Shown here: positions 1 through 55,795 of the stretch, in pieces
Layout of the letters: every line of letters starts with the position of its first letter
How positions within the stretch are numbered: the stretch's first letter is position 1
IMG/VR virus record: IMGVR_UViG_3300007640_000041
Coordinates: 1 to 55,795 of that record
Strand: one strand, 5' to 3'
Origin: a virus
Lineage: Duplodnaviria > Caudoviricetes
Length of the DNA stretch: 55,795 nt
Translations under genes and position numbers: made by a program
Notes under the pieces: model-generated
Database searches by the model: none
Seen by the model: the letters and a program-made list of their open reading frames with translations, nothing else
What the model was told of the DNA's origin: nothing

Positions 1-3
1 AGT

Positions 4-55
4 GTCCAGTATATATACTCTCTTCACTACGTTCAGAGAGAGTATATATACGGAC
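4..55. repeat. Long inverted repeat (15-bp perfect stem, extendable)
   Basis: GTATATATACTCTCT (9-23) pairs with AGAGAGTATATATAC (37-51); GTCC/GGAC extend it past a 1-nt bulge; loop TCACTACGTTCAG. Confidence 0.9.
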
Positions 56-66
56 TCTCTAATGGT

Positions 67-180
67 TTAGCCGTTGACGAAGAAGTCGATGGCGTCCCAA
101 ATCACGTAGGCCGCACAAGGCACGACCGCCATCGCACACAGGAAGACGGGGACTGATTCGAAGTAGTCGTAGAAGTTCAT
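67..180 (-). CDS. Small hydrophobic early protein (37 aa)
   Basis: Hand-translated MNFYDYFESVPVFLCAMAVVPCAAYVIWDAIDFFVNG*; follows the upstream gene and shares its AAATTCATC-N4-ATG leader. Confidence 0.65.
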   Translation of the reverse strand: MNFYDYFESVPVFLCAMAVVPCAAYVIWDAIDFFVNG

Positions 181-191
181 CTTCGATGAAT

Positions 192-734
192 TTAGAATGG
201 AACATTGATGTCTTCGATGCTAACTTCGTTAGCAGGGGAGGCGGGAGTCATTGACTCCATCGCAACCGCAAGGCAGGCCGTGAGAGCCTCAATCTTTGCT
301 TCCAAGGAAGCAATGCGGGAGTCGTCTTCAACCGTTGGTTGAACACCGCGAGCCACTTTCTTGACGGCCACCTTCTTGGCTTTAGCCAAGGCCCGCTTCT
401 CATCCATCTCTGCAAGAGATGCTTTAGCGGCTTCTGCCGAAGCCTTGCGTGGCTTCGCAGTAGGGGCCACAGGTGTGTCCGCCTTGCCGTGGAAGGCCTT
501 CTCTTGCTTATCAGCAACTCGTTGCTGTGGAGTTGCCTTCTTGGTCGTCTTACGACGACGACGCACCGCCTTCGCCTTGGCTTTTGGCTTCGCCTCTTTG
601 ACCTCTTCGAGGTCATTGATGAAGAGGATGGCGTCCATCAGCAGTTTCACTGCTGCTTCCTTGCGAGCGGCGGTTGGACGGAAGGAAGCTTGGTTTACTG
701 CCTTACGGCAGTCGTTGAAATTGAAGTTGTTCAT
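192..734 (-). CDS. Lys/Ala-rich basic early protein with acidic C-terminal tail (probable start MNNFNF)
   Basis: ORF 192..776; K/A/R-rich core (AKPKAKAKAVRRRRKTTKK), coiled segment, ends EDINVPF. Confidence 0.75.
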   Translation of the reverse strand: MNNFNFNDCRKAVNQASFRPTAARKEAAVKLLMDAILFINDLEEVKEAKPKAKAKAVRRRRKTTKKATPQQRVADKQEKAFHGKADTPVAPTAKPRKASAEAAKASLAEMDEKRALAKAKKVAVKKVARGVQPTVEDDSRIASLEAKIEALTACLAVAMESMTPASPANEVSIEDINVPF

Positions 735-786
735 CGGAGATGAATTTGAAGTTTGACCTATCGGCTGACTTCTCAAAACCGATTAG

Positions 787-842
787 GAGATAGTAGTAAG
801 GAAGAGAAGTCATAGACTTCCTTCTCTTTCTTACTACATCTC
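787..842. repeat. Long imperfect inverted repeat upstream of the first - strand gene
   Basis: GAGATAGTAGTAAGGAAGAGAAG (787-809) vs CTTCTCTTTCTTACTACATCTC (821-842); alternative inner hairpin GAAGTC-ATA-GACTTC. Confidence 0.85.
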
Positions 843-858
843 TACTTTTCCACCTCGA

Positions 859-879
859 TTACTTACCCTTGGTAAGTAA
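859..879. repeat. 9-bp hairpin with 3-nt loop
   Basis: TTACTTACC-CTT-GGTAAGTAA. Confidence 0.8.
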
Positions 880-1434
880 AGGTTGAGCCAAACCTCGGAA
901 CTCACAGGAAGCCAACAAGTTGGCTACGTGGTGTTCGGTGTGTGTACGCCGCTCCGCCAAGGCCGAGCAACAGCCGAAAACAATAGCAGTTTTAATTGTC
1001 AATACGTAGTATTGGATAGCTAACAGAAAGCTTGAAGCATCCCTTGAAGCGGCAAGGCTAAAGCCTTGAAAGAGAGCCTCGTGTGTCTCCCCGCCTGCGG
1101 CGGCGCATCCAATCCTCCGTACGTTGGGGTTGTGATTGCCTCGTCGGTTTGAGGTTCTGACCCTGCGATATGGCGCGGTCAGCAGCGGTTCCAGCGGGGA
1201 AACTTGAAAAGTTTCAGCAAAAAAGCCAAAAAAAGCTGAAAATCTTCGATTTTCTTCGGTTTCGTTTCGGTTTTCATCACGTACGTGTATATATGAATCC
1301 CCGATCTCCATATTACTCCCAAAAATTTTCACCAAATCCATTTTTTCTACCTCGTAAATCACTCATTTACAACAAATTGCTAGGCTTGCATTAAAGTAGA
1401 GCTCTAACTCGGTTTCTATATGGCGGATGCGTTG

Positions 1435-1442
1435 TAACTTTG
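1435..1442 (+). promoter_or_regulatory. Bacteroidota -7 promoter core (TAACTTTG)
   Basis: Matches TAnnTTTG; lies ahead of the first + strand gene. Confidence 0.5.
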
Positions 1443-1556
1443 CCCAACAAAGCTCGCGAGAACAGGACTAACGTACGAAACAAACCTCGCAAGGGAGGTG
1501 TAGGTACACGATTAAGTCGGTTATTAGCGTTGTTAGGGCACAAATACTGTAATGTC

Positions 1557-1685
1557 ATGAGTAAGCGACAGGAATGGATAAGCAACAAGGTCAGGAAGTT
1601 GATCGGAGAGGGTAAGTCAAATAAGCAGGCTGTGGCTATAGCTTTGGCTATGTCTGCTACGAAGAGATTCAAGGATAAGGGGTAA
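1557..1685 (+). CDS. Small basic phage protein (KQAVAIAL type)
   Basis: MSKRQEWISNKVRKLIGEGKSNKQAVAIALAMS; the EG..xKQAVAIAL pattern recurs in small phage head-region proteins. Confidence 0.6.
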   Translation: MSKRQEWISNKVRKLIGEGKSNKQAVAIALAMSATKRFKDKG

Positions 1686-1718
1686 GCGTGTGAGGCAAAA
1701 CAGTTTACTTTAATTGAT

Positions 1719-1727
1719 TATATTTGC
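1719..1727 (+). promoter_or_regulatory. Late promoter core TATATTTGC
   Basis: TAnnTTTG consensus; the identical 9-mer recurs before several late genes. Confidence 0.75.
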
Positions 1728-1745
1728 ATCACAACATCGATAATC

Positions 1746-2459
1746 ATGAGACAGACTTACAGATACGAAGGCGGAGGCATGACTGGCCGCGAGCTTCAGT
1801 TCGGAGAACAAGAAATCGTAGACCAAGGCGACGGATACGTCGTGTATGAAGCCGAGGGTGGGGAACAATTCCAGATCCAGGTCCCTAAGGGGTGGTCACC
1901 AGAGTCAAACGCTATGTATAAGGCCGTCGAAAAGGACGGTGTCTTTGTTTTGGAGGCAGACGGAGCTAAAGCAGCCGTAGCTGGTGCTGCTGGGGGTGCT
2001 AGCGCTGGTCTTATGGAGATGTTGAAGAGAGCTCGCGGAGCTGCAGAGAGCGACCGCTTTGGAGAGCCTGATATGCCAGGTCAGCGTAGCGATAACTTCG
2101 AGCAGGGTGGCCGCACTTACGCTGGTCAGTACATGGGTGAGGTTAAAGAGGATGAAGGCGGATTGTATGGTGAGTACGAGACTGATAGTGGTGAAGTCAT
2201 CAAAGCATACTTCCCTAGCGAGTACTATCCAGGGGATGTCGGCAGCAGTGACTACATTAAGGACAGGGACTTTGCGCTCGTAGAGCAGGACGGGAAAAAG
2301 ATGTGGGTTCCAACGAGCTACGGAGCGGGAGAAGAGAACATCGGCAAAGCTGTAATGCGCGAATCAACGCAGGGTGCCTCTAAGGTTGAAAACCTCTTGG
2401 AGAGGCTTAGCGACGTCAAGAGAAGATCTATGGGCGGTAAGAGCTACAGATACCAATGA
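1746..2459 (+). CDS. Hypothetical acidic protein with two internal repeats and xxxGG motifs (possible head-internal protein)
   Basis: 237-aa ORF after promoter; YEGGG, FEQGG, SMGG motifs. Confidence 0.75.
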   Translation: MRQTYRYEGGGMTGRELQFGEQEIVDQGDGYVVYEAEGGEQFQIQVPKGWSPESNAMYKAVEKDGVFVLEADGAKAAVAGAAGGASAGLMEMLKRARGAAESDRFGEPDMPGQRSDNFEQGGRTYAGQYMGEVKEDEGGLYGEYETDSGEVIKAYFPSEYYPGDVGSSDYIKDRDFALVEQDGKKMWVPTSYGAGEENIGKAVMRESTQGASKVENLLERLSDVKRRSMGGKSYRYQ

Positions 2460-3364
2460 GTATTTACAAGTACGAAGACGGAGGACAGTCTGGCGGGCCT
2501 CGCCTCGTGCTGCCAGAGGGTAGTAAGGGGGAGATTCTGCGCACTGAAGACGGTAGAGAGTATGTAAACTACCAGAACGAGCAGGGCCAGATCGTAAAGG
2601 TCTTTGGATCTTGGAACGATGCTGTTGATGTCACTATGGGTGACGACCCCAAAAAGCAGTTTCTTAAAAACACCAGAGCGCAATACCCTATTTCTCAGAA
2701 TGAGAAAGGGGAATTCATCCTTGATGAAGCCGCCCTTAATGAGGTGTCAGGTGAGGAGGGGGGACCGCGTAAGGTGTTTGACCCAGCCATGGGTCGTCAG
2801 ATGCCCGTTGCTCCTGTCGGAAACCTTTTGAAGCAGATGGAGCAAATGGGGGAGCCAGTCTCTCCAACAGTAAAAAGAGGAATTAGACCAAACAACCTTG
2901 ACCAAGGAGCGTCAGGACTTAAAACAAACAGAATGAGAGTTTATAACTATGGTGGAGACACCGATCCTAAGAAAGCAAACAAAACTGTATCTGTAGGCAC
3001 TCCGACTAACGGTGAGGTGGAGTATTACGACGAACCAGACTACGCAGTTCCAACGTACGAAGAAATCGTGGATCGATACAGAATTAGAGGCGTTAATGAG
3101 CGTATAGATGGTTCCGACTGGAGGGCTTATGGTAACGTCCAGCCAGGTCAAAGGCACGCTATGCGTCTTCAGCTAAGCAAAGTGCAGCAAGACATCTCTA
3201 AGATGGATTCTCGCATGGACAAAGCTCGTGAATCTGGAAACAGAGATCTCTTGGCTAGACTTAATCAGGAGAGAAACATGCTTTTGCAACAGATGCAGGA
3301 TCTAAATAAGGAGCACCAGAGGATTTGGAACGAGCCTCTCTTTACCAGCAGATCAGTTGAGTAA
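2456..3364 (+). CDS. Hypothetical protein, N-terminal domain paralogous to the upstream gene
   Basis: 302-aa ORF, ATGA overlap; YEDGG and YNYGG motifs; C-terminal coiled coil. Confidence 0.75.
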   Translation: MSIYKYEDGGQSGGPRLVLPEGSKGEILRTEDGREYVNYQNEQGQIVKVFGSWNDAVDVTMGDDPKKQFLKNTRAQYPISQNEKGEFILDEAALNEVSGEEGGPRKVFDPAMGRQMPVAPVGNLLKQMEQMGEPVSPTVKRGIRPNNLDQGASGLKTNRMRVYNYGGDTDPKKANKTVSVGTPTNGEVEYYDEPDYAVPTYEEIVDRYRIRGVNERIDGSDWRAYGNVQPGQRHAMRLQLSKVQQDISKMDSRMDKARESGNRDLLARLNQERNMLLQQMQDLNKEHQRIWNEPLFTSRSVE

Positions 3365-3432
3365 AAAGCCGTATACGAATCAAAAAATAAAGCCAAGTCG
3401 AGGCGTCGTAAACGAGCGCAGAAGATTACAAA

Positions 3433-3714
3433 ATGATGCAGCAAAAAGATGGACCAGGATGGCTTCTAAAGAAAAGGCTGGGCCGCCAGCTCAAGAAGCA
3501 CAACAAAAGAAACGATAAGTATACCAGCCTGTACGATCAGCATGAGAAGATCAAGATGGATACGGTAGAAAAAATCGATGCTGGTGAGGTCTCTCAAGCT
3601 GATGTAGATAAGGTTTCTAAGCAACTTGAGAAGATGCGCAAGAAGATGGCGTCTATCCTTCAGAAGGACGAGAAGAAAGAAAAGAAGGTTGCTAAACTTA
3701 TGGGTAAGTCCTAA
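3433..3714 (+). CDS. Lys-rich hypothetical protein
   Basis: 93-aa ORF whose stop overlaps the endolysin start (TAATG). Confidence 0.65.
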   Translation: MMQQKDGPGWLLKKRLGRQLKKHNKRNDKYTSLYDQHEKIKMDTVEKIDAGEVSQADVDKVSKQLEKMRKKMASILQKDEKKEKKVAKLMGKS

Positions 3715-4181
3715 TGAATCTTTCCAAGAACTTAACACTTGCTGAGGTCACTAAAAGCACTACTGCTAAGCGCCTTGGCATAGATAACACACCAGATGAT
3801 TGGGTTACAGAAAATCTTCGCCAAGTTGCGATCAACATATTTCAACCTCTTAGGGACAGCTTCGGGTGTCCTATATACGTGTCGTCAGGCTATAGGTCGC
3901 CTGAGCTCAACACTGCTATCGGTGGGAGCAGCCGCAGTCAGCATGTGGAAGGCAGAGCATTTGATCTCGACGCAGACGTATACGGACGTTGTACAAACTC
4001 TCAAATCTTCAAGTGGATTAAAGAAAATCTGGAATTTGATCAGCTCATTTGGGAGTTTGGTGATTCAGATAATCCTGATTGGGTCCACGTCTCTTATGTT
4101 TATGATGGGCTTAATCGTAAAAGGTGCCTCAAAGCTTGCAGAGACGATAACGGAAAGACGTACTACGAAGTGATTCTTTGA
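3714..4181 (+). CDS. Peptidase M15 family endolysin (Zn D-Ala-D-Ala peptidase fold)
   Basis: LSKNLTLAE start, SSGYRS..LN..IGG, SQH..G.AFD, WVHVS motifs. Confidence 0.9.
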   Translation: MNLSKNLTLAEVTKSTTAKRLGIDNTPDDWVTENLRQVAINIFQPLRDSFGCPIYVSSGYRSPELNTAIGGSSRSQHVEGRAFDLDADVYGRCTNSQIFKWIKENLEFDQLIWEFGDSDNPDWVHVSYVYDGLNRKRCLKACRDDNGKTYYEVIL

Positions 4182-4621
4182 TCATCATATTGCAGTACAA
4201 CTGGAAAAGACTCTATCTCTCTGTAAAATTTAGCAACAAGGTTCCTTCCTTTTTGTGTTAGCGCGTACCTAACTTCGTAGTTGAACTTCGTCTCCTCTCT
4301 AAAGAGGTAGTCTTCGTAGCTTCCTGAGCTTGTAAGCCTGTCGTAGAACTTATATATATACCCCTTATTTGCTAGTGGGTATACTACACGCTCAGCCATC
4401 TTCTCCTTATACATCCCAAGCTGTTTCGCGGCGAAGTTTAACGTCCAAAACTCGAAGTCGGTGCCCCACAGGAGAAATTCCATCTCACCAAAAGTCACTG
4501 GGTACTCCCTGTTCACCTTATGCTTCATGGTTTTAAGGTGCTGTAAGTAGTTAAACTCTGTGTCCTTTCGGATAGCGAAGTCTCGGAACATGTTTTTCTT
4601 AAGCTTATCCTTCTTTTTCAT
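4163..4621 (-). CDS. Winged-helix (MarR-like) DNA-binding protein
   Basis: Probable start MKKKDK; helix pattern FAAKQLGM..L.NKGYIYK and wing YALTQKG. Confidence 0.6.
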   Translation of the reverse strand: MKKKDKLKKNMFRDFAIRKDTEFNYLQHLKTMKHKVNREYPVTFGEMEFLLWGTDFEFWTLNFAAKQLGMYKEKMAERVVYPLANKGYIYKFYDRLTSSGSYEDYLFREETKFNYEVRYALTQKGRNLVAKFYREIESFPVVLQYDDQRITS

Positions 4622-4625
4622 TTCG

Positions 4626-4633
4626 TATATTTG
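4626..4633 (+). promoter_or_regulatory. Promoter core TATATTTG
   Basis: TAnnTTTG 15 nt before ATG 4649. Confidence 0.65.
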
Positions 4634-4648
4634 AGTAAAATATTCACG

Positions 4649-4933
4649 ATGGAAGAGAACACAGAGTTTTTGATGCTTGTAAAAGAACACTTTGAGGCCA
4701 TCGCTGAGCTCATACGCGAATTTGAGATGGAGGACAAGGTTATTGCTGCGTCTGTTATAGGCGTGCTAGATCCTATTGATGAAGATCATTCAGACATGAC
4801 TGCAATATACGCCATGAACATCGAAGATAGAAAAGAGCTAGAGGTAATAATAGATTTTCTTAACGACGCCTGGGACGAAAATAATCCAGATATAGATGGT
4901 CTGATAAGAGGCTTAGGCATTTCACTAAACTAA
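4649..4933 (+). CDS. Acidic hypothetical protein
   Basis: ORF 4631..4933; ATG MEENTEF lies downstream of the promoter. Confidence 0.7.
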   Translation: MEENTEFLMLVKEHFEAIAELIREFEMEDKVIAASVIGVLDPIDEDHSDMTAIYAMNIEDRKELEVIIDFLNDAWDENNPDIDGLIRGLGISLN

Positions 4934-4934
4934 A

Positions 4935-5171
4935 ATGGACGGACTTATTAGAAAAATTGTGGTCGGAAGAGACCCTAAGGACGCTATGGCCTACTTTCTT
5001 GGCATGAAGGCTGGGGAAGGCACAGTGTCTGCGATACTTCTTGACGAAGAATTTCTTGTGAGACATGGTAGAATGAGATATCTGGTGTATATTCGCAACA
5101 GCGAAGGCAATAATCTGTGGAAGTCTGTCCACGATATGCCCTGCGTAATTGAATATGACTTAAATTTCTGA
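4935..5171 (+). CDS. Conserved hypothetical phage protein
   Basis: 78 aa, IRKIVVG..KDAMAY..G; tightly coupled to GroES-like gene. Confidence 0.75.
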   Translation: MDGLIRKIVVGRDPKDAMAYFLGMKAGEGTVSAILLDEEFLVRHGRMRYLVYIRNSEGNNLWKSVHDMPCVIEYDLNF

Positions 5172-5770
5172 TGCGTACTTATAATTTCTTTGTGGTTGAG
5201 ATAGATAAGCCACTTAAGGATACTATTAAGACCGAAAGCGGCTTTGAGCTATACGTAGATTCTAGGTTTAACGAGTTTGAGCATAGAACTCAGAGCGGCA
5301 AGGTTGTGGCCGTACCATTTAAATACGATACGGGCGTAAAGGTTGGCGACGAACTATACTTTCACCACCGAGTCGTACTCCAAGAAGGTCAGGCCTTGAC
5401 TGGGTTTGAAAACCACTATCTCGTTTCTTATCACAACAAGGACGTCATTGAGTGTCAGGCTATAGCCTATAAGTGCCAGGATACTGGGGAAGTACACCCA
5501 CTATCTGCTTGGCACCTTATCGAGCAGATTCAAGAAGAGAGAGACGAGAAGTCTGATACTATCGAGCTTGTAGAACTAAAGAAGAAGCCCGTAACTAAGG
5601 GAAAGATTTGTTTCGAGACCGAGTTTACTAGGGAGCTTGGCTTGAACATCGGGGATGTCGTAGTCTTTAAGCAGAACCACGACTACGATGTAGTTGTAGA
5701 CGGGAAGCCATATGGGAGGGTTGCAACTCAAAGCCTAATGTATGTCGAGGAAGAAGTTTACAACGATTGA
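5171..5770 (+). CDS. Co-chaperonin GroES-like protein (two tandem domains)
   Basis: KTESGFEL, GKVVAVP, VKVGDELYF; second copy TKGKI..GLNIGDVVVF. Confidence 0.7.
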   Translation: MRTYNFFVVEIDKPLKDTIKTESGFELYVDSRFNEFEHRTQSGKVVAVPFKYDTGVKVGDELYFHHRVVLQEGQALTGFENHYLVSYHNKDVIECQAIAYKCQDTGEVHPLSAWHLIEQIQEERDEKSDTIELVELKKKPVTKGKICFETEFTRELGLNIGDVVVFKQNHDYDVVVDGKPYGRVATQSLMYVEEEVYND

Positions 5771-6032
5771 TGCGGCACAGCGCCTTATGAATAGCATGGA
5801 GGCCGCCATAAACAATATGATCGAGGAAGTGCGTAAGCCTGTTGATCCAGAGATCAACGGAAGTGCGCGCAAGGCTGAGCTTCAGTCTATAAAGCAGACA
5901 GCCACTGACTGCAAAGAACTTATCGTTGAGAGACAGCGATTAGAGCAAATGATAAAAGACCTAACTGACAATGGGGAAATCGAACAAGCCAAAGACTACA
6001 GCGGAGGTTTCGCTGAAAGATTCTCTAAATGA
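5742..6032 (+). CDS. Helical protein, candidate terminase small subunit
   Basis: 96 aa, coiled coil ending GGFAERFSK, upstream of TerL (positional inference). Confidence 0.5.
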   Translation: MSRKKFTTIDAAQRLMNSMEAAINNMIEEVRKPVDPEINGSARKAELQSIKQTATDCKELIVERQRLEQMIKDLTDNGEIEQAKDYSGGFAERFSK

Positions 6033-6114
6033 TTGGAAAGAAATAGTTTATCAAATGAATAAATTGGATTATACCTTCTGGGAGGACTCTTGGAACGAAG
6101 AGTTCGAAGACTAA
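5971..6114 (+). CDS. Possible small acidic protein (47 aa)
   Basis: Hand-translated MGKSNKPKTTAEVSLKDSLNDWKEIVYQMNKLDYTFWEDSWNEEFED*; fills the gap before the tRNA. Confidence 0.4.
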   Translation: MGKSNKPKTTAEVSLKDSLNDWKEIVYQMNKLDYTFWEDSWNEEFED

Positions 6115-6162
6115 ACTTCTTATTTCGTCAGGCGGCCCTCTACGCAAATAGGGCAATCACAC

Positions 6163-6236
6163 TGGGGCGTAGTTCAGTTGGTTAGAGCGTCTGTCTTATA
6201 CACAGGAAGTCGTGGGTTCAAGTCCCACCGCCCCGA
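6163..6236 (+). tRNA. tRNA-Ile, anticodon TAT (UAU)
   Basis: Cloverleaf: TGGGGCG/CGCCCCG acceptor, GTTC/GAGC D stem, TCTGT-CTTATAC-ACAGG anticodon arm, GTGGG-TTCAAGT-CCCAC T arm; no encoded CCA. Confidence 0.9.
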
Positions 6237-6250
6237 CAAATTAAATCAAA

Positions 6251-6382
6251 ATGGCAAAGCAAGTAGTTACAACATACACCAAGAAGCGAGTTCGTCGCAA
6301 GGGTGTACACGCCAAGACGAAGTATTCTAAGACCAAGTCTTCAAAGCTCTACAAAAAAGCTTACAGGGCCCAGGGGAGGTAA
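6251..6382 (+). CDS. Small very basic protein (43 aa) ending KKAYRAQGR
   Basis: Hand-translated MAKQVVTTYTKKRVRRKGVHAKTKYSKTKSSKLYKKAYRAQGR*; A-rich leader; between the two tRNAs. Confidence 0.75.
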   Translation: MAKQVVTTYTKKRVRRKGVHAKTKYSKTKSSKLYKKAYRAQGR

Positions 6383-6388
6383 TCCTAT

Positions 6389-6462
6389 GCGCCCGTAGCT
6401 CAGCTGGATAGAGCATTTGCCTTCTAAGCAAACGGTCACAGGTTCGAATCCTGTCGGGCGTA
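6389..6462 (+). tRNA. tRNA-Arg, anticodon TCT (UCU)
   Basis: GCGCCCG/CGGGCGT acceptor, TTTGC-CTTCTAA-GCAAA anticodon arm, ACAGG-TTCGAAT-CCTGT T arm. Confidence 0.93.
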
Positions 6463-6475
6463 CAAATTTAAAAAA

Positions 6476-6655
6476 ATGGCTAAGTATAAGTGCGAATGCG
6501 GAGGCGAGAAAGACGCCTCTGGCGTAAAGATCAAGTTTGTTGACGGGAAGGCTCGTCACGAGATTACGTGCGAATGTGGCAAATACATGGAGCTGGCAAA
6601 CCCTAAAACTGGAGCCCCTAGCTTCAAAAGCAATCGGTATGGTCAGGTATTCTAA
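6476..6655 (+). CDS. Small zinc-ribbon-like protein (59 aa)
   Basis: Hand-translated MAKYKCECG...ITCECGKYM...; two CxC pairs; stop overlaps TerL ATG. Confidence 0.75.
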   Translation: MAKYKCECGGEKDASGVKIKFVDGKARHEITCECGKYMELANPKTGAPSFKSNRYGQVF

Positions 6656-8772
6656 TGAACTCTCTAGTAAAAATAGAAGGGTATGAGGAGCTTGGCATCT
6701 CGATTTGCCCCAAGGGTACACAAGGTGAAGTTCTTGAACTCGGTGGGCTACTCATTGTACTTCCCGCTCAGCCTCCCGAAGAGGAAATTGAAGGATATGG
6801 ACGTCCAAACAACCTGCAGTTGTGGGAGAGAAGGTCTATGCCTGAGGAGCTGTCTAGGGTTCGTTCTATGGATGAGTGGGGGGAGATGCCAAGGGAGTTT
6901 CGACAGAAGTTTTCTCCGTATATCGAAGAGGAGTTTCGCCGTAGGCGTGAGGGCTTTTGGTTTTATAACAACGGTGTCCCTACATATATTACGGGCAGGC
7001 ACTACATGATGCTTCAATGGACGAAGCTTGATATAGGTTATCCAAATTTCTTATCTTTCCAGCGAGAGATATTTATTCACCTGGCTGCATGTGAGGCTGA
7101 TCCCCGTTGTATAGGGCAGCTTTACACCAAATGCCGAAGATCAGGTTACACCAACATCTGTTCGTCTGTAATTGTAGACGAAGCCACCCAAGTCAAAGAG
7201 AAGCTGCTTGGGATACAGTCCAAGACTGGTAAAGATGCGCAGGAGAACATCTTCATGAAGAAGGTGGTCCAGATGTTTAAGTCGTACCCGTTCTTTTTTA
7301 AACCCATTCAAGATGGTACCACTAACCCACGCATGGAGCTGGCTTTTCGCGAGCCGAGTAAGAGAATCACGAAGAAGAATAAGACTTCGCAGAAGGGCGA
7401 GGCTCTTAATACGATAATAAACTGGAAGAACACCACCAACAACGCATATGATGGTGAGAAGCTACATTTGTTGTATTTAGATGAAGCTGGAAAATGGGAA
7501 AAACCTACAGACATAAGGGACGCATGGAGGATTCAGCGGACCTGTTTGATCGTCGGAAGAAGAATCGTGGGAAAAGCGATGGTCGGAAGCACCGTAAATC
7601 CGATGGACAAGGGAGGAAAGGAGTACAAGGAGCTATGGGAGGATTCGAGTCCTATGAACAGGAACGCGAATGGTAGGACAACCAGCGGACTTTACAGACT
7701 CTTTATCCCAGCATACGAGTCACTTGAAGGATTCTTTGACGTATACGGCAATCCAGTCGTGGAAGATCCTGACAATCCTTTGGATGGCCTTGATGGTGAT
7801 AGCGTATATATTGGAGCTAAGACGTATCTCAAAAACGAGAGAGACGGATTAAAGCACGACCCAGCGGAGCTTAACGAAGTTACAAGGCAGTTCCCCTTTA
7901 CTACAGACGAAGCCTTCAGGGATAGTATCGACGGCAGCATCTTTAATGTGGGTAAAATCTACCAGCAGATAGAGTTTAACGAGGATCTATTCCCAAATCC
8001 TATCGTGCAAGGAAACTTTATGTGGAGGGGTGGAGAAAAGGATACGGAGGTAATCTTTGCTCCTGATGTAAACGGTCGATTTTTAGTTGCGTGGATGCCG
8101 CCAGAAGATCAGCGTAACGTGAAGCGGTCGGACAAGGGTAAACGTGTTGCACCATTTCCAGAAAGAGGTGTCGGCGGCGTTGACTCTTATGACCTTGACG
8201 AAACAGTAGACGGGAGAGGATCTAAGGGTGCGCTACATCTTTACAATAAGTTCAGCATGGAGGGTGCGTCAAACATGTTTGTCGTAGAGTATGCGTCGAG
8301 ACCAGATATGGCCAGAATATTCTATGAAGACTGTCTGATGGCTGCTGTGTTTTATGGGTATCCGCTGTTAATTGAAAACAATAAGTACGGTATCGCAAGA
8401 TACTTTGAATCAAGAGGTTACGACGGATACTTAATGGAAAGGCCGAAGCACCTGTTTGCCTCTAGCTCTAAGACTGTGAAGACTAAGGGTCTCCCGTCAA
8501 ACTCAGCAGATATTATCCAAGCCCACGCTCACGCGATTGAATCTTACATACACAATCACGTCGGCATAAATCAGGATAACGGTACAATGGGTAACATGTA
8601 CTTTAACAGAACCCTTGAGGACTGGATAGGATTTAAAATTAATAATAGAACTAAGTTTGACCTTACGATTAGCTCAGGGTTAGCTCTGCTTGCCGCTCAG
8701 AAGGCTCCTCCGCAAAAAGTAACCGACTTATCTAATAAGCAGTTTTTTAGGAGATTTAAGTTCAACGCGTAA
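6655..8772 (+). CDS. terL: Terminase large subunit
   Basis: Walker A-like KCRRSGYT, Walker B LYLDEAGK, GST motif, nuclease GVDSYD, LIENN, FDLTISSG; precedes portal. Confidence 0.92.
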   Translation: MNSLVKIEGYEELGISICPKGTQGEVLELGGLLIVLPAQPPEEEIEGYGRPNNLQLWERRSMPEELSRVRSMDEWGEMPREFRQKFSPYIEEEFRRRREGFWFYNNGVPTYITGRHYMMLQWTKLDIGYPNFLSFQREIFIHLAACEADPRCIGQLYTKCRRSGYTNICSSVIVDEATQVKEKLLGIQSKTGKDAQENIFMKKVVQMFKSYPFFFKPIQDGTTNPRMELAFREPSKRITKKNKTSQKGEALNTIINWKNTTNNAYDGEKLHLLYLDEAGKWEKPTDIRDAWRIQRTCLIVGRRIVGKAMVGSTVNPMDKGGKEYKELWEDSSPMNRNANGRTTSGLYRLFIPAYESLEGFFDVYGNPVVEDPDNPLDGLDGDSVYIGAKTYLKNERDGLKHDPAELNEVTRQFPFTTDEAFRDSIDGSIFNVGKIYQQIEFNEDLFPNPIVQGNFMWRGGEKDTEVIFAPDVNGRFLVAWMPPEDQRNVKRSDKGKRVAPFPERGVGGVDSYDLDETVDGRGSKGALHLYNKFSMEGASNMFVVEYASRPDMARIFYEDCLMAAVFYGYPLLIENNKYGIARYFESRGYDGYLMERPKHLFASSSKTVKTKGLPSNSADIIQAHAHAIESYIHNHVGINQDNGTMGNMYFNRTLEDWIGFKINNRTKFDLTISSGLALLAAQKAPPQKVTDLSNKQFFRRFKFNA

Positions 8773-8777
8773 ATCAC

Positions 8778-8786
8778 TATATTTGC
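8778..8786 (+). promoter_or_regulatory. Late promoter core TATATTTGC
   Basis: Recurrent 9-mer just ahead of portal. Confidence 0.75.
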
Positions 8787-8801
8787 AGGAAAAGCAAATG
8801 G

Positions 8802-11267
8802 GTGATGCACGGAAGTAATTCAAATAATAAGTTCGGATTTCCAGATCAGCTCGCTACTATGGCAGAGAAAGAGACCAAGGAGTACGGTCTCAAGTATGCC
8901 AAGGCGATTGATGCTCAATGGGGTAAGGTTTCCGAACGAGGCAGCCTGTTCAGAAAGCGTTTTGAGCAATTCGAAAAGAACAGGGCTTATGCCAACGGTA
9001 CACAAGATACCAGCATATACAAAAAGATTCTTACGTCTCTTGACCCTAATTCAAACGACGGTACCCTCCTTAACCTTGACTTCTCTCCAGTCCCAGTACT
9101 CCCTAAGTTTGCGAGAGTTGTAGCCAACAAAATTCTTTCCCTCAATCCATATCCAAATCTTGAGGCAATAGATCCAATTTCATCTACCGAAAAGGATAAG
9201 ATGAGACAGGAGATCTTGTTTGACATGGAGAATAAAGAGGATCTTAAGAAGATTGAAGAAGACACTGGGGAGCAGATGACTTCTGTGCCAGTTGATCAGC
9301 TCCCAGAAACTTCTGAGGAGGCGGAGATCTTTATGGCTTCAAACCTTAAGACTGCTGCTGAGATATCGGCTCAGATGGCTACAAACCTCACTCTTGAGTG
9401 GAATAACTTTAACGACTCTACGTATAGAAGGGTTGTTGACGATCTGGTTATATGCGGAATTGGGGTTGTTAAAAGAGAAAACGACCCGTCTCACGGCATC
9501 ATAACTAGATACGTAGACCCTGCGGCCTTTATTCACAGCTACACTGAAGATCCAGGTTTAAATGACCTTGTGTATGCTGGAGAATCCAGGAAGATCACTA
9601 TTCAAGAGTTGCGAAAGCTTGCTGGGGACGAGCTTACAGAAGACGAAATCAAAGACATTGCTGAAAAGGCTAGAAGTAAGTATTCTTACGATAGCAAGCA
9701 TATGCATCAGCACAACTACGATATTTACTCTGGAAAGAATTCGTATGGCTATGACGACTTCGTTGTTGACATCTTGGACTTTGAGTTTATTTCATCTGAC
9801 AAGATTTATTTCGAAGAAAAGGAGAATAAATACGGGAATGTAAACTTTTTCATGAAGGGCTTTGATAAGGAGCCCAAGATTAAGAACAGCGTATTTGAAA
9901 GAAAGCCTCACTGCCTTGAGGTTGGTAGCGTGTATGGCGGAATCTACATAGTTGGGTGCAATAAGGTCATCAACTATGGAAGAAAGGCAAACGTGCCTAA
10001 AAATATGTACGACATTTCAAGAGCAACACTCTCTTATTCGTGCGTAGCCACGAACATGAGAAACATGATGCCTAAGTCAATGATCGACAGCACCATAAGC
10101 TTTGCCGATCAGATTCAGCTTACTCATCTTAAGATTCAGCAAGCTATCGCCAAGGCTAAGCCTGATGGGTTGATTATTGATATCGAGGCCCTTGAAAATG
10201 TTCAGCTCGGAAAGGGTGGTGAGCTTCAGCCCTTGGAGCTTCACGACATCTACGAGCAGACTGGCGTCTTCTACTACAGAAGCAAGAATGCAGACGGCTC
10301 TGCTGGAGCTCCTCCGATCAGAGAGATCGGAAATAGCATCCGAAACATCAATGAGATGATAGCTCTTTACAACCATTACATGCGTATGATTCGCGATGTG
10401 ACTGGTGTTAACGAGCAGATGGACGGGACGACGCCTAAGGGTGACGCTCTTGTCGGCGTTCAGCAGATTGCAATACAGACTGGAAATAACGCTATTTACG
10501 ACATCACCAATGCGTCTGCAATCCTCTACAAAAAGGTTTGTCAGGACATCGTAAAGTGCCTTCAGATCATACACCCAGAAAGCATTTTGTTTGCTGTCTA
10601 CGAAAAAGCTCTTGGAAGGTTTAACATGCAGACTTTATCTGAGTTTAGAGAGCTTCCGATGTATAATTTTGGCGTAATCGTAGAGAAGGATATGGAGGAG
10701 AAGGACAGACAGTTCCTTGAGCAAAACATTCAAATTTCATTGTCTCAAAAAGAGATAGACCTTGAGGATGCTATGGCTGTAAGGCAGCTTAGAGACGTCA
10801 ATCAGGCCGAAAAGGTTCTGATGATACGTCGTAAGAAGAAACAAGAAGCCGCTCAGAAAGCAGCTATGCAGCAGCAGCAAGCCGCTGCTCAGGCTCAGAT
10901 GCAGCAAATTCAAGCGCAGATGCAGGCTAAGCAGCAAGAATATCAGATGATGATGCAGGCCAAAGTATCTGAGATCGGAGTTAAGATGAAAGCTGAAATG
11001 CAGCTTGAACAAATGCGGTTCCAACATGAGCGAGAGCTCGCTATGATTAAGGCTCAGGTTGGCCAGTTTGACAAGCAATCTGACGTCGAGACGCGCAAAG
11101 AAATTGAGCGCATGAAAGACGACAGAAAAGATGAAAGAGTTAAGAAACAAGCTGTCGAGCAAAGCAAGCTTATATCTCAAAGACAAGGTCAGAGAGGAGA
11201 GCTTAAAAACGAAGCAGAAGAATTTGATCTGGGCCAAGCCCTCGCAAACCAAGCAATGAATAGATAA
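8802..11267 (+). CDS. Portal protein
   Basis: 821 aa after TerL; DL.I.G.G..K motif, IRDVTGVNE..DG, long Q-rich C-terminal coil as in P22/crAss-type portals. Confidence 0.85.
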   Translation: MMHGSNSNNKFGFPDQLATMAEKETKEYGLKYAKAIDAQWGKVSERGSLFRKRFEQFEKNRAYANGTQDTSIYKKILTSLDPNSNDGTLLNLDFSPVPVLPKFARVVANKILSLNPYPNLEAIDPISSTEKDKMRQEILFDMENKEDLKKIEEDTGEQMTSVPVDQLPETSEEAEIFMASNLKTAAEISAQMATNLTLEWNNFNDSTYRRVVDDLVICGIGVVKRENDPSHGIITRYVDPAAFIHSYTEDPGLNDLVYAGESRKITIQELRKLAGDELTEDEIKDIAEKARSKYSYDSKHMHQHNYDIYSGKNSYGYDDFVVDILDFEFISSDKIYFEEKENKYGNVNFFMKGFDKEPKIKNSVFERKPHCLEVGSVYGGIYIVGCNKVINYGRKANVPKNMYDISRATLSYSCVATNMRNMMPKSMIDSTISFADQIQLTHLKIQQAIAKAKPDGLIIDIEALENVQLGKGGELQPLELHDIYEQTGVFYYRSKNADGSAGAPPIREIGNSIRNINEMIALYNHYMRMIRDVTGVNEQMDGTTPKGDALVGVQQIAIQTGNNAIYDITNASAILYKKVCQDIVKCLQIIHPESILFAVYEKALGRFNMQTLSEFRELPMYNFGVIVEKDMEEKDRQFLEQNIQISLSQKEIDLEDAMAVRQLRDVNQAEKVLMIRRKKKQEAAQKAAMQQQQAAAQAQMQQIQAQMQAKQQEYQMMMQAKVSEIGVKMKAEMQLEQMRFQHERELAMIKAQVGQFDKQSDVETRKEIERMKDDRKDERVKKQAVEQSKLISQRQGQRGELKNEAEEFDLGQALANQAMNR

Positions 11268-11650
11268 TGGCTACTATAAATCTAGATACATCGTCCAGAC
11301 TTGACATTATTGCTCGTCGCAGCGATACGTTTGACCTAACCATAGACTTTAATACGTCTTTGGCTGAATACGCTTACGGAGACTGGAAGCTTCAGGTCAG
11401 AGACGCTGACACTAATGACAGCACAACAGCTGGAGACATCACGATAAATGTGTCTGCGACCGAAGGCGTGCTTCCAGGAACTAGTGGATTTATTGTTTCT
11501 GGGGAAGAGCTTAGAATTATAATAACTTCTTCAGATATGAATATAGCGTCTGGGGTGTACGTATACGACCTTCAGACTACAGATGCTGGGACTGGTGTAA
11601 AAACTTGGTTGAACGGATACTTTAAAGTAGTAGAGGATATAACGATATAA
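11267..11650 (+). CDS. Ig-like tail/fibre attachment protein
   Basis: 127 aa beta-rich; WKLQVR, GVYVYDLQ, WLNG.FKV pattern. Confidence 0.6.
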   Translation: MATINLDTSSRLDIIARRSDTFDLTIDFNTSLAEYAYGDWKLQVRDADTNDSTTAGDITINVSATEGVLPGTSGFIVSGEELRIIITSSDMNIASGVYVYDLQTTDAGTGVKTWLNGYFKVVEDITI

Positions 11651-11651
11651 T

Positions 11652-13130
11652 ATGTCAGCAGTAACAGTAAATCTGACCGAACAAAGCAAGGTGGAGATCA
11701 ATCATGTTACTTCACCTGTCGTTAGTATTACCCATCCTGAGGTTCGGGCAATAACCGTTACTGGCTTTGTTGGAGGTTCTGGCGGTGGTTTCACCCTACC
11801 AGACGGACTTGAATACCAAGTTCTTACTTCTGACGGTGCTGGCGGTGCAACTTTTGAGTTCCCAAAGACTATCTCTGAGACTGTAAAAAACGTTAGCGGT
11901 GGAGAACTCGCTAAGGGGACTCCAGTACACGTCACTGGATCTACAGGTCAAGATACCGCTGAGGTAGTTGCTGCAGACGCTACCACATACTATCCAGCTC
12001 ACTTTGTTCTTGGGGAGACTCTTGGAATTGGTGAAGTCGGCCAGGCTATTGCTTATGGTTTTATCAACAATGTATCTGTTCCAGACGGTGATGCTTATGT
12101 GGGGTTCGAGGGGGAAGATGTGTATCTCGGCGCTTCTGGCGGATGGGTTACAACCAAGCCTACGGGCGCTAACGTAAAGGTTCAGAAGATAGGCGTTATA
12201 CTCAAGGTTAATGCTAGTTCTGATCATATTTCTGGTATTGTTCAGGGTGCTGGTAGGGTTAATGACCTGCCGAATATCACCGAGGGTAAGCTCTGGGTTG
12301 GAGACGCTGACGGCGTGCCACAGGAGTGGGGCTATTCAAACGCTACGGCTATGCCAGAAGAGGTAGGGGCATTTCCTGTCGGAACTACTTTTTCAGACGC
12401 GACTCTCGATCAGTTGTTTACAGGTCTTCTATACCCATATCAAGATCCTGTACTTACTGTAAATGATAATTTTGCCCAGGAATACGAGTTTGGTGATGAC
12501 GTCAATAGCGTAACTATAACATTGAGCGCCGACAACCCATCAAACATTGAGACGGGCTCGTTGTCTATTCTTAAGTACACTGGGATTTCAACTTATACAA
12601 CTATAGCCACTGGACTAAGCTTGAGTGACTTTTCTGGTGGGTATATTTACTCTCCAGCAACTCCTATAACGTCACCAGCTAATGGATATGTTTCTTTTAG
12701 AGTCATGGGGCTGGACACAAATGGAAGTACTATAAGTGATTATGGCCCTAATACATACTGGAGATATAGAGTCTTTTGGGGGAATAGCAGTTCTTCGTCT
12801 CTGTCTGTTGTTTCGACACTTTCTGACAGTATTCTAGATGCAAATAGGGGCGGAACTAGAGCCTTTGATTCTGGTACTAGCGTGTATAAGTTTTTCGCAT
12901 GGCCTACGGGTCTTGGGGCGCCATCAGCGTCTCCAAATGGTTTTAAGTTTGACAACGGCACAAACGTTCCTATGGCCACTTCTAACGACGATGCAAACTT
13001 TTCAACCACCGACTCTAGTGGGTATTACTATCAATCAATTACAGAGACGGTAAATGGCGAGAGTATAACATATAGGGTTTATAGGAGTAAGAATCAGATT
13101 AACGGGGCGTTAAACATTACAGTGTATTGA
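11652..13130 (+). CDS. Virion structural/fibre protein
   Basis: 492 aa, G/T/S-rich; QVLTSDG.G, KGTPVHVTG modules. Confidence 0.7.
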   Translation: MSAVTVNLTEQSKVEINHVTSPVVSITHPEVRAITVTGFVGGSGGGFTLPDGLEYQVLTSDGAGGATFEFPKTISETVKNVSGGELAKGTPVHVTGSTGQDTAEVVAADATTYYPAHFVLGETLGIGEVGQAIAYGFINNVSVPDGDAYVGFEGEDVYLGASGGWVTTKPTGANVKVQKIGVILKVNASSDHISGIVQGAGRVNDLPNITEGKLWVGDADGVPQEWGYSNATAMPEEVGAFPVGTTFSDATLDQLFTGLLYPYQDPVLTVNDNFAQEYEFGDDVNSVTITLSADNPSNIETGSLSILKYTGISTYTTIATGLSLSDFSGGYIYSPATPITSPANGYVSFRVMGLDTNGSTISDYGPNTYWRYRVFWGNSSSSSLSVVSTLSDSILDANRGGTRAFDSGTSVYKFFAWPTGLGAPSASPNGFKFDNGTNVPMATSNDDANFSTTDSSGYYYQSITETVNGESITYRVYRSKNQINGALNITVY

Positions 13131-13131
13131 T

Positions 13132-16100
13132 ATGGCAGCTATTGAGGGTTCAGTAACAATAGGCGGGTTTATAGCCCCATCAGATACTACGGATACGTAT
13201 CCTTCCCACGTAGACATCTACGGTAGGGGCGGTATGCGTTCTGTAGCAGATAATACAGAAAGAGACGCTATTACTTCCGACAGAAGATCGGAAGGCATGT
13301 TTGTGTACGTCCTTGACCCAGCTGGAGACGGTACTGTCGATGCTACGCTATACACTCTCAGCGGCGGTATAACTAATAGCAACTGGATAGAGGTAGAACT
13401 TGGTGGCGGCGGTTATTGGCAGCAAGTAAACGCAAGCACAAGCATTTACTTTGTTCCAGGGAGTGGTGATGGTAGAGTCGGTATCGGTACCAACTCACCG
13501 AGCTATGACCTTCATGTGTCTAAAGATTCACCTGCAGGGACAGTTTACATAGGGGTTGAGAATACAAGCAACATTGGTACTGTTGGTGCTGGGACGTATT
13601 ATATAGCTGATACTCAGACATGGTCTAATGTAGCTAGAGTTGGATCATATAAAATAGTAAATGATACTGACAACGTAACTCCTTTTGAAATAGAAAAACT
13701 AGCGCCAAACGCTTCGATTGTAGTGGGTCAGAATGGTGTCGGTATTGGAAAGACTGCTGCGACTAACGTAAAGCTTGATGTAGATGGAAATATAAGGTTT
13801 GCAAGTGACGGGGCTGGAGCAAACTATCTTGAGTTTGTTCGTAATAGTAGCAACAACTGGAAGCTTGGTTCATCGGGGGTTGGAGAAATATTTAGTCAAG
13901 TTGGAAATGCCAGCAACTGGAAACAAGACTTTACTGCAACAAGAAGATATATAAAGTCAGCCCCAACAACTGAGCAATTTTCTAATGGCGTTGGATACCC
14001 AGCTATTTGGGGTCAGCAAACGTGGACAGATGCCGCTTATAGGCATAGACACCTTTTCTTGGACGTAACTGACAGTAGTGGTGGTACTACTGGCAGCACT
14101 ATTATTGAGGTTCAAAAAAACGGAACTGTAGGGTTTGTTGTAGATAAGGATTTCAACGTCGGTATCGGGACTTCTTCACCAGAGGAAAAACTTCATGTAA
14201 CTCCAAGTGTTCTTGTAGGATCGAAGGGTTTCTCTACGCCAGCCGCTGGTCAACTCAGAGTTGCCTCTCCTAACGCTAGCTACGGCGAGCTTGGTTTTAC
14301 GTCTCAATACGACAACTTCCCTTCTGGTATTAGATCTTACGGATTAAGCTCTAATTACGACAGAGACCTTCGTTTCTACACCAAAGACACAGCGTCTGCG
14401 ACAGACGGACTGGAGCGAATGAGGATTACGGAGGGCGGTAACGTCGGTATCGGGACTGCTACGCCAGAAGAAAAACTTCATGTAGCAGGAAATATCAAGC
14501 TTGACGGAACTATAAATTCCGCCAACCTCACACCTACAGACAGGTATGATATAAGAAACTGGACGTACACTGGCAAAAGAACACTAGACAACAGTACGTT
14601 TAACCCTATACAGCTGCTTGGAACTCCTAGAGGTCTTTTCTTCAAGGATGACGGCACCAAGATGTATATATCTGACGATGGTAATGATGCAATCTATGAA
14701 TACAATCTTTCTATCGCGTGGGATATAGAGACTGCAGTTCAGTCATACAAGCTATCCACAGTTACAAACCCTCCAAGCGCTAACGTACCATACAGCATCT
14801 TCTTTAGCTCTGATGGAACGGTTTTGTTTTTGGCTGACAATGATGAAAAAACTGTTCAGGTATGGGATTTGTCTATTGCATGGGATCTAAGCACCGCATC
14901 GTCTAACGATTCAAAAAAGCTTGTAGTGACATCGCTTGTTACTGAAGTGACAAACATGTCCTCTCTGTTCTTTAATCCAGACGGGAATATCATGCTTGTT
15001 TATGATTTCAATACTGAAAAAATCTACAGGTTTGATCTAAGTACGGCTTGGGATCCTTCTACTGCTACGCATACGTCGTCTACGCTAAATATGTCGTCAG
15101 CAGCTGACTACCCAGGCCTGCCAACCCTAAACTCTGCAAGCCCTCAAAACTACTTTGGTATCTGGGTATTGGATGACGGTCTCACTATGTATACCTCCGA
15201 GTATCAAACAGATACTTTTATACAGTGGAGCATGTCTACGGCATGGGACATAACGACGCTGTCTATTGTTAGATATACAAGTACTCCGCGAGGAAACGAT
15301 ATTCTTGTACCAACACAGTTTTATTTTGCAGACAGCATTAAAAAGCTTTTTGTCCTTGACGACTACTCCGACAGTGTCTTTGAGTTTGACACCTCTGCAG
15401 GTGTAAACATAAGGAGCCTTTCTAGTGACGGAAAGGTGTTTTCAGAAAAAGGTGAGTTTAATGGGCTTATTGTAAATGGGATTCTTGATGTCAGGGGCGG
15501 AACTGATACTCAGGGTCTCACGGCTCAAAGTTCTGGTATAAATACTACTGGCGGTATTACTGCTAATGGGAGTTTGCAAACTGGTAGAAGTACTGGCAGT
15601 AAATCTGCATATATAAACTATTATGGGTCAAAGGCAGATCCAAACGATACTCAGACATACAGAACACAGTCTTATGCTGGTATAAACATTAGACACCACA
15701 ACGAAAGCTATGATCAGGTAGATATAGGGTCGTACAGCAATTCTTATATAAATATTGTCGGTGAGGTCGATAACATTGGAAGCACTGATATCACTGGTCA
15801 GATAAGAGTTCAAAACAAGAAGACCCTTAGAGAAAGCATTGCTCCTAGCGGAACGATAGTTCATAGAGATACCTTTACTGAGTCTTTTGATACAGATATA
15901 ACGGTTCACACGCCAGATGTTGGTAGCGCGTACACTATTCAAAATACAGACGGGGCAGACGCAACAGCCGTTGTTTCTGGAGGAAACGGATATGCAACGA
16001 CTTCTCCTTCTCCAAACGACAACGAGGGCATTACAGTTTTGTGCAACACGACACTACCCACCGACTATGTAGCAAAGTGGGAGTTTAGTTCGTCTTCTTC

Positions 16101-19100
16101 GTTGCCGCCTGGTGACTCTTATGTGTTTACTATTCTTTTAAATTATAAAGACAACGACAATTTTGACATCCTTAGACTTTCTAGAGATGCTGACGATACA
16201 ATTCTTTATGTTCGGAGGGCTGGAGTAATTACTTACGGGCATATTCAGACAGAAATTAAGAATATTGGTGGCGAAAGAGGTGATTATACAACCACCTACA
16301 ATACAGACACACTTAACATTGACCTTTGGGGTTGGGCGGGAAATAAAAATCCTGCATCCCTTACTCTTGAGGCTAGGAAAGTTGGCGACTACCTAGTTCT
16401 GATATATGACGGAATTATCGGGTATGTAGCTGAAGTTGACTGGTTTGCTAGCCATAAGATCGGTTTTGGGTGGGGAGCAAACAGCTTAACCAACAGCAAT
16501 GATGAGGCTCACGACTCGTGGAAGCTTGACTCATTTACTGTTCAAGAGATTACTGATAGAGATCTTGACTCCGTAAGCTATATTGAAAACGGCAACTTCG
16601 GTATCGGGACTACTTCACCGACTGCCAATCTGCACTCTATGGCCCCAGATGGCAATACTTTCTCTTTAAAACTTGGGAGGGCAGACAATGGAAGTGAGTG
16701 GAGTTTCAATCACGCTGGAGATGACTTAAGAATCTACAATCAGGGTGGTTCTGGAAAAGACATCTTGTTTAGCGTTGATGCTGGCGGAACTGAAAAAGGC
16801 AACAAAGTCGGTATCGGGACCGCTACGCCGTCAGAGAAGTTGCACGTAAGTGGTAAGATTAAAGTTATTTATGGTACAGAAAATGTGCTTATTGGCGATG
16901 CTGGCAACAACATAACTGGCTACTCCAACACTGCTCTCGGTTCACTTACTCTTAGAGACGCTACAGCAGCTAATCAAAACGTAGCTATTGGTCAGCAAGC
17001 GCAGAGGTATACAACTGGAAACTACAACGTGACGGTTGGTACTCAAGCCAATATGTACACGACAGGTGGGAACAACGTAGCTCTTGGTGGTTTGGCAGCA
17101 AAAGGTGATGCCTCTTCTACCTTCACCAACACAACAGCAGTCGGTTATCGAGCACTCACAGCACTAACTACTGGCGAAGGCAATACTGCGGTGGGGGTTG
17201 AGTCTCTACGAGACACAACAACAGGAATTCGCAATACGGTAGTGGGGAATTCAGCAGGTGCCGCTGTCAACGCGGGTTATAATGCAATATATGGTTATCA
17301 AGCAGGGCAATTATTTGGTAACAATAATACTGCAATGGGTTATGTCGCAGGGAAGTATAATTCAGGTGAAAATAATGTTCTTATTGGCGCAGAGGCTGGC
17401 GAAGGCGCTAGTGGCTCCTCTAGCTTCTCCAACACAGTAGCAGTCGGTTATCAAGCTCTTACTGCGTTGACTACTGGCACTGGGAATACTGCGGTAGGGT
17501 ATCTAGCATTGGCAAATGCTACGACTAACCTTAGAAACACAGCTGTGGGTTATGGTGCTTTTGATGAAATTGATGGAACTAATAATGTATCATATTCTAC
17601 TGGTTTAGGATATGGTGTGAGTAGTGGTGGATACGATGAAGTTATAGTTATAGGCCATAATGTATCCGCTGGAGGACACAATAGTGTATCCATTGGTGGT
17701 ACAGCAGGCTATCAAGGTGTTGCTATAGGAGACCTTGCTAAAAACGGAAGAGGAATTTCCATAGGATATGGTGCGGGTCGATTAATACAAGGTAGTAATG
17801 ACCACAATATTTTTATTGGAAACCAATCTGGATACAACACTAATGGTGCTAGCCGTAATACATTCTTAGGACAGTTCACTGGACTTAATTTGAGTGGTGG
17901 GGATAATAACACATTAATAGGATACAATGCTGGGTATAATATAGCAAATGGCTCTAGCAACATATTCCTAGGCTACAACGCAGGCTACAACGAAACAGGA
18001 AGCAACAAGCTGTACATCGCAAATAGCGATACAACCACCCCGCTTATCTACGGTGAGTTTGATAACGAGATTGTTCGAGTCAACGGTAGTTTAAATTCTA
18101 GGCTAACAGGACAATCATATGACAGCCTCCAAGTTGGAGAAGTCTTTAGATTTAAGCCTCTAGACGGGGCAAGCACCGTTCCATCATCAAATGCAGCTTC
18201 TGTATACATAAGTAGAGATGGCTCAACGTCAACTGATGTTGTTGCGCTAAACGTGGGTGACAAAATAAAAATTAAAAGAAACGGCGGTGGTACACCTACG
18301 TTCAACGTTGGTAATGGTGCATTTATATACGAACAAAGTTATGACGGCAACGCTGTAACAAACACCAACCCGTTCAACAACGGAGCTGGTATGGGTATTA
18401 GAAATACTAGTCAAGGCTCTCCTGTTATTTTGGCCTTGTTGATTAATGGAACCTTTGGGGCCTTAAATAGTGCTGGTTCAACGCTCAACATTGGTAACCC
18501 CAATGGCATGAATAACAACTGGGCGCAGGACCAACAGGTATATTTTCAAAACACCAGTTTGTTTGGGGTTAGAAACGGTAACACCTCTAACTTTGGGAAT
18601 GCAGACGGATGGGTGATTAGATCTCAATCTCTCAACACAGATAGCGTAAGTGATTACAGGCATGGGCTTCAGCTTTCTAACCCTCCAAACCTTGGGGTGA
18701 GCTCAAACGGAGGCAAGGTATACACAACAAACGGAAGCAATGTATTGGATGCAAATACCTTGGGCTATAGCATTCGAAGCTTTGTTGAGGTTGGAGATAC
18801 CATATATGTCTGCGACGCCAGCACAAACACTCATTTTGTTACCACAAATACAATCTATAAGCATACTGTAACTGCTGTAGACCTTGTAAATAATACAATT
18901 ACTATAGACTCAAACTATGCAGGAACAACAGGAACTTCTTCTGCGTACTTAGAGAAAAACATCGTAACAGTTAGAAACTATAACGGTGATGTTATGACTC
19001 GTGTAAAGGGCACGGGAGAGTTCCAGATTGGAAGTGATGCTGCGGGGTATTTATTGCCTTCCACTGACGGGACATCAGGACAAGTGCTTTCTACGAATGG

Positions 19101-20082
19101 TTCTGGTACGGTTACTTGGGCAACGGTTTCTGGTGGCGGAACTGATACAAACCTTGGTTCAAACGATCTAACTAGTACCGCTACAACAAGAAAATTCACC
19201 TTATACTCTGACAACTCAACGCTAGGGATTTTTAGAAGCGGTGGAACAAATCCAATAGCGTATTTCACGCAAGGAGGCGCCTCTGGAGCTAACGCTGTTT
19301 CTGTTTACGGAGAATTAAACGTTTACGAAGATACCTCTGGAAACGCAGAGCTTAGACTTAGAGATTCTTCTAATAACTACGCAGCTATTCAGGCTAGCGC
19401 CTCTACTACTTCGTATACTATAACCTTGCCGTCTTCTGGACCAGGAGCTGGCAGCAAGATTCTTGAGTCTGACGCAAGCGGAAATCTGTCTTGGATAAAC
19501 ACTCCTACTGGCGGAGGCGTAAACGTCTCTGGAACTCCAGTAAACAATCAGCTTGCTGTATGGACGAACTCAACTGATATAGAGGGTGATGGAAACCTTA
19601 CTTGGAGCGGAACGGAGTTGCTTGTGCAGGGACAGCTTAGAGCCGATGTCATTGAAATAAACGGACGGGCCAACGCTAGCTCTCAGCCAGCAGGTACGAT
19701 AGGTGCTGGAAGTAAGGTTATGACACAGGCCCATACCACTGGCACTGTTACGGCTGGCACAGTTTACGTTCTCGGTAGTTCCGCATGGACAGCTTCCGAC
19801 GCTGACGCTGGTAGTACCTCTACTGGGCTTCTTGCGGTTGCAACAGACGCGGCTTCTCCGTCAGAAATGCTGTTGGAAGGTAGCGTTACGATGTCTTCGA
19901 ACACAGGGTTTTCTGCTGCAGCCAAGGGAGACGTGCTTTACTTGAGCCTTACGACTGGAGAGCTTACGAGTGACATTAGCGGACACACTACTGGAGACTT
20001 CGTGCGAGTATGTGGGTACGTCATCGACGCATCTAAGAGTGAAGTGTTTTTCTCACCGTCAAGAGATTGGATTGAACTGTAA
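13132..20082 (+). CDS. Large modular tail fibre / receptor-binding protein (2316 aa)
   Basis: Repeated GxVGIGTxxPxxKLHV linkers, AWDxST repeat domain, NTAVG beta-roll repeats, GTSGQVLSTNGSG. Confidence 0.85.
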   Translation: MAAIEGSVTIGGFIAPSDTTDTYPSHVDIYGRGGMRSVADNTERDAITSDRRSEGMFVYVLDPAGDGTVDATLYTLSGGITNSNWIEVELGGGGYWQQVNASTSIYFVPGSGDGRVGIGTNSPSYDLHVSKDSPAGTVYIGVENTSNIGTVGAGTYYIADTQTWSNVARVGSYKIVNDTDNVTPFEIEKLAPNASIVVGQNGVGIGKTAATNVKLDVDGNIRFASDGAGANYLEFVRNSSNNWKLGSSGVGEIFSQVGNASNWKQDFTATRRYIKSAPTTEQFSNGVGYPAIWGQQTWTDAAYRHRHLFLDVTDSSGGTTGSTIIEVQKNGTVGFVVDKDFNVGIGTSSPEEKLHVTPSVLVGSKGFSTPAAGQLRVASPNASYGELGFTSQYDNFPSGIRSYGLSSNYDRDLRFYTKDTASATDGLERMRITEGGNVGIGTATPEEKLHVAGNIKLDGTINSANLTPTDRYDIRNWTYTGKRTLDNSTFNPIQLLGTPRGLFFKDDGTKMYISDDGNDAIYEYNLSIAWDIETAVQSYKLSTVTNPPSANVPYSIFFSSDGTVLFLADNDEKTVQVWDLSIAWDLSTASSNDSKKLVVTSLVTEVTNMSSLFFNPDGNIMLVYDFNTEKIYRFDLSTAWDPSTATHTSSTLNMSSAADYPGLPTLNSASPQNYFGIWVLDDGLTMYTSEYQTDTFIQWSMSTAWDITTLSIVRYTSTPRGNDILVPTQFYFADSIKKLFVLDDYSDSVFEFDTSAGVNIRSLSSDGKVFSEKGEFNGLIVNGILDVRGGTDTQGLTAQSSGINTTGGITANGSLQTGRSTGSKSAYINYYGSKADPNDTQTYRTQSYAGINIRHHNESYDQVDIGSYSNSYINIVGEVDNIGSTDITGQIRVQNKKTLRESIAPSGTIVHRDTFTESFDTDITVHTPDVGSAYTIQNTDGADATAVVSGGNGYATTSPSPNDNEGITVLCNTTLPTDYVAKWEFSSSSSLPPGDSYVFTILLNYKDNDNFDILRLSRDADDTILYVRRAGVITYGHIQTEIKNIGGERGDYTTTYNTDTLNIDLWGWAGNKNPASLTLEARKVGDYLVLIYDGIIGYVAEVDWFASHKIGFGWGANSLTNSNDEAHDSWKLDSFTVQEITDRDLDSVSYIENGNFGIGTTSPTANLHSMAPDGNTFSLKLGRADNGSEWSFNHAGDDLRIYNQGGSGKDILFSVDAGGTEKGNKVGIGTATPSEKLHVSGKIKVIYGTENVLIGDAGNNITGYSNTALGSLTLRDATAANQNVAIGQQAQRYTTGNYNVTVGTQANMYTTGGNNVALGGLAAKGDASSTFTNTTAVGYRALTALTTGEGNTAVGVESLRDTTTGIRNTVVGNSAGAAVNAGYNAIYGYQAGQLFGNNNTAMGYVAGKYNSGENNVLIGAEAGEGASGSSSFSNTVAVGYQALTALTTGTGNTAVGYLALANATTNLRNTAVGYGAFDEIDGTNNVSYSTGLGYGVSSGGYDEVIVIGHNVSAGGHNSVSIGGTAGYQGVAIGDLAKNGRGISIGYGAGRLIQGSNDHNIFIGNQSGYNTNGASRNTFLGQFTGLNLSGGDNNTLIGYNAGYNIANGSSNIFLGYNAGYNETGSNKLYIANSDTTTPLIYGEFDNEIVRVNGSLNSRLTGQSYDSLQVGEVFRFKPLDGASTVPSSNAASVYISRDGSTSTDVVALNVGDKIKIKRNGGGTPTFNVGNGAFIYEQSYDGNAVTNTNPFNNGAGMGIRNTSQGSPVILALLINGTFGALNSAGSTLNIGNPNGMNNNWAQDQQVYFQNTSLFGVRNGNTSNFGNADGWVIRSQSLNTDSVSDYRHGLQLSNPPNLGVSSNGGKVYTTNGSNVLDANTLGYSIRSFVEVGDTIYVCDASTNTHFVTTNTIYKHTVTAVDLVNNTITIDSNYAGTTGTSSAYLEKNIVTVRNYNGDVMTRVKGTGEFQIGSDAAGYLLPSTDGTSGQVLSTNGSGTVTWATVSGGGTDTNLGSNDLTSTATTRKFTLYSDNSTLGIFRSGGTNPIAYFTQGGASGANAVSVYGELNVYEDTSGNAELRLRDSSNNYAAIQASASTTSYTITLPSSGPGAGSKILESDASGNLSWINTPTGGGVNVSGTPVNNQLAVWTNSTDIEGDGNLTWSGTELLVQGQLRADVIEINGRANASSQPAGTIGAGSKVMTQAHTTGTVTAGTVYVLGSSAWTASDADAGSTSTGLLAVATDAASPSEMLLEGSVTMSSNTGFSAAAKGDVLYLSLTTGELTSDISGHTTGDFVRVCGYVIDASKSEVFFSPSRDWIEL

Positions 20083-20876
20083 TGTCTATAAACAAGATAT
20101 CTGGTGTTAGTTTTGCTTCTATAGCCAAGCTATCTGGCATTTCTAAGTCTTCTATTGTAAACTTTTTAGGGATAGCGGCTGGAGGATCGTCTTCTAGCAT
20201 GTCTCTATCTGATGTGACAACAACGGTTCAAACGGTTGACTTTTCAGGAACCCAAGTTCCACCAGCTACAATTACGCTTAATTTACCCTCTACTGCCGCT
20301 AGTGGAGACCTTGTTTTTTTGTTGGTTTCTTCCGACGGCTCTTCTGGACACTCTGCCCATGAAACACCCTCTGGTTGGACCCGTCTTACGAATTGGGCTA
20401 GCTTTGATTCTGATAATGACGGGTATGTTTTTTACAGAGTCTTTGATGGCACTGAAGGTTCGTCTGTTACAATATCAAACATAAGCGGATTAAAGGGAGG
20501 GGGGGACCACCTTGGCATTTCGTTTATAGCCGATGGCGCTGACACCTCATCTCCCGTGTCTGACTATACATCCGCAGTAATAGCAAACGGAGTTAACACT
20601 ATCTCCATTACTGGCACTACGGCATCTGCAAATGGACTTGCTGTAGGGTTTTATTCCTTTGATGGCGCCGACGGCAACCCGTTTTCTGTAAGCTCTGGCT
20701 GGACTGAAGTTGTTGACGAAGATTCACCCTCCACTGGGAATTCTGCTACCGCGTTAGCTGTAGGAGTGTCTACAAAGCCAGTCACCGCTGGATCTGCAAG
20801 TGGGACGCTTGTAGTGGACGGGTCTGGAACTCTTGACGGATTTGCTGGGCTTCAGTTTATAATAAAGGAGGCGTAA
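20082..20876 (+). CDS. Tail fibre-associated protein
   Basis: 264 aa, S/G/T-rich, PSGWT motif; translationally coupled to the fibre. Confidence 0.65.
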   Translation: MSINKISGVSFASIAKLSGISKSSIVNFLGIAAGGSSSSMSLSDVTTTVQTVDFSGTQVPPATITLNLPSTAASGDLVFLLVSSDGSSGHSAHETPSGWTRLTNWASFDSDNDGYVFYRVFDGTEGSSVTISNISGLKGGGDHLGISFIADGADTSSPVSDYTSAVIANGVNTISITGTTASANGLAVGFYSFDGADGNPFSVSSGWTEVVDEDSPSTGNSATALAVGVSTKPVTAGSASGTLVVDGSGTLDGFAGLQFIIKEA

Positions 20877-20890
20877 ACTAGAATCTTTTA

Positions 20891-20899
20891 TATATTTGC
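20891..20899 (+). promoter_or_regulatory. Late promoter core TATATTTGC
   Basis: Recurrent 9-mer, intergenic. Confidence 0.75.
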
Positions 20900-20925
20900 A
20901 TCACTAATCATTCAATACTTTAAAA

Positions 20926-21192
20926 ATGGCTTACGCTTTTACTTCTAAGCAGTGGACTATCTCTGGAGAACACAACTTCGGTGACTTCACGTTGCTCAAC
21001 CCTATCTTCTCTGCAAAGAGCTTGCAGGTGGTTGAGAATAACGTTTACTTGACGCTCGAAGTTATTGAGAATGGTGGTGTCTTTAAGCACCACGCTCATG
21101 TCAACTACGCGGCCCCGTCTGAAACCGACGTTAACCTGTTGGTTGACGCTGTCGTTGCGGCTGCCTTCCCAACGGCTACGGTCGTAGAGTAA
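20926..21192 (+). CDS. Hypothetical protein (stand-alone transcription unit)
   Basis: 88 aa between its own promoter and terminator. Confidence 0.75.
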   Translation: MAYAFTSKQWTISGEHNFGDFTLLNPIFSAKSLQVVENNVYLTLEVIENGGVFKHHAHVNYAAPSETDVNLLVDAVVAAAFPTATVVE

Positions 21193-21213
21193 CTATAGTT
21201 CTCTGCAAGAGAT

Positions 21214-21240
21214 AGGGGCCAAGCGCCCCTTTCTTTGTTT
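21214..21240 (+). terminator. Intrinsic terminator
   Basis: AGGGGC-CAAGC-GCCCCT then TTCTTTGTTT. Confidence 0.7.
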
Positions 21241-21243
21241 TAC

Positions 21244-21252
21244 TATATTTGC
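21244..21252 (+). promoter_or_regulatory. Late promoter core TATATTTGC
   Basis: Core G is 5 nt before ATG 21257. Confidence 0.75.
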
Positions 21253-21256
21253 TCTT

Positions 21257-21583
21257 ATGAGCAAAGATTCAATAAGAGAGCGTATTAAGCGACTGCTCAA
21301 GAAGCACTCGCTTGCTGGCGTAAATAAGCCAAAGAAAACTCCCTCTCATCCAACGAAGTCTCATATCGTCCTTGCAAAAGAGGGTGATAGAGTGAAACTC
21401 ATTCGGTTTGGACAGCAGGGAGTGAGAACCAATCAGACCGCTGGACAGAGAGAGGCATTTAAAAGCCGTCACCAGAAGAACATTAGCAAAGGAAAGATGA
21501 GCGCAGCATACTGGGCCAACAAAGTCAAGTGGAGTCCCAGCAAGACCGCCTCTCCTAGCAAGAAATGGAAGAAGGGGTCATGA
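21257..21583 (+). CDS. Basic conserved phage protein
   Basis: HPTKSHIVLAK..IRFGQQG..FKSRH..SAAYWANKVKW. Confidence 0.8.
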   Translation: MSKDSIRERIKRLLKKHSLAGVNKPKKTPSHPTKSHIVLAKEGDRVKLIRFGQQGVRTNQTAGQREAFKSRHQKNISKGKMSAAYWANKVKWSPSKTASPSKKWKKGS

Positions 21584-21747
21584 AGGTGCTAAAGTCAAAA
21601 GTGTCGGTAGATCCGCCAAAGGGGTATCATTGGATGATGGAGGGCGGTAGGTACTACCTCATGAAAGGTGATTACAAGCCTCACACTGGGGCCGTAGCTA
21701 AGGCTCAGTTTAAACTTGTGACTCATGGCAAAGACGTCAGCAAGTAA
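21580..21747 (+). CDS. Small hypothetical protein (PKGYHWM motif)
   Basis: ATGA overlap with upstream gene. Confidence 0.65.
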   Translation: MKVLKSKVSVDPPKGYHWMMEGGRYYLMKGDYKPHTGAVAKAQFKLVTHGKDVSK

Positions 21748-22120
21748 GACAAAGCCATCTCTTTGGAAACGCATTGTTGCCAGAATAAAGGCAGGGACAA
21801 AAGGAGGAAAGGCTGGTCAGTGGTCGGCTCGCAAGGCCCAACTTGCAACACAGCAATATAAAAAGGCTGGCGGCGGATACAGAGGCAAAAAGTCCAGTAG
21901 CAATAGCTTGTCTAAGTGGACAAAGCAGAAGTGGCGCACGTCTGATGGAAAGCCATCTAAAGGCAAGAAACGCTACCTCCCAGAAAAAGCATGGAAAGCG
22001 CTGTCCAAGGCAGAAAAGGCCGCGACAAATAGAGCCAAAGCCAAGGGCAATAAGAAGGGGAAGCAGTTCGTGGCTCAGCCAAAGAAGATTGCCAAAAAGA
22101 CCGCAACGTACAGAAAGTAA
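21725..22120 (+). CDS. Very basic protein, DUF5872-like
   Basis: GQWSARKAQL..YKKAGGGY..L.KWTKQKW..RYLPEKAW. Confidence 0.75.
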   Translation: MAKTSASKTKPSLWKRIVARIKAGTKGGKAGQWSARKAQLATQQYKKAGGGYRGKKSSSNSLSKWTKQKWRTSDGKPSKGKKRYLPEKAWKALSKAEKAATNRAKAKGNKKGKQFVAQPKKIAKKTATYRK

Positions 22121-22128
22121 ATTAGTTA

Positions 22129-22137
22129 TATATTTGC
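22129..22137 (+). promoter_or_regulatory. Late promoter core TATATTTGC
   Basis: Ahead of scaffold/MCP operon. Confidence 0.75.
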
Positions 22138-22152
22138 ATAAAATTTATTACA

Positions 22153-23208
22153 ATGGAAAACGAATTCACACCTAAGTTTGTAGACTCTCCTGAGGAGTTG
22201 AGCATCAATCAAGTAGATCAGCAAGAGCAACAGTTCGACGCCTCTACAGAGCCAGCACCGCAGGAACTGACTCCAACTCAAAGCGAAGCGCCAGCTTCAA
22301 GCGAGCCTGAAGTTGTTTTTTCTGCAAACGAAAGTTCTTTGCAAGACGAAACTCAAGTTCTCGAAAGAGAAGTGCTCTCATACCTTAGCGAAAGGCTTGG
22401 ACGAGAGCTTAACTCTTTTGATGACTTTAATACTCCATCTTATGAGCTCCACGACGGAGTTCGAGCTATCGCGGATTTTGTAAACGAAACTGGGAGGAAT
22501 CCAGAGGATTGGTTTGCCTATCAGTCGCTTAATCCAGAGAATATGGACGATATGACGGCGGTCATGGTTAACATGTCTGCTAAGTATCCAAACCTTTCTC
22601 AAGATGAGATTCGAACGCTTGTTCAGAGCAAGTATAAGGTGGATTCAAATCGTTACGATGAGGAAGAAGTCAAACTCTCTCAGCTTCAGCTTAAGATCGA
22701 CTCCGAAGAAGCGCGAAAGGCAATTCAAGAAGTCAGAGAAAAGTACAAGTACGAGCGAGCTCAGCAATCTGCTGATGACGACTCTCCGATTTTTGACGAA
22801 GAGTGGATTCGAGACATGACCAATGAAACTATGTCTCTTGAGGCTATCGAATTTAGCCTTGGTGACGGAAACAGTTTTAAGTTCGGTATCGACCCCTCAT
22901 ACAGTAAGTCTCTGGTAAATAAAAATTCAAGCCTAGAGAATTACTTCGACCAGTATATCAACGATGATGGTGGCTGGAACTTTGACAAATTCAACGCTGA
23001 TAGAACGGTGTTGGACAACATCCAAAAAATAGTCTCTGCTGTTTACCGTAAAGGCCTTGGTGACGGACAGAGAGGGCTGTTGAACACAAGCGCAAATGTT
23101 AAAGCCTCATCTCCTGGTATCTCTAGTCGAAACAACAGTTCAGATCCAGTGGCCGATCAAATTAGAATGGCCATGGGAATGAACAACTCAATGACCTTTA
23201 AACTATAA
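22153..23208 (+). CDS. Acidic capsid assembly/scaffold-like protein
   Basis: 351 aa acidic, helical, immediately upstream of MCP. Confidence 0.65.
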   Translation: MENEFTPKFVDSPEELSINQVDQQEQQFDASTEPAPQELTPTQSEAPASSEPEVVFSANESSLQDETQVLEREVLSYLSERLGRELNSFDDFNTPSYELHDGVRAIADFVNETGRNPEDWFAYQSLNPENMDDMTAVMVNMSAKYPNLSQDEIRTLVQSKYKVDSNRYDEEEVKLSQLQLKIDSEEARKAIQEVREKYKYERAQQSADDDSPIFDEEWIRDMTNETMSLEAIEFSLGDGNSFKFGIDPSYSKSLVNKNSSLENYFDQYINDDGGWNFDKFNADRTVLDNIQKIVSAVYRKGLGDGQRGLLNTSANVKASSPGISSRNNSSDPVADQIRMAMGMNNSMTFKL

Positions 23209-23221
23209 AAACTAAGAAACT

Positions 23222-24616
23222 ATGGCTATTACTTCGCCTCCCATTTATAATACAGATGGGACAACTACTGCGAGATCGCTTTTGCTGGCGACTCCAGAAA
23301 AATACTCTTCTATCTCTGACTTCATTGACCCATCAAAGCCAGATAACAGAGACCTCCTCGTCAAGACCTACGGTGATCAAGGTATCACTGGGTTCTTGCA
23401 GTTGACGGGCGCTGTCAAGGCTGCTGGTACCTCTGACGAAGTTCAGTACTGGGAAGAAGGCAGATTGCACAACTTCCAGGAGTTTAACTCTCTCACGGCT
23501 GGCACTGCCCCAGCGGGCACTTTGGCTTGTGTAAATGATTCTGCCGCTGTTCTGCCTATTTACGTTCAGAAGAACGACGTAATTATGACCGACGACAATC
23601 AGAGACTTATCGTCACTGCGGTTAACTCCTCTACGGGTGATGTGACTGTTGCTGCTTTGGACGGAACGGTCAATGCTATTGCTGCAGGCACTGGTAACCA
23701 CAAGGCTATCATCTTGGGCAACATGTACGCTCAAGGTAGCGAGCAGCCACAAAGCTTCAATCAGCCACAAGCTATTAAGAGAACCAACCCATACATGATC
23801 GTGAAGGGTAACTTCGAGGTCAGCGGTTCTCAAGCTACGAACATCGGCTGGATTGATCTCGGTGGCGGTGAGTACAGATGGTACATCAAGGGTGAGCAGG
23901 ATACGCGCAAGCGTTTCATGGACCACAGAGAAATGATGCTTTTGTTTGGCGAGAAGACTTCTTCAGCTATTGACGTTGATGGTGATATCAACGGTTCTGA
24001 AGGCTACTTCTCTGCTATTGAAGACAGAGGTATTGTTGCTCCTTCTGCAGTATTGACCGCTGGAATTGGCCTTGGGTCTAGCACTGATGGGCTTGATGCT
24101 CTTATTTTTGAGTTGGACAAGCAAGGCGCTCCTGCCGAGTACGCTATGTACTTGAACAGAGAAACTGAGCTTGGATTCGACGACATGTTGGCTGAGGGCT
24201 TGGTTGGATCCGCTCAAACTGTTGGTCTTACGGGTCAGTTTGGTGCGTTTAACAACGACAAGGACATGGCTGTTCAGTTGGGCTTTAAGACGGCCACTCG
24301 CGGTGGATACACTTTCCACAAGCACAGCTGGAAGCTTATGAACGATCCTACGTTGGCTGGAGCTGCTGGCACCTACAAGGGCGCTATGGTTCCTTTGACG
24401 ACTGTGACTGATGCTGGCACTGGTACGAAGGCTGCTGCGTTGGAGTTGAACTACAAGGCTGTAAACGGCTACAACAGAGAGTTGGAGCACTGGGTAACTG
24501 GTGGTGGAGTCCTCGGATTCAACAACAACACCAAGGACACCGCAACGTTCAGCTACAGATCTGAAATTGCATTGGTGACTCGCGCTGCTAACCAGCACGT
24601 GTTGATCAAGGGCTAA
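23222..24616 (+). CDS. Major capsid protein
   Basis: 464 aa, strongly biased codons, followed by a terminator; VQYWEEGRL, FEVSGSQ, REMMLLFGE; position matches crAss-like MCP. Confidence 0.85.
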   Translation: MAITSPPIYNTDGTTTARSLLLATPEKYSSISDFIDPSKPDNRDLLVKTYGDQGITGFLQLTGAVKAAGTSDEVQYWEEGRLHNFQEFNSLTAGTAPAGTLACVNDSAAVLPIYVQKNDVIMTDDNQRLIVTAVNSSTGDVTVAALDGTVNAIAAGTGNHKAIILGNMYAQGSEQPQSFNQPQAIKRTNPYMIVKGNFEVSGSQATNIGWIDLGGGEYRWYIKGEQDTRKRFMDHREMMLLFGEKTSSAIDVDGDINGSEGYFSAIEDRGIVAPSAVLTAGIGLGSSTDGLDALIFELDKQGAPAEYAMYLNRETELGFDDMLAEGLVGSAQTVGLTGQFGAFNNDKDMAVQLGFKTATRGGYTFHKHSWKLMNDPTLAGAAGTYKGAMVPLTTVTDAGTGTKAAALELNYKAVNGYNRELEHWVTGGGVLGFNNNTKDTATFSYRSEIALVTRAANQHVLIKG

Positions 24617-24625
24617 TTCGTAATG

Positions 24626-24654
24626 GGGAGGGGAGAATGGCTCCTCTCCCTTTT
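24626..24654 (+). terminator. Intrinsic terminator after MCP
   Basis: GGGAGGGGAG-AATGG-CTCCTCTCCC-TTTT. Confidence 0.7.
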
Positions 24655-24685
24655 ACTTTCTTTACGGTAATTAAATTCTATTCAA

Positions 24686-25534
24686 ATGAGCACTACTACA
24701 AAGCGGACTCCAGGTCGTCCCAAAAAATCACCTGCAACACAAGCTGCTGAGTCGGTTCCTTTTTCAACTCCGACCCCAAAAGAGCCAGTACAGTCTGTAA
24801 AGTACAGAGAGCCTGCAGCTAAAAACTACGGAGCTGTTTTTGAGGCAATCAAGGGGGGCATTGTCTTTATGCTTCCTCAGTCTGGAATTACTGTTTTTGA
24901 CGAACAAAGCAACAGAGTCAGAGAAATTCGCTACTGCGAAAACATGTCTTCAATTTTCGTTGACGAACAAGGTGACCACGCTAGACGAGGAAGCATTGTT
25001 TTTAGAGACAAAAACCTGCTTGTTCCGCCAGATAAACCACAGCTTATTGATTACTTGAGAGCACACCCAGGAAACAAAGACAACGGGGGATCTAGCTTCT
25101 TTGAGCACAGGCCGTCAGAGAAAAAAGAAAAGTCTCTTAATAACGAGTTTCAAGTCGTTGACGCTGTAGCTGCTGTAAGAGACAAGAGCATCTCTGAGCT
25201 TCTTCCTGTAGCTATGATGTACGGCATTAGCACCGATCAAAAGCCATCAGACATTCGTTACGACCTTTTGGCTCACGCTAAAAAGAATCCGTCGCAGTTT
25301 ATGTCTTCTTTTGACAACCCAATGGTTAAGGCTAGAGCAATCATAAAGCAGGCTACTGATTTTCAGATACTGAACTCTAGACCTGAAGGATACTATTGGT
25401 TCGACACGAACGGACTTATCGTTGCTTGTCCAGTTGGGCAGGACCCACTAGATGTAATGACTAGGTTTTGCCTTACGGAAAGAGGGGCGCCTGTCCTTAT
25501 GGAGGTGGAAGACCGATTAGCCAAGCTGGATTAA
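24686..25534 (+). CDS. Conserved virion-module protein following MCP
   Basis: 282 aa; REIRYC...SIFVDEQ; position equivalent to crAss-like post-MCP gene. Confidence 0.7.
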   Translation: MSTTTKRTPGRPKKSPATQAAESVPFSTPTPKEPVQSVKYREPAAKNYGAVFEAIKGGIVFMLPQSGITVFDEQSNRVREIRYCENMSSIFVDEQGDHARRGSIVFRDKNLLVPPDKPQLIDYLRAHPGNKDNGGSSFFEHRPSEKKEKSLNNEFQVVDAVAAVRDKSISELLPVAMMYGISTDQKPSDIRYDLLAHAKKNPSQFMSSFDNPMVKARAIIKQATDFQILNSRPEGYYWFDTNGLIVACPVGQDPLDVMTRFCLTERGAPVLMEVEDRLAKLD

Positions 25535-25535
25535 T

Positions 25536-25566
25536 AGAGAGGCCCTTCGGGGCCTCTTTTCTTTTT
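25536..25566 (+). terminator. Intrinsic terminator with C(UUCG)G tetraloop
   Basis: AGAGGCCC-TTCG-GGGCCTCT then T-rich tract. Confidence 0.85.
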
Positions 25567-25567
25567 G

Positions 25568-25576
25568 TATATTTGC
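25568..25576 (+). promoter_or_regulatory. Late promoter core TATATTTGC
   Basis: Core G is 4 nt before ATG 25580. Confidence 0.75.
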
Positions 25577-25579
25577 TGT

Positions 25580-26320
25580 ATGGCAGATGTAAAACACGTA
25601 TACAAAACCGTAAGAGACCTCGTGAACAAGGAGGAGCGTGGGTTTATTACGCCTGCGATGTTCAACGATTTCGCTCATGCGGCTCAACTTGCTGTTTTTA
25701 ATCGTATTATAAACGATATATCTGCAGCTACAAGGGCCTCTAAGGGTGGTATGGACCCAGGCAGAAACCTCTCTATGCGAAAGGCCTTGCTTGAGGATCT
25801 TAGCAACTTTTCAGAAAAGCAGACAGTAACGCTCTCTTCTGGTGTTGGGCAGCGTCCTTCGGACATGTACAAGCTTATTTCGATCACAACTAAGGGCTTG
25901 ATGTCTGGTTTTAGACCTAGAAACAAGCAAGTAGAGGTTGTCTACGACGAAGAGAAGATCGACAGAATACTTCGCAGCACTCTTAGCGCACCTACCGACG
26001 ACTTCCCAGTGGCACTTTTGTCCGACACGATAGAGGTTTTCCCAGAAAACATTAGATCTATAGTTGTGAGGTACTACAGACTACCGAAGGGAAAGACTAC
26101 CGCTAACGGAGATGCTTCTAATGTGCCTTTCATTGAAGTGACGGATTACAGCGGAGTAGAGGTTTTTACTGCCAACTGCTCAGACTTTGAGCTTCCAGAC
26201 CATTATGCAATGGATCTAATCATAGAAATTGCGAGGATGGTTGGGGTAAACCTTAAAGAGCAGGAGGTTATGGCCTACTCTCAGCCAATTCCGCCAAACG
26301 CAATCTCACCAAAGAAGTAA
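25580..26320 (+). CDS. Head-tail ring/adaptor protein
   Basis: Start MADVKHV; NKEERGFITP..FN..A..AQ, Y.R.PK, FELP. Confidence 0.65.
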   Translation: MADVKHVYKTVRDLVNKEERGFITPAMFNDFAHAAQLAVFNRIINDISAATRASKGGMDPGRNLSMRKALLEDLSNFSEKQTVTLSSGVGQRPSDMYKLISITTKGLMSGFRPRNKQVEVVYDEEKIDRILRSTLSAPTDDFPVALLSDTIEVFPENIRSIVVRYYRLPKGKTTANGDASNVPFIEVTDYSGVEVFTANCSDFELPDHYAMDLIIEIARMVGVNLKEQEVMAYSQPIPPNAISPKK

Positions 26321-26323
26321 TAG

Positions 26324-27151
26324 ATGGCAAGGAACAGAGTAAGAATATCAGACGTCATAGACGACTTCATAATAACGCAGGGCGATGACGATTTTGTGAG
26401 TGGTGCATCTGACTCCGCTCTTCGTGCATTTGCCCTTCGTGGGCTTAGAGAGATGGGGTTTGACATGCTTAAAAGAGTGCGATCTGTTAAGAGGACGATA
26501 GACAAAACGAACAACACCGTCCCTCTTCCTGACGACTTTGTCGATGTAATTAAGATTGGGGTTGTTGGCACAGATGGTCTTGTGTATGTGTTCGCTGAGA
26601 ACAAGAACATAAACATCTCTCAGAAATACGTCTCTGAGGCTAGCATCGTGGGACCAGATGACGCTGAATACCTGGGGCAAAGAACCGACTCAAAAACTAG
26701 CACTGGAGGAGCCTCTGAGTTCATTCAAGACCCAGTGGACGATGGGTTTGACTCTTACATCTTTAGAAACTTTCTTTACGGAAACTACGAAGGAGGATTG
26801 TACGGGATCGGAGGCGGTCACCACTCTGGGGAGTACAGGATAAATTACGACCAGAACAGAATTGAGGTGGATACTTCTATTGGCACTGACGAGGTTGTCA
26901 TTGAGTACATCGCTGACGAGGCCAGATCTGAGAATCCTACCGTGCATGTATATGCAGAAGAGGCCTTGCGCCAATACATCTACTACAAGCTTGTAGAGAG
27001 AAAGGCTTCTGTCCCTGCTCAGGAAAAGGCTAGAGCAAGAGCCGAATATTTTAACGAGTTGAGAAGGGCTAATTCTAGACTCTCTAACTTCACTAAACAG
27101 GAGGCTCTGAACGTTATTAGAAGAAACTTCAGACAGACTCCTAAGTTATGA
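26324..27151 (+). CDS. Tail tubular/ring protein
   Basis: 275 aa; VPLPDDFV, VIEYIAD, EEAL..YI. Confidence 0.65.
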   Translation: MARNRVRISDVIDDFIITQGDDDFVSGASDSALRAFALRGLREMGFDMLKRVRSVKRTIDKTNNTVPLPDDFVDVIKIGVVGTDGLVYVFAENKNINISQKYVSEASIVGPDDAEYLGQRTDSKTSTGGASEFIQDPVDDGFDSYIFRNFLYGNYEGGLYGIGGGHHSGEYRINYDQNRIEVDTSIGTDEVVIEYIADEARSENPTVHVYAEEALRQYIYYKLVERKASVPAQEKARARAEYFNELRRANSRLSNFTKQEALNVIRRNFRQTPKL

Positions 27152-30100
27152 TAGATAAGCTAGTACCAAGGGAATTTAAGTCTGATCAAGATGAAAGGCT
27201 GACTCCACCTACCGCGTTCATAGATGCACTAAACATTACCGTTGATACAGACAATGACGGGAATTCTGGTGTTGTAAAGAACGTAAAAGGAACTTCAGTA
27301 GTAACTGACGCAACAGGTATAGACTACAGCGGAGAAACAATCGAGGTTATTGGGACTTGTAGGGATAACGAGAGAGGGAGAACCTACATATTTGTTTATT
27401 GCGGGACTTCAAGTAAAAACGCAATACTTCAGTACGAAGATGAGCGCAACGAACTTACCACTGTTCTTTCTGATTCTACGCTGACCTTCTCTTCAAACTC
27501 ATGGGTTTCTTCGTCAGTTGTAAATGGTAATTTTAGGTCAGACGGAACAAGAAGCATTCTTTATTTTACCGACGACATAAACGAGCCTAGAAAGATCGAT
27601 ATTGACGCAAAGGATGAGTTTGTTAACGATGGACTGAGTGCTTCGCAAAGAATAAGTAAGCTTTCGGTCATGAAGTCTTTGGGGGTTAGGCCTCCAACCG
27701 CAAAGTTTTATTACGATCCAGATATAGGGTATTCAAATTTTCGAAAGGGATCTTTTCAGTTTGCCCTACAATACATATACAAAGACGGTGAGGTCTCTTC
27801 TATTAGCCCGTACTCTAAATATGTATACCTCAAAGAAAGGCATGATTCATCTTTGCCGACTTCGAAGTACCCAAATGTGTGCTCTATAACTCTTCCTTAC
27901 TTCACCATAGACAAGGACTTGCTTAAAATAAGACTTCTTTTTAGAGAGAACAATGGGGCCGAGGTTAGTCCATTTAGAATCATTGAAGAATTCAACCCAA
28001 GATCCTCTATATCTAGGAATGTAGGTGATGTAGCTAACTTTTCTGTATTTGAAGCCTACTCTAATGTATATCGCTTCATAAACGACGGATATGCTGGGAT
28101 TGTTCCATCCACTCAGGAGGACAACCCTTTTTCCGCAGTGCCTAGGAGGGCAAAAAATCAATCTGTATCTGGGAGTCGCCTTATTTATGGAAACTACGTG
28201 GAGGGATTCCCAAACCTTGGAGACCCAGACGGTATTGATGGTTTTAGCGGAGAAAAACCAAATGTTGCTATTAGTGTAACATATTCTGACGAGCCAACTG
28301 GAAATGAGACCCTGTATTATGGTCCTTTGTATTACGATGGAACTAGCTCCTCGCAAGCAACAACCACAAGTGGATCTGGTCCGACCCTAATCACACCGTG
28401 GGTAACTATTACAAGCGGAACAAACACTGTCACACCAGACGTTAACGATGGCCCTAACATATACATTGCTGACGGTCTTACCTCGTCTTATGATGCTCCA
28501 AATACATTCTCGTTTAATTTCGAAATTCCAGTTACGTCTTCATTTCATTTGTTCGATGTAGGCACCTCTGGCAACAAGTTTGTGTCTGTGACTGCAAACG
28601 GTGATACGATAGATATAGACTCCCTTTCGGAAGTAATAATAGATCAGGCCAGCTTTTTCGCAGAGAAGACTATTGACGACACAGAAACCATTACACAAAT
28701 TGTTTCAGATTTAAATTTTCAGCTTGAAAGCCAGAGCTTTCAGCGTGATTTTATAGATGTACCAGTTACCGTTGGGACGACTGATTACGAGATAACTGGA
28801 GTGTATACAGTTCTTCCAAAGCTTTTTGTTATAGACAGCGACGTCTTGTCGTTTAGATTCGTCATAAAAAGCGTATCAGTAACTACTGTAAAGGAAATTA
28901 CAGGAAGCGGACCTCTCGATTTTGAGGTTCATCCAATTACAAGTCAAACCTCTGGTCTTGGTCTGGTTGGACTTTATCTGGGATCTTGGGGGGTTTCGAC
29001 TACATCTGTAGGCAACTGGCCTCACGAAAACAGATCGTTTACTGTTGAATCTATTGCCGTTTCTTCGAGCTTTACTGGCGGATCTAATCACTCGTTTGCG
29101 TTTGCATACATAGATAAATATGGGAGGTACGGTTCTGCGCAAGAGGTTGGGTCTGTGTATGTACATCCAGTAGGATCACCAGAAAGAGTTGTTTCATCAA
29201 GCTTAAAAAACGGAAGAGCTTCAATAACCCTGTCTCCAAATCACAATCCTCCAGATTGGGCGAGTAGATACGCCGTCTTGTATGCGGGTCCAGATGACAT
29301 TGACGATTTGCATGATATATACGTAGACGATGCTACAAAGGTTGTACAAGAGACAAAATTTTTTGGCGGGAAAAAACCAACCTCAGTCTTTCTTGACATA
29401 TCATCTTACGTATCAAATCTAAGAGAAGACGGCATTGAGTTTAGTTCTGTATATTCTCGCCAAGATGGTGATGTGTTTAGAGTTATCTCTAGAAGGACCC
29501 ACACCATAAACGGCTCCTATACTGCTGGACCTGGAACAGGCCCAACCAACCTTCATTCCCTCTCTACGACAACAGAATATTTTAAGGATTTCACAGGTGA
29601 CTCTGCACTTGGAAACGACGGTGAGACTGTTGATCTTCCAATTATCTCTGTTTTAGAGATATCAGAGAACACTTCTAAAGAGGACTATCCATTTGCGCTA
29701 CCTATTTCGGGTGTAGTTAAAGGTGGTGTTTTTTTAGAGTTAGACGTAGACCCTAGCAATACTGTTTGGGGGTCTAGTTCTATTACCACGATTAGGGAGC
29801 ACATTCTTCAGGGTTCCGATCCATACCCAACGTTTGCGGACCAAATTACCGACAACAACGGATATGACGCAGACAATTCATACACTAACCCTCGCGTTGA
29901 TCATAACACGGTTTGGAAGGAGTTTTTTACTGACGGTGACTACACCCAAAACCACAGAAAGCCGCTACATAGAGACTCTGATTGGGATAAGGGAATTAGA
30001 GGTCAGATTATAAGTCCCAAAAAAAGAACTGCTGCTCGTGTGTATCATGAGATAGGCGTGTTTGAAACGATGACCGACAGGAGCGGATCTGGAAGTCCTC

Positions 30101-31899
30101 ATGGAACTCCTGTAACCCTGTTTGACGGTTACTCATGGATAAGAAGAATCCACTCTAATGACCCATTTGGCTCAAGAGAGCAAGTTGGCATTACTCCATA
30201 TATGGCCGACCCAGGTTGGGCAGAAACCGATTATTATGACGCTGGAGTCGGTTATTTAGACCAGACAAGGGTTGATGAAATAAATCTTTATGAGGGAGGG
30301 AGAGTCAGGCCAGTGGCAGACGAAGACAATCCAATATGCGAAAGCTTTTACACTTTTGCTGGGTCTTCTGAAAAAATAAGAAACATAGGCAGGCTCAACG
30401 TCGTGTCCGCCGAGGGTGAAAGAAGGCGTCCGTCTTCATTAATACACTCTCAGCCATACGGTTCAGAAACCCTATATAATTCTTTGCAAGAGTTTTTCTC
30501 TGTAGACTTTAAGGATCTAGACATTAACAACGGAGCAATAAATGCTATCTCTCCAGCGGATCAATACCTAATGGTTTTTCAGAACTCCAAGGTGTCAAGA
30601 GTTCCTGTGAATCGTAACATATTTCAAACCGCTGCTGGCCAAACGTCGCTCTCCTTGACAAATCAAGTCCTGGGCGCAGAGCAATCATTTAGCGGTGACT
30701 ATGGTGTATCTACAAACGGGTCTGCCGTCATAAATGTAGACGGGGTTGTATATTTTATAGATAAAAGCAGAAGATCCATTATAAAAATTTCGCAATCTGG
30801 GTTTGCTCCAATAAACACTATAGACATAAGCGAAAAAATAGAGAAAACGTTTAAGGACTCAGAAGCCAGCAACAAGAACTATGCTCTTGGATTCGACAGG
30901 GAGGCGAACTATGTGTATTTTACATTCCAAGCTGATTCCCCGTTTACTGGCGAGACCTATGGATATGATCACATAAAAAGTGCCTGGACGTCAAGATATA
31001 GCATGATACCTAACTCATATGCAAGATGTGAAAACGACTTGCTTTCATTTAAATACACGGATAGCGGAATATGTCACAGACATAACAACGATTCTCAAAG
31101 ATGTAATTTCTACGGAACTAATGAAAAATCTCATGTTACGGTTGTTTCCACAGCAAAAAATCCGTCGTCAATAAAGGTTTATAACGCATTAGGGGTTGAG
31201 TGTAACGCTCATAAAACCGTAGACGCAAGACCAAATGTTACAATCAGCAACTCTGTGGACCAAAGCGTGACTCTTTCCTGGAATAAGTTTTCTGAAAAAG
31301 AAGGCAGGATTTACGCAGAAATACCATCTGATGGGAGTAACCTTCAGCAAGCTCAGAAGACGGCTGACCTTACTGTAACGACAACTACGTGGAATGGACA
31401 CATTGTTCCGCTAGGAGTCGTAGACAGCCTTGATTCTAATAGATTTAATCTTAAATCTAAGGTTGATGCTCCAGTTCCTAAAAATCTAAACACATCCCTG
31501 GTTTGGTTTAATGGATCTGTGTGGGTTAGCATACTCAGTCCGCACATATTTGGAACGTCGGCAGACGTCACAGACGGATTTATAAACGGATCAAATATTA
31601 CGGGATCTGGGGTGGCCAACGGCAAGACGTACATTGAATCTAGCGGATTCTTTGGTACGTACGACTCATATATCCCAGCTAACGGAACCCCAGTTGGGTC
31701 TATGCTTGGTTATATTGTGACGGACCCTGATGATGTGTCTGACACAACTTATTCTGGAACTGAAATAAACCAACCCTACGGAGGTAAAAAAGTAAGAGAC
31801 TACTACGCAAACATTACTGTTGAGTCAAGAGCAAATGGTCAGCCCTTTGAATTGTATGCGGTCACTGTTGATGTGGACGAGTCTAAAATACATATGTAA
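27148..31899 (+). CDS. Tail stabilisation/nozzle protein (P22 gp10-like position)
   Basis: 1583 aa beta-rich; D.DERL, DALNI, LYFTDD.NEPRKI, FQFALQY.YKDGE.S..SP, RLIYGNY. Confidence 0.75.
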   Translation: MIDKLVPREFKSDQDERLTPPTAFIDALNITVDTDNDGNSGVVKNVKGTSVVTDATGIDYSGETIEVIGTCRDNERGRTYIFVYCGTSSKNAILQYEDERNELTTVLSDSTLTFSSNSWVSSSVVNGNFRSDGTRSILYFTDDINEPRKIDIDAKDEFVNDGLSASQRISKLSVMKSLGVRPPTAKFYYDPDIGYSNFRKGSFQFALQYIYKDGEVSSISPYSKYVYLKERHDSSLPTSKYPNVCSITLPYFTIDKDLLKIRLLFRENNGAEVSPFRIIEEFNPRSSISRNVGDVANFSVFEAYSNVYRFINDGYAGIVPSTQEDNPFSAVPRRAKNQSVSGSRLIYGNYVEGFPNLGDPDGIDGFSGEKPNVAISVTYSDEPTGNETLYYGPLYYDGTSSSQATTTSGSGPTLITPWVTITSGTNTVTPDVNDGPNIYIADGLTSSYDAPNTFSFNFEIPVTSSFHLFDVGTSGNKFVSVTANGDTIDIDSLSEVIIDQASFFAEKTIDDTETITQIVSDLNFQLESQSFQRDFIDVPVTVGTTDYEITGVYTVLPKLFVIDSDVLSFRFVIKSVSVTTVKEITGSGPLDFEVHPITSQTSGLGLVGLYLGSWGVSTTSVGNWPHENRSFTVESIAVSSSFTGGSNHSFAFAYIDKYGRYGSAQEVGSVYVHPVGSPERVVSSSLKNGRASITLSPNHNPPDWASRYAVLYAGPDDIDDLHDIYVDDATKVVQETKFFGGKKPTSVFLDISSYVSNLREDGIEFSSVYSRQDGDVFRVISRRTHTINGSYTAGPGTGPTNLHSLSTTTEYFKDFTGDSALGNDGETVDLPIISVLEISENTSKEDYPFALPISGVVKGGVFLELDVDPSNTVWGSSSITTIREHILQGSDPYPTFADQITDNNGYDADNSYTNPRVDHNTVWKEFFTDGDYTQNHRKPLHRDSDWDKGIRGQIISPKKRTAARVYHEIGVFETMTDRSGSGSPHGTPVTLFDGYSWIRRIHSNDPFGSREQVGITPYMADPGWAETDYYDAGVGYLDQTRVDEINLYEGGRVRPVADEDNPICESFYTFAGSSEKIRNIGRLNVVSAEGERRRPSSLIHSQPYGSETLYNSLQEFFSVDFKDLDINNGAINAISPADQYLMVFQNSKVSRVPVNRNIFQTAAGQTSLSLTNQVLGAEQSFSGDYGVSTNGSAVINVDGVVYFIDKSRRSIIKISQSGFAPINTIDISEKIEKTFKDSEASNKNYALGFDREANYVYFTFQADSPFTGETYGYDHIKSAWTSRYSMIPNSYARCENDLLSFKYTDSGICHRHNNDSQRCNFYGTNEKSHVTVVSTAKNPSSIKVYNALGVECNAHKTVDARPNVTISNSVDQSVTLSWNKFSEKEGRIYAEIPSDGSNLQQAQKTADLTVTTTTWNGHIVPLGVVDSLDSNRFNLKSKVDAPVPKNLNTSLVWFNGSVWVSILSPHIFGTSADVTDGFINGSNITGSGVANGKTYIESSGFFGTYDSYIPANGTPVGSMLGYIVTDPDDVSDTTYSGTEINQPYGGKKVRDYYANITVESRANGQPFELYAVTVDVDESKIHM

Positions 31900-31910
31900 C
31901 AACGAATTAG

Positions 31911-31919
31911 TATATTTGC
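31911..31919 (+). promoter_or_regulatory. Late promoter core TATATTTGC
   Basis: Core G is 4 nt before ATG 31923. Confidence 0.75.
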
Positions 31920-31922
31920 AAT

Positions 31923-32855
31923 ATGATAGATCCAGTATCAATAGGGCTTATGGGGGTAGATCTCGTTTCTAGCGGGATAAACTACTTTCGTGGCAAGCAG
32001 GATTTGCGAAGGCTTGAAGGCGACCTCGCCGCTATGGGCGACTCACCTAATTACACTCTTTCTGGAGATTATGACAGAATGGTGAATATGGCTCTCAATG
32101 CCCCTCAGACAGGTTTGTCTATGGCGGAGCGAGCCTATGGTGATCAGGCTGCCGCAGCTGGGGCTTACGGATCTAGAGGTCTCGGTTCTTTGAACGCAGC
32201 CAGCAGAAATCTTGCCGCAACTACAGCCGACCTTGAGGCCCAGAGACTTAATAAAATCCAAGGAGCTATAGGTACTAGGGCTGGGGCTGAGCAACAGGTT
32301 ATGAACGCAAATGTGGGGCAAGACATAAGAGATTACAACGTAGAAAGAAACCGACTCCTTGAAGAAAAAGCGGCAGCGCAAGAAGCTGTAAACGCTGGAA
32401 TTACTGGTGCGCTAAACCTTGGCGGCGGGGCTGTGTCTGGACTCGCTGGAGGACTTATGAACATTGGCGGTGATGGCGGCTTTCTAGGAGGCCTTGGTAC
32501 TGGGCTTGAGGGGTATCTAAACCCAACTCAGATTCCAATTCCAGCTAGCGCAAAAGGAACAAAAACTGCTAAAAATGCATTTGTCAGTGATGGCCCTGAA
32601 AATCACGATAAAAACGAATACCTCATTGCGAGAATGGTGAAAACCGCGTCTGGCGGCATGAAGCTTGAGCCAGTAGCTACGTCTACGGGGGGGGAGCTGC
32701 ATCAAGAAACTAATGACGGTGAGATCTCTGTGCTAAATTCAAATCAAGTATCTTCCGTTCAGGACGGGTATGAGGATTACAAAAGAACTGGAAAGGTTGC
32801 AAGACTTATAGAGGCCGCTAGGAATATCTTTGAACTTCCTCAATTCAAGAAATAA
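31923..32855 (+). CDS. Internal virion/ejection protein (Gly/Ala-rich)
   Basis: MIDPVSIGL start, coiled region, Gly-rich hydrophobic segment. Confidence 0.65.
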   Translation: MIDPVSIGLMGVDLVSSGINYFRGKQDLRRLEGDLAAMGDSPNYTLSGDYDRMVNMALNAPQTGLSMAERAYGDQAAAAGAYGSRGLGSLNAASRNLAATTADLEAQRLNKIQGAIGTRAGAEQQVMNANVGQDIRDYNVERNRLLEEKAAAQEAVNAGITGALNLGGGAVSGLAGGLMNIGGDGGFLGGLGTGLEGYLNPTQIPIPASAKGTKTAKNAFVSDGPENHDKNEYLIARMVKTASGGMKLEPVATSTGGELHQETNDGEISVLNSNQVSSVQDGYEDYKRTGKVARLIEAARNIFELPQFKK

Positions 32856-33913
32856 TGGCTTACGGCACGTCACAAGCAAGGGGAATTATTGGAGATCCTT
32901 CAGCGCAAGCTAGAGGTAGAAGAGCATTCACAGAACAGCAGTCAAGGCAGGCTGAAGAAAATCTCGCAAAAAGAAGGGAAGAGCGTCAAAAGTCCAAAGA
33001 AGAAAAGCCAATGAAGGACGTTCCGCTTAGAAAGTGGAAAGACCATAAGAACGTTCTTAAAGACATGGCTAAAGAGCTGAAGCTTGCTAAGAAGCAATGG
33101 CTTGACATGCCAGAAGGTGATGCAAGAAACGCCGCTATTGATGCATGGAGAGACGGAATGGGGGCGTACCAGGAGACCTCTGCCACGTTGCAACAGCAGA
33201 GAAATGTAGCACAGCAAAACTGGGAAAATGCTGTCGAAGAGATGCAGGGTCTTGAGGGGTCTGATGTATACGGAGGCGAGGTTGGTGGTATGTTTAATAA
33301 GAAGTACAGCACTGCGGCTGAGGAGTACAGAAGACTTAGGAACGGCGGAAATATTGAGCTTGGAGAGTGGAACATTGGAGACCCGCCAGTGTTTAAAACG
33401 CGTGCGCAAAAGATTAATGCAGCCGACCAGCCAGTAGACGCGGAAGGCAACGTTCTTTTGGATGCAAACGGAAAGCCTGTCCAGCAGTATGAACTCGAAG
33501 GATTCGGTGATTTTACCGAGGGTACGCTAGATCAGTCTCCGTATTTGCTTGGGACAAGTCAATACAAGTTTGCTGGTAAGAGCTACGCAGACTCCGCTGG
33601 AGTAACCGCCTTTAACATGGGTGACGCAAGATCTAAAGGCGTTCTATCTCAGTCTGAAATACAGGCAGGAATTGGGGCAGACGGATACGAAGCTCTTGAC
33701 AGAGGGCAGACAGAGGAGCTTTCTGGGCCCAACTTCAACGATGCTTTTTATGAGGCGAGAGATCAGATGATGGGGCCTTTTAATGGATTGGACCAGGCTG
33801 GCGGCAATCCTCCAGCAGGGGCCTTGCAAAATGCAATGAACGCAAGGGGCTATGCTCAGGGCGGCAATACTGGTCGGAAGAAGTACGACATCAACGGAAA
33901 CCGAATTGCGTGA
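32855..33913 (+). CDS. Internal virion/ejection protein
   Basis: 352 aa helical; coupled to upstream gene, precedes the giant protein. Confidence 0.6.
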   Translation: MAYGTSQARGIIGDPSAQARGRRAFTEQQSRQAEENLAKRREERQKSKEEKPMKDVPLRKWKDHKNVLKDMAKELKLAKKQWLDMPEGDARNAAIDAWRDGMGAYQETSATLQQQRNVAQQNWENAVEEMQGLEGSDVYGGEVGGMFNKKYSTAAEEYRRLRNGGNIELGEWNIGDPPVFKTRAQKINAADQPVDAEGNVLLDANGKPVQQYELEGFGDFTEGTLDQSPYLLGTSQYKFAGKSYADSAGVTAFNMGDARSKGVLSQSEIQAGIGADGYEALDRGQTEELSGPNFNDAFYEARDQMMGPFNGLDQAGGNPPAGALQNAMNARGYAQGGNTGRKKYDINGNRIA

Positions 33914-33920
33914 CAATCCT

Positions 33921-33929
33921 TATATTTGC
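33921..33929 (+). promoter_or_regulatory. Late promoter core TATATTTGC
   Basis: Ahead of giant gene. Confidence 0.75.
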
Positions 33930-33945
33930 GTAAATAAGCGCAAAT

Positions 33946-36900
33946 ATGAACGATCAGTACATTCAGCTAATTGAGGATTACCTCGCAAAAGGTGTAGCTC
34001 ATCCAGATATTATTGAAAATCTTGGAAACGACGTAAGCGATGATGCTGCGAAGTTTGCTGCTGATTATCTAAAAAAAAAAGATCAGCCAGAGCAGGGTGG
34101 AGGCTCGGAATCAACCTTGGACCCCTCTTTATCGGAATCTGCTGGCGCTGATCAGATGCTTGACCCGTTCGGCAGACCTATTACGGTTGGCCTAAAGGGT
34201 GTAGACATTGTAGCGGAAAAAGAGCTCTCTCAGGAGATGGTCGGCAAATACGGTCTTGAGGCCGCAGCCAACGACTATACAACTAGAGCAGATAGATTTA
34301 ATGGGCTTGAGTCTCTTGAGCAGCAGTTGGCGTTTTTCAAAGACGAGAAGAACGTTAGGTATTTCCCCGAAGTCTACAAAGAGGTGGAAAAGCAGGGCCG
34401 AACGCTCGCCCTAAACAAAGACTTGGATGATGCGGAAACTCTTGCCGATGTGGAGCAGGCGTTTGAGGATGCTGGATTTAGCTCGGAAGAATACGCAGAT
34501 TGGCTGGAAAAAACAAAAGCTGAAAATCCGTTTGTTATAAAATCGCTTCAAGCAGAAGAAGAGTACAGAGCTCGCTTTGGAGCCCCAGCTAAGGGAGAAT
34601 ACGACTTGTCAGAAATCTACAATCAGCTTTCTGAAAAAAGAAACAAACTTATAGCTGAAAAAGAAAAGGTTGTTCAGCTTTGGCAGCAAAAATTTAAAGA
34701 AGGGTATTTCGGTACCGACCTTAGGTTTTTGACGGCCCAAATAGAGACCCTCAAAGAATCTGCTTCAGAGGCGCTTGGTCAAATGGACTACGCTCTCGAA
34801 GAGATGAAGCGCGAACGGGATGAGGATGGTAAAAAACTAAAGGACAGCCTTCCAGAAGATTCCTACAGCATATACGAAACGTACAATAACGCATACTCTG
34901 TTGCAATATCTAAAGAGGTAGAGCAGCTTATTAAAAACGCAAAAGGAGATCAGTACGACCCAGCAGAAACCCAATATGTCCTTTCTCAAATGATGAGAGG
35001 GGATATGACCCTAAATCAAGCAATACAGGAATACTACCCAGACCTTGTTTATGGTGAATCTGGCGTCGAATTTACTGCTCAGCAGATAAGAAACAGAGTT
35101 CAGGAAGAAGCCTCCAACGCGGCTCGCGAGCAATTCAGCTCTATCGGAAAGCCTGAAGACGCCACGAGAATAGAAAGAGACCTTAAGGGGATTTTGTCAG
35201 TAGACTTCAACGATGACGGTTATGTGGCCCCCATGGACATTTTTGACTCGTATCTGGCTAAAATACCTCTTAACTCACGAGGTTTTACTGTTGGCGGGCT
35301 TCTTAGAAACTTTAGCCCAGGCACTGTTAATGCAGTGAGGGCCGTGTACGAACCAATAGAAAAGGCTGTTACTGCGACCGCAATGATGGTTGGGGACGCG
35401 GGCGGCGGAGCTTGGCAATTCGTAGAGCAACTCGGAAACAACCTCCTTATTGACATGGATGGCGCTGATGAGTTTACGGACTACATGGCGGAGTGGAAGC
35501 GCGAATTTGAAGAGAAGGGGACATACTTTGTCCCAAAGCCAGGTGGTCGCCTTGGATTTGAGTCCACGGTAAATCAAGCCGCCTATAGCTTGCCATTCTC
35601 TATTATTCAGTTCGCCCTAAAGAGAAACCCATACGTTGCTAGTGCAATGCTTATGACTGGATTGTCCCATGACTTGCACGCCAGAAATAAGGATAATGAT
35701 TGGTACAAGGCCATGTCTGAGACCGAAAGACTTGTTTGGCTTGCGGGGCACACTGGGTCAGAATTTGGATTTGAGTACCTCGGAAACAGGCTTCTTTTTA
35801 AGAGCGGATCTAATCTTGTTGGGCCCTCAACTGGAAGGTCTTTTCTTGGAGAGTCTTTGTACAAGGGAGGGCAGTTCGCTAAAGGCACGGCTGGAGAGAT
35901 AGGCACCGAACTTTTGACCTTGTTTTCGGGCAACGCGCTAGACAACATGATGCTGACCGACTACGGTGTAGCAGCAAAGCCGATATTTGACGCCACTGAA
36001 ATCATGAACACGATTCAGGTCGCTGGAGTGACATCAGGCGTAATTCAGGGTCCAGTGGCTGGAATGGCATACGCTCAGAACCTGAGAGATGTAAAAGACC
36101 TTAGACTTGGTATCGACGAAGAAATCTCTAAGCTCAGAGATCCAAACCTCACGGAAGAGCAGTCCCTTGATATAATTAAGGGGATTATGGCAAAGCAATC
36201 AAAGCTTGCTGCCAAGTTCACAGATATGACGGAGTACGGGCAGTGGATGAAGGAAAACTTCTCTGATCAGTACGACGCTATGATGGCGCACTCTGGTCAG
36301 ATTGAAGCTATACTAAAGGAGCTTAAGGATCCAAACACCACGCAGGCCAGAGTAAGCGTACTTAAGAGCAAGCTTGCCACAGCCATGAACAATGAATATC
36401 AGGCTAGCTTTGTTGGCTTAAACAAATACCTCGGAGAGCAGGCTAAGACCATGCCAGAGGACCGACTCAAAGCGAGAATTCAGTCTAAATCTGGGGAACT
36501 CGACGAGCTTAAGGCTGAAAAGGCTGAGCTTGAACAAAGAAAAAGAGATGGGGAAGATGTCAGTAATGCTATCGCCCTTGTGGACGATAAAATCACTCAC
36601 GTCTCTGGTGCTTTAACGCAAATGCAAGAAGCCAAGTCAGCTCTTGAGGCGGCCCAAGAGGAAGGTGCGACAAAAGAAGAGGTTGCGGCTGGATTTAAGG
36701 CTGCTAACTACGTCACTAAATCCGAAGCTCAAGAGCAGATGTTGCGTCTTGCGAAGTTTGCTGGCAAGGAAATTTCTAGCGAAACACTTCAAGCAACAGA
36801 ATCGTTGAACGTTACAGAAGACTCGGTCTACATGCTGGACAAAGACGGCAATGTGATCGACATGTTCGTGCACGCAGACAAAAAGTCTGAACTTGGAGTC

Positions 36901-39900
36901 CCTGTTGTGGCCAAGGCAAAGGACGCGTCTGAGCAGATGTGGGCAATGGTTCAGCACGGGTATGTTGTTGTAGGGAAAAATGAAGAAACTGGGGAAGTCG
37001 CCCTTGTGTACGACAAGAGCGGAGACCTTCTAAAGGCGTTCCCAGGAATAAAAGACAGCACGAAGGGGATTGACCATCAGCTTATTGTCGCCAAAAACGC
37101 GAGCGTAATACTCTCTAAGGCTACTGGAAATGCCCATAAACATATTAAAATAGACTCTCTTGCTGGAATGGTGGCAGAAGAGGTTGATATAAATGGTCTG
37201 AGCGAAGAAATGCAGCTTTTCTACAGACTTAACAAAAGCGCTATTGACACGAAAGCAGCTTTGATTGCCGCAAACAAAGCGGAGCGTAAGGAATCCGACT
37301 TGGCCAAGGCTGGGAATGCGGATGCTAAGGGAAAGGCGAAAGACAGAAAGGCTAATAAGATCGTTGAGCTTGCAAGAAGCAAGTTCGGCCTTAACGTAAT
37401 GGTCGGGAATGACGCTCAGCTCTTTAACGCGAGTAAAAGAACCGACTACATGTCTGGCGCAATAATAGGTGGATTTTACGTTAGAGGTACAAACAACATA
37501 TACATTAACGAAAACGCTAGCGCAAAAGACGTAATCGAAGAAATATTTCACGCAAAGATTGCAAACGAGATTTTTTCCGACAAGAGGAGAAGAGCCAGAT
37601 TTCAAAACGAGCTCTCCAGCATACTTATGCGAGATCCGTTTATGAGAGCGCTACTTGACGTAAAAAGAAGCGAATACGAGGGCTTATATAGAGGAAGAAA
37701 GGATGCGGAACAAATGATCGAAGAAGAGCTTCTTGCGGAGGCTATCTCTGTTTACGTGGCAAACAGCGACAAGGTTGATGCTGGCACGGTGTCAGGTATG
37801 ATAAACTACCTTAAGTCATTCCTTGGAGACACTGAGATTGATGTGACGAAAGACAACCTTGAAGTCATTATGTCGAAGCTTGAAACCACACTGTCTTCTG
37901 GAAGGTCTCTCAGGATAAAAAGGAACGAAGATCAAGAGCGCGAGGAGAACTCAGAAGGGACTGAAATGATGTCCGCATATAGCGGCAAGAACTCGTTCCT
38001 TCACAAGGTTCCTGTTTCAATTAAAGTGGTTCAGCACTCTGATTGGGGGGAGTCCAGAGTAAGAAACGAACAGACAAAGCAGTTTGAGGACTATAATCAT
38101 TTTAGAGCTTGGTACAATAAGATGAGCGGTAACGGCTCTCTTAGCGGGTCTATTGAGGTAAAAATGTCTTACACTGACGCGGACGGAAACGTTAAGACGC
38201 TGAACCCTCCAAAGCCATACCCAGGAAGAGAGGCTACAAGACCTGTAAATGCATGGGCTAGCAGATACCAAAGAGAACTTAACGAGCAGGAAAAGGTAAA
38301 CAAGATTATTGACGACAGAGTATCTGTCCTACAGGATCAGCTGGATATACTAATGTCATCTGGCATGGATCGTACAGCCGCACTCGACCTGCTTGGGTGG
38401 GATGGTAGAAACAGAAACTGGGGAGCAAGACCGACCCAAGCTATGGTAGATAAGGCTGTAGAGGCGACGTCTAACTATATGCTTGACATAGAAGGCGGTT
38501 CTCCCGAATCTGTCGTCATGTACTCGACATATAACGACATTGTCGATAGAATGAATGAGGTGCTTGCGAGTAACGACAAGGAGACGTTTGACATAGGGAA
38601 GTATAGATCAGACGATCCTAAATATCGAGAAAGCGTAAACAAGGCTCTCATGGATCTTACTGATGATCCAAAGACTGTGAAGGAATTCCAAGAGTCTATA
38701 TTGGGATCGTCTGCTCCTATCTCAAACGCAGAAATACAGAACTTCCTTACTGCGGTGTCGGATAAACTTCATGGAGGCAAGCGAAGAGATGGTATGAGTG
38801 CAATACACCAAGATAGAGTTGTAGACGTACTTGAAGTTCCATTCAGAAGACTAATGGAGACAGAGCGTGGCGCTGATTTTGTAAACTTCTTCTCGGACTT
38901 CAGAGAAGGTTTGCCTAATCATTTTCAGTTTTTGGCTGACGAACACGGGCTAGATAGAGATGATTTGCTAAGCGCAAAAGACCTGTATTTGGGCATAGTC
39001 GCTGTTCTGTCAAACGGAAACGAGGCCAACATAAACATTCAGCTTGCTGACTACGTGTTTGCCTCATACATGTCTGGTGATAAAGCTTCATTCGAGCTGG
39101 CGATGCACCAGATACTTAACGTTGGGTCCTATAAGGGCATATCTGGTAGGCCAGAAATTCAGAGAACAAAGGCGCATCAAGACGGAATAAGAAGTCTTGT
39201 CGATATGTTTGAATCTGACGTAGATCTAGTGTCGCACTTTACCTCTAAGGGCTCTAAAAATCGGAAAAAACCACGTGGAAGATCTGTAGAAAAACAGAAA
39301 GAGGTTGTGGCGATGGATATGTTTGGAAACAAGATAGGGGCGTTTATGGCAAACCTTCTCGGGGACGAAAGCGTGCTTGCTCAAGACTCTCACTTCGTGG
39401 CTGAAATGAATCGCGCGAGAGGCATAAAGAGCACTTACGATATAAATGCACTAAAGGATGCGTTTGCCTCGTGTTATAATCTGAAAGAAGAGGTCGAGAA
39501 GTTCTACGGAATAAAACTTAGAAAGTCTTACATGAGGGATGACATGGAGGCGCTTGGTAGAGAAGTATTTAAAAGGGGCACGAAATTCACTAGAGCTGGA
39601 AAGGACAGGTTTAAGGGGTTTAAAGGGTGGGAAAAAGAAGTCTTTAAGTGGTACACAAAAGACGTCAAGAACCGACTCAGGAGGACGCCAAAAAACATGG
39701 ACGAGCGCCACCTGAACTATACGATCGCAAAGAAGCTTGGAGACAGGCTGGGAATAAGTGTAGCTGCCGTACAACAACTTATGTTCTATGACAATCACTT
39801 GACTCAGCAGCTATTTGGCAGAGGTGTTGCTGCGGAGGATGTTACTTTTGCTGACGTTCTTGACATGCAGCTGCCTTCGTCCTTTGAGATGGCTATACCA

Positions 39901-42900
39901 AACGAGGCGGCACTAGAGGAGGTGAAGGCTAGGGATGCATATTTTAGGGACCAGGTTGTTGAAAAGGATTTGTCTGGTAGCGCACCAGTTGCAAGAGACT
40001 CTTTCTCCATGCAAGAACTTATTGACGCAGATGAGCTTGAAGTTGTTCAGATAAGCGACAGAGCAAAGGATCCTACGATAGGAGTAGAGGATGTCGTTAC
40101 GCTTAAGCGAGCACGAGGCGGTGGTCGTTTTGCGTCTATTGGGTCTGGAATAGAACGCGCCAATGCTGTGGTTTTGTCTGATGTCGCCTTTCCTCAATCA
40201 AAAGAGATGTCGGCAGTGGGCACTATTGATAGCTTTGCAAACGGAAAGGATGTAGGGTCGATCGACATTACAAATGGCATTGAGCTCGAATTTCACAACG
40301 GAGGCTGGTATTCAGGCGGAAATAGAGTTATCGGAGCAGAAAAGGCGGTTATGACTGGCGATACTGTTTTTGCAATGGGTGAGATTACTTACTCAGACCC
40401 TGAACTTTTTGCATACCAACAAGCAGAGTTTACCGAAGAAGAGGCTGAAAGATTTGCAGACGATCCATTTACTGCAGATTCAATTATAGACTTAATGGAG
40501 ACGGAGGGTCTGTCTTTTGATCAGGCCGAAGCACTATTCTATGACAGAGTAGACATGTCCATGTCTGACGACGAAGTCATGTTCTCGTCTCAAATCAGAG
40601 GTACAGCAGCAAGAGTTGTAGATTCTGCTAACTTCTCTGGAGACCTGAGAGAGATGGTTAAAAATAATCCAGAGAACTACTTTGATCGAGCGTCTTTCAC
40701 GGACATTAAAGACGCAATGGATCATATGACCACTCCGCAGCTTCTTTCTTACATGAGAGCAGATAAGCTTGGGGAGCTTAAGGGCGATGAAAACTACGGG
40801 CCTCTTGCTACCATAACTCTTATAAACAGATACGCTGCAGCTGGAGATAATGAGTCTGCTGCAGCCCTCGTAGCTGACCTTGCGGCTACTGGAACTAGCG
40901 TCGGTAGATTGCTTCGTCAATTTGCGGAACTTAAGACGTCTACTCCAGAGTCCATGGCCAGTACCATTTTGCACATGGCAGAAAGAGGTGGCAAGACTGT
41001 TAACGATAGGACTAAAAAACAAGTTGAGGAGCAGTCTAGAATTGTATTCGAACTACACAGAAGAGCAGAAGAACTGTACGCTAGAGGGCAAAAGGGAGAG
41101 GACGTTTGGGATGAATACAAGAAAGCTATCGATCTTCTCGCCAAGGAAGAAAAGCAGCTGGACATCATTGCAAACAAGATCATTGAAAGATCTTGGGGGG
41201 AGCTTATAAGAACGACTATTCAGGGTAACCTGTTGACTCCGATGTCGCAGGCAACGAACGTTATTGCGAACCTTTCGAACTTTATTCCAAAGACGATGGT
41301 AGACGTTACCGCTTTCCCGATGGAGAAACTGCTCGAAAAGACGTTCCCAGACTGGTACAGAAAGAGCAAGGGCATAGACAGAAAGATGACGTTCTCATCC
41401 TACCTGTACGGTATGATGCGATTTGGGGGCGGCACAATGGAGGCGCTTGGAGAAATAGCTAGGGGTCAAAGAAATAGCGACCTTACAGAGTGGAGAATCA
41501 GCAGAAGCTTGATGCCAATCCACTCCCTCATGGCATTTTGGGGCTCTGACCTTCCAGAGGCCAAGTCAAAAGTTGCTGATGTAAACCAGCGGGCAAAGCT
41601 TCTATTTCAGGGCACCTTCGGCATGCCAGCTGAATCTATGTTTAGATTACTTGGACTTGGTGATACCCCGTTCAGAAGATACGCAGAGGGCCTTGAGCTT
41701 TCCCAGATAGCAGACGCCAGAGGGCTGACTGGAAAAGAAAGAACTCAGTTCTTGAGATTCCCTCCGTCAGACGTGGTGGAGCAGGCTCGCAAGCGCGGGC
41801 TGGAGTTTACCTTCCAGAACGACACTAGCATGTCGCAAGTTGCCGAGTACACAATCGGAGCTTTGTCTAGGGGGTTTGGCAAACCGTTCAAGAACGTTAG
41901 GGGTTTCGACGGAGAAGACTTCTTCAATACGATCATCCGAATGAATGTCCCATACGTTAGGACTCCAGCAAACCTGCTTGAGGAGACTCTTACGTACGCG
42001 TCTCCAGCTATTGCCATGGCTAGATTCGGAAAGCACCTTCTGGACGGTGACGCTAGAGGAGCATCAGAAAACCTAGCGAAGGGCATGATCGGTCAGTCGG
42101 TGACTATGGCTAGCATGTACCTGATTGCAAATGGCCTAATATCTGGGCCTCCAGATGACGATAAGGCGGTTCGCAACCTGCAGTACGACACGTTCCCACC
42201 TAACTGCATAAACGTGTCTGGCTTGAAGCGCCTCTTGGCTGGAGAGGATCCTGCTTATCAGGCTGGTGACGAGTTCAGAAACTACCAGAAGCTTGGAATT
42301 CTAGGTAGCGTTATGGGTGCTGCTGCTGTGGCGACAACGAAGCAAGGGGCAGAAGAGGTTATCAAGAACCCATTCGGACCAACAGAGCTATTTAAGAGAA
42401 CGTTTGGCTTTGACAATGTTGCCACACTTAGCTACATGATGGACCAGAGCTTCTTGCAGGGTCTTAACAGCACGCTTGATGTTCTGTCAATTTCTAATCC
42501 AGATGAGGCAGAAAAAGCTTGGAGCCAGTGGCTTGAGGGCATGTTTAAGTCTATCTCTGCTGTGCCGCTTCCAAACACCCTTAGCGCGCTCAACAGAACT
42601 CAAAGAACCTACATGCCAGATATGAGAAGCGCTTCTATGGCAGAAAGGCTCGGCAACACGGTGAGAGACAGAACGTTCTCTACAGGTTCGCTTCCTATAA
42701 GATACAACTGGAAGGGGGAACCGATTAAGCAAACTCCAGATGGCTCTGGGCCAGCAGCCTACCAGCTTTTTGATGTCACAAAAGCGAGAGAAGGATCTGC
42801 AGATCCAGTTTCAATGGAGGCGCTTAGAATCTATCAGGAGACTGGAGAGGCTATTGAAGTACTCAACACTCCGTACTTTGCTTCTAGCGTGTTTAGACAT

Positions 42901-43257
42901 ATCGGAACACCTTCATTTAGCAGGGGAAAGGCCAAGAAAGCATACGAGTCTGGTAAGAAGTACCAGTTTGTCGAGGATGGGGTTGACTTCAAAATGAAGC
43001 TCAATGCAGAGCAGGTGAATGAAGCCCTTAGACTGGCTGGATCTCTCAGATATCAGGAGTGCCTTGCGCTTGTTGAGTCAGATAAATACAAGCAAATGAC
43101 TGATGAAGAAAGAATGACCGAGTTCGAATCGATTAATTCTAAGTATAACGGACTTGTGGAGTTTGACCCTCAGGGCAATTTCCTCCCACACACGCAATAC
43201 TTGATGGATTTGTTCGAAAAAGAATACATAGAAAGAAAACAGAATGGAGAGCTCTAA
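33946..43257 (+). CDS. Giant multidomain virion (cargo/ejection, polyvalent-type) protein, 3103 aa
   Basis: End of tail module; hydrophobic segments, coiled coils, zincin-like and HhH-like motifs, C-terminal FQND/PYVRTPANL region like podoviral internal virion proteins. Confidence 0.7.
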   Translation: MNDQYIQLIEDYLAKGVAHPDIIENLGNDVSDDAAKFAADYLKKKDQPEQGGGSESTLDPSLSESAGADQMLDPFGRPITVGLKGVDIVAEKELSQEMVGKYGLEAAANDYTTRADRFNGLESLEQQLAFFKDEKNVRYFPEVYKEVEKQGRTLALNKDLDDAETLADVEQAFEDAGFSSEEYADWLEKTKAENPFVIKSLQAEEEYRARFGAPAKGEYDLSEIYNQLSEKRNKLIAEKEKVVQLWQQKFKEGYFGTDLRFLTAQIETLKESASEALGQMDYALEEMKRERDEDGKKLKDSLPEDSYSIYETYNNAYSVAISKEVEQLIKNAKGDQYDPAETQYVLSQMMRGDMTLNQAIQEYYPDLVYGESGVEFTAQQIRNRVQEEASNAAREQFSSIGKPEDATRIERDLKGILSVDFNDDGYVAPMDIFDSYLAKIPLNSRGFTVGGLLRNFSPGTVNAVRAVYEPIEKAVTATAMMVGDAGGGAWQFVEQLGNNLLIDMDGADEFTDYMAEWKREFEEKGTYFVPKPGGRLGFESTVNQAAYSLPFSIIQFALKRNPYVASAMLMTGLSHDLHARNKDNDWYKAMSETERLVWLAGHTGSEFGFEYLGNRLLFKSGSNLVGPSTGRSFLGESLYKGGQFAKGTAGEIGTELLTLFSGNALDNMMLTDYGVAAKPIFDATEIMNTIQVAGVTSGVIQGPVAGMAYAQNLRDVKDLRLGIDEEISKLRDPNLTEEQSLDIIKGIMAKQSKLAAKFTDMTEYGQWMKENFSDQYDAMMAHSGQIEAILKELKDPNTTQARVSVLKSKLATAMNNEYQASFVGLNKYLGEQAKTMPEDRLKARIQSKSGELDELKAEKAELEQRKRDGEDVSNAIALVDDKITHVSGALTQMQEAKSALEAAQEEGATKEEVAAGFKAANYVTKSEAQEQMLRLAKFAGKEISSETLQATESLNVTEDSVYMLDKDGNVIDMFVHADKKSELGVPVVAKAKDASEQMWAMVQHGYVVVGKNEETGEVALVYDKSGDLLKAFPGIKDSTKGIDHQLIVAKNASVILSKATGNAHKHIKIDSLAGMVAEEVDINGLSEEMQLFYRLNKSAIDTKAALIAANKAERKESDLAKAGNADAKGKAKDRKANKIVELARSKFGLNVMVGNDAQLFNASKRTDYMSGAIIGGFYVRGTNNIYINENASAKDVIEEIFHAKIANEIFSDKRRRARFQNELSSILMRDPFMRALLDVKRSEYEGLYRGRKDAEQMIEEELLAEAISVYVANSDKVDAGTVSGMINYLKSFLGDTEIDVTKDNLEVIMSKLETTLSSGRSLRIKRNEDQEREENSEGTEMMSAYSGKNSFLHKVPVSIKVVQHSDWGESRVRNEQTKQFEDYNHFRAWYNKMSGNGSLSGSIEVKMSYTDADGNVKTLNPPKPYPGREATRPVNAWASRYQRELNEQEKVNKIIDDRVSVLQDQLDILMSSGMDRTAALDLLGWDGRNRNWGARPTQAMVDKAVEATSNYMLDIEGGSPESVVMYSTYNDIVDRMNEVLASNDKETFDIGKYRSDDPKYRESVNKALMDLTDDPKTVKEFQESILGSSAPISNAEIQNFLTAVSDKLHGGKRRDGMSAIHQDRVVDVLEVPFRRLMETERGADFVNFFSDFREGLPNHFQFLADEHGLDRDDLLSAKDLYLGIVAVLSNGNEANINIQLADYVFASYMSGDKASFELAMHQILNVGSYKGISGRPEIQRTKAHQDGIRSLVDMFESDVDLVSHFTSKGSKNRKKPRGRSVEKQKEVVAMDMFGNKIGAFMANLLGDESVLAQDSHFVAEMNRARGIKSTYDINALKDAFASCYNLKEEVEKFYGIKLRKSYMRDDMEALGREVFKRGTKFTRAGKDRFKGFKGWEKEVFKWYTKDVKNRLRRTPKNMDERHLNYTIAKKLGDRLGISVAAVQQLMFYDNHLTQQLFGRGVAAEDVTFADVLDMQLPSSFEMAIPNEAALEEVKARDAYFRDQVVEKDLSGSAPVARDSFSMQELIDADELEVVQISDRAKDPTIGVEDVVTLKRARGGGRFASIGSGIERANAVVLSDVAFPQSKEMSAVGTIDSFANGKDVGSIDITNGIELEFHNGGWYSGGNRVIGAEKAVMTGDTVFAMGEITYSDPELFAYQQAEFTEEEAERFADDPFTADSIIDLMETEGLSFDQAEALFYDRVDMSMSDDEVMFSSQIRGTAARVVDSANFSGDLREMVKNNPENYFDRASFTDIKDAMDHMTTPQLLSYMRADKLGELKGDENYGPLATITLINRYAAAGDNESAAALVADLAATGTSVGRLLRQFAELKTSTPESMASTILHMAERGGKTVNDRTKKQVEEQSRIVFELHRRAEELYARGQKGEDVWDEYKKAIDLLAKEEKQLDIIANKIIERSWGELIRTTIQGNLLTPMSQATNVIANLSNFIPKTMVDVTAFPMEKLLEKTFPDWYRKSKGIDRKMTFSSYLYGMMRFGGGTMEALGEIARGQRNSDLTEWRISRSLMPIHSLMAFWGSDLPEAKSKVADVNQRAKLLFQGTFGMPAESMFRLLGLGDTPFRRYAEGLELSQIADARGLTGKERTQFLRFPPSDVVEQARKRGLEFTFQNDTSMSQVAEYTIGALSRGFGKPFKNVRGFDGEDFFNTIIRMNVPYVRTPANLLEETLTYASPAIAMARFGKHLLDGDARGASENLAKGMIGQSVTMASMYLIANGLISGPPDDDKAVRNLQYDTFPPNCINVSGLKRLLAGEDPAYQAGDEFRNYQKLGILGSVMGAAAVATTKQGAEEVIKNPFGPTELFKRTFGFDNVATLSYMMDQSFLQGLNSTLDVLSISNPDEAEKAWSQWLEGMFKSISAVPLPNTLSALNRTQRTYMPDMRSASMAERLGNTVRDRTFSTGSLPIRYNWKGEPIKQTPDGSGPAAYQLFDVTKAREGSADPVSMEALRIYQETGEAIEVLNTPYFASSVFRHIGTPSFSRGKAKKAYESGKKYQFVEDGVDFKMKLNAEQVNEALRLAGSLRYQECLALVESDKYKQMTDEERMTEFESINSKYNGLVEFDPQGNFLPHTQYLMDLFEKEYIERKQNGEL

Positions 43258-43681
43258 AAAGATAAAAGACACCGCCCTTGGCGGATGGCTGAAGCAGAAA
43301 GCGCCAGGCATCCTCGACACTGTCGGCGACCTGCTGCCAGATCAGGGCGCGCTCGGTATTGTCAAGAACCTACTTGACAAAGAGCCAGGCATAGATCCCA
43401 TCGAAGCCAAGGCTAAGATCGACGCAGAGATTGCATTCCAGAACAACGTAACTGAGCGCTGGAAGGCAGACATGGGTAGCGACATCAAGCTCGCTAAATA
43501 TATACGACCTGTAACTTTGATATCACTTGTAGTAATTTTTATTGCAACCATGATTGCGGATTCTATTGAAAATCTGGCATTTAACGTTAAAGATAGTTAT
43601 GTATCTTTGCTTGAAATACTAATGTTGACATCATTCGGAGCATACTTTGCTGGAAGAACCATAGAAAAAACAAGACGATGA
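43244..43681 (+). CDS. Holin (3TM-type)
   Basis: RW.ADM.SD..L.K.IRP followed by hydrophobic helices and GAYFAGRT.EK. Confidence 0.75.
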   Translation: MESSKKIKDTALGGWLKQKAPGILDTVGDLLPDQGALGIVKNLLDKEPGIDPIEAKAKIDAEIAFQNNVTERWKADMGSDIKLAKYIRPVTLISLVVIFIATMIADSIENLAFNVKDSYVSLLEILMLTSFGAYFAGRTIEKTRR

Positions 43682-43890
43682 TCGAAGAATACCTCTCTCA
43701 TTTTGAATTCTTAGTGGTTGCGGGCACTCTCGTAGGCGGGTGGATAAAGTTCCAGGCAGATTACAACAAGCTCAGTTCGCGCGTATATACGCTTGAGGCT
43801 GATAATAGGGAGTTTAAGGATGATGTTAAGCAACTCCTAAAAGACATACAGGAGATAAAGCTACTGCTTGCTAAAAACAAAGTAGAGTAA
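43678..43890 (+). CDS. Small membrane-anchored coiled-coil protein (lysis accessory?)
   Basis: 70 aa, N-terminal hydrophobic helix plus coil. Confidence 0.65.
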   Translation: MIEEYLSHFEFLVVAGTLVGGWIKFQADYNKLSSRVYTLEADNREFKDDVKQLLKDIQEIKLLLAKNKVE

Positions 43891-43914
43891 AAAAGGGGCC
43901 GAAGCCCCTTTCTT
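43889..43914. terminator. Bidirectional terminator between convergent late and early blocks
   Basis: AAAAAAGGGGC-CGAA-GCCCCTTTCTT. Confidence 0.85.
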
Positions 43915-45868
43915 ATTGTACTACTTTTATTATATGTTTGATTCCTTCTACCTCTATTTCTGCGAGGTAAATACCGAATGGGTTAGGTCCAGGCCTCACT
44001 TCTTTTCCGTCTGAGCTATAATATTTCGGATTTAGCCCAAGCTCTTCGAGCTGTCTCACGGTAGGAGGAGGGAGCTCGCCTCCGCTACAGTCGGTTCCGT
44101 ACACAGAGATAAACGTCAGGAAGTCGTCGAGGTCTACGTCGTTGTCTGAGTCTGTGTCGCACACGCAAACTGCACCATCCTTACCGAGCTCCATACAGAT
44201 CTGCAAGAAGTCCTGCAGGTCTACGGCACCGTCTCCGTTAAAGTCTCCGACACAGTCAAGTGGTACAATTTCGGAATCGTAATCCGCTTCTGTACACAAC
44301 ACGTATTCGTGTTCAGACAATCCGCCGTGGACGTTCCCGAGGTTCCATGTAGTGGTGGTGCTACCAGTAGCAGGGTTCTCCGAATCACCATACACCTCGT
44401 ACAAAGTTTCGGTAGCTCCGCCCTCTCCATACTCCATCCAGATATGAACGCCCGTCACGATGTCTGCGTACGTCGTATCAAACACCCACTGCCCCCAGTC
44501 GTATGCGTCGTGTCTAAAGAAGCCAGCGTAACAGCCTTCTGAGAGACAGATCTCGTCGTGAGTAAACAGAGGTTCGTTGGTGAGTCCGTTATCCCATGAG
44601 TCGTACGTCGTGAGGCTACCCCAGTGACCGCCTTTGGCATACACACCGCTTGGGTAGATGGGATCTCCGCAGCACAATCCCTCTTTGTAGAACTTCCATT
44701 GCTCAGACTCTGGCCAGATGTCGTGCTGGATGTCGATGTTCATTACCGCAAGGTTCTTGGGGGCGTGCTCGAAGAACGTCATATCGTTGAGGCTGTTCTC
44801 GTCCTCGCTCCAGTAGATCTCAACAACGCCGTCGTACTCCTGGTTGAACTCTCCGTAGATAGGATCACCAACCACAGTGATGATAGTATCAGATGGTACG
44901 TCTACGGTCGTGGTCCAGATTCCATTCATCATCGTAACCGTGACGTCCACACCGAAGGCGTCGTTAGCGGTCCAGTTGGCGAGTCTCACTTCTGGGTAGA
45001 AGTCTCTGTCGCAATCGAATGCGTTGTCGATAGACAAGATGGCTACGTCCTTGGAATTAGGGTCGATGCAACTGCCTGATTGCCAGACCATTGCCCTTCC
45101 TCCGTTCACCAAGGCTGAGTGCATACGCTCGATCTGACCCTGCGTAAAGTGGTCACGGCACTGACCCGTGTAATCCATGTAGTTCGTGACATCTGCGTCT
45201 TCACAAAATGGTTCTGCTGTACAAGACTCATTGGTGTATGTTGCTGGGGTGTCGCACACCAAGTCGCCTTCCGTGGCGCAGTCATCTTCGGAACAGCCTC
45301 CACCCTCAAACGTATGGTACAGGCCGCAGTAGTGACCGAGCTCGTGCGTCATCATCTTGCTTGCCGCATGCATGCCCTCGATGTACACGCCGTCGTATGG
45401 GGTGATGGCGTCGTTGTTGATCCAACTAAACCCTGCCGTAGGTCCTGGGATAGAGGGGAGGATAAAGATGTTACATGCGTCTCCACGCGTGTTCTGTGAG
45501 GCGTAGCTACCGTAGTCGTACGTCTCATTCGTTCCGAACCAGTACTCGTATGTGAGAGTATCTGGATTGATCATCCACTCTTGGTAGAAGAACTCAGAGT
45601 GCTTGCACGGCACGATATCCGTACCTTCGAATCCGTCTACGATCTGATCCCAGATCTCATCAACATCGTCGGGCGAAACAGCCTCGTTGATGTTGTGCAA
45701 TGCAATAGGCAGGAACTTAGTAAAAACATCTTGATTACGATTTGCCTGCCGCAAACCCATGATGCGCTCGAAGTCGTGATCGACGATAGAGCATTCGTTT
45801 CCACAGACATGCTGAGCACTGACTGTCAACGAAATAAACGAAAGGAGTAGTATGGATAAGTGTCTCAT
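43913..45868 (-). CDS. Secreted M43 (pappalysin/ulilysin-like) zinc metalloprotease with Ca-binding repeats and T9SS-like CTD
   Basis: Signal peptide MRHLSILLLSFISLTVSA; HELGHYCGLYHTF; GDLVCDTP; Met-turn NYMDY; DFNGDGAVDLQD and DTDSDNDVDLDD; C-terminal YxxxGKEV..GIYL..KVVQ. Confidence 0.88.
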   Translation of the reverse strand: MRHLSILLLSFISLTVSAQHVCGNECSIVDHDFERIMGLRQANRNQDVFTKFLPIALHNINEAVSPDDVDEIWDQIVDGFEGTDIVPCKHSEFFYQEWMINPDTLTYEYWFGTNETYDYGSYASQNTRGDACNIFILPSIPGPTAGFSWINNDAITPYDGVYIEGMHAASKMMTHELGHYCGLYHTFEGGGCSEDDCATEGDLVCDTPATYTNESCTAEPFCEDADVTNYMDYTGQCRDHFTQGQIERMHSALVNGGRAMVWQSGSCIDPNSKDVAILSIDNAFDCDRDFYPEVRLANWTANDAFGVDVTVTMMNGIWTTTVDVPSDTIITVVGDPIYGEFNQEYDGVVEIYWSEDENSLNDMTFFEHAPKNLAVMNIDIQHDIWPESEQWKFYKEGLCCGDPIYPSGVYAKGGHWGSLTTYDSWDNGLTNEPLFTHDEICLSEGCYAGFFRHDAYDWGQWVFDTTYADIVTGVHIWMEYGEGGATETLYEVYGDSENPATGSTTTTWNLGNVHGGLSEHEYVLCTEADYDSEIVPLDCVGDFNGDGAVDLQDFLQICMELGKDGAVCVCDTDSDNDVDLDDFLTFISVYGTDCSGGELPPPTVRQLEELGLNPKYYSSDGKEVRPGPNPFGIYLAEIEVEGIKHIIKVVQ

Positions 45869-45872
45869 ACCG

Positions 45873-45880
45873 CAAAGGTA
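45873..45880 (-). promoter_or_regulatory. Promoter core TACCTTTG
   Basis: TAnnTTTG, 4 nt before protease ATG. Confidence 0.7.
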
Positions 45881-45885
45881 TGTAT

Positions 45886-45921
45886 AAAAAAAAGAGGGGA
45901 GATTATGTCTAACCTCCCCTC
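45886..45921 (-). terminator. Intrinsic terminator
   Basis: GAGGGGAG...CTCCCCTC followed by T8 on - strand. Confidence 0.8.
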
Positions 45922-46005
45922 CAGTAGCGAAGTTCCACAGCAATTATCCCTGTGTAACGGTGCCAAGATAATAAATCTGAGACACCCAACATTGATCCAT
46001 CCTCT

Positions 46006-47898
46006 TCATCGGACGGGGCATGCGCCTGTTTCACAATCTGAGATCTCGATGTCGTCCATGTTCAGGTGCTCCAACGAAGTAATCGGAGTAACCGACTCAG
46101 ACATTTCAAGCCACTTCTCGTGCGTGATCTCCTCCATCGGAGCCTGATCGAACCCGTGCTCGTTATGCAGCAAAAAGCTGACACTCTTTACGTTATCGTA
46201 GTTTACATCAAGCCAAGCTTTAATTTCTTCAAGCTCATGCTTTCTGTAATAAATGGTTACAGACACAGAGTTGTCTGACCATTCTGCCTGCAGGCGCTTG
46301 ATAACTTCGAGCTGATCGACAGCCGTCATGTCGTCAGCAAACGTGGTATTCTCTGGGAAACTGCAAGGGAAGCTCACAACAACTGTGGAGTGGTCTTCAG
46401 TCCCGTCGAAGTTACGTACGTACTCTACGTGATACCCATTGTCTCGGCACACCTTGACCAATTCGCTATCTGCAGCCATTCTAATTCTCCGAATGTAGTA
46501 CTGGCTGTATCCTGGATGTGCTCCTGGTGTAACGCCAGCAAGTAGAGACAGCGTTCCACTGGGCTTAACTGTCGTAAGCTTGATAGATGTTGGAAATCCG
46601 CAAATTCGAGAGTATTCTTGGTCATATGCTCTAAGGTGATTATACACGGATGGAAGCCAATTTCGCTGCTCTTCTGTCGCCTGAAGGTATCCAGTCACGC
46701 CGATACCCATTCGCATGTTTTTGTGAACGATATCTTCAGTTTCGGGAACAGCGCATTTGATCGCGAGACTATGTTTATTGATGCGGTATAGCAACGTAGC
46801 AACATCCTTGAGCTCTCTCTCCGACTCAATGTTCGGAAGGTAGATCTCCGCCAAGCAGCAGGTCTCAAATGGAGCAAGACTCTGCTCCGCACAGGGGTTG
46901 TACCCCATGACGTTTGGGTCTGGGTAATTAGTTTCACCTGTCCTTCCCATGCGGCGGGAAGCTGTGAGGTTGATGAGTCCATAAGGCTCTCCGTTTCCAT
47001 TGTATCCTTCCCAAAATTCTTCTGGGAGCGTGCTAACATCATCGCACGCCACGCTGTTGTTTGACATGGCTCTCCAGTTGGGGATACCTCCGAGGTCCCA
47101 CCGCTTTGCCCGCAAGTATTCGATGTCGTCATGGTCTCCGATTGCGATTTGTGCAGACCGACGGACGTTCCCAGCCACTACGATCTTACCGATAATGTTC
47201 ATGATGTCCAGACAGTCTACAGGCTTGAGTCTGTTTCCGCTGCGCTCGTTGAGGATGCGGTTTATTTCCTGCATTCCCCAGATCAAGTCGTTAGGGCCTG
47301 AGGCGGTTCCTCCAAAGCCTTTGATAGGTGATCCTGCGGGGCGCACGAGAGACGTGTCGTAGCTAAACCCTTGTCCAGTGAAGAAAGAGGCCTCCAGTAC
47401 GCGCTTCAGGAGCTCTGTCCAGCCCTCACGAGAGTCTGGAACAATGAAGTCTGCGCCAGCATCCTTAACGTGCTTGATGGTCACTTTCTTTTTAACCTTC
47501 GGAAGTTGATAAACATGCTCTCTTTGGATGTTGTAGCCGACTCCGCTTCCTAGCATAAGCATTTCGAACGCCCACGTGAATGGTCGGATTGGCTCATCTA
47601 CGACGACGAAAGCACAGTTCTGCAAAGATGGCAGGCCAAGCTTGTCCACCGTTTTGGTTCCAAGCTGCCACAGGAATCGCCCAGCAACGGTTCCCTTGAG
47701 TTGCATCATCATACGCTTGATGTCTTTCTGGTCGTGCTCGTTGAACTCGCACTTAAGTTGCTTATTGCACGCCTCGATGACGCGATCCACCGTCTCCTCC
47801 CATTCCTCCGTGCGGTCTTTAATGGGGCGCGCATAGGTACGCTTGTAAGTAGCGTAGCCGACCTCGCCCCAGGGTATAAACTCTGGGTTATAGTCCAT
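46006..47898 (-). CDS. nrdJ: Class II (B12-dependent) ribonucleotide reductase, monomeric type
   Basis: YKRTYAR, AGR.LW, LQNC, G.GVG, GNVRRSA, NPCAEQ, CCLAE, TVKPSGT; no NrdB partner. Confidence 0.9.
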   Translation of the reverse strand: MDYNPEFIPWGEVGYATYKRTYARPIKDRTEEWEETVDRVIEACNKQLKCEFNEHDQKDIKRMMMQLKGTVAGRFLWQLGTKTVDKLGLPSLQNCAFVVVDEPIRPFTWAFEMLMLGSGVGYNIQREHVYQLPKVKKKVTIKHVKDAGADFIVPDSREGWTELLKRVLEASFFTGQGFSYDTSLVRPAGSPIKGFGGTASGPNDLIWGMQEINRILNERSGNRLKPVDCLDIMNIIGKIVVAGNVRRSAQIAIGDHDDIEYLRAKRWDLGGIPNWRAMSNNSVACDDVSTLPEEFWEGYNGNGEPYGLINLTASRRMGRTGETNYPDPNVMGYNPCAEQSLAPFETCCLAEIYLPNIESERELKDVATLLYRINKHSLAIKCAVPETEDIVHKNMRMGIGVTGYLQATEEQRNWLPSVYNHLRAYDQEYSRICGFPTSIKLTTVKPSGTLSLLAGVTPGAHPGYSQYYIRRIRMAADSELVKVCRDNGYHVEYVRNFDGTEDHSTVVVSFPCSFPENTTFADDMTAVDQLEVIKRLQAEWSDNSVSVTIYYRKHELEEIKAWLDVNYDNVKSVSFLLHNEHGFDQAPMEEITHEKWLEMSESVTPITSLEHLNMDDIEISDCETGACPVR

Positions 47899-47941
47899 GT
47901 TTTAGGTTTTGAAAATTAAAAAAAGCGGACGACTAAGATAG

Positions 47942-48448
47942 TCAATATCTCTGATCGTACTCCCACACTCTGTAAGAAAGTAAAGACTTGAGATCGTGCA
48001 ACTTAAGTATGGTTATCACATCTTGTCTGTCCTTTCGAGTGTATTTTTTGAGGTAAGCATACCTCTTATCCGTCACAATTTCGTCAGCTACATGGGTCTC
48101 GCAAAAGAAAGCAAGCTCCTCGCGACTGACAATAGAAAACCCACCTTCCTCTGGCATGTCGAAGGCGATGATATCCGCGCCACCGTACATCCATCCTGGG
48201 TTTCCAGCTACGTTTTTAAACTCACACCATATCTCATCTGGCAAGTTGTTGCCCTTGACGTCTACTCCCCATCTCTTTGAGTTTTTGATGGCGAGCCAGT
48301 AATCAATGTGCTCGTGCCTGTCTTCGGTGTGAGTAGATTTTGTTACAAGCAGACCCTTGTTTCTGGCTGCTCTAACAAACCTAACCTCTGCGCACCTTCC
48401 AGTTGCGCTAGAGTAATTCTTTCGCTCAGTCGATAATTTCGAGGCCAT
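47942..48448 (-). CDS. PD-(D/E)XK-like nuclease-fold protein
   Basis: G..AE..F, EHIDYW, VDVK, W.EFKN..G.PGW. Confidence 0.55.
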   Translation of the reverse strand: MASKLSTERKNYSSATGRCAEVRFVRAARNKGLLVTKSTHTEDRHEHIDYWLAIKNSKRWGVDVKGNNLPDEIWCEFKNVAGNPGWMYGGADIIAFDMPEEGGFSIVSREELAFFCETHVADEIVTDKRYAYLKKYTRKDRQDVITILKLHDLKSLLSYRVWEYDQRY

Positions 48449-48659
48449 TAGCTTCAGCGTATTCTGTCGCCGCTGTCGCCAAAAGGTCAAGCTCGATGGA
48501 GAGTCTTCTCCTAAATCCCTGTATTAGATTGTACACTGCCCCTGAATCTTCCTTCGCTACCCCCGCATTTGTGTGCAAACTTTCATACAGGATCGTAGCT
48601 TCCTCGTGGATGTTGCCGCAAGCAAGTTCGTAAACCCTTGAAAGTTGTTCGTTCGTCAT
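48426..48659 (-). CDS. Hypothetical protein
   Basis: 77 aa, coupled within operon. Confidence 0.65.
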   Translation of the reverse strand: MTNEQLSRVYELACGNIHEEATILYESLHTNAGVAKEDSGAVYNLIQGFRRRLSIELDLLATAATEYAEANGLEIID

Positions 48660-49099
48660 TTTAACTTCTTTATTTCTTCGATAGCATGTTCGACTTGCTG
48701 TCGGTTCTTCACCAAAAATAAGGCGGGAGGGTTACCTGTGCAAGTTTCAAGTAGATGTTTCATAAATAATTTCCATCTCATGGGGAAATCGTGGTGAGAC
48801 GGTAGGTATCCTTTCACTTCAATCACCCATGAAAGGTCTGGAGCGCAGAAGTCTGGTGTATACTTTATGGGCAAAACAACCGAATTGCTTCTGTCTCTCA
48901 GATCCTTTCCCTTGGGTGTCATTTTGAAATACGGTCCCTCGTATCGGAACGAGTCCATGACATAGAACTCCTCTTCCTCATAGGTAAACTTTACGCCCGC
49001 GTCAGATAGAAGATCAGCTGTCGTTTTCTCAAGACTCGATTTGTACCGACCTAGCGTTGATTTACGCTTACGCGTTGTCGTTTTCTTTCGCTTCCTCAC
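48656..49099 (-). CDS. Endonuclease I-like Holliday junction resolvase
   Basis: YKSSLE, F.YE, YTPDF, IEVKG. Confidence 0.8.
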   Translation of the reverse strand: MRKRKKTTTRKRKSTLGRYKSSLEKTTADLLSDAGVKFTYEEEEFYVMDSFRYEGPYFKMTPKGKDLRDRSNSVVLPIKYTPDFCAPDLSWVIEVKGYLPSHHDFPMRWKLFMKHLLETCTGNPPALFLVKNRQQVEHAIEEIKKLK

Positions 49100-49103
49100 G
49101 AGG

Positions 49104-49111
49104 CGAAGTTA
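49104..49111 (-). promoter_or_regulatory. Promoter core variant TAACTTCG
   Basis: One mismatch to TAnnTTTG; 4 nt before GTG start. Confidence 0.5.
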
Positions 49112-49115
49112 CAGC

Positions 49116-50927
49116 TTATTTTCCTAAAAAATCATTGTTTGGCGAAAAGTTGAACTTACCTGTCTTAGGTTCTTGTATTTCAATCGGTTGGAACAGCGGT
49201 TTGTGGTCGTGCCACTTGTTAAATCCAGTGTGCCCAAGATTCATTGTCAGCCGATATGGAGAGTCTAGAGGTGTAGGGGAGCCGCCTGTCTCTACTTCAC
49301 GGACTTTCCTAATGTGAATCTCGCTCATCTTTTTGATGCTTGGGTCTGGCGCCTGGACTTTTCGGTGGATGGTAACAAAGCAGTCTGCTCTGTTTACGAA
49401 CTTACCGCCGCCCTCTGTGTCTTCAGCGTATGGTGCGATAGGTAGGTCGTCATCACCCTTGCGCCGTTGGGCCTCGGTCACAGCGTGCATGTTAAGCCAT
49501 ACCGCTACGTTGTTTGCCTTGCTGAACGTCAAGAACTCGCTTGCAGCTTCGTAGTGGTAATCATGTACTCCGATGTTTGAGTTCCTCATGTCCAGCTTCA
49601 GGCTGTTGTACGGATCGACAAAGATTGCGTCTATCTTTTGCTGCCGCATCACTTTCTCCATGAAAAGAATTATATCTGCGTAGCTGTACACCTGATTGTT
49701 GCTGATGATTGTAAAGTGTTCTTGCACCCATTTGTAAGCTTGTTTGCGTTCTGAATAAGACATGTCGGCCACCTTGCGTCCCACAGCAAATTGCATGAGG
49801 GTCATCTTGACCGAGGCGGTTCTGTTCTCTGACGAGTACAACACCCACTTCCAGTCGTGTCGGATGGCTGAGTTTACGATAAGATACAACGCTGTGGTCG
49901 TCTTACCAACGTTAGAGTGTCCGTTTATGATTACAAACTCCTTCTTGTATCTGAAGTTCTCGTCAAACACGGGGTCCCCAGTGGAGAGACCGATTTCAAT
50001 CTTGCCGTTTGCAAAGTCGTCGATCCACCGCCAGTCCTCGTCGTCGGAAGAGATGAAGGACATATCTCCGTCATTGAGCATAAGCTCCCTCTGAGCATCC
50101 TTTTCCTCCGACACAAGCTCCTTGATCGGCATCACGCGCCCCATCTCGATGCCGTCTCGGATGGTTTGCTTGGCCTGAGACTCGGAGTCGATGTCTCGCT
50201 TTGCGATTTCTCGGAACAGAATACGAGCAACCTCGTCTTCTTCCATGCGTCCCGCAGCGATAAACCCACCACAAAGCTTTGCCGCCCTGATAAGAGCGCT
50301 GTGCTTTTCCCCGTCTTGCGCATTCCGAATCATTCGGCACGCAAGATTGAGCTTCATATAGTCTGTGTAGTCGTAGGCCTCGTTCGTTGGGACCTGCGCT
50401 TCTGCGTGTTCTGTTGTAAAGGCACCGAATCTCTTGTACTCATCCTTTACGATGATGTCTGGGTCGTAGGACTCAAAGCACGCACGAGACTCGTTGATAC
50501 CAGACTCGTCAAGCTCAAGGCCGTGAGTTCGCTCAAAGTACTTGACTAGCGCTCGGAAGTGGTCCCTGTGCCGCTCTGGATTCGTGATTCGTACAAGCGC
50601 CTTGACCCCCGCTCCACTAGGAGACGTCCAGCACGAGTGAATAAAATCATCCGTGGCAAGAGCCCTTTTGGTCGCATCAACATCCACGTGATCAAAATCG
50701 AGTACCATGAAGCCGCTATGTTCGAATAGCGCCTCGTCAGCTCTAGACGAAAACTCCCCGCTGAAACAAACAACAGGGAGCTCCTTTTTCTTTTCTTTAT
50801 TTCCTGCTCGGACATCAGATACCAGAGTACTCGACTTCCCATTCTTGATCCGATCCAACGCTTGTTGTAGCGGTATGTGATGCGGGTTTGTTTTGTCGAA
50901 TACGTTTTTGAATATCGTTACTCTCAT
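49116..50927 (-). CDS. Primase-helicase (BT4734/VirE-N-like primase domain plus RecA/DnaB-like helicase)
   Basis: KKELP...SGEF, LDFDH, SPSG.GVK, RACFES.DP; Walker A GHSNVGKTT; Walker B IFVDPYN; KVR. Confidence 0.85.
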   Translation of the reverse strand: MRVTIFKNVFDKTNPHHIPLQQALDRIKNGKSSTLVSDVRAGNKEKKKELPVVCFSGEFSSRADEALFEHSGFMVLDFDHVDVDATKRALATDDFIHSCWTSPSGAGVKALVRITNPERHRDHFRALVKYFERTHGLELDESGINESRACFESYDPDIIVKDEYKRFGAFTTEHAEAQVPTNEAYDYTDYMKLNLACRMIRNAQDGEKHSALIRAAKLCGGFIAAGRMEEDEVARILFREIAKRDIDSESQAKQTIRDGIEMGRVMPIKELVSEEKDAQRELMLNDGDMSFISSDDEDWRWIDDFANGKIEIGLSTGDPVFDENFRYKKEFVIINGHSNVGKTTTALYLIVNSAIRHDWKWVLYSSENRTASVKMTLMQFAVGRKVADMSYSERKQAYKWVQEHFTIISNNQVYSYADIILFMEKVMRQQKIDAIFVDPYNSLKLDMRNSNIGVHDYHYEAASEFLTFSKANNVAVWLNMHAVTEAQRRKGDDDLPIAPYAEDTEGGGKFVNRADCFVTIHRKVQAPDPSIKKMSEIHIRKVREVETGGSPTPLDSPYRLTMNLGHTGFNKWHDHKPLFQPIEIQEPKTGKFNFSPNNDFLGK

Positions 50928-51180
50928 TGTCTTTTGCAATCATAAGGAGGATTAGGTAACCTGCGAGGTCTTGCAACGTATCCTCCGTTGCGTCCACGAG
51001 ACCCGCGTTCTTGATACGCTTGAGCTTATCGTCGATTCGAACCTTGATGCCAGTGACAGCGTTTGCTGGAGAAAAGACATTCATTGGTTCTAACGCCGCG
51101 TCGCCGTACTTCTCGTTTTTGTAGAGAAGAAGCTCTTCAAGCTGTTTACATTTTGATTTGATTTTGTCTCTTGTGTTCAT
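50815..51180 (-). CDS. DUF1599-like (nucleotide-modification-associated) protein
   Basis: KN.KYGD, RIDDKLKRI, EDTLQDLAGY. Confidence 0.7.
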   Translation of the reverse strand: MNTRDKIKSKCKQLEELLLYKNEKYGDAALEPMNVFSPANAVTGIKVRIDDKLKRIKNAGLVDATEDTLQDLAGYLILLMIAKDNESNDIQKRIRQNKPASHTATTSVGSDQEWEVEYSGI

Positions 51181-51484
51181 CTCTTGAGAGTGTAGAATGT
51201 GAGATAAGCTTCTTGTCGATAATCTCCCGAATGATAATATGCTTCTCTGATTTGGCATTCTTTCCGTACAACTCTACTTCGAGTCTGTGCATCGTGTGCG
51301 CATCGTAGTTGCGTATGTCGTTCGGATTATCGAATACGGACACTATCCACACGACACGCTCGTGTACAACCTTCCGTTTCTTGAAGGCGACACGAGCGGT
51401 CATGTAGTAGATAGGAGCCTTAGAACGGGATGTCTTCAACTTCTTCTTGCTGCTTTTCTGCGCGACGCTCTTTCGTCTTTGCAT
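51146..51484 (-). CDS. Hypothetical protein (start may be 51403)
   Basis: Fills gap between SSB and DUF1599-like genes. Confidence 0.55.
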   Translation of the reverse strand: MQRRKSVAQKSSKKKLKTSRSKAPIYYMTARVAFKKRKVVHERVVWIVSVFDNPNDIRNYDAHTMHRLEVELYGKNAKSEKHIIIREIIDKKLISHSTLSRDEHKRQNQIKM

Positions 51485-51713
51485 TTGCAGGATCCCACAC
51501 AGAACAGCAAGGCTTACCGCTCTTGGACATGAAGAGCTTCAGACGGACGTTCCCGCCTTGACCGTTTTCATCGACAGGCGTCGAATACTTCTGAATCATC
51601 TCCTCAAGTTCGGAGACTTTGAACTTAACTGACCAGCTAGAGAGTTGCTCCTCGTAGTAGCGTGGTTCTTCTACCCATCCACACAGGACGGAATCATACT
51701 GCTTATCGCTCAT
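51420..51713 (-). CDS. Probable single-stranded DNA-binding protein
   Basis: 97 aa beta-rich with acidic tail EEVEDIPF; in recombination operon. Confidence 0.6.
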   Translation of the reverse strand: MSDKQYDSVLCGWVEEPRYYEEQLSSWSVKFKVSELEEMIQKYSTPVDENGQGGNVRLKLFMSKSGKPCCSVWDPANAKTKERRAEKQQEEVEDIPF

Positions 51714-51829
51714 GGCAAATAATTAATTAAAAGGGTTGAAATTTTGAGAGTTGTAACAATGAGTAATAACCCCGCAAAGAACGGGATGGTTACCTGAATA
51801 GGAAAGTAGTTAGACAATAAATTCCGCAT
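51710..51829 (-). CDS. Small hydrophobic protein (39 aa)
   Basis: Hand-translated MRNLLSNYFPIQVTIPFFAGLLLIVTTLKISTLLINYLP*; ATGA-coupled to SSB. Confidence 0.45.
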   Translation of the reverse strand: MRNLLSNYFPIQVTIPFFAGLLLIVTTLKISTLLINYLP

Positions 51830-52574
51830 AGTGCGTATCTGTTTTTCGACCACCACTCAGCCAAGCTTGGATGTTCTCAAGGGCCTCGTGGAACTTCATC
51901 TCGCCCTTAAACAAAGTTTCTTCTGAGCACTTGACGTCTGCAGGAAAGAAAGGGTAGGCTTTCTCCTGAACAACCCAGTAGAAATCTGGGATGTCGAACA
52001 CCTTAGTGTAGACATATGCTTGGATGTCGTAGCTAAAGCTATTTACGTCGTACCTAAACTTGCTGATTGAACGAGAAGACTTGGAATCGATGATGCAGTC
52101 GTCCTGCAGGCAGTCGAGGAATCCTTTGAGAGGGACTCCGTTGTAGTCTACATTGAACTCCACCTGATACTTGCCTCCTGCAAAACGCTTGTCGTACAGG
52201 CCACAATCTTTTAAGCGCTGAATCATCTTTTGAGCATTTTCCCAATCTTCACGAGATGCAATCTCTTTGTCTTGGTTTTTTTCTGCCCACTCAGCCTTCC
52301 ACTCCCTGTATCGCTTGGTGCTACGAGGGTACTTGCCCCCAATTTCTGCAACGATAGCTGCATCGTCGAGTATGACATATGTGGAGTGTGCTTTTTCTGG
52401 CTCGAAAAGCATCATATCGTACATGGTTCCGAACGTAAGAGCATCGGATTCTTTCTTGAGTTGGCCACGCATGTACATCTCCCAGAGTTTCATGTCTCCG
52501 AGCGCGTACTTTAGAGAGGAGTAGGAGAGGTGGGGCTTGCCCACCATCTCCTGTAGCTGATCTCGCATGGTCAT
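51810..52574 (-). CDS. RecE/ExoVIII-like PD-(D/E)XK exonuclease
   Basis: LSYSSLK, ALTFGT, KGFLD, IIDSKS, YDIQAYVY, EK.YP. Confidence 0.75.
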   Translation of the reverse strand: MTMRDQLQEMVGKPHLSYSSLKYALGDMKLWEMYMRGQLKKESDALTFGTMYDMMLFEPEKAHSTYVILDDAAIVAEIGGKYPRSTKRYREWKAEWAEKNQDKEIASREDWENAQKMIQRLKDCGLYDKRFAGGKYQVEFNVDYNGVPLKGFLDCLQDDCIIDSKSSRSISKFRYDVNSFSYDIQAYVYTKVFDIPDFYWVVQEKAYPFFPADVKCSEETLFKGEMKFHEALENIQAWLSGGRKTDTHYAEFIV

Positions 52575-52660
52575 TTGCGTGTGTCTTTGCGTTCTATATA
52601 GTACGCCGCGCACAGAGCAAGGCCAATGATGCTAAGCGTAAACACGATTGCGAACTTCAT
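52571..52660 (-). CDS. Small membrane protein (29 aa)
   Basis: Hand-translated MKFAIVFTLSIIGLALCAAYYIERKDTRK*; ATGA overlaps at both ends. Confidence 0.6.
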   Translation of the reverse strand: MKFAIVFTLSIIGLALCAAYYIERKDTRK

Positions 52661-53211
52661 CGCACGAACTTCTGGAGGCCTGCAACCTGCTTCTCAGTAA
52701 GCTGAGTGCCATACTTCTTGGTAATGGCCTCGAAAGCTTTCTTCTTGTCGGTTTGACCCTTGATGTAAGCAACGGCTTTGTCCATGATGTTCTCTACTGG
52801 AGCGTCGAGAGCCTTGGAAAGCTTCTGCACTTGAGGGTTGTCAATCATGGCCTGTTGCTTGGCGATAGCCTCCTCAACCTCGTTGGCAGACGCGATAGAG
52901 GTGTCGATGCCGATGCCGAGCATAGCGAGGGCACGACCTACGGCTGACGTCTCGCAGTTCTCTACATACGAGGTTTTGTTAATGTTGGAAGACGACTTTT
53001 CCTCGTGGGCATGGCCTTGAGCTACGATGTTGCCGTCAGGCGTAGTGATAGTACACAGGCACAGGCACTGCTCTGAGTCGATAATCGGGAACTCCGTGCG
53101 GATGCCCCAGTTTTTGTACTGCTCTTCTTGGCGGAAGAACTTGATGCGTTCGTTGACTTCAACGTACTGCTTGCCACGGATGTTCGTGGTCTTGAACTGA
53201 TAGTTCGACAT
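52657..53211 (-). CDS. Rad52/Sak-like single-strand annealing protein
   Basis: KQYVEVNERI..F, GHA.E, ENCETSAVGRAL..LGIG; adjacent to exonuclease and SSB. Confidence 0.7.
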   Translation of the reverse strand: MSNYQFKTTNIRGKQYVEVNERIKFFRQEEQYKNWGIRTEFPIIDSEQCLCLCTITTPDGNIVAQGHAHEEKSSSNINKTSYVENCETSAVGRALAMLGIGIDTSIASANEVEEAIAKQQAMIDNPQVQKLSKALDAPVENIMDKAVAYIKGQTDKKKAFEAITKKYGTQLTEKQVAGLQKFVR

Positions 53212-53243
53212 GAAAATGAATTAAAGTGTTATCAACTTATGTG

Positions 53244-53251
53244 CAAATTTA
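53244..53251 (-). promoter_or_regulatory. Promoter core TAAATTTG
   Basis: TAnnTTTG(C) overlapping the upstream stop codon, ahead of the recombination operon. Confidence 0.6.
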
Positions 53252-53686
53252 CAACGGAGCTGCTTTGTATCCAAGCTTAAGCTCAAGTTTTTTCTCAAAA
53301 ACCTGCAAGTTCCTGATTGTCTTTCGGATAACAAGCAGTTCGTGGTGTAGGTTTCTTGCGCTACCATACCGAATAATTGGTTCAATTTTTAGCTTTTCCG
53401 CCATCTCGTTGGTTACCTCTAGCGCCTCGTTGTATTTCTGGGTATAGCTTGGAAAAGAGTTAATGTAAACTTCGTGCTCTTTTACATAGTACACGACAGT
53501 GCTGTGGTCTTTCTTGAGTACCTCTCCGATGTTTGATCTGGTTGTATACGGGGCCCATGCATTTGCCAAGGCGACTCTGTCTTGGACGTAGTTGTTCAGA
53601 CGAGAGTTGTCGTCAATTTCATACCCGATGCGCCGCTCGTATTCTTTGCGTGCGTCACGAAGCATTTGGTTTATGTGTGTAATCAT
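53249..53686 (-). CDS. HTH protein resembling DnaA domain IV
   Basis: IGEVLKKDHSTVVY resembles IG..F.RDHTTV; probable start MITHIN overlaps upstream stop. Confidence 0.6.
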   Translation of the reverse strand: MITHINQMLRDARKEYERRIGYEIDDNSRLNNYVQDRVALANAWAPYTTRSNIGEVLKKDHSTVVYYVKEHEVYINSFPSYTQKYNEALEVTNEMAEKLKIEPIIRYGSARNLHHELLVIRKTIRNLQVFEKKLELKLGYKAAPL

Positions 53687-54075
53687 TCTTCTAAATAGTA
53701 TTGGTGTTCGGCTTCTGATTTCATTTCGAAGTACTTGAGCAACGAATTCCAGACGTCTATCATGCCTTTTTGAAAGCCGCGCATGGCTTCTTTTGGCTCG
53801 CATAGCTTGTCGTTTTTGCGAATTTCGAGATATTCTAAAAGGTCTTCTTGGTCTTGAAGAAAGCTAAATTCATCTACAAGGTCGTCGCTTACGGCACGCA
53901 CGGTCTCGATGTACGATTTTATAACGCGCTCTGGTGTCATACGGAGCCATCCCTGAAAGCCGAACTCGTCAATATCGCACTTTATCATGCCAAGCGTTGA
54001 TTTAGCGCAGTTGTTTTGTTCGTCAATTAGTGTTTGTTCAATCCAATCAACGATTGCTTGTTCCTGATTTGTCAT
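53683..54075 (-). CDS. Hypothetical protein
   Basis: 130-aa ORF in operon. Confidence 0.7.
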   Translation of the reverse strand: MTNQEQAIVDWIEQTLIDEQNNCAKSTLGMIKCDIDEFGFQGWLRMTPERVIKSYIETVRAVSDDLVDEFSFLQDQEDLLEYLEIRKNDKLCEPKEAMRGFQKGMIDVWNSLLKYFEMKSEAEHQYYLEE

Positions 54076-54193
54076 TTTTTGCTTGTGCTTGTTTCCATTT
54101 TTTGATTTCTCGCTCCATTAGCCGTCGTCGAGCTCGTGCATTCATCGGCTCGGTGGCAAGATTTCTAAGAAACCGCTTAGTTGACTCGTCCAT
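54047..54193 (-). CDS. Small hypothetical protein (48 aa)
   Basis: Hand-translated MDESTKRFLRNLATEPMNARARRRLMEREIKKWK...; fills gap. Confidence 0.5.
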   Translation of the reverse strand: MDESTKRFLRNLATEPMNARARRRLMEREIKKWKQAQAKNDKSGTSNR

Positions 54194-54584
54194 AGATGGC
54201 TCTGCTATTCGTAAACATCTTCTTCAGGTCTTTGTCGTCAACATTTGTTTGACGCTTTGTAAACCAATGCCTGTGTTTACGAGGGTTGTACTTGTATTTA
54301 TCCATGTTTTTGATGTCTGGCGGCGTAAACTTTGGGTCTTTCTTGTAGTGTACGTCGATCATGTCGCAGTCTATCCACGCACAAACCGTTTTTGCTTGTC
54401 CAAGCATGATTTTCATCGCAGTATTTGGGTTGTTGCGAAGAGTGCAGTTTGTGAGCTCAAGAGAGCAAGTAGCAGGAGAGTAATATTCTACCGCACCTGC
54501 ACTATGGAAGTCCTTTACCTGCCAGTGCATATAGTATGGGCCGCCGCCCAAGTGAAATCTAACTTTAAATCGTTTGCGCTTCAT
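54177..54584 (-). CDS. Hypothetical protein
   Basis: 135 aa, VRFHLG.G..YMHWQVK, YNPRK. Confidence 0.7.
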   Translation of the reverse strand: MKRKRFKVRFHLGGGPYYMHWQVKDFHSAGAVEYYSPATCSLELTNCTLRNNPNTAMKIMLGQAKTVCAWIDCDMIDVHYKKDPKFTPPDIKNMDKYKYNPRKHRHWFTKRQTNVDDKDLKKMFTNSRAIYGRVN

Positions 54585-54632
54585 TACATAAGTTTTGTGA
54601 GTAAATACAGGCCAATCGCAATGGGTGACACA

Positions 54633-54797
54633 TCAATAATCAGGATGCTTATTGCGAGATGCCAATTTTTGCTTTGCTTCATAATCTAAAATCATACACT
54701 CTACGATTGTCTTGTTGGTCCAAGACGGGTCACGCTCGTACTTGTCGAGCGCAACCTCAATCTTGTTCCACTGATTTTCAAACCACTCGTCGGTCAC
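54633..54797 (-). CDS. Small hypothetical protein (54 aa, GTG start)
   Basis: Hand-translated MTDEWFENQWNKIEVALDKYERDPSW...; GTGA overlap with upstream stop. Confidence 0.5.
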   Translation of the reverse strand: MTDEWFENQWNKIEVALDKYERDPSWTNKTIVECMILDYEAKQKLASRNKHPDY

Positions 54798-55192
54798 TTA
54801 TTTGACTTTCGGAATTTGAATGCTCCCCAAAGGATGCTATATTCGGTGTATGCATTCGGCTTCATGGGGGTAACGGCAGGGGCCTCAACCTGTTTTGCCA
54901 CGGGATTGGTTGGCTTGGCGTTTCGGTCAACGGCACGCTTGACCGTACTGAGAGACACGCCGACTCGATCGGAGATTGCGGCATAAGTAAGTCCCTGCTT
55001 GCGAAGACGCACAATGCTTTTGTCGTGAATACGGGCTGGAGTTTTTTTGTAGTTTTCCATTTTTTTGTTTTTTAGAATTAAATTGACCTTTGTTTGGCTA
55101 ATCCCCCATATCGTGGAGATTTCTTTTACGGATTTGTTTTGGGCAAAGTGCAGTCTTCGTACTGCAGTTGTGATGTCTGTGTTTGTGTTCAT
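54794..55192 (-). CDS. Tandem helix-turn-helix protein
   Basis: SVKEISTIWGISQTKV and GLTYAAISDRVGVSLSTVKR. Confidence 0.7.
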   Translation of the reverse strand: MNTNTDITTAVRRLHFAQNKSVKEISTIWGISQTKVNLILKNKKMENYKKTPARIHDKSIVRLRKQGLTYAAISDRVGVSLSTVKRAVDRNAKPTNPVAKQVEAPAVTPMKPNAYTEYSILWGAFKFRKSNK

Positions 55193-55794
55193 GATTTTTC
55201 GATGTCGTCGATGCCGTGGATGCGGCACTCGAAGTTCAGTTTCTCGCACAACCCCTTGAGGTTGTAAGTAACCGATTCCTCATTGTAGCTACCCACCTTG
55301 TCGCGCATCCAGTCGAGGTCAAGCTCTTCTTCGAGGTCAACATCTCGTGAGAACGACACCTCGAAGTCACCGACGTATTCGTTCTCTTCGATGCGGATTG
55401 TCTGTCCTCGGAGTTCATTGCAAGCGTCGTTAACACCCTGCTTGATGCCTTCACGGAAGATGGCGATGGCTACGTCACGTGGGATGACGGGCATAGTGGC
55501 TCGCTCTTCGAGGTCGCGGTATGCTTGGCATCCGCACGGCCCGCTTGATGCTTCTTTCTCCTTGCGGAGCTTTTCGTTCTCACGCTCCAGTAGCACGATG
55601 TCGTCGTACTGACCTTGCACCTTGGATTCGAGCTCCTCGACAAGCTTGGTCAGTGCCTCTTCACGTCCTGTAGATTCTTGTTTGTTCATGGCTTGTTGTT
55701 TTGCAAGTTGTTGACGAAAGTCCATTGATTCGATTGTTGATTCCGCCGCAGAGATAGCGTTCTCGCAGTAGCGGATGGCGGCACGGAGTTCGGC
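55189..55794 (-). CDS. Coiled-coil hypothetical protein, 5' truncated by window edge
   Basis: Frame stays open upstream of ATG 55725 to the end of the window (AELRAAIRYCENAISAAESTIES-MDF...). Confidence 0.65.
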   Translation of the reverse strand, partial: AELRAAIRYCENAISAAESTIESMDFRQQLAKQQAMNKQESTGREEALTKLVEELESKVQGQYDDIVLLERENEKLRKEKEASSGPCGCQAYRDLEERATMPVIPRDVAIAIFREGIKQGVNDACNELRGQTIRIEENEYVGDFEVSFSRDVDLEEELDLDWMRDKVGSYNEESVTYNLKGLCEKLNFECRIHGIDDIEKS

Positions 55795-55795
55795 C

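Follow-up and report, generated by a model that had tools for sequence, protein, structure and literature searches.

A phage of the Caudoviricetes encodes what, judging from its sequence, appears to be a real, selected and secreted M43 metalloprotease with a C-terminal tail derived from the C-terminal domains (CTDs) of type IX secretion system (T9SS) cargo, and export by the T9SS is plausible. The account that we prefer, held tentatively and at somewhat short of an even chance, is that an active M43 protease from a Flavobacteriia-phage is exported via the host T9SS by this CTD-derived tail. The window, i.e. the whole 55,795-nucleotide stretch of DNA analyzed here, is an IMG/VR record estimated to be 92% complete and codes for a terminase, a portal, virion proteins, a holin, an endolysin, an RNR and a primase-helicase, in agreement with the sequence-only reading of the protease gene as phage-encoded. 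The terminase is nearest to those of phages of Flavobacteriaceae, with the 87 related records comprising 68 from Flavobacterium, 15 from Cellulophaga, 2 from Tenacibaculum, 1 from Maribacter and 1 unnamed Caudoviricetes. From these relatives, which infect Flavobacteriaceae, we infer a host of the Flavobacteriia type.

The reading frame of the protease gene is unbroken from ATG 45868 on the minus strand (Table 1), which bears out the intact 651-aa gene recognized in the sequence-only reading; the span given there, 43913..45880, fits the gene but its end at 45880 does not, as it takes in TACCTTTG upstream of the ATG. ATG 45868 is favored over a longer form starting at TTG 45943 because the TTG frame would run through the terminator-like hairpin at 45922-45893. 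This hairpin sets the protease gene apart from the replication operon and, together with a second one on the same strand (43915-43888), corresponds to the flanking terminators claimed earlier; read on the plus strand (43892-43911), the second hairpin also lies 3' of the convergent p70 gene. Eight terminator-like hairpins were found in the scanned region versus 2.5 expected, and the homolog at locus L020 has an equivalent hairpin upstream, after which comes TATCTTTG. The pattern TAnnTTTG is the -7 promoter motif of Bacteroidota. The notion that the gene has its own promoter survives in the one match to this pattern, TACCTTTG, but not in any enrichment of the pattern in the window (43 found versus 36.4 expected, with 13 of 100 shuffles reaching 43); at locus L002 no match to the motif was found upstream of the M43 homolog. 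A sigma-70 scan upstream of the gene returned nothing, the sigma-70 model being unsuited to Bacteroidota. Contigs from four DNA runs are short fragments only, none of those listed crossing the junction between the M43 and p70 genes.

Table 1. Features of the protease gene, its product and its surroundings (positions in the window)
Feature	Position	Strand	Remarks
Holin-like gene, 145 aa	43244..43681	+	phrog_3427 holin, E 7.1e-19
p70, 70 aa	43678..43890	+	N-terminal membrane helix and coiled coil; conserved neighbor of phage M43 genes
Terminator-like hairpin	43888..43915	-	3' of protease gene
M43 metalloprotease CDS (P0001), 651 aa	43916..45868	-	Stop codon 43913-43915
CTD-like tail, residues 595-651 (57 aa)	43916..44086	-	Proposed from hhalign, library search, model and fold searches
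Dockerin-fold module, residues 536-594	44087..44263	-	Two predicted Ca-loop-plus-helix repeats
Middle region, residues 266-535	44264..45073	-	Two predicted beta-sandwich domains, no named family
M43 catalytic region, residues 19-265	45074..45814	-	Zinc motif, Met-turn, PF05572
Signal peptide, residues 1-18	45815..45868	-	Predicted cleavage between VSA and Q, leaving N-terminal Gln; read from sequence
TACCTTTG, match to TAnnTTTG	45873..45880	-	5 nt before ATG; single match
Terminator-like hairpin and T-run	45893..45922	-	13 pairs, 6 of them G-C, then TTTTTTTATA; 3' of RNR gene

The domain architecture that had been read from the translation is recovered throughout. The N-terminus, MRHLSILLLSFISLTVSA followed by Q, is signal-like by inspection, as expected of the Sec signal peptide claimed earlier, and the succession of M-K/R, a hydrophobic stretch and an (A/G/S)-Q junction recurs in 29 of the 30 family members, the thirtieth being a truncated gene call; the Q-rule applied to this junction follows the available text of PMC5837995. 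A lipoprotein reading was rejected, there being no lipobox. The claimed HExxHxxGxxH signature and Met-turn correspond to H175-E-L-G-H-Y-C-G-L-Y-H185 (45314-45346) and N-Y-M231-D-Y233 (M231-D-Y233 at 45170-45178), respectively, and Peptidase_M43 (PF05572) matches residues 154-253 with an E-value of 2.8e-18 (66.8 bits versus a cut-off of 23). All 30 sequences share residues H175, E176, G178, H179, H185, M231 and Y233, a CGxxC directly after the signal peptide (C22 and C26) is conserved, and 21 cysteines are invariant across the family. The best solved relative by sequence is ulilysin (E 1.8e-6). The full-length AF2 model has a mean pLDDT of 64.8, with residues 182-265 below 50 and low confidence at 13-49, and Foldseek searches with this low-confidence model give PAPP-A2 (E 3.1e-6), adamalysins and mirolysin (E 1.9e-3) as best matches. 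We take the protein for an M43 metzincin, proposed to be an active zinc endopeptidase.

In the middle region AF2 places strands across residues 276-395 and 409-526, at a pLDDT of mostly about 60-89 with brief dips below 50. One relative, at locus L067, has a CARDB match above the Pfam cut-off (28.2 bits), and two more have weaker CARDB matches under it; Pfam returned nothing meaningful on residues 257-543 of the window protein, the match to Prismane being sub-threshold, and ESM Atlas searches with its middle region listed unnamed clusters only. The two dockerin- or EF-hand-like repeats claimed earlier are found as DFNGDGAVDLQD and DTDSDNDVDLDD. Dockerin_1 (PF00404) scores 10.5-12.7 bits in the window protein, under its cut-off of 22.9, and EF-hand is likewise sub-threshold; the Dockerin_1 cut-off is passed by the relatives P0093 (24.0 bits) and L055 (28.1 bits). 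The model of the module, with two helices, points to a dockerin fold, matching 2y3n_B over 60 of 60 residues (Z 8.8, rmsd 2.2) and at least ten further dockerin structure entries at Z 4.4-6.9.

The tail runs from a short helix (TVRQLEEL) through the strands YYS, (KEV), GIYLAEIE and IKHIIKVV, and the terminus YYSSDGKEV...GIYLAEIEV...IKVVQ, in which the sequence-only reading saw a T9SS address, is present in the translation. Five of its residues (G621, V624, G632, Y634 and K648) do not vary among the 30 sequences, and its mean pairwise identity of 0.55 is close to the 0.57 of the middle domains. The curated CTD models, suggested at the time as a check, do not recognize it, an outcome that the sequence-only reading had itself named as refuting: PF18962 and TIGR04183 gave no match to the whole protein at E<=1 or to its last 128 and 68 residues at E<=10, PF18962 is carried by 0 of 29 close relatives in precomputed annotation, and among 12 divergent phage M43s it is present sub-threshold only, in 2. 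A custom HMM built from 33 genuine CTDs also gave no match to the window tail at E<=10. A T9SS type B or type C sorting domain was rejected, with no NCBIfam match.

Profile-profile comparison does recover a relation. The family tail aligned by hhalign with 33 PF18962-bearing ends (84%, P 7.7e-6, score 29.9; reversed alignment 8.8, 40 column shuffles all <=18.9), and a 39-sequence tail alignment matched genuine CTDs over 65 columns (96%, P 4.7e-9; reversed 8.9, 40 shuffles at most 10.7), and none of 22 windows slid along the remainder of the protein scored above 13.7. The alignment pairs YYSSDGKEV with 'iy..G.lv' and GIYLAE...KVVQ with 'G.Y......K.vv'; the CTD surface motifs are defined, in the available text of PMC11285876, for Porphyromonas gingivalis and differ between species. 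A profile of 25 tails retrieved 629 proteins at E<=1e-3 among 1.84 billion, the match sitting almost always at the extreme C-terminus of the target, and the partner domains in the 106 scanned (BspA-type LRR in 13; Peptidase_C10 with I69, sialidase, M6 and CBM26) are of kinds usual in secreted proteins. Canonical YPNP-type CTD ends are the best matches in two Bacteroidota genomes, and the TIGR04183 cut-off is passed by the retrieved proteins P0106 (profile E 8.8e-8) and P0170 (E 3.0e-5). TIGR04183 is absent in 30 of 34 matches, however, and any PF18962 is found in 5 of 106, above the cut-off in 1; therefore most such tails are unvalidated as T9SS signals. A single-sequence search with residues 590-651 recovered family members only (9 proteins). 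Profile-profile comparison and library search support the view that the tail is related to T9SS type A CTDs.

Predicted structure supports this relation weakly. The AF2 C-terminal model (pLDDT 83) has a helix at 81-86 and strands at 92-94, 110-117 and 120-127 (model numbering), to which the full-length model adds one two-residue strand. Among 48,161 chains the best match of the predicted tail is the CTD of HBP35 (Z 4.7, rmsd 2.5, 51 residues aligned); the same search also lists NucA, RgpB, PorZ and 8gl8_D, a chain of the T9SS extended-translocon complex, and a narrower second search lists the CTDs of mirolase and RemA, all within a range (Z 2.6-4.7) where a match may reflect a common arrangement. 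With the C-terminal model, neither Foldseek against the PDB nor BFVD gave a match at E<=0.001; look-alikes in the ESM Atlas are viral clusters with PF18962, with or without Dockerin_1 (scores 0.84-0.87), and serve as a lead only. The seven-stranded 3+4 sandwich, called essential in the available text of PMC11285876, is not seen in the tail model, which has one sheet of three to four strands and a helix. The T9SS addressing proposed from the sequence is supported in part, by the homology to CTDs and, weakly, by the HBP35 match, but not by the curated models or the seven-stranded fold.

The protease family comprises 29 full-length relatives at 41-95% identity, P0002 being the 95%-identical one, and occurs on viral or unnamed metagenome contigs only. 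The catalytic-domain tree (FastTree, midpoint root) shows clades of viral and unnamed metagenome sequences, from which 9 of the 10 genome-derived rows and every one of the 21 rows with PF18962 are separate. Recent capture from a host was set aside, as a scan of 185,579 species genomes found no full-length cellular homolog (12 loci, catalytic core only), although a scan by patterns may miss some. No M43 homolog was found in 50,697 phage records except for one weak match. The viral contig L060 carries, besides an M43, a canonical PF18962 protein. Among the listed population variants in the window gene 18 of 20 are synonymous, and the gene appears to be under selection.

The surroundings of these genes show a recurrent pattern. 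In the window, p70 starts within the stop of the holin-like gene, the product of which matches holin-annotated genes in deposited phage records with its C-terminal half; p70 itself has no PHROG match, a sub-threshold match to XhlA and no match in the 50,697 phage records, and its charged C-terminal part is probably cytoplasmic by the positive-inside rule. Of 80 viral loci, 46 have a homolog of the window's p70, holin or endolysin no more than 2 kb from M43, and in 24 loci the start of p70 and the stop of M43 share 4 nt. In the phage lineages 2 and 3, M43 lies within the late operon directly before p70 and endolysin, in lineage 2 also 3' of a portal gene and a DUF6712 gene, and altogether three unrelated lineages show linkage of M43 to p70, holin and endolysin. 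The order of replication genes, M43, p70 and holin recurs on two independent viral contigs, L002 and L023, and L020 has replication genes, M43 and holin with no p70 homolog detected. Sixteen assessable loci are without a nearby lysis-gene homolog, and in 8 of the 9 examined of these M43 sits among chaperonin, queuosine, glycosyltransferase or terminase genes. Sequence divergence is far greater in M43 than in p70, and M43 has been exchanged independently of p70: between L004 and L030, for example, p70 is 81% identical and M43 34%. The gene appears to be a mobile accessory cassette that has passed between at least three unrelated phage lineages, in most cases settling within the lysis module or next to it. 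This placement of the family had been overlooked in the sequence-only reading.

Because M43 adjoins holin and endolysin genes, lysis could alone free a periplasmic enzyme. The protein could then be a Sec-exported periplasmic protease released by holin/endolysin lysis, as is other exported cargo encoded beside lysis cassettes, with the T9SS uninvolved, its tail being a small structural or binding module merely descended from a CTD; we regard this as unlikely overall, albeit with an appreciable share of the probability. The proximity to lysis genes in 46 of the loci, the 4-nt overlaps with p70 and the late-operon position in lineages 2 and 3 favor such release, as do the failure of the curated CTD models on the tail and the lack of a second sheet in its model. 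Yet the tail, placed at the very C-terminus, is conserved and gives specific matches to profiles of genuine CTDs, a purely structural remnant would not be expected to retain exactly the two motifs implicated in T9SS function, and the 16 loci with no lysis-gene homolog nearby also speak against this reading.

A related but quite improbable possibility is that the protease is itself a lysis effector, which cuts ties between outer membrane and wall or outer-membrane proteins as a third lysis step in phages without recognizable spanins, by analogy with LysB of mycobacteriophages. The linkage in three unrelated lineages agrees with this, the Sec signal would put the enzyme in the right compartment, and none of the 36 window ORFs scanned matches a spanin-annotated PHROG. 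The M43 protein itself lacks spanin architecture, having a cleavable signal peptide and neither a lipobox nor a membrane anchor, and is like a spanin solely in its position beside lysis genes. Against an effector role, the cultured relatives lyse without M43, several loci have it away from lysis genes, and a constitutively exported active protease would escape gating by the holin; moreover, its variability relative to p70 and its independent swapping are more in keeping with an enzyme directed at variable targets outside the cell than with a core step of lysis. It is very improbable that the dockerin instead docks the protease after lysis on a cohesin-like or Ig-like virion domain, such that particles carry it through proteinaceous layers: the well-supported predicted dockerin fold (Z 8.8) and the position of M43 after portal and DUF6712 genes in lineage 2 are in its favor, but the signal peptide parts the protein from cytoplasmic virion assembly and the tail profile matches no virion protein in the window or the 80 loci. 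That the gene is a functionless passenger, or the contig chimeric at this locus, has a negligible probability and is largely refuted already, since, for all that it is missing from cultured relatives, its frame is intact, its catalytic residues invariant and its listed variants mostly synonymous, its gene order recurs in L002 and L023 and, without detected p70, in L020, a contig from another metagenome bridges 45527-46487, and its GC3 of 0.61 is in line with the neighboring minus-strand genes.

Under the preferred reading of T9SS export, the protein would be exported by Sec and cut by signal peptidase I before Gln19, and would fold in the periplasm with many disulfides, as the 21 invariant cysteines suggest, and with Ca-binding dockerin loops. 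The host T9SS would then take it across the outer membrane, the address being a shortened C-terminal domain descended from type A CTDs that would retain the strand3-loop-strand4 element 'DG(K/R)xV' and the last two strands ending in K-x-x, both of them motifs shown to matter for T9SS function. More speculatively, it may cleave proteins outside or on the cell around lysis, most likely host surface or matrix proteins, so that progeny could escape debris, particles or biofilm without re-adsorbing. Receptor shaving, matrix digestion and feeding of the infected cell, the roles put forward in the sequence-only reading, are likewise conjectural. A bolder and improbable version is that in phages of Bacteroidota the T9SS address has been pared down to a minimal 'half-sandwich' some 57 residues long, in which only the sheet with the two recognition motifs is kept and the dockerin acts as a buttress, and that these phages send the fast-evolving protease out via the secretion pore of the host minutes before lysis as a receptor-destroying or envelope-opening factor. 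This would explain the wiring of M43 to holin and endolysin genes in unrelated lineages; the protease would then do for Bacteroidota phages what a neuraminidase, or spanins and LysB, do elsewhere.

Should the short tail prove functional, a T9SS signal can be much smaller than the curated models capture, and this would flag many C-terminal ends missed by current annotation, namely the class of 'YYDLxGRRV..GIYIVNGKKVxxK' ends on BspA-LRR, C10 and sialidase proteins. If it does not, the gene is a moron-type secreted protease of modest interest. A family restricted to viral and metagenome sequences, tied to lysis genes, swapped between lineages and evolving faster than its neighbors would offer a handle on how Flavobacteriia phages exit from cells, particles and biofilms, and also on how they handle surface receptors, which in Flavobacterium have been linked to the T9SS and gliding in the available texts of 10.1101/2020.10.02.323337 and PMC9804748.

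Among known systems, the lower pappalysins (M43B; ulilysin, mirolysin and cytophagalysin) share HExxHxxGxxH, the Met-turn and a Tyr two residues on, as defined, together with the 'tyrosine switch', in the available text of PMC11674741, and the conserved C22 of the phage protein falls close to where ulilysin and mirolysin have their cysteine-switch Cys23, though model confidence for a possible prosegment is low there (residues 13-49). They differ from the protease described here in that the latter is phage-encoded and falls in viral/metagenome clades, and in that it has two predicted beta-sandwiches, a dockerin and a 57-aa tail where they have successive Ig domains and a complete CTD. Like T9SS type A CTDs (structures of RgpB, HBP35, PorZ, PorU and mirolase), the tail stands at the extreme C-terminus of a signal-peptide protein, shows profile-profile homology to them (96%) and has a putative strand3-loop-strand4 'D-x-G-K/R-x-V' and last strands 'G-I-Y-...' and '...K-V-V-x'; its best structural match, HBP35, has the shortest solved CTD (58-59 residues). 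Unlike them, it scores below every curated cut-off, falls some 20 residues short of the 67-88 aa that CTDs of cleaved cargo usually have (PMC11285876, section 2.1), has PPPT and a helix in place of the N-terminal 'YPNP' strand, and is modeled as a single sheet rather than a 3+4 sandwich.

As to genomic position, the phage M43 genes resemble Stx or LysB genes, in that the gene for an exported or envelope-acting protein stands beside holin and endolysin and is co-transcribed with them, but there is no sequence relation and the M43 protein is without a toxin-like or esterase domain. Such exported or envelope-acting cargo of lysis cassettes is exemplified by the Stx genes upstream of S-R-Rz in lambdoid phages and by LysB in mycobacteriophages. 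Similar in concept are the T9SS cargo genes described for the 'Cryophage' (Bellas et al. 2020, PMC7468147) and the T9SS sorting-domain ORFs of crAss-BACON contigs (PMC6949934), whose authors propose hijack of the host T9SS; with these published reports, as far as their available text goes, the claim of an undescribed system made for the present gene was too strong. These are likewise phage genes for secreted-type proteins with a T9SS tag that vary between phage variants, but according to the same texts their products are glycoside hydrolases, PA14 or BACON proteins with a recognized type A sorting domain, whereas the present gene, with its linkage to lysis genes, encodes an M43 protease that ends in a non-canonical tail. 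What is new is a protease family confined to viral and unnamed metagenome contigs and its recurrent placement with lysis genes.

The minus-strand gene P0001 encodes an M43 metzincin with a signal peptide, a predicted dockerin fold and a C-terminal tail related to the sorting domain (CTD) of type IX secretion system (T9SS) cargo. Each sequence feature named in the sequence-only reading is present in the translation: a signal-like N-terminus (MRHLSILLLSFISLTVSA, directly before a Q), the zinc motif HELGHYCGLYH (H175-H185), the Met-turn NYMDY (M231 and Y233), two Ca-loop repeats (DFNGDGAVDLQD and DTDSDNDVDLDD) and the C-terminal end YYSSDGKEV...GIYLAEIEV...IKVVQ. Pfam Peptidase_M43 matches at 66.8 bits (cut-off 23), the NCBIfam metzincin matches are all sub-threshold, and the closest solved protein by sequence is ulilysin (E 1.8e-6). 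The full-length model is poor (pLDDT 64.8, residues 182-265 below 50), and the best fold matches of this low-confidence structure are PAPP-A2 (E 3.1e-6), adamalysins and mirolysin. A conserved CGxxC motif roughly coincides in position with Cys23, the cysteine switch of ulilysin and mirolysin as described in PMC11674741, and P0001 may thus be synthesised as a zymogen.

The phage itself encodes this gene, which is intact and shows purifying selection. The window carries genes for a terminase, a portal protein, several virion proteins, an endolysin, a holin, a ribonucleotide reductase, a primase-helicase and an exonuclease, and the record, of 55,795 bases, is estimated by IMG/VR to be 92% complete; it is a phage, as had been claimed. 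Terminases 42-49% identical to the one in the window occur in 87 deposited phages (68 of Flavobacterium, 15 of Cellulophaga, two of Tenacibaculum, one of Maribacter and one unnamed), and a Flavobacteriia-type host is therefore likely. The M43 gene sits at the junction between the structural and lysis genes, read rightward, and the replication genes, read leftward, with a GC3 (0.61) in line with the adjoining minus-strand genes. As proposed, it is an intact frame with terminator-like hairpins on both sides; its ATG is preferred over a longer TTG start at 45943 because the latter would cross one of these hairpins.

Features of the window around and beyond the M43 gene
Feature	Position	Strand	Remark
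M43 protease P0001	ATG 45868 to stop 43913-43915	-	open frame, 651 aa
CGxxC motif, conserved	45790-45805 (residues 22-26)	-	directly after signal peptide
Terminator-like hairpin, one side of M43 gene	45922-45893	-	hairpin scan
Terminator-like hairpin, other side of M43 gene	43915-43888	-	hairpin scan
Holin	43244-43681	+	rightward structural/lysis block
p70	43678-43890	+	rightward structural/lysis block
Giant ORF, 2316 aa	13132-20082	+	tailspike-like piece, phrog_4636
Giant ORF, 1583 aa	27148-31899	+	virion-protein N-terminus
Giant ORF, 3103 aa	33946-43257	+	no PHROG match at all
GroES-like gene, phage	5171-5770	+	phrog_13932

Its own promoter is a less secure part of that proposal. A TAnnTTTG-like motif is the Bacteroidota-type -7 promoter element, and a single TACCTTTG lies 5 nt upstream of the ATG as a putative promoter; however, TAnnTTTG occurs 43 times in the window against 36.4 expected, which is no enrichment, so that this copy is consistent with a promoter, yet no evidence for one. 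Elsewhere on the plus strand the exact octamer TATATTTG occurs at 1719, 8778, 20891, 21244, 22129, 31911 and 33921, a few to about 28 nt ahead of seven ORF starts (1746, 8802, 20926, 21257, 22153, the 23222 block, 31923, 33946); it resembles a late promoter common to these ORFs, or else a Bacteroidota-type -7 element.

Metagenome protein sets hold 29 full-length relatives of P0001 at 41-95% identity. All 30 aligned sequences share the zinc ligands, the Met-turn, 21 cysteines and, in the tail, G621, V624, G632, Y634 and K648, and mean pairwise identity is 0.66 in the catalytic part, 0.57 in the middle, 0.63 in the dockerin, 0.55 in the tail and 0.29 in the signal peptide. The M43 stretch recurs with many variants in four DNA runs of one study, where synonymous changes make up 18 of the 20 best-supported intragenic differences listed, these 20 being a subset, with 577 more across the 5.8-kb stretch. 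A chimeric contig at this locus, which would have undone the reading, is largely contradicted by two independent viral contigs (L002 and L023) that keep the order replication genes, M43, p70 and holin, and by one foreign contig that bridges 45527-46487; a further locus, L020, has replication genes, M43 and holin, with no p70 detected.

A model of the C-terminal 128 residues was built from a 22-sequence alignment (mean pLDDT 83.2). The two repeats, earlier called dockerin/EF-hand-like, are borne out by a predicted dockerin fold of two helices, best matched by 2y3n_B (Z 8.8, rmsd 2.2, 60/60 residues aligned); the Pfam dockerin and EF-hand models reach P0001 below threshold only. The tail proper (the last 57 residues, 595-651) is modelled as a short helix (TVRQLEEL) and then three strands, to which the full-length model adds one of two residues. 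Its best structural match, in a Foldseek-seeded comparison and in an unbiased one over 48,161 chains, is the HBP35 CTD (Z 4.7, rmsd 2.5, 51 aligned), and further T9SS CTDs match at Z 2.6-3.2, namely NucA and RemA bound in T9SS complexes, RgpB, PorZ and mirolase, values which are low, may reflect a common arrangement, and are taken as agreement rather than proof. The pertinent passages of PMC11285876 give the HBP35 CTD core as 58-59 residues and cleaved cargo CTDs as 67-88, the sheets of the CTD sandwich as 4-3-6-7 and 5-2-1, and the functionally relevant motifs as the strand3-strand4 loop and the C-terminus. Set against a full CTD so described, the phage tail appears in the model to have lost one sheet and kept the one on which both motifs lie; it is therefore called CTD-derived here, and not filed under TIGR04183 or PF18962.

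The curated models are silent: PF18962 (Por_Secre_tail) and TIGR04183, suggested earlier as a check on the tail, report nothing at E<=1 in the whole of P0001 or at E<=10 in its last 128 or 68 residues. PF18962 is found in none of the 29 close relatives, below threshold in two of 12 divergent phage M43s (15.2 and 13.3 bits vs 27; none in the other 10), and in 33 of 91 matches, these being distant Bacteroidota-type M43s; nor does our own HMM from 33 genuine CTDs reach the window tail at E<=10. Profile-profile comparison nevertheless favours relationship. With hhalign, the family tail aligns to the 33 CTDs at 84% probability (P 7.7e-6, score 29.9; reversed alignment 8.8, best of 40 column shuffles 18.9), and 39 tails from several phage M43 subfamilies do so at 96% over 65 columns (P 4.7e-9, score 47.2; reversed 8.9, 40 shuffles at most 10.7), while the rest of P0001, in 22 sliding windows, scores 6.2-13.7. 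The claim of a T9SS CTD at the C-terminus thus stands as to kinship, with weak agreement from predicted structure, but not as to recognition by the curated models or a complete sandwich, only one sheet being modelled.

A 25-sequence tail profile retrieved 629 proteins at E<=1e-3 from 1.84 billion representative proteins, and nearly all among the matches listed end at or a few residues from the target's last residue. The 106 of 149 stored matches that are 90-2000 aa long were scanned with Pfam: six are M43s, 13 carry BspA-type LRR_5, and other partners are Peptidase_C10 with I69, sialidase, M6, CBM26, Omp28 and Big_2. PF18962 occurs in five of these 106, passing its cut-off in one; TIGR04183, sought with NCBIfam in 34, passes in two (P0106 and P0170), is sub-threshold in two and absent from 30. 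Canonical YPNP-type CTD ends are the only tail-profile matches in two of four Bacteroidota genomes. In the ESM Atlas, residues 536-651 resemble viral clusters that bear PF18962, alone or together with Dockerin_1; scores of 0.84-0.87 make these a lead only.

Among the tail-profile matches P0107-P0240 there is a large class of ends of the form YYDLxGRRV..P..GIYIVNGKKVxxK, borne by BspA-LRR, Peptidase_C10 with I69, sialidase and other secreted-type proteins; the 30 scanned gave no match to PF18962 or TIGR04183. A viral locus with a short-tailed M43 (L060) also encodes, at 1739-4771, a protein of 1010 aa whose Por_Secre_tail is canonical (34.6 bits vs a cut-off of 27), and thus a fully recognisable T9SS tag occurs on a contig classed as viral. 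Tandem M43 genes at 8545-9720 and 9756-11105 of the viral contig L048, and likewise in L059, end in a dockerin module (first) and a short tail (second).

By its distribution, the P0001 family is viral. M43 relatives are encoded by 235 of 264 pattern-matched IMG/VR stretches (80 loci kept), and a cellular scan, itself pattern-dependent, gave 12 loci in 185,579 species genomes, all matching the catalytic core only. In a FastTree of 97 catalytic domains (midpoint root, a quick method) viral and unnamed metagenome rows alone make up the 26-row clade (support 100) that contains the window, and all 21 PF18962-bearing rows cluster with nine of ten genome rows. Phage backbones of at least three unrelated kinds carry the gene: that of the window, a podovirus lineage; a small-genome lineage (head protease, capsid, portal, DUF6712, M43, p70, endolysin); and a siphovirus (tape measure, 1149-aa protein, 62-aa ORF, M43, p70, methyltransferase, amidase). 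Among 50,697 deposited phage records there is no M43 homologue except one weak match.

Of the 62 loci that reach at least 300 nt past the M43 stop, 35 have a homologue of p70, the convergent neighbour of the window gene; it lies within 120 nt of that stop in 27 of them, and its start overlaps the stop by 4 nt in 24. A p70, holin or endolysin homologue lies within 2 kb of M43 in 46 of the 80 loci; 18 of the other 34 end at or just past the gene, and in nine examined of the remaining 16 an amidase adjoins M43 once, the other eight having it beside GroEL/GroES, QueD/QueE, glycosyltransferase or terminase genes (GroEL/GroES in L051, L056 and L079). M43 is therefore often, but not always, linked to lysis genes. 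It varies more than p70 and is exchanged independently of it, as in L004 vs L030 (p70 81% identical, M43 34%) and L023 vs L017 (M43 79%, p70 42%). The p70 homologues, of 66-71 aa, have an N-terminal membrane helix and a conserved coiled coil (RVYxLExD..E.K....I.E.K.LLAK), with starts overlapping the stop of either holin or M43; they have no PHROG or Pfam match and none was found in the 50,697 deposited phages. p70 may be a small holin or lysis regulator.

We propose that P0001 would be exported by Sec and cleaved before Gln; PMC5837995 mentions a Bacteroidetes Q-rule for signal-peptide cleavage, and PMC10367356 notes phage proteins that obey it. It would then undergo disulfide folding in the periplasm, pass through the host T9SS and, at around the moment of lysis, act on surface or matrix proteins of the host. 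Passage through the T9SS is held tentatively, as a step about which we are nearly evenly divided. The main rival, a periplasmic enzyme set free by lysis alone, is rather unlikely, and a direct part for M43 in opening the outer membrane is improbable, fitting poorly with the gene's rapid turnover and its lack in cultured relatives.

Phage-encoded cargo for this route is not in itself an undescribed system, as had been suggested: a Cryophage case is already in print, termed 'a unique occurrence' in the part of PMC7468147 that treats it, and PMC6949934 notes T9SS sorting-domain ORFs, while CTD-bearing bacterial M43s appear in PMC11674741. A literature search, supplements excluded, found no publications on phage-encoded M43 or pappalysin genes. 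Against these known phage cargo and bacterial M43-CTDs, three features therefore look undescribed, namely a viral-only M43 family, the shortening of its tail and the association of the gene with lysis cassettes.
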